A stretch of 36,698 bases of DNA from Candidatus Heimdallarchaeota archaeon (lineage in GTDB: Archaea; Asgardarchaeota; Heimdallarchaeia; Hodarchaeales; Hodarchaeaceae), in contig JBHLSH010000036.1 in assembly GCA_048881705.1 (NCBI GenBank), forward strand, positions 1 through 36,698, read 5' to 3'. This document shows, piece after piece, positions 1 through 36,698 of the stretch. Position 1 is the stretch's first letter. Every line of letters starts with the position of its first letter. Below the pieces are notes generated by a model. That model saw nothing but the letters and a program-made list of their open reading frames with translations, made no database searches and had not been told where the DNA came from. Made by a program: the position numbers and the translations under genes.

Positions 1-11
1 AATTCCCAAGG

Positions 12-215
12 ATGAAAAAACAAGTGACCGAAAAACTACAAACAAACGAACAAGAGAGCCAATCTCTGCGGGCATTGGCGATTAGCTGGATGATATTAGG
101 TTTAGGTAACTTAGTATTTTGTTTGATCGGTGTCGTCTTTTTAATCCAAGCTTCACGAATGTCCCGTAGCATAAGGACGGAACGAAACGTACTTGCAGGT
201 GGAGGTGCAAAATAA
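12..215 (+). CDS. Small single-pass membrane protein (may extend 5' beyond the window)
   Basis: One hydrophobic segment (ISWMILGLGNLVFCLIGVVFLI). Its TAA overlaps the next ATG (TAATG), implying coupling. The frame is open upstream to the window edge. Confidence 0.55.
   Translation: MKKQVTEKLQTNEQESQSLRALAISWMILGLGNLVFCLIGVVFLIQASRMSRSIRTERNVLAGGGAK
201..207 (+). promoter_or_regulatory. Shine-Dalgarno GGAGGTG for the ATG at 215
   Basis: GGAGGTG lies 7 nt before ATG 215. Related AGGTGA motifs precede ATGs at 3226 (3215-3220), 4865 (4850-4855), 12290 (12277-12282) and 19221 (19209-19214). Confidence 0.7.
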
Positions 216-697
216 TGGCATGGATCCCTGCAATAGCGGCCGCGTCGGCTGCATCTGCATGTCACACAGGTCAAGGGAAAAAACTACCAAAATGGGCGGT
301 TTTGTTTATCATACTGACCATGGCCGTGGGGCTGATTATTCCACTTGGCTTTTTGGTAATAAGGTCTCAAAGCAGTTCTTCACTGATCATCATGCCGTTA
401 GTGCTCTTCTGCTTCATAATGTTTGGAGTCGTAGCCATGGTGGTTGTAATTAGCTCTGAGGGGGATGAAAAGGTCAGTGAGACAGGAATTAAAGCGTCGT
501 ACAAAAGAAGACGAGTACAACCACGAAAAAGCGAATATTTGGGAGATCCGGAACCTGAATGGCATACCTGGTCCCCAACTAACCGAATTAGAAAAGAACA
601 CTATTGCTCGAACTGTGGTTCCAGGCTAGACCATGAAGACAATTTTTGTGATCAATGTGGTTGGGAAGTGAGAGCAAAGAGTTACGATAGGAGATAA
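215..697 (+). CDS. Two-TM membrane protein with C-terminal zinc ribbon
   Basis: Two hydrophobic helices, then CSNCG-x10-CDQCG, a zinc_ribbon_2-type CxxC...CxxC. Strong SD; 2 nt from the next ORF. Confidence 0.8.
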   Translation: MAWIPAIAAASAASACHTGQGKKLPKWAVLFIILTMAVGLIIPLGFLVIRSQSSSSLIIMPLVLFCFIMFGVVAMVVVISSEGDEKVSETGIKASYKRRRVQPRKSEYLGDPEPEWHTWSPTNRIRKEHYCSNCGSRLDHEDNFCDQCGWEVRAKSYDRR

Positions 698-699
698 GA

Positions 700-1515
700 A
701 TGTTGCAAATGCAAGAAATCGAAATTACCGAGGAACAACGCAATAAAATACTCATCAAAGCTGAGGGATTGTCAAAACATTACGGTAAGGGGAAAATCAA
801 AGCAGTTGATGCGCTCACACTTGAGATTTATGAAGGTGAAACCTTTGGGCTTTTGGGCCCGAATGGAGCTGGTAAGACAACAACCGTACGCCTGCTGAAC
901 TGTATCTTGAAACCAACTAAGGGGACAGCCCACGTGAATGGATACGATATTACCGCGGATGCGGACGAGGTTCGATCAATCACAGGTTTACTTGCGGAAT
1001 CACCTGGTCTGTATGAAAAGTTGAGCGCATATGAATTTTTGGAATTTATGGGCGCATTGTACAAACTCAAGAATCCCGTACTGAAAGATCGCATTGAGGA
1101 ACTCCTTCAGCTATTTAATTTGTGGGATAGGAAGGATTACCTCCTTGAAGGATTTAGTACTGGAATGAGGCAGAAAGTTCTCCTGGCCGCAACCCTGATC
1201 CATGATCCGAAGATCTTGTTCTTTGATGAACCGACAGCCGGTTTGGATCCACGCGCGTCTCACATGGTGAAGGATCTGATCAAGGAATTAGCGGAGGATG
1301 CTCAAAAAACAGTGGTAATCTGTTCTCATATTCTTCCAGTGGTTCAGGAACTTTGTGATAGGATCGGGATCATCCATCAGGGCCGCCTTATCGCGGTTGG
1401 AACAATCGACGAGATTATCACGCAGACGGGAGCAAACTCATTAGAGGAAGCTTTCATAGCTGTGACGGGCGGAGTAGATGAAAAAGAGCTTTTGGCCTGG
1501 AGGAATCATCAATGA
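700..1515 (+). CDS. ABC transporter ATP-binding protein (exporter type)
   Basis: Walker A GPNGAGKTT, signature FSTGMRQK, Walker B ILFFDEPT, H-loop CSH. Confidence 0.95.
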   Translation: MLQMQEIEITEEQRNKILIKAEGLSKHYGKGKIKAVDALTLEIYEGETFGLLGPNGAGKTTTVRLLNCILKPTKGTAHVNGYDITADADEVRSITGLLAESPGLYEKLSAYEFLEFMGALYKLKNPVLKDRIEELLQLFNLWDRKDYLLEGFSTGMRQKVLLAATLIHDPKILFFDEPTAGLDPRASHMVKDLIKELAEDAQKTVVICSHILPVVQELCDRIGIIHQGRLIAVGTIDEIITQTGANSLEEAFIAVTGGVDEKELLAWRNHQ

Positions 1516-3146
1516 ACATTTTGGGTCGTGGTTTTGACTTTGCCTGGTTTCCGATAAGCCGCGCACAATATAGAGTGACCACATCAAGGATAAGGGGATA
1601 TCGCCCCTACCTGCCGTACATAATACCTGGAGGATTGGCTCTATGGATTTTTGTCATTGCCCCGATGATAGTAGACTCGTTAATAGACGAAATTCAAGCC
1701 ATAATCCTCTCGCAGGTAGCAGTCGTAATGATTCAGTTTCTCCTTACCTATTTTTTCTTAATTTTCCTCACTTTTCCCATAGTGTCCACTTTACAGGACA
1801 TTAAGGCTGACCAATTATCTCTATTACTGAGTTCGCCTGTTCACTCCAGCGATCTCTTGATTGGAGAGTTTGTTGGAAAATCCCCGTTTTATACCGTTTT
1901 TGCAGTGATCATTGGGGGGTTATTTACAGCAGTATTAGTGCCATTGAATCTAGACATGGTTCAGATACTTATCGTCGTTTTAATCTTCGTGGTAATATTT
2001 TTTTCTGCCTTATGGATTGGAAACCTCATTGCTGTGATTCTCCGATCCTTTCTCATGAAATCCGCCCGAGGACGAGATATTGGTAGAGGATTGGCCGTCC
2101 TAATAATATTGCCGTTGGTAGCAATCCTATATGGCTTTATGGGGGGTTACCTAGAAGCCCTAAAGGACCCAGCAATTGGAAAATTAGTCCAAGACATTCT
2201 TACCTTCGTTCCTAGTGCGTGGGGTGCTGGGGTCATCGTCGAATTTGCACGAAATCCGGGAGATTTGTCGGCCATAGATCCATTTGCATATCTTCAATTT
2301 GCTGGAATCTTGGTCTTTTTCTTTGGTTCAGTGTATCTAGGTGGAATTTTGGCCAATCGAGCTTACAACATGGAACCCTCCACGTTTAGTGCATCAACCG
2401 CGAAACCAGATGGAATCCTTTACAAGTCTATCAAGAGGTTAGGGGTAACAGACTCCTTTGGAACACTATTGGTTTCGGGTTTCAAGAATTATATGCGCAA
2501 CGCTAGGAATGTTTCATGGGCTGTGTATGCCATTGGTTTGACAGCAATGGTTTCTCTATTTCTAATGACACCTACTGACCATCGTGGGGCCATTATTAGT
2601 ACTAGAATCCTTGCACCCCTGTTAGCTGCTTTTGTGGTCTCTGAAGTAACCCTACAAGGAAAAGAAAATCTGTTAATATACAAGCAAACCCCTTCTGGAA
2701 CATCACGCTATATTATGGCAAAATTTTGGCAGTACTTACTATCAATTATGCCCGTGGTCTTTGTTTTTGATGTTATTGTGGGTTTACGCATAGCAGGCAT
2801 GGACGGGATGATGTTTGGAAGCAACCTGGTTTTCTCATTGATGATTGCCTCAGGAACGGTAACTGTCGTCTTGGGTTTGTTCCTTATGAATCCTGCCTAT
2901 GATGATAAGGCTGCTGAGTATCAGATCAATCTCCAAATATGCATTTTCTTGTTACTCATCCCCTTCTTCATTGGAATGATTCTTCTCGAGAATTTCGCCT
3001 ATCACACAATAGGATTCCTTTTGAGTGGTTTTACGGAGCGGGATGCTCACTTCTATAGTTGGATTCTTCTCTACGGCCTACTAATATGGCTAGTTGGAAT
3101 GATCTTCCTTTGGCTTGGGAAAAAGAGGTTAGAAAACCTTGAGTAG
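1512..3146 (+). CDS. Polytopic ABC exporter permease (about 12 TM)
   Basis: ATGA overlap with the ATPase. Two sets of hydrophobic helices, with LLLSSPV and LLIYKQTP loop motifs typical of ABC-2-like permeases. Confidence 0.85.
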   Translation: MNILGRGFDFAWFPISRAQYRVTTSRIRGYRPYLPYIIPGGLALWIFVIAPMIVDSLIDEIQAIILSQVAVVMIQFLLTYFFLIFLTFPIVSTLQDIKADQLSLLLSSPVHSSDLLIGEFVGKSPFYTVFAVIIGGLFTAVLVPLNLDMVQILIVVLIFVVIFFSALWIGNLIAVILRSFLMKSARGRDIGRGLAVLIILPLVAILYGFMGGYLEALKDPAIGKLVQDILTFVPSAWGAGVIVEFARNPGDLSAIDPFAYLQFAGILVFFFGSVYLGGILANRAYNMEPSTFSASTAKPDGILYKSIKRLGVTDSFGTLLVSGFKNYMRNARNVSWAVYAIGLTAMVSLFLMTPTDHRGAIISTRILAPLLAAFVVSEVTLQGKENLLIYKQTPSGTSRYIMAKFWQYLLSIMPVVFVFDVIVGLRIAGMDGMMFGSNLVFSLMIASGTVTVVLGLFLMNPAYDDKAAEYQINLQICIFLLLIPFFIGMILLENFAYHTIGFLLSGFTERDAHFYSWILLYGLLIWLVGMIFLWLGKKRLENLE

Positions 3147-3225
3147 CTGGTATTTCTGGTCTCATCTAAATTTGATATATTCTTCTGGACAAATCTGGAC
3201 AATTCGGAGATGAAAGGTGAAAATA

Positions 3226-4203
3226 ATGAATAAGAATACGATGCGCCTAATTCTAGTGGTGGTGTTTGGAATTCAATTGGTGTTCTTTGGGCTTTCGCTG
3301 TTTCTAATGGAAGACTTTGATGCTCCTCAAACAGATGCCGCGATTTCCATGCATGGTGCGGACGTCATTGTTTTTCTAACCGACGGGTTTTCAAAGCGGG
3401 ACCTTCAAAACGTGGCCCATTTCATTGGCGATCTTTGGGGTGCCAGAATCACTCTTGCAGGACTAATCCAGAACGTTACCGCGGACGATGGCACCCAATT
3501 TCGCGATCTTTCTGTTCTTCAGGGAACCACAGATGTGATGGACTTTGATGGGATTTACATACCAGGTGGTAATATATCTTCTTCGTTTATTGCTGATGTT
3601 CTCGTATCCACGCTATTACGAAAGGCTAGCAGGCATAACCTCGTTATTGCTGCCTGTGGTGAAGGTATTTTAGTTCAAGCCTCATCGGGCCTCCTCAATG
3701 GCAAGAAGTTTACCTCTTCCCCGCAGGATGTCTCCACTATTGTAGAAGCCGGCGGAATTTATGTAGAAAACTCCACGGTAGTTATCGACGGCAATGTTAT
3801 TTCAGCGACAGACCCCAACTACGAGGAATTGAGTTATGCAATAGCTAATTCGCTAGGTTATTCTTACACTCTTAATGTCAACCTTAAAATGAGTAAAGAA
3901 AATAGCGGTTGGAATTATTCTCTAATCATCACGATTTCAGATAAGAGAATCGTGGACCACATGAACATTACTCTTTCCCGTGTTGAAACCCAAGGGGTAG
4001 CAGAAATCGGAACATTCATGCTTAAATCCACCAATGTTGGGGATTTCCGAATCTCATTCGGAGTCCTTTCCAATGGGGACTATATCGTTGATTGTAAAAC
4101 AATTTCAATCTTTAACCGAATAGAAAGCAGGGAAAGAATCAGTGAATTCTCGGTTGGCGTCAATCAATTCCTATTTCACCCCTCCAAGTTGCCATCCCGA
4201 TAA
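3226..4203 (+). CDS. Membrane-anchored DJ-1/PfpI-family protein with C-terminal beta domain; catalytic residues appear altered
   Basis: N-terminal TM; FLTDGF, FDGIYIPGG, GLLNGKKFTS and VVIDGNVISA match the DJ-1/PfpI fold. Start moved from GTG 3217 to ATG 3226 because AGGTGA at 3215-3220 is an SD. Confidence 0.8.
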   Translation: MNKNTMRLILVVVFGIQLVFFGLSLFLMEDFDAPQTDAAISMHGADVIVFLTDGFSKRDLQNVAHFIGDLWGARITLAGLIQNVTADDGTQFRDLSVLQGTTDVMDFDGIYIPGGNISSSFIADVLVSTLLRKASRHNLVIAACGEGILVQASSGLLNGKKFTSSPQDVSTIVEAGGIYVENSTVVIDGNVISATDPNYEELSYAIANSLGYSYTLNVNLKMSKENSGWNYSLIITISDKRIVDHMNITLSRVETQGVAEIGTFMLKSTNVGDFRISFGVLSNGDYIVDCKTISIFNRIESRERISEFSVGVNQFLFHPSKLPSR

Positions 4204-4335
4204 TGAAAAACAGTACGGTTTGGTAATCCAATGTCCAGCCATGAATAATAAAATATAAAGACATCACCTAAAGAAACCCAAACCAATTACCAATATCCAA
4301 GGGTACGTTCTTTCATAATAGCGATCTCTACCTAG

Positions 4336-4851
4336 ATGGAGAACTCTTTCTTGTCTCAGAGGCCTGAATTTTTAACGGAGTACGAACTAGAGGTGTTCAG
4401 GCTGGTCAATGAGGGAAAAGATGCTCAACAGATCGCTGATGATCTGAATAGGAATGAAAACCTAAATAGGGACAAAGAAGGAAAAAAAATCGAAAGAAGC
4501 CCGGAAAATATTCGAAAAACCAAGGTCGTTGTACGAAAAAAACTCGAAAGAGAATTACGCAAAATTGCAGAGGCCAATCGTCTGGATCTCGATCTGGCAA
4601 AAATGCCAAAGGACACAGGCCTTCTAATTGCATTTGATTGGGTTCACAACACCAAGGTCTACCTAATCTATACTCGAGAACTGGGAGTAGTGGCATGGTG
4701 GGAGCATCTCTGTTCCGACAGGTGTCAACATCGATGTCAGGACACCCTAGATTTGATTTTACGCGAAAGACAGATAAAACTACCCCCAGAACTAAAAGAT
4801 AAGTCTATTCTTGATCAATTTAGAGAGGCAATAGCTATTATTCAACGATAG
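4336..4851 (+). CDS. LuxR/sigma70-r4-like HTH protein with C-terminal His/Cys cluster
   Basis: LTEYELEVFRLVNEGKDAQQIADDL is LuxR-type; the C-terminal part has WWEHLCSDRCQHRC. Confidence 0.7.
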   Translation: MENSFLSQRPEFLTEYELEVFRLVNEGKDAQQIADDLNRNENLNRDKEGKKIERSPENIRKTKVVVRKKLERELRKIAEANRLDLDLAKMPKDTGLLIAFDWVHNTKVYLIYTRELGVVAWWEHLCSDRCQHRCQDTLDLILRERQIKLPPELKDKSILDQFREAIAIIQR

Positions 4852-4864
4852 GTGAAAATCAACA

Positions 4865-5527
4865 ATGAGTAACGCGGTTTTGATAAAAGGAGATGGTGTA
4901 TACCCTGAACCTGAAGTACGGCACATTCGCCCCCATTCACGATTGTTGTGGAAATATATGCTAATTATTTTGGGTTTATGGATTATATGTTTAATTATAA
5001 TTATTGCAGTCGTTTGGTTTTTAGGCCTGCTTCTCAGTGACGCGTTCTCTGGAGAAATTTTGGATTTTTTCGTTTTGGTAAGTGCTGTGTTAACGGGCCT
5101 CTTTTTTGTCCCGATATTAATTCTTCTTCCATTTTATGTCCGGAGTATGTTGTACATTGTTCATGGAGACGAGGTGGTGGTTCACAAAGGCATTATTAAT
5201 CGGACAGTTAAACATTGTCCCTATAGGAATATAGTGAATATTTCCACAAACGCCGGTCCGTTGGATCGCGTGTTGGGGATTGGCAATGTCAATATCGAAA
5301 CCGCTGGTGCAAGTACCTCAGTTACAGAGCCTGAAGAGCGTCTAGAAGGGCTTCGACTATATGCAGAAATTCGGGATTACATTCTACGCCAAATTCGGAC
5401 ATTTCAATCGATTGAATCTGACCTTTCTACGGAAAAAGACGTCCCTTACAGCCAAGAAGACCTTCAAAGAGAATCGCTGATGTTGCTAAAAGAAATTCGA
5501 GACCTTTTGAGGGAACGGGGGGGGTGA
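4865..5527 (+). CDS. bPH_2 (bacterial PH, YdbS/YdbT-like) membrane protein
   Basis: Two TM helices, then VVVHKGIINRTVKHCPYRNIVNIS and GPLDRVLGIGNVNIETAG, characteristic of bPH_2. Confidence 0.88.
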   Translation: MSNAVLIKGDGVYPEPEVRHIRPHSRLLWKYMLIILGLWIICLIIIIAVVWFLGLLLSDAFSGEILDFFVLVSAVLTGLFFVPILILLPFYVRSMLYIVHGDEVVVHKGIINRTVKHCPYRNIVNISTNAGPLDRVLGIGNVNIETAGASTSVTEPEERLEGLRLYAEIRDYILRQIRTFQSIESDLSTEKDVPYSQEDLQRESLMLLKEIRDLLRERGG

Positions 5528-6204
5528 TTTTCGTGCTGTCTCCTATTACTGAAAAAGGACACATATATTCTTTCAAACCCAAGCCTGCATATCGCAATAA
5601 GTTGTTTCTCTATATTGTCACAATTACTCTGGGCGTCTGGGTAACAGTTGCGATTATATTGGGATTCCTAATAGTTATTCTTGATGCCGGGGTAGGTTCA
5701 GAAAACTTTCAGAATCGTCTTCAGCTCCTTTCGAGTATGTTCGGAGATATCGTCTTTCCAGGAATTATTCTATTTACCCTGATTTCAATTGTACTATCTT
5801 TTGTCGTAATTGTTTATTATGTACGAGCGATTGAATACACCTTAGATGGGACAGAGGTGGTTGTTCGCAAAGGTATCTTCAATAAAACTGTGACACATAT
5901 TCCGTTTCGTGTGATTACCAATGTAAGTACCAGATATGGGATTTATGATAGAATCTTTGGAATAGGAACGGTTGAAATCGAAACAGCTTCTGGAAAATCT
6001 GGTGTTTACGTTGAGCCCGAAGCTAAAATTGAGGGAGTTCGTAATTTCCGAGAAATACGGGATTTTATACTTACGTCTCTCCGGAGTCTTTCGGGCCTAT
6101 ATACAACAACAACGGAAAGAGCGGGAATTCCGCGAAATCGTGACAGGAAGTTCTATCACGAGCTTTATTCAACCTTAAAAGAAATCCGAGATATTCTTTC
6201 ATAA
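5524..6204 (+). CDS. bPH_2 membrane protein, paralog of the upstream gene
   Basis: GTGA overlap; VVVRKGIFNKTVTHIPFRVITNVS and GIYDRIFGIGTVEIETASG. Confidence 0.88.
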   Translation: MIFVLSPITEKGHIYSFKPKPAYRNKLFLYIVTITLGVWVTVAIILGFLIVILDAGVGSENFQNRLQLLSSMFGDIVFPGIILFTLISIVLSFVVIVYYVRAIEYTLDGTEVVVRKGIFNKTVTHIPFRVITNVSTRYGIYDRIFGIGTVEIETASGKSGVYVEPEAKIEGVRNFREIRDFILTSLRSLSGLYTTTTERAGIPRNRDRKFYHELYSTLKEIRDILS

Positions 6205-6240
6205 TGTTTTAGTGAAATCCTAATCCTTTGTCTTTTAAGG

Positions 6241-7179
6241 TTAATTTACCAAGCTTTCTCTTTCAAAGACCTTGGCAGCAATCCAAATAACTAGAAAAAG
6301 TGTGAAAACGATTGATATCAGATGAAACACTACATCTGCCCATATATTTCCGATTGGGATCAATAAAAGATTGTTTGAAGTAAAGTACTGCGGTAAGAGG
6401 GTTTTTTGAAATATTGCTAGTGCATGTTCCCAAGGAACCAGGTAAAGGAGAAGAGGCAAGGGGGAGACCAGGCTCATACTAAGCATCTCAGGAATCCCTG
6501 TAAAAAGGTTGATTGTGAGGAAGACCAGCATTGGCATCATAAACAGAGTAAAAATCTGCCTAGAGGTCTCTGCGCTTTTGGCCAAAGAAGCAATTGATAT
6601 CCCAATCCCAAGATTTAGTAGGGTACATAGCATAAGCGTAAGGCCGAACATTGGTATCAAGGTCGGAGAGAGGTAAGTTGCAAAAACTATGGATGACCAG
6701 TTGTTCGAAGGAGCAACTATTTCATTAGTAACGAACTGATAAATAATAAAGCAAGTTAGGTTAACAATGACGGAGATGATACCTAAGAGAGATCCAGCTA
6801 CGATCTTGGCGGACAATATCTTCTGGCGTGAAAGAGGTAGACTCAATAGTGATTCCAACGTTTTCTTCTCTTTCTCTCCTGCAATTGCAGATGAGATATA
6901 AGGAACAGCAGTGAAAAAAGTTACGAGTAATGCAATCATTAAGGGCATTCCCAGATCGAGTGAAACATCCTGAGGGGTTAAATTTTCGATTGGAGAGATC
7001 TCAGAATTCTGGGAGGTTCCTCCTGAATTCGCTACCAATCCCAGTCGCATTAGCGGCAAAACGATTTGAACTCCCCAAAAAAGTAATGGCATGACGACCA
7101 CCATTAACATAATGCCCCGGGTTCTTCGGGCTCCTTGTAATTCACGCATAATTAAGAATTTAATCTGTTTGTAAGTCAT
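6241..7179 (-). CDS. ABC-2 family permease (NatB-like)
   Basis: AIAGEKEKKTLESLLSLPLSRQKILSAK motif; about 6 TM helices; directly downstream of an ATPase gene. Confidence 0.9.
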   Translation of the reverse strand: MTYKQIKFLIMRELQGARRTRGIMLMVVVMPLLFWGVQIVLPLMRLGLVANSGGTSQNSEISPIENLTPQDVSLDLGMPLMIALLVTFFTAVPYISSAIAGEKEKKTLESLLSLPLSRQKILSAKIVAGSLLGIISVIVNLTCFIIYQFVTNEIVAPSNNWSSIVFATYLSPTLIPMFGLTLMLCTLLNLGIGISIASLAKSAETSRQIFTLFMMPMLVFLTINLFTGIPEMLSMSLVSPLPLLLYLVPWEHALAIFQKTLLPQYFTSNNLLLIPIGNIWADVVFHLISIVFTLFLVIWIAAKVFERESLVN

Positions 7180-7191
7180 AAGTGTTCATCC

Positions 7192-7953
7192 CTATGCTGT
7201 AACCTCTTCCTTACTTCGAATTTTTCTTACCAAATTTGTGTATACGGCCTCTATTCCATTAAGCTGGTACCTTTCTTCCAGTTCTGTCGGTTCCCCTACA
7301 TCTACTATCTTACCGTCAACCAAAATGCCCACCCTGTCGCAAAGCTCATTTATATCTGTTAAATCATGAGTTGTCAGGAAAATCGTCTTGTCTTCAGAGG
7401 CAAGCTGTTTGATCAATTGTCTGATCTGTTGGGCGCCAAGAATATCGATTCCTGTTGTTGGTTCATCCAGAAACAGTAAATCAGGATTCATAACCAAAGA
7501 AGAGGCCACCAATACTCTTCGCTTCATTCCCCCGCTGAACTTTTTAGTTAAATCATTCTGCCTGGTTTCTAGACCGATCAGTTTGAGGATTTTGCCTGTT
7601 TGTTCCTGTAGCTCTTTTTCAGAAAGAATATCCCCAGAATGGATCCCACCATGATAGAGAATATTCTCTCTTGCTGAGAGCATCTCCACACAGCTGGCTT
7701 CTTGTGGAAGTAACGATGACCTCTTCCGGATTTTGTAAATATCTGTGATTATATTTAGATTACCGAAAAGAGTAGCTGATCCGCTTGTCGGTCGTATTAA
7801 CCCCAATAGGGTTCTGATAAGGGTTGTCTTTCCCGATCCATTAGGGCCCAACAACCCGAATACTTCTCCTTTTTTTACATTCAGTGAAACCGTGTCCAAT
7901 GCAGTGATATTCTTAAATCGTTTTGTTAATTTTTTTATTTCAATTACATACAT
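7192..7953 (-). CDS. ABC transporter ATP-binding protein
   Basis: GPNGSGKTT, FSGGMKRR, LLFLDEPT, TTH. Confidence 0.95.
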   Translation of the reverse strand: MYVIEIKKLTKRFKNITALDTVSLNVKKGEVFGLLGPNGSGKTTLIRTLLGLIRPTSGSATLFGNLNIITDIYKIRKRSSLLPQEASCVEMLSARENILYHGGIHSGDILSEKELQEQTGKILKLIGLETRQNDLTKKFSGGMKRRVLVASSLVMNPDLLFLDEPTTGIDILGAQQIRQLIKQLASEDKTIFLTTHDLTDINELCDRVGILVDGKIVDVGEPTELEERYQLNGIEAVYTNLVRKIRSKEEVTA

Positions 7954-7986
7954 GCTTCATTCTCTCGCCATCTATTTTATTTTCAA

Positions 7987-8286
7987 TCAGAAATCCAAAA
8001 CGAAAAATCTGTTGATCAACTTATAATAGTGGAGTAGCGCCTCCTCTCCTTTCTTTGTGGTAAGATATTCAAATGAACCAAAGTTATTGACTTCTTTAAT
8101 CAGGCCACGAACCATGAGAAACTCAATGGCTTCCTTAAAACCGCTAGTTTTTAATCTCAAATTACGTCGTAGCCAGCTCTGCGTTCTAGGTGTTCGAGCG
8201 CAAACTTCGAGAAGTTCTGACCAGATTTCAAATGAGGATCTCCGCCGACTTCCGTTTCTTTTCGAATCACTTCGCTCTTTCTCCAT
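7987..8286 (-). CDS. Archaeal winged helix-turn-helix regulator (HTH_45-like)
   Basis: RRSSFEIWSELL N-terminus, FLMVRGLIKE and YLTTKKGEEAL wing, typical of small archaeal wHTH proteins. Confidence 0.8.
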   Translation of the reverse strand: MEKERSDSKRNGSRRRSSFEIWSELLEVCARTPRTQSWLRRNLRLKTSGFKEAIEFLMVRGLIKEVNNFGSFEYLTTKKGEEALLHYYKLINRFFVLDF

Positions 8287-8303
8287 TCCTGTGAGTCCCC
8301 CTG

Positions 8304-9029
8304 TTAATCGGCTCCAATCAAGGACTCATCAGTCGGCAGAAGTTCAATATCAGACCCCCATCTTTCCAGTTCATCGAAAACTTTGTTCCATCTTAGAAAT
8401 ACATCCCTCACTTTTTTCCCATGGAAGATCATTCCTCCATATGACATTAGGACCCCTATATATGCTATTGAAAGCCACAAAACAGTATCAAAGGTTTGGG
8501 GATCAACGAAAAGGAAGAGAATCCCAAGGTTGATTAATAATATGGCAATTCCTATAATTACCTGGAGGGCCCATCCTTTGGTATAGAAAAAGCGAGGAGT
8601 TGAGTGCGCATGATCAACGGAGGATTTGAGGATACCCTCCCGTTGATTGTACAACATGGATTGCATCCTATTAACGTAATTTGTGATGCCATCATATCCT
8701 CGCATTCCTGTGACGCTAGATTTTTCCTTTATCTGTTTTAACCTTCCATCCAGATCTTTCCAGTGGGGCCATACTATTCGTATATTATTGAGGGCCACTC
8801 CCACCAATACAGATGTATTGAGAGTGATAAATATAATTTCAAAGGGGGCCTCCAGTCCATCCATCAATAACAGGAAGAAAATGACCAGGATAAAAGTACC
8901 GACAACGTAGACGCTAGAAAGAAGTTGATTGTTCAGGGTTTTTTGGATCTTACGAAAAGGAATCATGAGGGCGCGTTGTGATTCAATCAAACCGTTTGAA
9001 TGATGATTGTCGCTTGTCAATTTACTCAC
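8304..9029 (-). CDS. Hypothetical four-TM membrane protein
   Basis: Two pairs of hydrophobic helices separated by a polar linker; 17 nt from the wHTH gene; GTG start. Confidence 0.65.
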   Translation of the reverse strand: MSKLTSDNHHSNGLIESQRALMIPFRKIQKTLNNQLLSSVYVVGTFILVIFFLLLMDGLEAPFEIIFITLNTSVLVGVALNNIRIVWPHWKDLDGRLKQIKEKSSVTGMRGYDGITNYVNRMQSMLYNQREGILKSSVDHAHSTPRFFYTKGWALQVIIGIAILLINLGILFLFVDPQTFDTVLWLSIAYIGVLMSYGGMIFHGKKVRDVFLRWNKVFDELERWGSDIELLPTDESLIGAD

Positions 9030-9348
9030 TGGAAACGCTCATGAATTCTATAAATTTAAATTGGTAGGGACCTGAAGACCCTAGTTGGTTTTATTGTCCC
9101 TCATTCTACCTCTATCGGATGAATCAAATTAAATAATCCTAATCATGAAAAATGCAGAAAAAAAGAGTTTGAAGGATTGATGTTTATTCTAAAAAGCCGG
9201 ATGCAAGCTGTACTGAAAGGTAGCACGTAAACTCGAGCAATTCGTCATTTCTGTAACTCTTTCTTATTTTAGAAGCCCGTAACGATCGAAAAGGCAGGGA
9301 TACCACTCGTTACCTGCTCGAGGACAATGAGAGATGTCAATTTGGCGT

Positions 9349-10095
9349 TTACTCAATAATTTTCGAACTAACACGAAAATCGGATCGTTTCCAATAATAA
9401 TCCCATAACTGGGAAAGAAAATCAATACCAAGAGGATCAGAGACAAAAAATGCATAGTTATAATCGATTTTCTTATTTATTCCAGGAAAAAAGATGAATC
9501 CAGTCTTCTCATCTGCAATCCCAAATCCATATGAGATGATAGGGAGCGTGCGAAATTCAAAATATTTAGCTTGCTTTTTCAAGGCCTCTAAGCTCAGATT
9601 TTCATCTTTAGCATATACAGGAACAATAAAATATATATTATCGAGTGGATTAGAATCGTTCCCTGGAAAAGGTTGATCGATCGCTATTTTTATCTCCTTT
9701 TTTACTGTTTGTTGGATTTCCTGCATTTTTGAAAAGATGTAACCAGTGCCAATCAATAATTCGCTCTTCATGAGCGAATCCAAGTTCCGAATGATAAAAG
9801 CTGGGAGATCGAAGATCTGGTGAACCATAAAGAACTCGTAATGCTTCACGATAAATTCTAGAGGCGACAGGATAGACATGATTGTTTCTCCCAAATTCGT
9901 GATTTGATGAGTTTTATCCCCTCTTTCCACCAAGGCATAATCCCTTAGTCGTGCTAAATGACGGGATATTTCTGGTTTTGAAAGCTCCAGGCTTTTTGCT
10001 AAGGATGATAATGTTTCCGGACCCTCAATAAGAAGATTCAGCAGTCTTACTCGGGTTGGATGAATTAGATCGGCCATTGTTACCATAATTATCAT
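9349..10095 (-). CDS. ArsR-type HTH regulator with DUF1724/FilR1-like sensor domain
   Basis: HPTRVRLLNLL...LSKPEISRHLARLRDYALVE...HQITNLG wHTH, followed by a PLD-like archaeal regulator C-terminus (FLSQLWDYYWKRS). Confidence 0.82.
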   Translation of the reverse strand: MIIMVTMADLIHPTRVRLLNLLIEGPETLSSLAKSLELSKPEISRHLARLRDYALVERGDKTHQITNLGETIMSILSPLEFIVKHYEFFMVHQIFDLPAFIIRNLDSLMKSELLIGTGYIFSKMQEIQQTVKKEIKIAIDQPFPGNDSNPLDNIYFIVPVYAKDENLSLEALKKQAKYFEFRTLPIISYGFGIADEKTGFIFFPGINKKIDYNYAFFVSDPLGIDFLSQLWDYYWKRSDFRVSSKIIE

Positions 10096-10202
10096 GTCCC
10101 GTTCTTATATGGCATTTTTCTCTAATATGTTTCATCTTGAGGATTCTATTCGATAAATTCCTTAATAACAAAATAAATCCTCGTTCAGATGATTTTATTC
10201 AT

Positions 10203-11327
10203 TTAAACGACTCGCTCACCTTTGTTGATTCTAGCTTCATAGGTCTTTAACAATCCCGCGGGGCCAGCCAGCATCATGCTACCAAGAGGATGAACCCATG
10301 AAATAGCATTTTTGAACCGAGAATCCTGCAGAAGGGATCTATTTGGACCAATAGCCACGATTTGCTTTGCGGCTGACTCAGGGATTTTTGATATTCTTTG
10401 ATAATACCCGTGTCCACCATGTTCTAGGACGAACTTCTGATTTAATCGAGTTTCGAATAATTTTTCTAGGTATTCGTCCAGTTCCGTAGGATCAGATCGA
10501 AACTGCCCAGTATGGTGTTCCCATATCGCAAGAACCTCCCAGGTTTCATTTAGAATCATTGCAAGAGTATGTCCATTACCAATATTAATGATCGTTTTAA
10601 CTCCTGACGGGATTATGGGATCCAGCATGGTTCCTAATATAACCGCGGGTGAGGAATCCATTACGAAGATCTGGGATTCAGGAAAATACTGCCGAGTACG
10701 TTCGACATTGGCCTGAAATCGCCATGCGAATTTAGGAATTTCGTTTTGATGAAACATCAAAGACTCTAAATAGGGATTGATTTCAAGATACCGTTGGTAC
10801 ATCTCCTGTATTCGGAATTGCCGTACTGAAATGGATTCAGGACCAGGATAGCCGTGTTCTTGACATGCAATGAGTACAATATCTGTGGTCTCAAAGATGT
10901 TTATATCTAATCCGCGAAAAAACTGATCTATCCAAGCAAAGTCGATGTCATAAGTTTCAAACAATTTCCCTTTTTGATCTATTCTGGGAAGCGGATCCTG
11001 TACTATAACACCGCGGGAAGTTACCTGGTCAAGCTTGTATCGGAGGGATTTGGCAGATTTTGAAGTCATGATGACTTTTCGATTCGAGTTTTGGGCTATT
11101 TTATAAAGAGGAATGTGCCATGGCTCCCCTCCCATTATTGTACCATGAAAATAGAGATTTGTCAACCTTGGAAGCTGGATATCTAGCTGTTTTCTGAGAA
11201 GATTTGCTCGTGAGGGTCGAATGACATGTATTCCGTTCTCAAGATTTTGATCGGGTTCAAAAAGGTAAATATCTTCCGTCCCCTTACCCACATCAATTGC
11301 TAAAATTTTTTCATGTAAATTCAACAT
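10203..11327 (-). CDS. DUF1786-family protein (actin-like/ASKHA fold)
   Basis: ILAIDVGKGTED, GTIMGGEPW, QEHG, INIGNGHT, WEHHT, HGGHG and GSMMLAGPAGL motifs. Start at ATG 11327 preferred over the track's 11417, but uncertain. Confidence 0.8.
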   Translation of the reverse strand: MLNLHEKILAIDVGKGTEDIYLFEPDQNLENGIHVIRPSRANLLRKQLDIQLPRLTNLYFHGTIMGGEPWHIPLYKIAQNSNRKVIMTSKSAKSLRYKLDQVTSRGVIVQDPLPRIDQKGKLFETYDIDFAWIDQFFRGLDINIFETTDIVLIACQEHGYPGPESISVRQFRIQEMYQRYLEINPYLESLMFHQNEIPKFAWRFQANVERTRQYFPESQIFVMDSSPAVILGTMLDPIIPSGVKTIINIGNGHTLAMILNETWEVLAIWEHHTGQFRSDPTELDEYLEKLFETRLNQKFVLEHGGHGYYQRISKIPESAAKQIVAIGPNRSLLQDSRFKNAISWVHPLGSMMLAGPAGLLKTYEARINKGERVV

Positions 11328-11622
11328 TTCTACGTCATTAACATCATTATTTGAGTCGCTACTTATTTTTATTGGAGTTCCAACCGAAATATACACGTTA
11401 TTCCGCATAGACGACAAATACGATAAGATTCACGGTGAACTTAAATATATCGAAAGGAATTCGGGTTTAGTCTTCTTAAATTAGGAATCCTTAATTCACA
11501 GCATAATACTTTTGTTGTGATATTTCATTGGGGACTCGTATGTAATAACAACTGTAATTCCCTCAGAGGATGCCTAACCGAAGTCAACTAGCCTAACCAA
11601 TCGTTTTAGAGAAGGAAAAAAA

Positions 11623-12273
11623 ATGTCAGAAACCAGTTGGATACCGCTGGATCATAACCTTTTGCTCCTGATACTATCTAGCCTGTTAATCGTTGGTGTC
11701 CTAGTAGCAGCGGTCCGAAATTCCTGGAAACCGAAGGAGATTATAGTCGTTCTAGTGCCAGCCGCTTTACTAGGCGGAATATTGCTGGGTGGGACGATGG
11801 GACTTACCCCGAATCTCCTATTAAGTGATCTGGGAACAGAAATACCAGAGGAACCAATAGATTACGTCATACATGTTGAAGCGCAGCTCAAACCGTGGAC
11901 CTTTAACATAACACGCATTGAAAATGCCACTACCGCGGAATCCATTCCAGTAAACGTATCTAAGTACATAACTATTCCTGAAGGGGTGGGTTATCCAGAG
12001 ACGGTAGCATATGCCAATATCGACCTTAAGGTTGGTACCGTATACCAAATTATAATCAAGGCACTTGACACAGATCACGGTTTTGAAATCGTCCCAACCT
12101 TCCAAGATTACTTTGGAAATCCTGTCACATTGAATCTACCACAGCTTAAAGAGATCTCATTCTACGCAAAACCCACGGTTGATCAAATCGGCAACCATCT
12201 CTTCTCTTGCAACTTTTACTGTGGACTTGGGCATGGGCAGATGAACGGATTTGTTACAGTGACAACAGCATAA
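11623..12273 (+). CDS. Membrane-anchored CuA cupredoxin (cytochrome c oxidase subunit II-like)
   Basis: Two N-terminal TM helices; DTDHGF and CNFYCGLGHGQM give the full H...C-x3-C-x3-H-x2-M CuA ligand set. Confidence 0.88.
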   Translation: MSETSWIPLDHNLLLLILSSLLIVGVLVAAVRNSWKPKEIIVVLVPAALLGGILLGGTMGLTPNLLLSDLGTEIPEEPIDYVIHVEAQLKPWTFNITRIENATTAESIPVNVSKYITIPEGVGYPETVAYANIDLKVGTVYQIIIKALDTDHGFEIVPTFQDYFGNPVTLNLPQLKEISFYAKPTVDQIGNHLFSCNFYCGLGHGQMNGFVTVTTA

Positions 12274-12289
12274 TAAAGGTGAAAAATTT

Positions 12290-14539
12290 ATGCAAAAAGA
12301 AGTAACATCAGAAGACGCTACCTTTCCTCAACTAAGAGGCAAATACTCAAAGAATTTCTCGCTCCTAATCTTCGTCATTGCATTAGTATGGGTATCGTAT
12401 CTGAGTTTGTACATGTTAAAAGACAGTATTTCATTCTTTGGATTCGATCTCATTGGACTGCTTGGCAGAGATCTTGGTGGCCTAATAGCCAATACGCTCA
12501 TTCCAACGCTCATCCTACCCACTCTTCTTGCGGGTTTGACTTTGTTTCTCCTGTACCGCTCGCCTGATGATAAGGAAATGTTGGAAAAACGTCGATTTGG
12601 TGGGTACTGGAAGTTTTCATTGACCGATAATCGGTTTGGAAACTGGCTAATCAAGCGTCGTTGGTTTCAATGGGTGTTAGAGTTTCCTAATGCTGTATTC
12701 TTTGTCCTAGTAATGATCTTCGGCATTTACGGGTACGGTGGTTACATTTATGCAAAAGATTCGGCGCTGATCAATGGTGCAACATTTCTAACCTGGAACC
12801 TCTGGTGGCCGGGCATGATCATAACCTTCATGTTTCTTGGCCGCGTGTGGTGTACGGTATGTCCACTCGGTTGTATTGGAGAATGGGCTCATAGAACCCA
12901 CCTGCCGGAATCGGTTTCAACCTCCGGCCGAATCATCCGTTTTGCAATGGCCTTCTTCCTAGGAGTAGGAAGCGCATTGATCGTCGGGATTACGATTGGA
13001 TTGTTTGGAGGATTTACAGCCGAGGAATTAATGGGAACTGGAGCCATAAGTACAGATCTAGTTCAAGGAATCTTTGACTATCTTATCTTTTTAGCATCTG
13101 TCCCCGTGGTCATGTTATCACGCGTTTTTACAACAATAGTTGCGGGTTCAGGGATAATCGATACCATAGTCGGAATCTTTTGGCTCTTAGCAATTGTCTT
13201 CGGACTCTATGTTGGAGCTTACTTCGGTTACGCCATCCCCGAGTTTACCCAAGCAATGGTCATTGGGAAACCATTAAAAGGAGATGTGGATCCAAAAAGG
13301 AAATATCCCAAGAGACTAACATCCATGTGGATCACAACAGGCCTTTTTGCAGGCATCATGATGTTTGATTTCATTGTAGGCATGTTTGTTAATCCACTCT
13401 TCACCGCTCTCTTTATAGTCATTCTTATAGGCCTTTCAATTATTCTAGGACTATTCTACGAACGTCGGGCGTTCTGCATGTACGTCTGCCCATTAGGAGG
13501 ATTAATTGGAACTTATGGAATGGCAGGAACCATTGAAGTCCGCAACAAGGATTTGGATGTATGTAAGCTGTGTACGGGGAAATATTGTCTTCGTGGACGT
13601 ACTGAGACTGAAGTTCTTGATCGAAAGGGAAAATTGACAGTTCCAACATGGGATAGCGGATACGCATGTCCAATGGAACAATTTCCTATGATTATGGATC
13701 GAAATTTAGGATGTATTATGTGTACCGAATGCTTTAAGAGCTGCCCGTATGACAATATTACGTTAAACATACGTGCACCATTTGTAGACACGTACAATCC
13801 TAAAAAACGACGATTTGATCAATCTGGGCTGGCAGCAGTGCTTGTAGGCTTAACTTTAGCGGTAATCATGCCAAGCATCCCTTTCGTTCGTACCACCTTA
13901 GACTCGTCAATCGCTGGGCTTACCGGAATATTTGGCGATGCATTCATTGCACAGGTTATCACAACCTTCGCCTGGTTCTTAACAGCGGCATTTCTATTAC
14001 CTATCGGTCTGTTCTTTCTAGTTTTGCTGTTTACTAGAAACTATGTGAAAGACGAGAAAAAGAAAAATGTCCAAGATCTATTCAACTTATTTAGCTATTC
14101 AGTAATTCCAGTCGGCCTCTCACTCCACTTCGCATTTTGGGTTGTAAGGATCTTCGAACATACTCCCGCAGTTCTTAGTATCTTAGCAGATCCATTTGGC
14201 GGATACTTCATGAATAACGCCATCTATAATGGAAGCACGCTGGCCCTTGACAATCCTATTGTCTTCCCGATCGCTCTAGCTTACCTGCTAAATCCATTGT
14301 ACTTGATGGGGTTCCACAACATAGAACTAGGATCCCTGATACCAGCGGAGGCGGGTTTTGCTATCCGTTTGATCTCAGTTCTTGGTGGAATGGCTGCTTC
14401 GATTTTCGCAACGCACCGAACCCTCGTATTGAACTTGGAACACGATGAAAAGGATCGTCTTAAGATATTGATCCCAGTAGTGATCTGGATTGTTCTTTTC
14501 ACGTTCTTGGGACTCTATGCATTATCGAGCCAGGTTTAA
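12290..14539 (+). CDS. Polytopic membrane 4Fe-4S protein (NapH/NosR/CcoG/FtrD superfamily)
   Basis: GRVWCTVCPLG, RRAFCMYVCPLGG, CKLCTGKYC, ACPM and CIMCTECFKSCP motifs, plus many TM helices; SD AGGTGA. Confidence 0.9.
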   Translation: MQKEVTSEDATFPQLRGKYSKNFSLLIFVIALVWVSYLSLYMLKDSISFFGFDLIGLLGRDLGGLIANTLIPTLILPTLLAGLTLFLLYRSPDDKEMLEKRRFGGYWKFSLTDNRFGNWLIKRRWFQWVLEFPNAVFFVLVMIFGIYGYGGYIYAKDSALINGATFLTWNLWWPGMIITFMFLGRVWCTVCPLGCIGEWAHRTHLPESVSTSGRIIRFAMAFFLGVGSALIVGITIGLFGGFTAEELMGTGAISTDLVQGIFDYLIFLASVPVVMLSRVFTTIVAGSGIIDTIVGIFWLLAIVFGLYVGAYFGYAIPEFTQAMVIGKPLKGDVDPKRKYPKRLTSMWITTGLFAGIMMFDFIVGMFVNPLFTALFIVILIGLSIILGLFYERRAFCMYVCPLGGLIGTYGMAGTIEVRNKDLDVCKLCTGKYCLRGRTETEVLDRKGKLTVPTWDSGYACPMEQFPMIMDRNLGCIMCTECFKSCPYDNITLNIRAPFVDTYNPKKRRFDQSGLAAVLVGLTLAVIMPSIPFVRTTLDSSIAGLTGIFGDAFIAQVITTFAWFLTAAFLLPIGLFFLVLLFTRNYVKDEKKKNVQDLFNLFSYSVIPVGLSLHFAFWVVRIFEHTPAVLSILADPFGGYFMNNAIYNGSTLALDNPIVFPIALAYLLNPLYLMGFHNIELGSLIPAEAGFAIRLISVLGGMAASIFATHRTLVLNLEHDEKDRLKILIPVVIWIVLFTFLGLYALSSQV

Positions 14540-14552
14540 TCCCAAATTCCCC

Positions 14553-14573
14553 TTTTTTTCTTTTTTTTTATTT
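14553..14573 (+). terminator. Oligo-T archaeal-type terminator
   Basis: T7-C-T9-A-T3 starting 14 nt after the stop at 14539. Confidence 0.7.
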
Positions 14574-14761
14574 GTTGAATCCATTGGCTATACCAATAGC
14601 CCTTAAACTCTTCTTACCACACTAGATATAGTAAATCTTTTCTCTTTTCTTCCTGGACATAAAGAGAGGTTACTTGGAGAGGGGATTTGTTAGTAAAGTG
14701 AGGATCGGTTTTCGAAAAACGGATCGGATTAGCCACCAGAAGAATTTTCTTGTGAAAAAAA

Positions 14762-14781
14762 AAAAGAAACCAATTTATAAA
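14762..14781 (+). promoter_or_regulatory. Candidate BRE/TATA promoter for the blue copper gene
   Basis: TTTATAAA (14774-14781) preceded by a purine-rich tract, about 77 nt upstream of ATG 14858. Confidence 0.35.
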
Positions 14782-14857
14782 GAAAAAGAAGAAACGGACG
14801 CCGACTTCTACGACTGTAGATAGCAAAGAGTCTACCTATAAAAGGGATTGATATATT

Positions 14858-15430
14858 ATGAAAAAACAAGGAGTTATTTTATTGGCCTTATTTACGGGGA
14901 TAATGTTCTTATCTATAATCGTTCCCCTAAATCTCTCGGCTACAACAAATACCCCCACTCAAGGGACGACACTCACAGTTACGGCCCTTACTGGTACTCA
15001 GTATGATAAGAAGGCCATAGACGTACAGAAGAACACACAATACACAATTATATTCTGGAACAATGAATCAGGTGTATGGCATAATTTCATAGCGGCGGCA
15101 GACGAGCGGATAGTAACCTCAGCGACTGCATCTGACACCCCAAAGTCTGGAGATCTGGTACTCGGACCTCTCCCCACTGAAGCCAATGCAGGCAACTCTG
15201 GCGGGACAAATGCAAGTGTATGGACTGGAAATTTCACAACTCCAGATAAGGACACCTATGTCATGTTTTACTGCTCGTTTTCAGGACATTTCGACGCAGG
15301 GATGTGGGGTTATTTCAAAGTGGGTAGCCCGACCGGGAATCCTCCTGGTACTCCGGCGCCAGGGTTCGAGCTGGTGATTGGTCTTTTGATCATTGCTAGT
15401 TTAGCCCTAGTTCAGAAAAAGAAAAGGTAA
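14858..15430 (+). CDS. Secreted type-1 blue copper protein with PGF-CTERM anchor
   Basis: Signal peptide; WHNF His plus FYCSFSGHFDAGM (C-x4-H-x4-M, rusticyanin/sulfocyanin-like loop); C-terminal APGF, TM helix and QKKKR. Confidence 0.88.
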   Translation: MKKQGVILLALFTGIMFLSIIVPLNLSATTNTPTQGTTLTVTALTGTQYDKKAIDVQKNTQYTIIFWNNESGVWHNFIAAADERIVTSATASDTPKSGDLVLGPLPTEANAGNSGGTNASVWTGNFTTPDKDTYVMFYCSFSGHFDAGMWGYFKVGSPTGNPPGTPAPGFELVIGLLIIASLALVQKKKR

Positions 15431-15518
15431 TTTGCTTTAAGAATGCACGGTCACGTTTAGTGATCCTACTTCCCTCTTTTTTCTAATTTCTGAATAAATC
15501 GGGTATGGAGACTGAATC

Positions 15519-15881
15519 TTAAGACAACTTTATCCCGTTGGGCACAGGCCGATCAGGAGAAATCAAAATTACTTCGTTATTTTCCGACACCAGACCTAGG
15601 ACAAGTACTTCCGATCTAAAATTGGCAATCTGCTTCTTAGGAAAGTTTACCACAGCTAAAACCTGGCGATCGATCAAGTCCCGTTTTGAGTACAACCGAG
15701 TAATCTGGGCACTTGATTTCTTGATACCCAACGGACCGAAGTCGATGAATAGTTTAAAGGCAGGAATTCTGGCTTCGGGAAAATCCTGAACACTCTTTAT
15801 AGTGCCTACCCGAATGTCGACTTTTTGAAAATCATCCCAAGATATTAAGGGGTTTTTTTCCCGTTCTGAGTTTTCAACCAA
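15519..15881 (-). CDS. csaA: CsaA-type tRNA-binding OB-fold chaperone
   Basis: DFQKVDIRVGTI, FPEARIPAFKLFIDFGPLGIKKSSAQIT, VVNFPKKQIANFRSEVLVLG. Confidence 0.95.
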   Translation of the reverse strand: MVENSEREKNPLISWDDFQKVDIRVGTIKSVQDFPEARIPAFKLFIDFGPLGIKKSSAQITRLYSKRDLIDRQVLAVVNFPKKQIANFRSEVLVLGLVSENNEVILISPDRPVPNGIKLS

Positions 15882-16001
15882 TTCTGATTCCCACTATTAG
15901 GGCAGTCTCAATGCTCATCATTATTTAGCTTTCTGAAATGATGGGAGAAACGAATCGCAAATATCATAAATAAGAATGTTTCTGTCTTACAGGGATTAAG
16001 A

Positions 16002-16913
16002 TTGCTCGAGCTCCATCCAACTTCCCAAAAAAATGTTTACTCCGTTCCATTCCTTGCTGATTCTCTCGATTCATTCGTTTTATGGTTCTTCACAGGTAGT
16101 AGATGTAATTTGAGCTGCCATCACTGCTATGTTGAATCAAGTCCTACCGCAAATCGATATCCCTATCTCAGATATACTACTTTTAAACGAGCATTGAACA
16201 ACACGTTATCTCGTAATTATTCCCGTCTGGAAATCTATTTCACTGGAGGAGAACCATTTATTAATCCAGAAATCGATTCCATGCTCGCTGAATCCCTGTT
16301 ACATGCTGATACAACCGTTTTGACAAATGCAACCCGAATTACAAAAAAAAGGGCCGCTTACCTCCGAAAAATCCAAGATGCTGGAAAGTTCGAGCTTACG
16401 TTTAGAGTTTCATTTGATGGTCCTGACGAACAATCGAACGATTTTATTAGAGGCAAAAACTCCTATATAAAGGCAAACGCTGGTCTCAAGAACTTAGTCG
16501 AAGTTGGGTTTAATCCTATCATAACTGCAATGAGAAGCTGGTCCAGTGAGGAATTAGAGCAGGTTAAAGCAGATTTTCAGGCAATGCTAGAAGAAAGTGG
16601 GATCCCTCACACAAAACAACGTCTAAAGATTCTACCACCATTGCGGATAGGTCGAGAAGCCGACCGGAGTAGACCCTATACCCAGCAAGAACTATTCACA
16701 AAGGAATGCTTTGTAGATTACGATTATTCGAACTTACAATGTAGTACATGCCGTATGGTGACAGAAAAGGGAATTTGGGTATGCCCGATCTTAATCAATG
16801 AAGATGGGGCTCGTATGGGAGATACTCTCGAAGAAGCAGCAACCGCTTTTCCAATGAGATATATGGCCTGTTGGACTTGTAGAATGGAAGGCATGAACTG
16901 TACTAATTCTTAA
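16002..16913 (+). CDS. Radical SAM protein, ArsS (TIGR04167)-like, with Cys-rich C-terminus
   Basis: CNLSCHHC, TGGEP and VSFDG motifs. C-terminal C..CxxC..C..CWTC-x6-C. The N-terminal GSRCNLSCHHCYVESSP resembles ArsS as I recall it. The subfamily is less certain than the superfamily. Confidence 0.85.
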   Translation: MLELHPTSQKNVYSVPFLADSLDSFVLWFFTGSRCNLSCHHCYVESSPTANRYPYLRYTTFKRALNNTLSRNYSRLEIYFTGGEPFINPEIDSMLAESLLHADTTVLTNATRITKKRAAYLRKIQDAGKFELTFRVSFDGPDEQSNDFIRGKNSYIKANAGLKNLVEVGFNPIITAMRSWSSEELEQVKADFQAMLEESGIPHTKQRLKILPPLRIGREADRSRPYTQQELFTKECFVDYDYSNLQCSTCRMVTEKGIWVCPILINEDGARMGDTLEEAATAFPMRYMACWTCRMEGMNCTNS

Positions 16914-16996
16914 TGGGTCTTATTTACGATAAAAGCACCGCAATGCTTTTAATTGAAAAAAAAGGGTAGTGGAGCCTAAAAAAAGGACAACGTGAT

Positions 16997-18547
16997 TTGA
17001 TGCTTTCTCCTTCCTCAAATTCTGAATCCTCGGATGTAATATGCCATGATTGTTTCAGTACTAAAAGTCGTACTGGCCTAATATCTGTCATGCTGGGCAT
17101 GACAGTTTGTTTCAGCACTCTCTGGCGATTTCCCTATCAAGTAGCTTCGTTTGGGGGCGCTGCTTATCTAGGAATCTATTTTATCCTAGCTGCACTTTTC
17201 GTATACCCTGCTCTAACTGCGGAATGGGGTTTAGGTCGATTTACCGGAAGAGGTCCTGATGGGGCCTATAATCAAGTGAGATTTCCAGGTGGAAAAGCCG
17301 TTTCCGTTCTTTTATTCTTGATAGTATTGGCAGTTGGAAGTTATTTTGTCGTTTGGATCGGATGGATCCTTCGTTATGCATTCTCTGCCATATTTGATAG
17401 CCGGTTAACTGCCGTAACAACGCAGAGTACTGAATATTTTGAAACCACCGTTGCGGCGGATCCCGTGTCACAATTTGCTTTCACCGCTATAGTCGTTCTT
17501 GCAATCGCAATTCCTTTACTTCGCGGAACCCGAAGAATTGAGCAGATCAGTAAACTAGTGGTTCCGATTTTCTATGGCAGCGTTAGTGTCCTGACAATTC
17601 TTGTTTTTCTTCAACCTGGAGTATTCTCCAATGTTATTGGATACCTTACAACAATTAACATCACGGAGCAAGTTACATCTTATACCTTCGTCGCTGCATT
17701 GGGACAAGCATTTTTCTCTTTATGTCTTGGTGGATCTTATATGGTTTTGTATGCCAGTTATATGCAAAGAAAGTCTACCCATGATATTCCTGTTAACGCA
17801 GGCTTAACCCTTATCGGAAATACTGTGGCGAGCTTAATTTCTGTCCTATTGGTTTTCGGGGTTATTTCTCTCGCAGGTATTGGGATGAGTAACGCAGAAA
17901 CTTTCGGGCCTGGATTATTCTTTGGAGTCATACCGGAGGTTTTCAAAACTCTAGGAATTGGGGTGTCGGGACTCGGTATGTCGATTTTCTTTCTGATGTT
18001 CTTCTTGGCGGCCTATCTACCTCTAACTGCAATATTTGAAGTAACAATTGTCTATCTAGTTGATAATATTGGAATATCCAGAAAACAAGCTTATCTGGTC
18101 ATTGGATTCCTAACCATGCTACTTGCTATACCGTCAATGTTATCTCCGTTGGACGGCGGCTTTTTGTATAATTTAGATCTTTTTGTCGGTGCTACTGGTT
18201 CGGTAATTGGTAGTATCATCGCAATAATAGCGTTTGGTTGGTTTGTACCTAAAAAGATGGCGCTAAAAGAAGTCAACACAGCTTCCCGATTCAAATTAGG
18301 GAATAAATGGCATTTCTGGGTGAAATACGTCCAACCGTTTTTCCTCGTTTATGTCATCTTATATGCCTTCTCTGACATAATTGTTGGCACTTTCGGTCTG
18401 AATGCTATTCCTGGAGACGCTTACGTATTTTATTCCCTGATTTCATCCATGGCTCCTTGGCTCGCTTTAGTATTAACCATTTTTATCTTTCTTTTGGTCT
18501 TATATGACCATAGAAGAACTCGAAGGGTAGGAACATCTGCGGCATAA
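16997..18547 (+). CDS. Divergent neurotransmitter:sodium symporter (NSS/SNF, LeuT fold)
   Basis: LWRFPY...GGAAY, AEWGLGR, ALGQAFFSL...YASY and GPGLFFGVIP motifs; 12 or more TM helices. Confidence 0.9.
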   Translation: MMLSPSSNSESSDVICHDCFSTKSRTGLISVMLGMTVCFSTLWRFPYQVASFGGAAYLGIYFILAALFVYPALTAEWGLGRFTGRGPDGAYNQVRFPGGKAVSVLLFLIVLAVGSYFVVWIGWILRYAFSAIFDSRLTAVTTQSTEYFETTVAADPVSQFAFTAIVVLAIAIPLLRGTRRIEQISKLVVPIFYGSVSVLTILVFLQPGVFSNVIGYLTTINITEQVTSYTFVAALGQAFFSLCLGGSYMVLYASYMQRKSTHDIPVNAGLTLIGNTVASLISVLLVFGVISLAGIGMSNAETFGPGLFFGVIPEVFKTLGIGVSGLGMSIFFLMFFLAAYLPLTAIFEVTIVYLVDNIGISRKQAYLVIGFLTMLLAIPSMLSPLDGGFLYNLDLFVGATGSVIGSIIAIIAFGWFVPKKMALKEVNTASRFKLGNKWHFWVKYVQPFFLVYVILYAFSDIIVGTFGLNAIPGDAYVFYSLISSMAPWLALVLTIFIFLLVLYDHRRTRRVGTSAA

Positions 18548-18560
18548 CCCCTAACATCCC

Positions 18561-18581
18561 TTTTCTCTTCTTTTTTTCCTT
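18561..18581 (+). terminator. Pyrimidine/oligo-T terminator after the NSS gene
   Basis: TTTTCTCTTCTTTTTTTCCTT starting 14 nt after the stop at 18547. Confidence 0.55.
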
Positions 18582-18705
18582 ATCCTTGCCCATTTAACGT
18601 CGTGTCCCGCATATTACAACAGGATTATTCTTTCTAGATCGCTGTGTACTTGGCTTTCGATATTCATCGCAACCTTTTTTAAATCCCCAAAAGGCGGATT
18701 TGCAT

Positions 18706-19179
18706 ATGCCCATTATTAAAACTACATTGGCAGAGAATTACTCCATCATATTTCCTCTAAGGTTAATTACCGGATTAATCTGGTTTGGAACCGCTATTCG
18801 AAGAATATTAATCCCAAATTTCTTCGATCGAATCGCTGATATGGCGGCAGGTGAACCCCTTCTTCCACCTGCTTTAATGGACTGGGCTGTTTCCAATTGG
18901 GTCCTGATATTCGCTGTTGTACTCAGTTTGGAGATTATTTCATCCCTAAGTCTCCTTACAGGCACCTTTGCGCGCGCTGGTGCCGCACTAGCTACATTCA
19001 ACGGATTTGCCATCGGATTGGCTGGAATTGGTCTTGGAATTCTGGATTTGATAATTCCATGGACAGCAGCACTTATGTCATTGGTCCTCCTCCTCTTCAG
19101 CCATCCCGGAATGTATAGAGGGATTGACGAGCAGCTTAGTGCCAGGGATTTGCCAGAATGGGTAAAAGTATTAATGTAG
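18706..19179 (+). CDS. DoxX-family membrane protein
   Basis: LRLITGLIWFG, LEIISSLSLLTGTFARAGA and C-terminal YRGIDE. ATG 18706 preferred over TTG 18700. Confidence 0.75.
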   Translation: MPIIKTTLAENYSIIFPLRLITGLIWFGTAIRRILIPNFFDRIADMAAGEPLLPPALMDWAVSNWVLIFAVVLSLEIISSLSLLTGTFARAGAALATFNGFAIGLAGIGLGILDLIIPWTAALMSLVLLLFSHPGMYRGIDEQLSARDLPEWVKVLM

Positions 19180-19220
19180 GATTAAGTAAGAAAACAATTG
19201 AAGATCAAAGGTGAATATTG

Positions 19221-19724
19221 ATGGCCATGCAAGCAATTCGTGAGATAAACGCTCAACAAGTATCAGGTACGTACGTCGCACTTATCCGATTATCGTTAGG
19301 GGCTGCTTTTCTGACCACATGGGTAAGTAACATCATGAAGGGAGTATTTACGCCCACAGGTTACGTTGGGACTATTAGTTTCTTCTTGGATGATCCTATG
19401 CATGTTGTTACTCCTCTTGATACAATTGTGAGGGATTTTGTTTTTCCTAATGCGGCTCTTATGGCCCCGGGGTGGATGTTTCTGGAGCTATTTATTTCTG
19501 TTACAGTTCTTTTCGGGGTGTTTACGCGTCCAGGAGCTCTGGTAGGTGCCTTTGTGTCGTCAGTTTTGCTTTTTACTACTTTAGGAGTAGATTGGGTTTG
19601 GACCTACGTTTTGATGATCGTGGGTTTTGTGATCTGTGCTATAACAGGAGCTGGCAGGTGGTACGGCATTGATTATTGGCTCAGAGACAAACTCCCTTCT
19701 GGTATCGTGAAGTTCTTGGTCTAA
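19221..19724 (+). CDS. DoxX/DoxD-like membrane protein
   Basis: LIRLSLGAAFL, LELFISVTVLFGVFTRPGA and TGAGRWYGIDYW. SD AGGTGA favours ATG 19221. Confidence 0.82.
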   Translation: MAMQAIREINAQQVSGTYVALIRLSLGAAFLTTWVSNIMKGVFTPTGYVGTISFFLDDPMHVVTPLDTIVRDFVFPNAALMAPGWMFLELFISVTVLFGVFTRPGALVGAFVSSVLLFTTLGVDWVWTYVLMIVGFVICAITGAGRWYGIDYWLRDKLPSGIVKFLV

Positions 19725-19730
19725 CGGCGG

Positions 19731-19756
19731 CTAGAAACGCTTTCCAAAGCGTCTAG
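19731..19756. terminator. Hairpin between convergent genes
   Basis: CTAG-AA-ACGCTTT-CC-AAAGCGT-CTAG inverted repeat in the 52-nt gap between stops at 19724 (+) and 19777 (-). Confidence 0.5.
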
Positions 19757-19776
19757 TGTTTGCACAGTTATTCTGT

Positions 19777-21132
19777 TTAAGCACCCTGTGGCTTTGACAG
19801 GGTTCGATAAGTTCTTTTCAATTTCTCGCGGTAAACATAGATTATACCAGCATAAAAGGGGAGAAATTCGATTATCCGAACAATGTTCGATTCATACCAA
19901 ACACCAATGGCATCAAAACTAATATATACGTGGTATGATAGAATTATTGTTCCCGTTAGGAGGATCCAGGAATAATCCAACGGTTCCACTAACAACACGA
20001 AAGGAAATATCCAGAACAGATACCAAGGATGAAATACAGGTTGCAAGAGAAGAAATGAAGCCAATACAAAAAATCCATTCACTGGATTTAAGATGTGAGG
20101 GCTATGTTCTGATTTTAAGATTATTAGGAGATAAATACTTAAGAAAATGACTCCGACTACAATTTTGGCGCCAAAAAAGGTTCCTGTTGATTCGACCAAG
20201 ACCCACATAAGGCTTGCATTGAAGTACCACCTATCGGCATAAATGAGCAGACCAGAAATGATGGAAGGAGTCAATATGATTGACAAACTGTATAAAAAAA
20301 GTCCAGAAAGCACGATTATTCTTCCTTTTCTCCCTAGTTGACGCCAATATACGCCAATCAGGAAGATTGGATAATATTTGAGCAGGGTCGCCATAAGTAG
20401 GGCCGCTCCTCCCAAAGATTGGTTCTCACGACTTAAGGCAAATATAGCGGCCATCACTAGGAAAACTACCAGGGGGTCGAAATGAGACCCATTTCCGGTC
20501 TCTAGATGCAAAAGCGGATTCCACGCGTACAGAATGATTCGCCAAGAAGGTTTATCAAAGACTGAAAGAAGGTGCGCCATGAGTGGGATAGTTGCTAAGT
20601 ACATAAATGAAAAGAAAACTCGAAAGACTACAGGAGATGCAACCAGAGAGGCCATGTAGAGAACAGCAAATACCAAAAGTGCAAACGGGGGATACGGAGA
20701 GGTAACATCCGGATTATTCACTAGAAATTGAAATGGAGGCTGTAAACTGGATGGGAAATCCGAGGGTGGGATAGAATAGGGATTAATTCCGTTCACAAAG
20801 GCCATTCCCTCCATAAAAAAACGATAGATATCGTCAGATAGCGTAACATCAGTAAATAGGAGACGGATCTGGATTATAGATGCCACAATCATAAGGATTG
20901 CGGTGAAATACCTTTTTTTGACCAAAAAATCTTGATACCGATGGATTACTACAGCTATCACGCAATAAACACTGAAGGGAACGAAAAATCCGATTATAAA
21001 ATTCCAGGATGAGCGCTTCAGGGCAGTGGCCGAGATCAATATTTCAAGCGCCAAAACAAGGATGATCCCCATCACAACAAGTCCAAAGTATGAAATACGG
21101 TCTTGATGCCTTAGGAGCCTTGAGGTTTTCAA
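19777..21132 (-). CDS. GT-C polyprenyl-phosphate-sugar-dependent glycosyltransferase (DUF2029/GT87-like)
   Basis: LSDDIYRF...GINPY, PYPP, YAWNPL..LE...SHFD, LLKYYP and VFHPWY motifs; multi-TM. Start uncertain (TTG 21132). Confidence 0.82.
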   Translation of the reverse strand: MKTSRLLRHQDRISYFGLVVMGIILVLALEILISATALKRSSWNFIIGFFVPFSVYCVIAVVIHRYQDFLVKKRYFTAILMIVASIIQIRLLFTDVTLSDDIYRFFMEGMAFVNGINPYSIPPSDFPSSLQPPFQFLVNNPDVTSPYPPFALLVFAVLYMASLVASPVVFRVFFSFMYLATIPLMAHLLSVFDKPSWRIILYAWNPLLHLETGNGSHFDPLVVFLVMAAIFALSRENQSLGGAALLMATLLKYYPIFLIGVYWRQLGRKGRIIVLSGLFLYSLSIILTPSIISGLLIYADRWYFNASLMWVLVESTGTFFGAKIVVGVIFLSIYLLIILKSEHSPHILNPVNGFFVLASFLLLQPVFHPWYLFWIFPFVLLVEPLDYSWILLTGTIILSYHVYISFDAIGVWYESNIVRIIEFLPFYAGIIYVYREKLKRTYRTLSKPQGA

Positions 21133-21141
21133 TGGATTTAC

Positions 21142-22560
21142 CTACTTACGTGTTACGTCCCAGGATCGGTATGGATGTCCGGTCCAGTACCTAAGAGTGG
21201 CATACAGGGCAGCAAAAGACTCAACCGCTCCTCCAATTGGTGTTACAAGTAGTAATTTGATGTATTCCCATGTTTTCTGTCTTTTGGTAAGCCCGAGAGA
21301 CCTAATATTTTTCGAAGATCCATTGATGATGCCAAAAAGCCAAAATAAGGTTCCAGGTAGTAAGATTAGCCGTGAAACAGTCACTTGAAATGTACGAAGC
21401 ATCGGTGATATAAGAGATGCATCCATCGCTAAAAAAGGAAAAGCTGACGGTACTAATACAAACAAAAGCGTGAGAATGATAAACAAGGCAGCAAAAAAAC
21501 TTATCCCATGCGCAATAATCCTGAAGCGTAACCGAGACAAGAACCGAATCCGTGCAAACCAATTTAATCTAAGAAATTCCTCATTTTTCCTTATGAGAGT
21601 CAAGGCCTGCCAAGCACCTGTAACCCATCGCATACGAGCATTAAAGGACTCTCGGATACTAAATGGCGGTTGTTCAGTCACTAGTCCTCCATGCCATCCG
21701 AACACCTCCCGACCAAATCTACTATATGCTCTCATACCGAAATATAAGTCTTCTGCTAGTAAGGGATCATCGTTAGGGAGCCTTCCTGAATCCCACCCGA
21801 TCGAAGATATTAGTTCCGCATCCACAAGTAAATTCGATCCATGAAGGTGAAGAGGAGGAGGATTAGTCATTACTTGTGCGCAGTGATAGCAATTAAATGG
21901 CCGTGATGCCTCCATCTGACGACTTATAAGATTTGCATCAAAATATTTGTGCGAATAGACTATGGGGCCTTCAAAAATCTTCTTCTCGGGCGATACAAGT
22001 ATCGAGTGTATAATACGTCGGAAATCATCTTCCGATATGGTGGATTCTGCATCAAAATAAAAAACGAACGCGCGCTTTCCACCTGGCTTTGTCGCTCGGT
22101 ATTCTGAGGAATAATGTAGACTTCGGGCCTTATATAGCGTATCCTTAGGAGTTTGATAGTCAGGAGGGACCGCGATAACTTCAACAGAAATGTCAATTCC
22201 CTGATTTTGTAAATACTGGTTAAAGTGGACAACCTCATCCTGCAAATCAGTTACTATTAGCAGCTCAATGTTGTTTCTGAATAAAGGATTCTGCGCTATC
22301 TTATAAATGGAATCGATCCCTCTTGTGACCACTTCAACTTCATTACCGCGAGTTGTAATTTGAAATTTGAAGATAGGTAGTTCTTGTTCAGCTTTCTCTA
22401 ATAATTCACAGATCTGGTGATCTGTTAGAACCGTAGGATTTTGATATTGTTTTCGGTTTCTAATGTACGCGGGTATTAATTCCAGAGCATAATACAAAGT
22501 ACAGATGAGGAAAATAACAGCTCCTAGCGTCCAAATTCCAAAGGCGACAGTAAATTCCAT
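21142..22560 (-). CDS. Membrane GT2 glycosyltransferase, egghead/BRE-3-like
   Basis: FQITTRG, IVTD, VPPDYQT..LYKARSLHY, FDAES, HGSNLLV, LAEDLYFG and EQPPFS...ARMRWVTG; N-terminal TM and C-terminal TMs. Confidence 0.85.
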   Translation of the reverse strand: MEFTVAFGIWTLGAVIFLICTLYYALELIPAYIRNRKQYQNPTVLTDHQICELLEKAEQELPIFKFQITTRGNEVEVVTRGIDSIYKIAQNPLFRNNIELLIVTDLQDEVVHFNQYLQNQGIDISVEVIAVPPDYQTPKDTLYKARSLHYSSEYRATKPGGKRAFVFYFDAESTISEDDFRRIIHSILVSPEKKIFEGPIVYSHKYFDANLISRQMEASRPFNCYHCAQVMTNPPPLHLHGSNLLVDAELISSIGWDSGRLPNDDPLLAEDLYFGMRAYSRFGREVFGWHGGLVTEQPPFSIRESFNARMRWVTGAWQALTLIRKNEEFLRLNWFARIRFLSRLRFRIIAHGISFFAALFIILTLLFVLVPSAFPFLAMDASLISPMLRTFQVTVSRLILLPGTLFWLFGIINGSSKNIRSLGLTKRQKTWEYIKLLLVTPIGGAVESFAALYATLRYWTGHPYRSWDVTRK

Positions 22561-22570
22561 TGTTTTTCCT

Positions 22571-23362
22571 CTAACTCATTGTTCCCGAGTCCTGTGAGGA
22601 TTCCCAAATCGATCCATCCAAAGTTTTGAGCAACGAATACGTATGCACCGCTATCTTTTTTTCTGGTTTTTTAGGGGTATTAAAGGATCGTGCATAAACC
22701 TCAGAGAAAATGTTTCTTAAATCTGAAAACGTATCAATGTCAAAAACCGTTGGCAATATACACACTTTATGGTAGGGGAATAGCTCTAATAGGTTCCCCA
22801 ACTCATTGTGTATGGAGTTCTTTTGAAAAATCTCACTGATCTCACCAGGGCATGGTTGGTTTGTTCCGAATAGGTAGAAACCTCCATTTTGAGACGGACC
22901 CAATACAATCCCTTTTGCATTCGACATTAAGAACTCCATTCCCCTTAATATATAGGAAGAAGATAGGTGGGGAGTGTCAGAGCCAATAATAATTGTTGAT
23001 TTCATTTTTAAATCCCTAAAAGCCCGATTGAGGGCAATAGAAAATCGTTGGCCCATCGTATCCCCTACTTGGGGTACCAAATTCGCCTTCTCCATCAAGC
23101 TTGGGTTTTCATCCTCCATAATCGCTATTATGATCTTTTTTATCATATTTCGCGCAGAATCGTTTTCAGGGAAATAATTGATAATTGGTGTGAAAATGGT
23201 GTGTTTCATCACTTCATTTAAAATCAGGAGGGTGTCTTTTATCATCGCGGTTGTTAAATCAACTTGAAAGTTCTCCGGAAATTGAGGATGCGCCAACCGC
23301 GTTTTCACTGGTACCTGGGTCGGAACTTTTGTAAACAGTATGATTCCCTGCTTAATTGACAT
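22571..23362 (-). CDS. DUF2064 / TIGR04282-like transferase (CofC-like GT-A fold)
   Basis: ILFTKVP...VKTRL, QVGDTMGQR, IIIGSDTP, VLGPSQNGGFYLFG and FDIDTFSDL. ATG 23362 overlaps the upstream stop. Confidence 0.88.
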   Translation of the reverse strand: MSIKQGIILFTKVPTQVPVKTRLAHPQFPENFQVDLTTAMIKDTLLILNEVMKHTIFTPIINYFPENDSARNMIKKIIIAIMEDENPSLMEKANLVPQVGDTMGQRFSIALNRAFRDLKMKSTIIIGSDTPHLSSSYILRGMEFLMSNAKGIVLGPSQNGGFYLFGTNQPCPGEISEIFQKNSIHNELGNLLELFPYHKVCILPTVFDIDTFSDLRNIFSEVYARSFNTPKKPEKKIAVHTYSLLKTLDGSIWESSQDSGTMS

Positions 23363-24092
23363 TTTTAATCCCAGGTTTCCAAAATAAAAGTACACGAAGG
23401 AGCGTCAGAATCATTATCGACCCGGCTTTAAACGCGGTATTAAAGTTTCCAGAGATTTTACTTTTACCTGAAGTACGTGGATGCCAATTAACAGGAACTT
23501 CCAGATACGGAACTCCCCCCATTTTTAGTATCTTTGTACTCATTTCTATGGTCCAACCGTAGTTCACTGATGCCATATTTAGTTCCGAAAGGAGATCCCA
23601 ATTTATAACACGAAGCGGGCCGAGATCGGTAAGGTGCTGTTTCCAAATCATTGACAAAAACTTCGCGAACAACCGATTTGCAACGCGAGCTATAATGGCA
23701 AGATTGTTACGAGACTGTGGATCTATCATACGGCTCCCTTGGCAATAAGGTGTTCTGTTCTTTAAAACAGGAAGGGCCACTTTGTCAATATCGGCCACAT
23801 TACTTTGTCCATCGCCATCAAAGAAACAAACATATTTAGGGGGGTTTGGTTGTCTTGCAAGATATTTCAAACCAGCCAAACACGCGGATCCATACCCAGG
23901 TCTATTTTCCGTTATTACTTGGACCCCTGCATTTCGGGCAACTTTTGTGGTTTGATCTTCGGAGCCGTTATCCACGACGATCACTCGTTTAACTCTTTTC
24001 AAAAGGCGGGGAAGAAGGAATGCGAGGGCGGTTTCTTCATTCTTTGCTGGAATAAGTACAATCATATCAGGAGGATTTTCCACATTTAACAT
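23352..24092 (-). CDS. GT2 polyprenol-phosphate glycosyltransferase (Dpm1-like)
   Basis: LIPAKNEE, VVDNGSED, GYGSACLAG, FFDGDG, TDLGPLR, YGWTIEM and GKSKISG. Confidence 0.92.
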   Translation of the reverse strand: MLNVENPPDMIVLIPAKNEETALAFLLPRLLKRVKRVIVVDNGSEDQTTKVARNAGVQVITENRPGYGSACLAGLKYLARQPNPPKYVCFFDGDGQSNVADIDKVALPVLKNRTPYCQGSRMIDPQSRNNLAIIARVANRLFAKFLSMIWKQHLTDLGPLRVINWDLLSELNMASVNYGWTIEMSTKILKMGGVPYLEVPVNWHPRTSGKSKISGNFNTAFKAGSIMILTLLRVLLFWKPGIKNVN

Positions 24093-24255
24093 GGGAATTC
24101 GATGGAATTTAAAATAACTCTGATTGGTGTCGAAATTCTAGAGAACAGGATCGTGAACAACATATCCTTGACCCAAACTGGTCAGAAATCAATCGGTTAT
24201 TCAATATCAAAGTCAAAACGTAGTTTCAAATGAGTAGAACTAATCTCTAATATAT

Positions 24256-25326
24256 CTAAAGTATTAAGGGGGTGGAAACTGGAGTTTCTTCTCCAAGGAC
24301 ATTATACATCAAATATGATGCAATCCAATTACCAAACATCATGAATATTAACGCTATAACTGAGGAAATCCCAAGTTCTGGTATTCCACCCAGAATATGC
24401 CCGAAGTTACATCCCGAAGCCAACATTGCTCCAATCCCTAATAGAAGGCCTCCACCAAAAAACCGAATTAAGTCACGTGTGTTTGGAGTTTTTATTTTGA
24501 ACTCGTTAATCTGAAGGGATGACAAGCTTGCTCCGATAATAAGACCGAGAATCATAATTCCTGCCCATCCCAAAAGGGGAGAGGTGATTCCAAGAATGCC
24601 TGAAACAACTGAGAAAAGCTCCCCAATCCCGTCCGTCGTGGAAAGCCCAAATGGACGGCCAGCTAATGTAGAAAAAAGCCGTGCTAATGTACCCAAAACC
24701 CCAAGCACAAGCCCAGACATCAAAGGAGACCATCCTTCACGAAAATGCGGTAGCTTTGGGGGAGTTCTCCTGTACTTGTAAACCAATACTCCTAGCATAC
24801 TTACGGCTCCGATCGTCCATATCGGCCTAGGTAGTATCTGTTCAAAAGAAGGAGTTTGACCTTGTATTGTCCAAAGGGTCGCATTTTGCACTTCAACAAA
24901 TGCAGAGTTGAAGGGTTCCAAGGCAAAAATAGCAATCCCGATACCAAAACCAAGAAAAGCGAGCAGCGACTTAATTGATCCTTCTCCTACCCTGTAACAC
25001 ACTCCTCCAGCACATCCACCCGCAAAAACTGTTCCAAATCCAAATAAAAGACTTCCTATAGGAATAAGAATAGAAGAGAACATAATTGGATTTGAACGAA
25101 TGTTGAAACCTGGAAGTATTTCGGTGATTGATAATAACTGCAATAACTGGTAACCAATCAACTCTACCATAACTGCAATAACCAGTACTAATGCAACCTC
25201 GGGATTTCTGATTAATAATAAATTTCTGAATGCAGTATTTGAACATACACGTCCTCTTTGTAACACCAGACCAATTGCGATTCCCAAGATCATAGCACTA
25301 AGAAAATCTAGTGGGGTCATAGCCAC
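24256..25326 (-). CDS. YeeE/YedE family sulfur-compound (thiosulfate-type) transporter
   Basis: LQRGRVCS, FAGGCAGG...RVGEG and LASGCNFG, the three conserved Cys motifs of the family. Confidence 0.92.
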   Translation of the reverse strand: MAMTPLDFLSAMILGIAIGLVLQRGRVCSNTAFRNLLLIRNPEVALVLVIAVMVELIGYQLLQLLSITEILPGFNIRSNPIMFSSILIPIGSLLFGFGTVFAGGCAGGVCYRVGEGSIKSLLAFLGFGIGIAIFALEPFNSAFVEVQNATLWTIQGQTPSFEQILPRPIWTIGAVSMLGVLVYKYRRTPPKLPHFREGWSPLMSGLVLGVLGTLARLFSTLAGRPFGLSTTDGIGELFSVVSGILGITSPLLGWAGIMILGLIIGASLSSLQINEFKIKTPNTRDLIRFFGGGLLLGIGAMLASGCNFGHILGGIPELGISSVIALIFMMFGNWIASYLMYNVLGEETPVSTPLIL

Positions 25327-25503
25327 TTGCTTAATCCTCCATTTCTCTTGACAGAAAGAATTTAGACCTAGTTAGTAATAAAATATCTTCCTATTAGTTT
25401 CATTTAATTTCTTTGATGTTTTTTTCGTTTGCATCTAAGGCCATTATTGACTTTTATGAAAAAATATCAATAAACATTCTCCATTTTGGTTTAAGCCATA
25501 ACC

Positions 25504-26373
25504 ATGCTCAAAATCAAAACTAGTAGTACAATAGGAAAACACTTAGTCAGTTTTCTTGGTGCCTGTTTTGGTTTCCTAGTGATTATCTTTGCTGTTTGGG
25601 ATCTTCAAATTTCTGTGGCCCTTGTTGATAGCGAAGCAGCGTGGGCGAGGTTCATCGCAGAGTATGGAGAGACCCCAGGGAACATTATCATTATAATAGC
25701 ACTTTTCGCTGTTTTCATCGCAGCAAAAGAAAAATGGGGAACGAAAAGTCCTATAATCATTGCAATTGTCATTGGGGGCCTTGTTTGGCAGATTTTCGCC
25801 TTGATCAACGCGATATTTGGAGGAATTACCTTCCAACTCATTCCAATCATCCTTGCATTTGTTTTAGCAACATTAGTCGTGATTCGTAAGGGAAATTTCA
25901 CCATATCGAATGAATTCCAAACGTTTGCTGTTTTTACCCTAATTTTGGCTGTATTGAACCCGCTTCTATTTGTACAAGTAATTAAAATTTTGTGGGGGCG
26001 TATTCGCTTTCGAGATCTAGCTTTAGATTATTCAAATTATACCCCCTGGTTTCTTCCACGGGGACCGACTGGGCATGCTTCGTTTCCCTCGGGTCACGCC
26101 GCCATGGGATGGATGCTACTCCCGATACTATCTGTGCCTCATTTGAAGAAGAATAAAGCTATATATTACCTAACAACGGTCATTATCTTAACATGGGGAG
26201 TAGTTGTTGCACTTGGCCGTGTTGTTGTAGGAGCACACTATGCTTCAGACGTTTTATTTTCAACGGGAGTTGCTTGGTTAATATTTATATTGCTAGTTAA
26301 ATACTATCGGGGAAAGGCACTATTCCCAAACAACAATCCACAATTGGCAAAGGATGTAACGAATGTTCAATAA
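25504..26373 (+). CDS. PAP2-family membrane lipid-phosphate phosphatase
   Basis: KILWGRIRF, SFPSGH and GRVVVGAHYASD catalytic motifs. Confidence 0.9.
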   Translation: MLKIKTSSTIGKHLVSFLGACFGFLVIIFAVWDLQISVALVDSEAAWARFIAEYGETPGNIIIIIALFAVFIAAKEKWGTKSPIIIAIVIGGLVWQIFALINAIFGGITFQLIPIILAFVLATLVVIRKGNFTISNEFQTFAVFTLILAVLNPLLFVQVIKILWGRIRFRDLALDYSNYTPWFLPRGPTGHASFPSGHAAMGWMLLPILSVPHLKKNKAIYYLTTVIILTWGVVVALGRVVVGAHYASDVLFSTGVAWLIFILLVKYYRGKALFPNNNPQLAKDVTNVQ

Positions 26374-26385
26374 AACACCGAACAT

Positions 26386-27219
26386 CTACCCAAAGAATTC
26401 AGATAGGCCATATTGACGGGGGAGGTATTTGGAGGCATCAGAGAAACCCTGAACATCTAGATTTTCTCTCGTTAGGCGCCTCCGAAGCGAAATAACATCA
26501 TTTATAGCATATCCTGAAAATCGATTGTTGATCAGGATGAAAATCCTTTGATGAACCTCGTAAAGTGGTTTGATTCTGCTAACCAGGCCACATATTTCAG
26601 TATCTTTCACTAAAAATGTGCGGCCGAGCTGTGAATCAGGAATGGTTTTTCTATCTCCCAAAATTCGAACGTAATAGACAGGAGCCTTTTTGGAAAAAAA
26701 GTCAGGAGGAATTTTTATCTTTGTTGTGTCTGTAAGCACGAGGGAATAATCAGTTATTAAGTGTTTTAATTCAGGAATGAGCCAAGATGAATTTCTTAGC
26801 TCTAAAATTAGAATTCTTGAAAAATGCTTGGAACATTCATCTAGTATCCGAACCAGATACTCTAAGCGATCAGAATTAAAACGAAATGATGGAGGAAATT
26901 GAAGGAGAATTCCCTTTAATTTTGGTTCCAAGCCCTTTAAAGGTAGAAAAAATTCTTCGATCAGATCCGACTTTGAGGAAAGATTACTGGAATGGGTCAC
27001 ATCCTTTATCATTTTGGCAGTGAACTGAAAATCTTCAGGAGTAGATTTATACCATCGTTTCACCAGGGAATGCGAAGGAATACTGTAGAAAGTGGTATTA
27101 ATCTCGTTTAATTTCGAATGACGTGCGTAGTATTTCAGCTCGTTCTTTGCGTCATTAGGATAAAATCGCCCACGCCAGAAGGGGTAATACCATCCAGTTG
27201 TTCCCAAATATACCGTCAT
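26386..27219 (-). CDS. DUF72 family protein
   Basis: YLGTTGWYY..W.GRFYP, EINTTFY, FTAK...THS, LLQFPPSF and LELRNSSW. True start ATG 27219; the track's 5' extension overlaps the upstream gene. Confidence 0.92.
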   Translation of the reverse strand: MTVYLGTTGWYYPFWRGRFYPNDAKNELKYYARHSKLNEINTTFYSIPSHSLVKRWYKSTPEDFQFTAKMIKDVTHSSNLSSKSDLIEEFFLPLKGLEPKLKGILLQFPPSFRFNSDRLEYLVRILDECSKHFSRILILELRNSSWLIPELKHLITDYSLVLTDTTKIKIPPDFFSKKAPVYYVRILGDRKTIPDSQLGRTFLVKDTEICGLVSRIKPLYEVHQRIFILINNRFSGYAINDVISLRRRLTRENLDVQGFSDASKYLPRQYGLSEFFG

Positions 27220-27268
27220 TGTTCTATTCCAGCGCGATTGTTTAATTAATCTTTGTAAACGGGGATAT

Positions 27269-27817
27269 TTAGTACGATATACTGTGAAAATATTCATGTA
27301 TGGCTGATAAAGTGAGATGGTCGGTAATATCGTTTCCATAGTAGGCCTTTACCACAACGCCCTGATCGATTAGAAAACTCGCAGGAATTAATGTTCGAAT
27401 TCCATCCATGATTCCAAGGTGAAATCCCTTTTTTATTGCCTTTAGAAACTTCCCCCAACGAAAATAGCCCCGTATATAGCCCCACTTGGATGCATATACC
27501 CCGTAAAGCCTATAAACCTCATGATTAGGATCCGAAATTACGGGAAACGGGATATTTTCTTGTCTTTTTTCGACATACTTGGATATAAGCTCCTTGGGAG
27601 ATTGAAAAAAGGCTAATATCTGTAGATTGTATTTGGAGTGTAATTTAGGGTATTCCGTAATTAATTCAGAGAAACGGAGATTACAAAAGGGGCATGAAGC
27701 GTATCTGAAGAAGCTAAGATAAAGAGCATGCGCACGAAAGTCTTCTAGAGCAATATGATTACCATATATATCCTGGGTTTGAAATTCGATGGCATTTTGC
27801 CCTTCTATTACCCTCAT
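27269..27817 (-). CDS. AhpC/TSA peroxiredoxin-like (thioredoxin-fold) protein
   Basis: LSFFRYASCPFCNL (CxxC), PFPVISDP...YRLYGV and IPASFLID. Confidence 0.88.
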   Translation of the reverse strand: MRVIEGQNAIEFQTQDIYGNHIALEDFRAHALYLSFFRYASCPFCNLRFSELITEYPKLHSKYNLQILAFFQSPKELISKYVEKRQENIPFPVISDPNHEVYRLYGVYASKWGYIRGYFRWGKFLKAIKKGFHLGIMDGIRTLIPASFLIDQGVVVKAYYGNDITDHLTLSAIHEYFHSISY

Positions 27818-28250
27818 TTTGGTTCAACATTATTCTAGGGTTTTGCACAGCCCAGGTGAGCGGGATGGTGAAAGGTGCCTAAGTATTCGATTCAGTCAAG
27901 ATATATCTCAATGTGGGGGCTTGAAGATTATCTCCTTTATGCTATGATTTACCACTTAGAAGCTCATTATTTGGCTTTTATCAAATCAGGCGCTCAATAC
28001 GTATAACAATTTGGCAACTCACATTCTAAACGGAATACAATCGCTGAAAGGCTTAATAAAATCTCTGAAAAAATCGTGTTGTCTTTAATACTCGATTTTT
28101 CTCTTCTCTGTAGTATCAGCAATCAAAATTACGAAAAATGCAACTCCAAACAAATAGAAATGCCCGATTTACAGGTTTCTATAGGTCGATCTTAAACCAA
28201 GTCCATTTATCGAATTGACCAGATACATCAAATCAAATGGTGTAAAAATA

Positions 28251-29423
28251 ATGTTACGAACAGCAACGAAAATTTCAAACAAGAAATCGTTTTTTCTAAG
28301 CCTGCTTTTGGCGGGTTTTTTAATGGGACTCATGATGACCTCATTTTTAACTGCCAGTGCCGTCCCCGATGCCACCCTCCAGGAAACTACTGACACCAGT
28401 GAGGATAGTGAGACCAGTGAAACTGAAACTGAAACTGAAGATACGGACGTCACCGAAACAGAACTAGAAGAGGAACCTGATGACGATGATGATGGAATTG
28501 ACGATGAAACGGAAATGAAGAATGAACGTGAAATCTCAATCGAACACGATGCTGATGATGTGAAAATAGAATCGCAATTGAAATTTGGCGAACAAAAAGA
28601 TGAAATTCACATTGAGATCGAAGTCCACGATGAGCCAAAGGTAAAATTGGAGTACTCCTCAGAAGCCAATAGCGCTGAGATTGAACTCTCATTTAAGGTT
28701 AAATTCTATTCCATAGTCGAATACATTGATCAAGATGCTAATGGCGTTTTCAACGAATCCGAAGATCTACTGGTTCAAGAATATAGGTTGGATCAAGTTG
28801 CATTTGAACCAATCGACTATGTAGCACAAGATGGCCCCGGAAATTCCACTCTCCACATAATCACAATTAATACCACAGATGGTGTATTTCTTCTCCGATT
28901 CTACGCAGTTTCCGAATTCACGATGGTCAATGAAGCCATTGTAACTCCCACTCAAGCAAAAATCGACATAGAAATCCACAATTTTCCATACAATGATAGT
29001 AATTCGGATCTTGCCTTGCAAACGAAGCTAGAGGCCACAAAAGAATACGAACACGACGATGATACAGAGGACGAGGCCGAAGGACGCGCTGAGGAGGAAA
29101 AGGAAGTTGAAGTTTCCATGGGTGGCTTTGTAGGATTCTTCTCCTGGACTGAAACTGTCCTGGTTGATGGGGTCAATCAAACCGTGTTAAGTAGCCCTGT
29201 TGAAGATGACGACAGCAGCACGGATCAAAAGATCTTCTTAAACTACCCAAGGGGTACTGACATCATCCACGATCCAAAGATCGGAGTAGCAGGGGTTATT
29301 CAGGTAGCAGATAATCTATCGCCATCGGGCTCCTCACCCTCTAATGGATATCTAATCCCAGTAACCCTTGTGGTGCTTGCCTTAGTTGGTGGAAAAACGG
29401 TATATCAACGAAAGCGCAAATAA
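28251..29423 (+). CDS. Acidic single-pass surface glycoprotein (paralog 1)
   Basis: Signal peptide, T/S/E/D-rich linker, beta-rich domain ending YPRGTDIIHDPKIG, C-terminal TM and RKRK; six N-x-S/T sequons. Start uncertain (TTG 28215 or ATG 28251). Confidence 0.8.
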   Translation: MLRTATKISNKKSFFLSLLLAGFLMGLMMTSFLTASAVPDATLQETTDTSEDSETSETETETEDTDVTETELEEEPDDDDDGIDDETEMKNEREISIEHDADDVKIESQLKFGEQKDEIHIEIEVHDEPKVKLEYSSEANSAEIELSFKVKFYSIVEYIDQDANGVFNESEDLLVQEYRLDQVAFEPIDYVAQDGPGNSTLHIITINTTDGVFLLRFYAVSEFTMVNEAIVTPTQAKIDIEIHNFPYNDSNSDLALQTKLEATKEYEHDDDTEDEAEGRAEEEKEVEVSMGGFVGFFSWTETVLVDGVNQTVLSSPVEDDDSSTDQKIFLNYPRGTDIIHDPKIGVAGVIQVADNLSPSGSSPSNGYLIPVTLVVLALVGGKTVYQRKRK

Positions 29424-29442
29424 AATTATTCCGTTTTCCACC

Positions 29443-29469
29443 GATCCTTTTTTTTCTTTTTTTAGGATC
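29443..29469 (+). terminator. Oligo-T tract flanked by a GATCCT/AGGATC inverted repeat
   Basis: T8-C-T7 about 25 nt after the stop at 29423. Confidence 0.6.
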
Positions 29470-29501
29470 CTAAGATGAAGAAACACAGAAATATCTGATA
29501 T

Positions 29502-30752
29502 TTGTCAGGGCGGATATTGATGTTAAAACTATTAATACAAAGCCAAAATCGAACAAGAAGGAGAAAAGCAGCCGCGGTTCTCATTATGGTCTTTGTAGTT
29601 CTTTTATTGATGTCTACGAAAATGATTTCTGGTATAGCAGCATCTTCCGAAAGTTCCATGGCTAGGGATCGAGCCGATGATGATAATACCACAACCACTT
29701 CGGGTGAAACAAGTGAAACAACCGAGGGGGAGGAGGATGGAACAGAGACAGAAGAACAATCACTGAGTACTTCAGAAGAAGAACGCGATGATGATGGGGT
29801 AGACGACGATTATGAGGATATCAATGAACGGAACATCCAAGTAGAATATGACGAGGAAAAAGTTAATATCGAATCAGAACTTAAGGACGGAGTCCAAAAG
29901 GACAAGATCAAAATTGAATTCAAGATATCTGATTTTCCTGAATTTAAACTAGAATATGAGTCCAGATCAGGCTCAGGAGAGGTAGAACTTCAATTCTTTC
30001 TTCGATTCTTAGCGCTAATTCAATTCGAAGACATAAATGGGGACGGTACATTTAGTACTTCTGGTGACCAAATTCTGACGTCTTTGGCATTGGATTCTAT
30101 GACGTTTCTGCCTATCCAACACTCGAATATGAGTTCTGGAAATTCGACGCTCGAGATTTTTAATGCAACAACCAGCGACCGCCTTTTTAGCCTTCAATTT
30201 TATGTCAGCAGTGAATTCACAAAGATAAATCAAGCGATAATCAGCCCAACACAAATTAAAATCGACATTGCGATCAATAAATTCACATTTACGAAAAATT
30301 CTTCCTTCCTAGCCCTCCGAACAGAGTTTGAAGCTAATTCTGAGTATGATGAGGACGAGAGTACAGAGGATGAAGAGGAGGGGCGCGCACAGGATGAAAA
30401 AGAACTAAAGGTGACTCTTGGCGGGTTTTCAGGATATTTTTCCTGGAAGGAAGATGCTATGGTAGATGGAGCCAAAAAACCTGTCAATACCACTCAAGAT
30501 ACGGGTAACCAATGGCTTTATCTTGTATATCCTCAGGGAGCCAGCATCCTACATGATCCAAAGATTGGGGTAGAAGACATACTAGTTCCAATCGTTGAAG
30601 AAATTCTTTCGAACGTAATAGGATTATTGAAGATGTCCCCGGGAGGTTATTTTCTCTCAATGATTATAGTAACCCTGGTTGTGGTTAGTAGCACAATATT
30701 AGGCCGAATTAGAAGGCGACCAGAAGAGGCCCTAATAGAAAATGAGGTTTAA
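29502..30752 (+). CDS. Acidic single-pass surface glycoprotein (paralog 2)
   Basis: Same architecture as paralog 1; shares PTQ.KIDI.I, LAL.T, GF.G.FSW and YPQGASILHDPKIG; six sequons. Start uncertain. Confidence 0.8.
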   Translation: MSGRILMLKLLIQSQNRTRRRKAAAVLIMVFVVLLLMSTKMISGIAASSESSMARDRADDDNTTTTSGETSETTEGEEDGTETEEQSLSTSEEERDDDGVDDDYEDINERNIQVEYDEEKVNIESELKDGVQKDKIKIEFKISDFPEFKLEYESRSGSGEVELQFFLRFLALIQFEDINGDGTFSTSGDQILTSLALDSMTFLPIQHSNMSSGNSTLEIFNATTSDRLFSLQFYVSSEFTKINQAIISPTQIKIDIAINKFTFTKNSSFLALRTEFEANSEYDEDESTEDEEEGRAQDEKELKVTLGGFSGYFSWKEDAMVDGAKKPVNTTQDTGNQWLYLVYPQGASILHDPKIGVEDILVPIVEEILSNVIGLLKMSPGGYFLSMIIVTLVVVSSTILGRIRRRPEEALIENEV

Positions 30753-30793
30753 TTTGTGCATTTAGCGACATTCTTATTCTTTCCAGATAGTTC

Positions 30794-31666
30794 ATGACGT
30801 TACTGAATTTCGTGGGAATATCCGTGGCTGACTCTAATGACCCTGCGACAGAGGACGATGTGAAGATAGACGAACTCGTTTTGAAAGCACTCAACCATAA
30901 CATTAGACGCCGAATCTTATTCGAACTCTACGAAAAAGGATGGGCGGGGTATACAGAGCTTACCCATTGGCTTAAATTAACATCTGGGGTATTTTATCAT
31001 CATATGAGGATCCTTGTCGAAGCGGGTTTGGTCAATCAATCTGTTAGGGATAAAACCTATGAAATCACACCTAACGGAGCCCGAGCCGCAGAGTTTTTCC
31101 GTTCTAGCCTTCCACCAATCCAACCAAATCCCCTACTGTCGTGGGTGAAAATTTATTCGCCTGTTTCCACGCTAGTAACGCGATTTCCCGTTTTCAGTTT
31201 GCTAATACAGCTTCTACTGATAGGAGGGGGGCTGGTTCTCCTGACGATATCACACCAATTCGGAATTGCTGGTTTTTTTTTATTCTCTATCGACGATTCG
31301 TTAATCCTTATCATATATTCCGTTTTTTCAACCTTCACTGGGATAATCGCCTTATTTCTTTTCTGGGTTTTTGATGGCTACGCAAAACATGTAGATAAGA
31401 AGCGTGGGGAATTTGCTTCGCATGTACTAATCCCACAAACCATTATAACAACAACTTTTGTAGGTATTAGCTTATTGCCCCCCATTCCTGCATTATTGGA
31501 GATCATTCCTGCAATAGGTCTTCCCTTGTCAATAATATTTCAATTATTTGGCCTTAGCTATTATATTCATGTGTTTCAAAAAAATGGCAGTCGTTCATTC
31601 GCAAAATTAGCGATGGCCGTAATGATCCAACAGTACTTCTTTCTCGCGTCCATCTATTTTCTGTGA
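30794..31666 (+). CDS. Membrane-anchored ArsR-type wHTH regulator
   Basis: KALNHNIRRRIL, LTSGVFYHHMRIL..AGLV and YEITPNG, followed by about 6 TM helices. Confidence 0.82.
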   Translation: MTLLNFVGISVADSNDPATEDDVKIDELVLKALNHNIRRRILFELYEKGWAGYTELTHWLKLTSGVFYHHMRILVEAGLVNQSVRDKTYEITPNGARAAEFFRSSLPPIQPNPLLSWVKIYSPVSTLVTRFPVFSLLIQLLLIGGGLVLLTISHQFGIAGFFLFSIDDSLILIIYSVFSTFTGIIALFLFWVFDGYAKHVDKKRGEFASHVLIPQTIITTTFVGISLLPPIPALLEIIPAIGLPLSIIFQLFGLSYYIHVFQKNGSRSFAKLAMAVMIQQYFFLASIYFL

Positions 31667-31679
31667 CCAACAAATCCCA

Positions 31680-32597
31680 TTAACCAATTGAGTATTGAAT
31701 CGTTGACTCTTTTACCTTGTAATACTGCTCTAAATGATCGTTGATCTCGGAAATAATGGTTTGATATTTTAAAATCGACTCATCGCTCGGATTAGGAATT
31801 GGAAACTGGATATGCGCGGTAAGAACTGTGTCCCCTGGCGAAATGGTCCAATAATGAATCGATTCTATTGCTTGAATTGAGGGAAATTTAGATAGAAGAC
31901 CTTGGACAATCGTCTCAGAATTTTGTTCTCGAGGCCCCATCTCAAGTAAGATTCTCCCAGAGTCTCTGAGAATAGACCACGCCCAATGTAAAATTATGAA
32001 AGAGATTAACAAGCTGATTAACGGATCTAGAAAGTTCCAGCCAGTGAAGTAAATAACTGCCGCAACCACGATGATCCCAATCGAAGAGGAGGCGTCTGCA
32101 ACCATATGATAAAAGAGGCCCTTTAGGTTTAAATCTTGTTTAATCCGCCCCAGGATTATTATACTAGCAAGGTTAACTATCAAACCAAGGATGGCAATGA
32201 GAAACATTTCGGTAGCCAAGATAGCAACGGGTGAAAGAAATCTAAGTATGGCCTCGAATACAATCACGATTACAATGACAATTAGAAATAAACCGTTCAC
32301 AAATGCTGCAAGCACCTCCGCTCTACTTAAACCGTACGTACGGTGACAACATGGGGGAGTTTGAGCGATAAACACCGCAAATAAACTAATCCCAATTGCA
32401 AACACATGTGTAAACATGTGTCCTGCATCACTTAGAAGAGCTACGCTGGACGTGACAAAAGCTCCAATTATTTCAACAAACATGACAGAAAAAGTAATCA
32501 AGAAGGACAGTAGAAGTTTTCTCCTCTCGATAGAACGATATTCCGTCCATAGATCAAATTGGGTGTGTTTATCACCACTTTTCTGCGCCTGATTCAT
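31680..32597 (-). CDS. Cation diffusion facilitator (CDF) metal exporter
   Basis: SVALLSDAGHMFTH, TYGLSRAEVLAAFVNG, HMVADASSS, DPLIS and IHYWTIS. Confidence 0.95.
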   Translation of the reverse strand: MNQAQKSGDKHTQFDLWTEYRSIERRKLLLSFLITFSVMFVEIIGAFVTSSVALLSDAGHMFTHVFAIGISLFAVFIAQTPPCCHRTYGLSRAEVLAAFVNGLFLIVIVIVIVFEAILRFLSPVAILATEMFLIAILGLIVNLASIIILGRIKQDLNLKGLFYHMVADASSSIGIIVVAAVIYFTGWNFLDPLISLLISFIILHWAWSILRDSGRILLEMGPREQNSETIVQGLLSKFPSIQAIESIHYWTISPGDTVLTAHIQFPIPNPSDESILKYQTIISEINDHLEQYYKVKESTIQYSIG

Positions 32598-32619
32598 TAT
32601 CAGTCCTCGGCCAAGGGTT

Positions 32620-33140
32620 TCATTCTAAAGCAATCTTTAATCCCAATTGCGTCTTCATAAATAAGAGAGCTTCTGCATTGCCACCTGCATCATCGACGGG
32701 ATTGTGTGTGTGCTCACTCTCAAATGCTTGAAATTTTCAATTACGTTTTTAATCAATTCCTTATATAACGATCCTAGGTTCTGAGACGAATGACCTAATG
32801 GATTTTTCCCTAAAAAATGGTGAAAATACCAGTTAATGAAGAACCAGTCAATCCCATTATTGTCAGCTATGAAAAACACCCGTTTTCCTTTGGAAACACT
32901 GAAAATTCAACTCTTAAACTCTTCCATCACTTGAAGAGGACCAGGAAATTTCAACGTATCTTCTTGAGTAAGTTCTGAAACTGCTAGTGCATCAAGGAGA
33001 TATTTTTCGGATATAGGGGCTAATTTCCCGTCGAAAGACAATTCAAATCCTGTTCTAACGACTATTGCAGCAAATCACACCATGGAATAATCACCTGGAA
33101 TTGAAACGTCGGATTCAATAACTACACCGATCCACGTCAT
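32620..33140 (-). pseudogene. Decayed DEDDh 3'-5' exonuclease (Rv2179c/DUF5051-like)
   Basis: Manual translation from ATG 33140: MTWIGVVIESDVSIPGDYSMV*FAA...FKS*IF...ADNNGIDWFFINWYFHHFLGKNP...FKHLRV, then a frameshift at the (CA)n run to HTHNPVDDAGGNAEAL...LE* (stop 32620-32622). Internal TGA at 33075-33077 and 32907-32909. Confidence 0.82.
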
Positions 33141-33396
33141 GCCGTATCGCCTCTTTCATATCGTATTTTTTTGTTTGACACATAAGTATCCCGTCAATTA
33201 TATTTTAGAGGTACCTATCTTAGCAATAGTGAGGACAAATGGCATTCCTTTGTTTTCAATCTACCAAAGGACGAAACAAATCAGGGAAAGATTATTGAGT
33301 TTTTGTTTTGAAGAATACTATATTTCGACTCAAGAAGTAATCCGAGCTTAGGAGTAATTATTGGCTTCTAACTTGTGATCTGGTTTGGTATTAAAA

Positions 33397-34302
33397 ATGA
33401 CTGACGTACTGCCCATTGTGATTCCGATCATCGCCCTATTCCTGTTGGGCCTTTTATTACGTCAGCTAAATCTCTTCACTAAACAGGACGCCAACAGTTT
33501 CATAAGATTGGCCTTTTTTGTGTCCCTGCCCGCTATCATTTTGAATACAATACCAAAAACTACTCTTTCACTTGAGTTTCTATTCTTAGCTATTTTAGCA
33601 GTTATTTTAATATCTATTATGCTCGTTTTCTCATCTCTCTTAGCTCGATTCTGGGTGTTTGAGCGGGAGACGAGGGGTGTATTCATTATTGGCCCAATGA
33701 TATTAAATCTTGGCTTTAATGTCCCTTTTGTATTGGGTGTTTATGGTGAGGAAGGCTTCATTTATGCCAGCTTTTTTGATATCGGGAACCTTACCATGAT
33801 GCTTACCCTAGTGTATTATTTGGCACAGATTCATAACTCAAAAGCTGAAAATGTTCGATTTCTAAATAAAAGACTGCTCTTATCCCCTCCCTTGTTAGCT
33901 TTGATTTTTGCCATCGCAATAAATATACTTGGAATAAGTTTGGATATAAAACCAATACCTGACATTTTGGCCCTATTAGGTGCACTGGTTACCCCTCTCC
34001 TTATGATCGCTATTGGACTTTATTTCAGTCCTTCTAGTAAAAACATTGTTGCCGCAACTACTGTAGTGGGCATTCGAACCGTAATAGGCCTGTCAATGGG
34101 ACTGATATTTATAATACTGGTTCCCATGAGTGTTATAGGTCAAAAAATTGTGATTCTAAGTTCAGCGGCACCTATTGGCTTCAATACGCTTACATTTGCA
34201 ACGCTTGAAGATTTGGATCGTGAATTTGCTGCAAATGTAGTATCAATAGGAATAGCCGTCGGAATTTTCATGATAACTGTTCTATTGATACTAATGGGAT
34301 AG
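33397..34302 (+). CDS. AEC (auxin efflux carrier/malate permease) family transporter
   Basis: FFVSLPAII, NLGFNVP, SPPLLAL, PLLMIAIG and SAAPIGFN; about 10 TM. ATG 33397 preferred over TTG 33385. Confidence 0.92.
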   Translation: MTDVLPIVIPIIALFLLGLLLRQLNLFTKQDANSFIRLAFFVSLPAIILNTIPKTTLSLEFLFLAILAVILISIMLVFSSLLARFWVFERETRGVFIIGPMILNLGFNVPFVLGVYGEEGFIYASFFDIGNLTMMLTLVYYLAQIHNSKAENVRFLNKRLLLSPPLLALIFAIAINILGISLDIKPIPDILALLGALVTPLLMIAIGLYFSPSSKNIVAATTVVGIRTVIGLSMGLIFIILVPMSVIGQKIVILSSAAPIGFNTLTFATLEDLDREFAANVVSIGIAVGIFMITVLLILMG

Positions 34303-34307
34303 TTGGA

Positions 34308-36056
34308 TCACGTTGTGGGGACTAAGATGGCTAAAATCCCTAAAAATTGCAGTACAAGGAGATAAATAAAACCTAATGTGAGCAAGATAACACTCAATGG
34401 TGCCATCTTCTTTACAAAATCCATAAAAGTCACAGGGTGGCCTTCCTGTGAAAGAACTTGAACTCCTATTACCCCTGTCACTGTTCCAAATGGTGTGAAC
34501 CCGCCTCCGAATGTAACGGCATATAACAGAGTGAACCACAAAAAACCACCCACTGGAAATCCAAACACCGTATTAGCCCTGAAAATAGGATCTGACAGCA
34601 ATATGCTAATGACTTCTGCCAAGGCAATCGTAATTGGGATATTAGCAACTATAGCGGACAATATGGAGATCAAAGTAATGATAATCAAGGCTAAAACCAG
34701 TGGGTCACCACCTGACCATTCCAGCATCATCTGTGCGAATACTTCCAAAGCTCCTGATAATTGTAAGGTACCTACCAGAATGAATAGACCCATAAAGAAG
34801 AGAATACCTTCCAGCTCCACACGATGCAGAACATGTTCTAAATTCGCTCGAGTCACGACTATCGCGAGAATGGCACCAGTAATGGCAACAAATCCCACTG
34901 ATAGGTCTATTAGGCTAGAAAAAACTAACCCCATGACTACAATCCCCATCACGACCGAACCAGCATATAGGTTCCGGGGCGATTCAACTACTGACCATTC
35001 ATCCAAGAGGTTTAGTGCGCTTGCATCGAATCCTGCGGTTTGGGTGATTGTTAGCTCTTGTTTAAAGATTAAAAAGAGATAAGCCAGGGAGACGATCACT
35101 GAAACGATGATAAATCCAGAGTTCACGATGGAAAACGTAGCAAAGGGGATGTTACCTGCATTTGGGGATGCGATAAGAATTCCGGGTAATGATCCGATAA
35201 CTGTAATAATTCCAGCCATGACTGTTGCAGAAACTTCGGCCAGGATGTATGGTTTTGGATTGAGATCCAAACCACGAGTTACAGTGATCGTAATACCACT
35301 GATTAGTATTATAGCTGTTGTATTATCAAGTAAGGCCGATAAGACCAAAGTAAGGAAAAATACAAGGATCAAAAATCGTCGGGGAACACCCTGAGATGCC
35401 TTAATTGTTCTAATTGAGACCATGTCAAAGAGTCCTGTATCAGATAATACGGCGACGAGTAAGCTCATGCCAAATACGATACTAATTACCTCCCACTCAA
35501 TAAACGAGCTAAAGAGGGCGATTTCAAAGAAAAGACTGGGATTTTCCAAGATTTCCTTGAGCTGCTCGATTGAGAGCGGGGGTTTCCGACCAATGGCATG
35601 TTCCAAATCTTCTGAGGTCAGATTTTCCAATGCATCGGGAGAGAGCCCGTCCAGATAGTCCAAGGGCAACAGGTTCGGAAGAAAAATTATGGTTACCGAT
35701 ACGGCAATTGTTGCGCCAAACAAGATAACCCTAAGTTTATCCTCCTCTGCCAAGGTCAGGAAGCCGAAAATGACAATGAATATGAGAACCATAAGAATTT
35801 GAGTGTGGACATAGGTAAAGGCCGATGGTGGTGAAATAAAAAGGAGACTGGCAACCATTAAAATCGCTGTGATGCCAATAACAGGGACTATTATTTTTTC
35901 AGGTATCTTTTTCCCTTCAGAATCGTATATCCAAAGGAAGACACTGGTAACAAAGGCTATAATTGTGATGATGCTTGTCCAGGCCAATTTTTCCACTGTA
36001 GAGTTGTTCTTGCTCCAAAATTGAAAAAAACCGGTAAATTCAAAAGTGTTGACCAT
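34308..36056 (-). CDS. ArsB/NhaD (SLC13/P-protein-like) ion transporter with N-terminal TM extension
   Basis: IEWEVISIVFGM, LSALLDNTT, TVIGSLPG, FFMGLFILVG, LSAIVANIP and GGFTPFGTVTG. Confidence 0.9.
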   Translation of the reverse strand: MVNTFEFTGFFQFWSKNNSTVEKLAWTSIITIIAFVTSVFLWIYDSEGKKIPEKIIVPVIGITAILMVASLLFISPPSAFTYVHTQILMVLIFIVIFGFLTLAEEDKLRVILFGATIAVSVTIIFLPNLLPLDYLDGLSPDALENLTSEDLEHAIGRKPPLSIEQLKEILENPSLFFEIALFSSFIEWEVISIVFGMSLLVAVLSDTGLFDMVSIRTIKASQGVPRRFLILVFFLTLVLSALLDNTTAIILISGITITVTRGLDLNPKPYILAEVSATVMAGIITVIGSLPGILIASPNAGNIPFATFSIVNSGFIIVSVIVSLAYLFLIFKQELTITQTAGFDASALNLLDEWSVVESPRNLYAGSVVMGIVVMGLVFSSLIDLSVGFVAITGAILAIVVTRANLEHVLHRVELEGILFFMGLFILVGTLQLSGALEVFAQMMLEWSGGDPLVLALIIITLISILSAIVANIPITIALAEVISILLSDPIFRANTVFGFPVGGFLWFTLLYAVTFGGGFTPFGTVTGVIGVQVLSQEGHPVTFMDFVKKMAPLSVILLTLGFIYLLVLQFLGILAILVPTT

Positions 36057-36171
36057 CAACCACGGCCCATATAGGGCGCCAAATATCTATGGAAACTGAA
36101 ATGCTCCAACACGATAATTTCCACCCAAATTAAGAGATATTCCGCAATTCCAGATAATTTTGGGACTGAAA

Positions 36172-36698
36172 ATGCAAATATTTGAAAATGTTAGGATTAT
36201 TGAAGTATGTAACTTCATAAGTGGCCCGTGGGCGACAACATTCTTTGCAAATCAGGGGGCGGATGTAATTAAAATAGAAACACCGCAGTTTGGAGATTCT
36301 TTTAGGCTTTATTCTTTCTTCGATCCAGAGATCTTTCCTCTATTCTCTATTTTGAACAACAACAAAAAATCCGTGACTCTTAATTTGCGAAAACCTAAAG
36401 CCCAAGAGATCTTTAGACGTCTTGTAAAGATCTCTGATGCCGTCGTGGACAACTTAGTCGTTGGATCCATGGAGAGATGGGGACTAGGATATGATCAATT
36501 AAAGCAAATTAAACCAGATCTCATTTACGTGTCGATAAGCGGTTTCGGACGAACGGGGGTAGATCGATATGTTGCAAAACCTGCATTTGACCTTATAGCC
36601 CAGGCAGCAAGTGGGGTTTTGGATTCGATGCGAGTCAAAGACGCTCCAGGCCTTCCCATTGCTGATTATAGTACTGGTCATGTTGCAGCAATCGCACT
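36172..36698 (+). CDS. Family III CoA-transferase (CaiB/BaiF), truncated by the window end; absent from the ORF track
   Basis: Manual translation: MQIFENVRIIEVCNFISGPW...GADVIKIE...NNNKKSVTLNL...WGLGYDQLKQIKPDLIYVSISGFGRTG...FDLIAQA...IADYSTG (catalytic Asp region). No stop before the window edge. Confidence 0.93.
   Translation, partial: MQIFENVRIIEVCNFISGPWATTFFANQGADVIKIETPQFGDSFRLYSFFDPEIFPLFSILNNNKKSVTLNLRKPKAQEIFRRLVKISDAVVDNLVVGSMERWGLGYDQLKQIKPDLIYVSISGFGRTGVDRYVAKPAFDLIAQAASGVLDSMRVKDAPGLPIADYSTGHVAAIA

What the first reader, a model, noticed from the sequence alone, without database searches (positions are those of the whole stretch)
16002..26373. Candidate uncharacterised biosynthetic cluster: ArsS-like radical SAM enzyme and transporter joined to a four-enzyme glycolipid assembly line
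Seen: rSAM, NSS and two DoxX genes on the plus strand converge on a tightly packed minus-strand operon (GT2 Dpm1-like, DUF2064, egghead-like GT2, GT-C; one overlap and 9-10 nt gaps), followed by YeeE/YedE and PAP2. Established: DUF2064/TIGR04282 was defined as a radical SAM/selenodomain-associated transferase and co-occurs with ArsS, the radical SAM enzyme of arsenosugar synthesis; GT2 plus GT-C is the classic polyprenyl-phosphate-sugar relay; PAP2 enzymes dephosphorylate lipid carriers. From memory, bacterial ArsS neighbourhoods also carry this GT2, a GT-C and a symporter. No arsM methyltransferase or TIGR04283 gene is in this window. Inference: an archaeal pathway that imports an unusual small molecule (As-, Se- or S-containing or otherwise), ribosylates or modifies it by radical SAM chemistry, and builds it into a glycolipid or surface glycan. 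The product is unknown.
Basis: partly seen in the sequence, partly recalled or inferred. Interest (0 to 1): 0.82.

Follow-up and report, generated by a model that had tools for sequence, protein, structure and literature searches.

The report
Asgard lipid-linked sugar cassette with radical SAM
An Asgard archaeon carries a conserved, uncharacterised operon that probably loads an unusual sugar onto a lipid carrier and attaches it outside the membrane, here with an added radical SAM enzyme that is not ArsS; the product is unknown.

Summary
All ten genes are present as described. The title is wrong on one point: the radical SAM (rSAM) enzyme is not ArsS-like. It scores 52 bits against a 300-bit cut-off, and only the rSAM core aligns with a true ArsS. 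It belongs to an unnamed family with five invariant extra cysteines.

The linkage is real. The rSAM lies beside the same GT2/DUF2064/GT2_3/GT-C genes in at least five further Asgard lineages, in three different gene orders.

The stable unit is a five-gene operon: YeeE, Dpm1-like GT2, DUF2064, large membrane GT2 and GT-C, faced by DoxX-like genes. It occurs without any rSAM in four same-genus genomes and in a second, diverged archaeal group, so the rSAM is an add-on. PAP2 is a flank gene. The NSS transporter recurs in only one other lineage.

The closest known analogue is the mycobacterial methylthioxylose (MTX) cap pathway. All 20 actinomycete loci show the same GT2→DUF2064 pair, usually with an epimerase and often with MTA phosphorylase.

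In Heimdall contigs the rSAM sits beside an MTA/5'-dA-type deaminase and an MTA-phosphorylase-like gene. This suggests it makes a 5'-substituted adenosine.

In bacteria the family is fused to or adjacent to ArsM-type methyltransferases. No such gene sits in the Asgard clusters, so arsenic remains only a minority reading. selD was not found.

Earlier agents of this scan reported similar cassettes on other DNA.

The parts
16002..16913 (+). Radical SAM enzyme of an unnamed family. It has a CX3CX2C motif plus five invariant C-terminal cysteines (C247, C261, C290, C293, C300). It is an optional add-on to the cassette.
   Evidence: PF04055 57 bits. Best NCBIfam hit is NF049973 at 104 bits against 380; TIGR04167 scores 52 against 300. 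Alignment A1. AF2 model pLDDT 87; nearest folds are BlsE, anSME, SkfB, DesII, viperin and MoaA. Orthologues at 57-66% identity lie beside the same transferases.
16997..18547 (+). NSS/SNF-family sodium symporter, 83 nt downstream of the rSAM. It is a lineage-variable accessory gene.
   Evidence: PF00209 88 bits. Present in G001. A 61%-identical copy lies about 8 kb from the rSAM in Heimdall contig L024. Absent from L018, L019, L021 and L153.
18700..19179 (+). 159-aa polytopic membrane protein, weakly DoxX-like.
   Evidence: No Pfam hit. 25% identity over 73 aa to the neighbouring DoxX, E 1e-4. Conserved at 51-55% in L137, L139 and L151.
19218..19724 (+). DoxX/DoxD-family membrane protein, convergent with the operon. 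It is a conserved companion of the cassette.
   Evidence: PF07681 26.4 bits. Present beside the cassette in L018, L019, L021, L024, L137, L139 and L151.
19777..21132 (-). GT-C fold membrane glycosyltransferase (MptA_B/GT87-like) and last gene of the operon. It is the presumed extracytoplasmic transferase that uses a polyprenyl-phosphate sugar.
   Evidence: PF09594 22.9 bits, just under the cut-off. Orthologues carry PF26314 MptA_B_family. About 10 hydrophobic segments. Invariant SDD..YR loop motif in alignment A3. Fused to a GT2 domain in a distant relative.
21142..22560 (-). Large membrane GT2 (Glyco_trans_2_3, 'egghead-like'). It is the presumed cytoplasmic-face transferase that builds the lipid or glycan acceptor.
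   Evidence: PF13632 53.8 bits. One N-terminal TM segment plus C-terminal TM segments. Invariant D170, E270-D271 and R309xR311-W312 in alignment A2. Homologues occur in Asgard, a second archaeal group and Actinobacteria.
22571..23395 (-). DUF2064 (CofC/MobA-like nucleotidyltransferase fold), the only copy in this genome. It is the presumed sugar-1-phosphate activating step.
   Evidence: PF09837 55 bits. TIGR04282 81 bits against 134. Single copy. 3CGX is the only PDB relative. It forms its own clade, support 100, apart from the ArsS-linked clade.
23352..24092 (-). Dpm1/AglJ/PpgS-like GT2, the presumed polyprenyl-phosphate sugar synthase. It forms a conserved GT2->DUF2064 gene pair.
   Evidence: PF00535 58 bits; AglJ 81 bits; PpgS 63 bits; TIGR04283 only 32 against 182. 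32% identity, E 1e-25, to the GT2 of the actinomycete cluster. The pair is present in 20 of 20 actinomycete loci.
24256..25326 (-). YeeE/TsuA-type sulphur-anion transporter and first gene of the operon.
   Evidence: PF04143 204 bits. TsuA models score 192 and 121 bits, both below cut-off. Three cysteines (C28, C105, C306) are conserved in all 8 Asgard orthologues, and two of them in the second archaeal group. A Sulf_transp gene also lies upstream of the module in L158 and L166.
25504..26373 (+). PAP2 lipid-phosphate phosphatase, divergent from the operon. It is a flank gene, not a conserved member.
   Evidence: PF01569 66 bits. Found again only in G001 and L018, where wider synteny is kept.

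Best explanation
This is an archaeal envelope-glycosylation cassette of the lipid-linked sugar relay type, with a radical SAM tailoring enzyme added.

Shown:
- The stable unit is a five-gene operon: a YeeE-type transporter, a Dpm1-like GT2, DUF2064, a large membrane GT2 and a GT-C. It is faced by DoxX-like genes.
- An rSAM of an unnamed cysteine-tailed family has joined it here and in a minority of Asgard lineages.

Inferred mechanism:
1. The rSAM makes a 5'-substituted 5'-deoxyadenosine, the same reaction class as ArsS, HpnH and MqnE.
2. A deaminase and a phosphorylase release a 5-substituted ribose-1-phosphate. These are encoded beside the rSAM in Heimdall contigs. In this genome an MTAP-like gene lies on another contig.
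3. DUF2064 activates the sugar phosphate as a nucleotide sugar.
4. The Dpm1-like GT2 puts it on polyprenyl phosphate.
5. After flipping, the GT-C transfers it to a glycolipid or glycan started by the large membrane GT2.

Where the rSAM is absent, the cassette would use an ordinary 5'-substituted adenosine such as MTA, as mycobacteria do for the methylthioxylose cap. The roles of YeeE and DoxX (thiosulfate-type sulphur handling) are conserved but unexplained.
For: Cassette and linkage:
- The cassette is conserved with the rSAM in three gene orders (L018/L019, L021, L153; G192 on one contig).
- It is conserved without the rSAM in G010, G006, G019, G016 and L151.
- It is also present in a second archaeal group at 25-40% identity.
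- A GT-C::GT2 fusion exists in a distant relative.

Link to the MTX-type pathway:
- The GT2->DUF2064 pair occurs in 20 of 20 actinomycete loci, with an epimerase in 18 and MTAP in 10.
- The window's GT2 and DUF2064 are homologous to those genes.
- MtxS (Rv0539) makes decaprenyl-P-MTX and MtxT (Rv0541c) transfers it (PMC8780516, citing Angala 2017).

Nucleoside chemistry:
- In L024 and L021 the rSAM is next to an MTA/5'-dA-deaminase-family amidohydrolase, and in L024 also an MTAP/MTI-phosphorylase-like gene.
- Elsewhere in Asgard, DUF2064 pairs with true ArsS, a 5'-dA-adding rSAM.
- The genome has an MTAP-like gene at 228 bits.
Against: - No enzyme here has been assayed, and the adenosyl-adding chemistry of this rSAM family is inferred from neighbours only.
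- The deaminase and phosphorylase could simply recycle the 5'-dA by-product.
- The window itself has no phosphorylase, deaminase or epimerase next to the cluster.
- The window's GT-C is not detectably related to the ~440-aa membrane protein of the actinomycete clusters (hhalign probability 0.3%).
- Foldseek's best matches (BlsE, DesII, anSME) are H-abstracting enzymes that modify sugars or peptides.
- The composition of the M. tuberculosis cluster beyond MtxS and MtxT (Rv0535, Rv0536, Rv0540) is from memory; the primary paper was not held.
- YeeE and DoxX have no role in the model.
Confidence: 0.5

Rival explanations
1. Organoarsenical route. The rSAM forms a C-As bond on (methyl)arsenite, as ArsS does, and the cassette builds an arsenosugar into a lipid or surface glycan.
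For: - In bacteria this rSAM family sits in operons with a true TIGR04282 (197 bits), an ArsM-like methyltransferase, a flavoprotein and a metallophosphoesterase.
- About 65 of 74 longer homologues are ArsM-type methyltransferase::rSAM fusions. They keep the LCCP, YGCG, NCVINL and CISGA cysteine motifs (assigning these as As-binding is from memory).
- The rSAM has an invariant C-terminal cysteine set.
- The genome has an ArsM above cut-off on contig C63.
Against: - No ArsM-type gene lies in any Asgard cluster.
- The methyltransferase beside the rSAM in L018 and L019 lacks all the ArsM cysteines.
- The Asgard clusters have neither the metallophosphoesterase nor the flavoprotein.
- The Asgard rSAMs are a separate clade, sister to a Nitrospinota group without ArsM context.
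- The cassette works without the rSAM in close relatives.
Confidence: 0.15
2. Sugar-tailoring rSAM. The rSAM abstracts hydrogen from a nucleotide sugar or lipid-linked sugar (dehydration, epimerisation, decarboxylation or ring contraction, as in BlsE, DesII, HpnJ or Cds). It does not add adenosyl.
For: - Best structural matches are BlsE, anSME, SkfB, EpeE and DesII.
- The extra cysteines fit an auxiliary cluster of SPASM/twitch type.
- The rSAM is optional, as a tailoring step would be.
Against: - It does not explain the deaminase and MTA-phosphorylase-like genes next to the rSAM in Heimdall contigs.
- It does not explain the family's fusion to ArsM-type domains in bacteria.
- It does not explain why DUF2064 pairs with ArsS elsewhere.
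Confidence: 0.2
3. Sulphur-containing product. YeeE imports thiosulfate, and its sulphur is built into the sugar or lipid (a thio- or sulfo-glycoconjugate), possibly with the rSAM as sulphur-inserting enzyme.
For: - YeeE is the first gene of the operon in all Asgard versions and keeps three conserved cysteines.
- A Sulf_transp gene also precedes the module in the second archaeal group.
- One distant relative has TusA, rhodanese and DsrE around GT2_3 and the GT-C::GT2 fusion.
- DoxX/DoxD relatives take part in thiosulfate oxidation.
Against: - The TusA/rhodanese context was seen once only; two other relatives lack it.
- The cluster has no SQD1/Agl3-like or sulfotransferase gene.
- L021 has the rSAM and the transferases but no YeeE.
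Confidence: 0.1
4. Accidental adjacency. The rSAM and NSS genes are unrelated neighbours of a glycosylation operon.
For: - Four same-genus genomes have the operon without the rSAM.
- The rSAM is on the opposite strand here, separated from the operon by three genes.
Against: - Adjacency is kept in at least five further lineages despite rearrangement, including co-directional GT2>GT-C>rSAM with 4- and 27-nt gaps in L021.
- All rSAM-positive Asgard genomes have DUF2064.
- A DUF2064 gene lies within 10 kb in 19 of the 81 bacterial loci and 4 of the 5 Asgard loci (23 of 86 in all).
Confidence: 0.05

Closest known systems
Methylthioxylose (MTX) capping pathway of Mycobacterium tuberculosis lipoarabinomannan (MtxS Rv0539, MtxT Rv0541c; from memory also Rv0535 MTA phosphorylase, Rv0536 epimerase and Rv0540)
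   Same: A Dpm1-like GT2 is followed directly by a DUF2064 gene, together with a polytopic membrane transferase, and the sugar derives from a 5'-substituted adenosine. The window's GT2 is 32% identical (E 1e-25) and its DUF2064 25% identical (E 2e-12) to the actinomycete genes.
   Different: - The membrane transferase is not detectably related.
- No epimerase or MTA phosphorylase lies in the window cluster.
- The archaeal cassette adds a large membrane GT2, YeeE, DoxX and, here, an rSAM.
ArsS / TIGR04282 / TIGR04283 'arsenosugar' set (Synechocystis ArsM-ArsS pathway)
   Same: An rSAM enzyme is genomically tied to a DUF2064 protein and a GT2. In bacteria, the family of this rSAM sits with TIGR04282, ArsM-like and phosphoesterase genes.
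   Different: - The rSAM shares only the core with ArsS (23% identity over residues 27-212) and has no DUF3641 domain.
- DUF2064 and GT2 are below the TIGR04282 and TIGR04283 cut-offs.
- True ArsS+TIGR04282 pairs exist in other Asgard families and look different.
Adenosyl-adding rSAM routes with nucleoside trimming: HpnH/HpnG (hopanoid side chain) and MqnE/deaminase/MqnB (futalosine)
   Same: An rSAM is followed by an adenosine-type deaminase and a PNP_UDP_1 phosphorylase/nucleosidase, as seen in L024 and L021.
   Different: There is no sequence membership: HpnH scores 54 bits, and only for a bacterial relative of the family. The acceptor of the adenosyl radical is unknown. This analogy rests on established knowledge of those pathways, not on a test here.
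ArsL (arsinothricin C-As bond-forming rSAM, RCCLKC-tail subfamily)
   Same: It is an rSAM partnered with an ArsM methyltransferase and has a cysteine-rich C-terminus that binds the substrate (bioRxiv 10.1101/2024.02.01.577332).
   Different: This family has no RCCLKC tail. Its tail is C-x-T-C-x6-C, preceded by two further invariant cysteines.

Membership tests
ArsS (TIGR04167) | Score at or above the curated cut-off of 300 bits | tested here: not met
   51.9 bits, aligned to model positions 9-149 only. A true Asgard ArsS scores 396 bits.
ArsS (TIGR04167) | C-terminal Cys/Sec-rich DUF3641 domain | tested here: not met
   No such Pfam hit at E 0.01. hhalign with a true ArsS aligns only residues 27-212.
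ArsS (TIGR04167) | Neighbourhood with arsM and TIGR04282/TIGR04283 | tested here: not met
   No arsM in the window; ArsM lies on contig C63. DUF2064 scores 81 against 134 and GT2 scores 32 against 182.
TIGR04282 (DUF2064 subfamily) | Score at or above 134 bits; same clade as the ArsS-linked proteins | tested here: not met
   81.2 bits. It falls in a separate clade with support 100.
DUF2064 (PF09837) | Pfam gathering score of 25.8 bits | tested here: met
   55.2 bits. It is the only copy in the genome.
Rv1681-family rSAM (NF049973) | Score at or above 380 bits | tested here: not met
   103.7 bits, core region only.
ArsL / RCCLKC-tail rSAM | C-terminal RCCLKC motif | tested here: not met
   The protein ends ...CWTCRMEGMNCTNS; motif definition from bioRxiv 10.1101/2024.02.01.577332.
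SPASM/twitch-type rSAM | CX3CX2C motif plus a C-terminal auxiliary-cluster cysteine set and the matching fold | tested here: inconclusive
   CX3CX2C and five invariant extra cysteines are present. Foldseek gives TM 0.57-0.62 to BlsE, anSME and SkfB. No SPASM Pfam hit was found.
MTX-type lipid-linked pentose relay | Dpm1-like GT2 directly followed by DUF2064 | tested here: met
   The window has GT2->DUF2064 with an overlap. The same pair is in 20 of 20 actinomycete loci, adjacent in 18.
MTX-type lipid-linked pentose relay | MtxT-like membrane transferase, MTA phosphorylase and epimerase in the cluster | tested here: not met
   The GT-C is unrelated to the actinomycete ~440-aa protein. There is no phosphorylase or epimerase in the window. 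An MTAP-like gene lies next to the rSAM only in L024.
YeeE/TsuA thiosulfate transporter | PF04143 fold and three relay cysteines; curated equivalog score | tested here: inconclusive
   PF04143 204 bits. Three conserved cysteines (mapping them to the solved YeeE is from memory). The NCBIfam TsuA models score 192 against 400 and 121 against 645.
GT-C (GT87/MptA_B) | Polytopic membrane protein with an acidic loop motif; Pfam score | tested here: inconclusive
   PF09594 22.9 bits against 25. Orthologues are listed with PF26314. There are about 10 TM segments and an invariant SDD motif.

The most novel reading that the evidence does not exclude
The Asgard rSAM, like its bacterial relatives that are fused to ArsM-type domains, forms a carbon-heteroatom bond (As, or S/Se) on a 5'-deoxyadenosyl unit. 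The cassette would then display the resulting arseno- or thio-pentose on the cell envelope through a polyprenyl-phosphate carrier. That would be a second, ArsS-independent route to organoarsenical sugars and the first enzymes for their lipid or glycan attachment.
Probability: 0.15. Interest if true: 0.85.

Novelty: new variant of a known kind. Interest (0 to 1): 0.6.

Why it matters
- Envelope glycoconjugates of Heimdall/Hodarchaeales-type Asgard archaea, the closest known relatives of eukaryotes, are essentially unknown. This cassette is a defined, testable candidate for one of them.
- In two lineages the cassette lies beside the terminal oxidase operon.
- The work gives DUF2064 a concrete, testable role as the sugar-1-phosphate activating step. 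That role would apply equally to the mycobacterial MTX cap and to the unknown later steps of arsenosugar synthesis.
- It defines an unnamed, widespread rSAM family. In bacteria that family is fused to ArsM-type methyltransferases and may be a second route to organoarsenicals.

Tried and rejected
- First neighbourhood clustering: the most frequent 'family' (c1) was the antisense ORF of the rSAM gene in high-GC genomes. It was discarded and gene calling was redone with a GC3 criterion.
- PDB sequence searches for GT2, GT2_3 and GT-C gave nothing. The rSAM matched only generic cores.
- Literature: no held paper mentions DUF2064, Rv0540, or Rv1681 together with radical SAM.
- The primary MTX paper (PMC5357196) and a review (PMC5831173) are not held.
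- Two Asgard oxygen-metabolism preprints do not mention these genes.
- Selenium reading: no selD above cut-off (51 against 125 bits).
- ArsL-type reading: the tail motif is absent.
- Sulphur-relay context: the TusA/rhodanese/DsrE context of P0171 was not seen again in P0183 or P0176.
- The metagenome scan returned only 19 loci, so the census of rSAM-plus against rSAM-minus cassettes stays small.
- The actinomycete ~440-aa membrane protein could not be linked to the window's GT-C.

Full report
OBSERVATION

Plus strand:
- rSAM, 16002-16913
- NSS symporter, 16997-18547
- a 159-aa membrane ORF, 18700-19179
- DoxX, 19218-19724

Minus strand, in order of transcription:
- YeeE, 25326-24256
- Dpm1-like GT2, 24092-23352
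- DUF2064, 23395-22571
- Glyco_trans_2_3, 22560-21142
- GT-C, 21132-19777

The gaps along the minus-strand operon are 163 nt, then a 44-nt overlap, then 10 nt and 9 nt. PAP2 (25504-26373) is divergent from YeeE. The second 'DoxX' is only weakly DoxX-like (E 1e-4).

ORGANISM

The genome is a 4-Mb Asgard MAG, 91% complete. Its nearest relative, G001, is fully syntenic at 79-97% protein identity and its submitter labelled it Thorarchaeota. Other genomes of the same GTDB genus are labelled Heimdall or Hodarchaeota.

THE RADICAL SAM ENZYME IS NOT ArsS

- It scores 51.9 bits on TIGR04167 (cut-off 300) and 103.7 bits on its best model, NF049973 (cut-off 380). Both matches cover the core only.
- A genuine Asgard ArsS scores 396 bits and sits next to a genuine TIGR04282 at 202 bits (L141). 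Profile comparison with that ArsS aligns only residues 27-212 at 23% identity.
- The protein belongs to a coherent unnamed family. The family has CX3CX2C plus five invariant C-terminal cysteines (alignment A1).
- The AF2 model has pLDDT 87. Its nearest folds are SPASM/twitch-type enzymes and nucleotide-acting rSAMs: BlsE, anSME, SkfB, DesII, viperin and MoaA.
- It lacks the RCCLKC tail of ArsL.

THE LINKAGE IS REAL

Orthologues at 57-66% identity lie beside the same transferases in other Asgard lineages, in three different arrangements.
- L018 and L019: methyltransferase > rSAM > DoxX, then convergent GT-C, GT2_3, DUF2064, GT2, YeeE. Both lie next to a heme-copper oxidase operon.
- L021: GT2 > GT-C > rSAM > amidohydrolase, co-directional with 4-, 27- and 80-nt gaps. 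GT2_3 and DUF2064 are divergent.
- L153: GT-C convergent directly with the rSAM.
- G192: rSAM and DUF2064 lie 2.5 kb apart on one contig.

Among 301 sampled Asgard genomes the family occurs in 5, and all 5 have DUF2064, which occurs in 46. These genomes are related, so this is not a formal statistic.

THE STABLE UNIT IS THE FIVE-GENE OPERON, AND THE rSAM IS OPTIONAL

- Four same-genus genomes (G010, G006, G019, G016) and the metagenome contig L151 carry the transferase genes of the operon at 36-58% identity (YeeE in G010, G006, G019 and L151; the DoxX-like genes in G010, G006 and L151). They have no rSAM of this family.
- The four genomes and G002 also have no ArsS.
- In the DUF2064 tree, the cassette proteins form one clade (support 100), separate from the ArsS-linked clade (support 99). 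Versions with and without the rSAM are intermixed.
- A second archaeal group at 25-40% identity has Sulf_transp, DUF2064, GT2_3, GT-C and GT2 in a slightly different order.
- One relative fuses GT-C and GT2 into a single protein and places them among TusA, rhodanese and DsrE genes.
- PAP2 recurs only where wider synteny is kept. The NSS gene recurs once, about 8 kb from the rSAM in L024.

WHAT THE rSAM FAMILY DOES ELSEWHERE

I fetched 80 further loci from named genomes, almost all bacterial, at 37-45% identity. Counts below are for 86 loci, including the window and five loci fetched earlier.
- A metallophosphoesterase lies directly downstream in 47 loci.
- A flavoprotein lies upstream in 32.
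- An ArsM-like methyltransferase recurs in 11, usually adjacent or within a few genes. It scores 381 bits on the arsinothricin ArsM model (NF040538, cut-off 500) and 195 bits on the arsenite methyltransferase model (NF008823, cut-off 263), so both are below cut-off.
- DUF2064 lies within 10 kb in 23, and the one example scored (L023) is a true TIGR04282 at 197 bits.

About 65 of 74 longer homologues are fusions of this rSAM with an ArsM-type methyltransferase domain. Others are fused to the flavoprotein or the phosphoesterase. The fused methyltransferase domain is 38% identical to the operon ArsM-like protein and 40% identical to this genome's own ArsM. It keeps cysteine motifs that I recall as the As(III) ligands of ArsM.

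In bacteria, therefore, the family most likely works on a methylated metalloid, in the position that ArsS holds in arsenosugar synthesis.

The Asgard proteins form a single clade (support 100). That clade is sister to a Nitrospinota group that has no ArsM context.

CLUES TO THE CHEMISTRY IN ASGARD

- In Heimdall contigs the rSAM is followed by an amidohydrolase of the MTA/SAH/5'-deoxyadenosine deaminase family. It scores 274-291 bits on the 5'-dA deaminase model, below cut-off.
- In L024 there is also an MTA/MTI-phosphorylase-like gene (255 bits against a cut-off of 275).
- From established knowledge, this deaminase-plus-phosphorylase pair is what trims the adenine from the products of adenosyl-adding rSAM enzymes (HpnH/HpnG; MqnE/deaminase/MqnB). 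It also converts MTA to methylthioribose-1-phosphate.
- The pair could equally be salvage of the 5'-dA by-product.
- The methyltransferase beside the rSAM in L018 and L019 is a short generic class I enzyme without any ArsM cysteine.

THE CLOSEST KNOWN SYSTEM

DUF2064 occurs in 123 of 301 sampled Actinomycetes genomes. This tally includes six unpublished genomes: G333, G316, G325, G308, G344 and G337. None of the loci analysed further comes from them.

In 20 of 20 fetched loci a Dpm1-like GT2 accompanies DUF2064.
- It is directly adjacent in 18. In the loci read gene by gene it is co-directional and in the same GT2->DUF2064 order as in the window.
- An NAD-epimerase is present in 18.
- A ~440-aa membrane protein is present in 15.
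- MTA phosphorylase is present in 10.

This matches the M. tuberculosis methylthioxylose cluster. There MtxS (Rv0539) makes decaprenyl-phospho-MTX and MtxT (Rv0541c) transfers it to lipoarabinomannan (PMC8780516, citing Angala et al. 2017). That Rv0535 is the MTA phosphorylase, Rv0536 the epimerase and Rv0540 the DUF2064 gene is from my memory only.

The window's GT2 and DUF2064 are homologous to the actinomycete genes (E 1e-25 and 2e-12). The GT-C is not related to the ~440-aa protein.

MODEL

See Best explanation for the steps.
- Shown: the gene set, its conservation, its modularity, and the contexts of each family.
- Inferred: adenosyl-adding chemistry for the rSAM, nucleotidyl transfer by DUF2064, the polyprenyl-phosphate carrier, and extracytoplasmic transfer by the GT-C.
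- Unexplained: the conserved YeeE, which keeps three conserved cysteines, and the DoxX pair. Both point to thiosulfate-type sulphur handling.
- Also noted: the cassette sits next to the terminal oxidase in two lineages. In the window a copper/Fe-S module occupies that place.

- arsM is present on contig C63 (300.6 bits against 263), with two near-cut-off paralogues.
- No TIGR04283 was found (best 54.6 bits against 182).
- No selD was found above cut-off.
- No ArsS was found.
- An MTAP-like gene lies on contig C96 (228 bits against 275).

EARLIER NOTES OF THIS SCAN

After I had reached the MTX analogy, a look-up showed that earlier agents had reported similar cassettes on other DNA and proposed the same analogue (e1-5416299, e1-1399138, e1-4089500). 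Another had reported the bacterial 'ArsS-swap' family (e1-3937350). These are unverified AI notes and are not independent evidence. I tested their main points here myself.

VERDICT

This is a real, conserved and uncharacterised cassette. It is a new variant of the lipid-linked sugar relay. The ArsS label should be dropped, and the arsenic reading kept as a minority possibility.

Noticed in passing
window 11623-15430: A CuA-like protein, a 749-aa polytopic Fe-S protein and a blue-copper protein lie between DUF1786 and the rSAM. In L018 the same position, also after DUF1786, holds a DOMON/COX3/COX2/COX1/COX4/SCO1 heme-copper oxidase operon. The oxidase island therefore seems to have been replaced here.
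   Followed up: partly
P0242-P0315: Dozens of bacterial proteins (Thermodesulfobacteriota, Brocadiaceae, Planctomycetes) fuse an ArsM-type methyltransferase domain to this rSAM family. A few are fused to a flavoprotein or a metallophosphoesterase instead. This may be an unstudied second route to organoarsenicals.
   Followed up: partly
L141:9801-11483 (G255) and L142: Other Asgard families carry a genuine ArsS (396 bits) directly next to a genuine TIGR04282 (202 bits), beside FabH-like and dehydratase genes.
   Followed up: partly
P0171 locus (no DNA held): In a distant archaeal relative, GT2_3 lies between TusA plus a 587-aa rhodanese and an 839-aa Fe-S flavoprotein. A single GT-C::GT2 fusion protein follows, with DsrE nearby.
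   Followed up: partly
L032, L036, L045, L074, L101: In Thermoanaerobaculia and Acidobacteriota, the bacterial rSAM/phosphoesterase operon sits beside a type III polyketide synthase and, in L032, L074 and L101, an AMP-dependent ligase. This hints at a lipid-like acceptor.
   Followed up: no
window 26386-27339; L018; L149:14735-15583: A DUF72 gene recurs next to the cassette in the window, in L018 and beside a distant GT2_3 homologue.
   Followed up: no
G000:C63:18321-19046: This genome has an arsenite methyltransferase above the curated cut-off (300.6 bits against 263), plus two near-cut-off paralogues on contigs C35 and C31.
   Followed up: no
window 22571-23395: The DUF2064 ORF as listed starts at a GTG (23395). 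An ATG eleven codons downstream (23362) precedes the start of the family alignment, which begins at residue 18, and cuts the overlap with GT2 from 44 to 11 nt.
   Followed up: partly
G001 versus G010, G016, G019: The closest MAG is labelled Thorarchaeota by its submitter, while other genomes of the same GTDB genus are labelled Heimdallarchaeota or Hodarchaeota. Cassette proteins are only 40-58% identical within this 'genus'.
   Followed up: no
L149 and L150: In a further archaeal group, the GT2_3 homologue overlaps a ~1085-aa protein with no Pfam match. Several methyltransferases and an Rdx-family gene lie nearby, and L149 also has a B12-binding rSAM.
   Followed up: no
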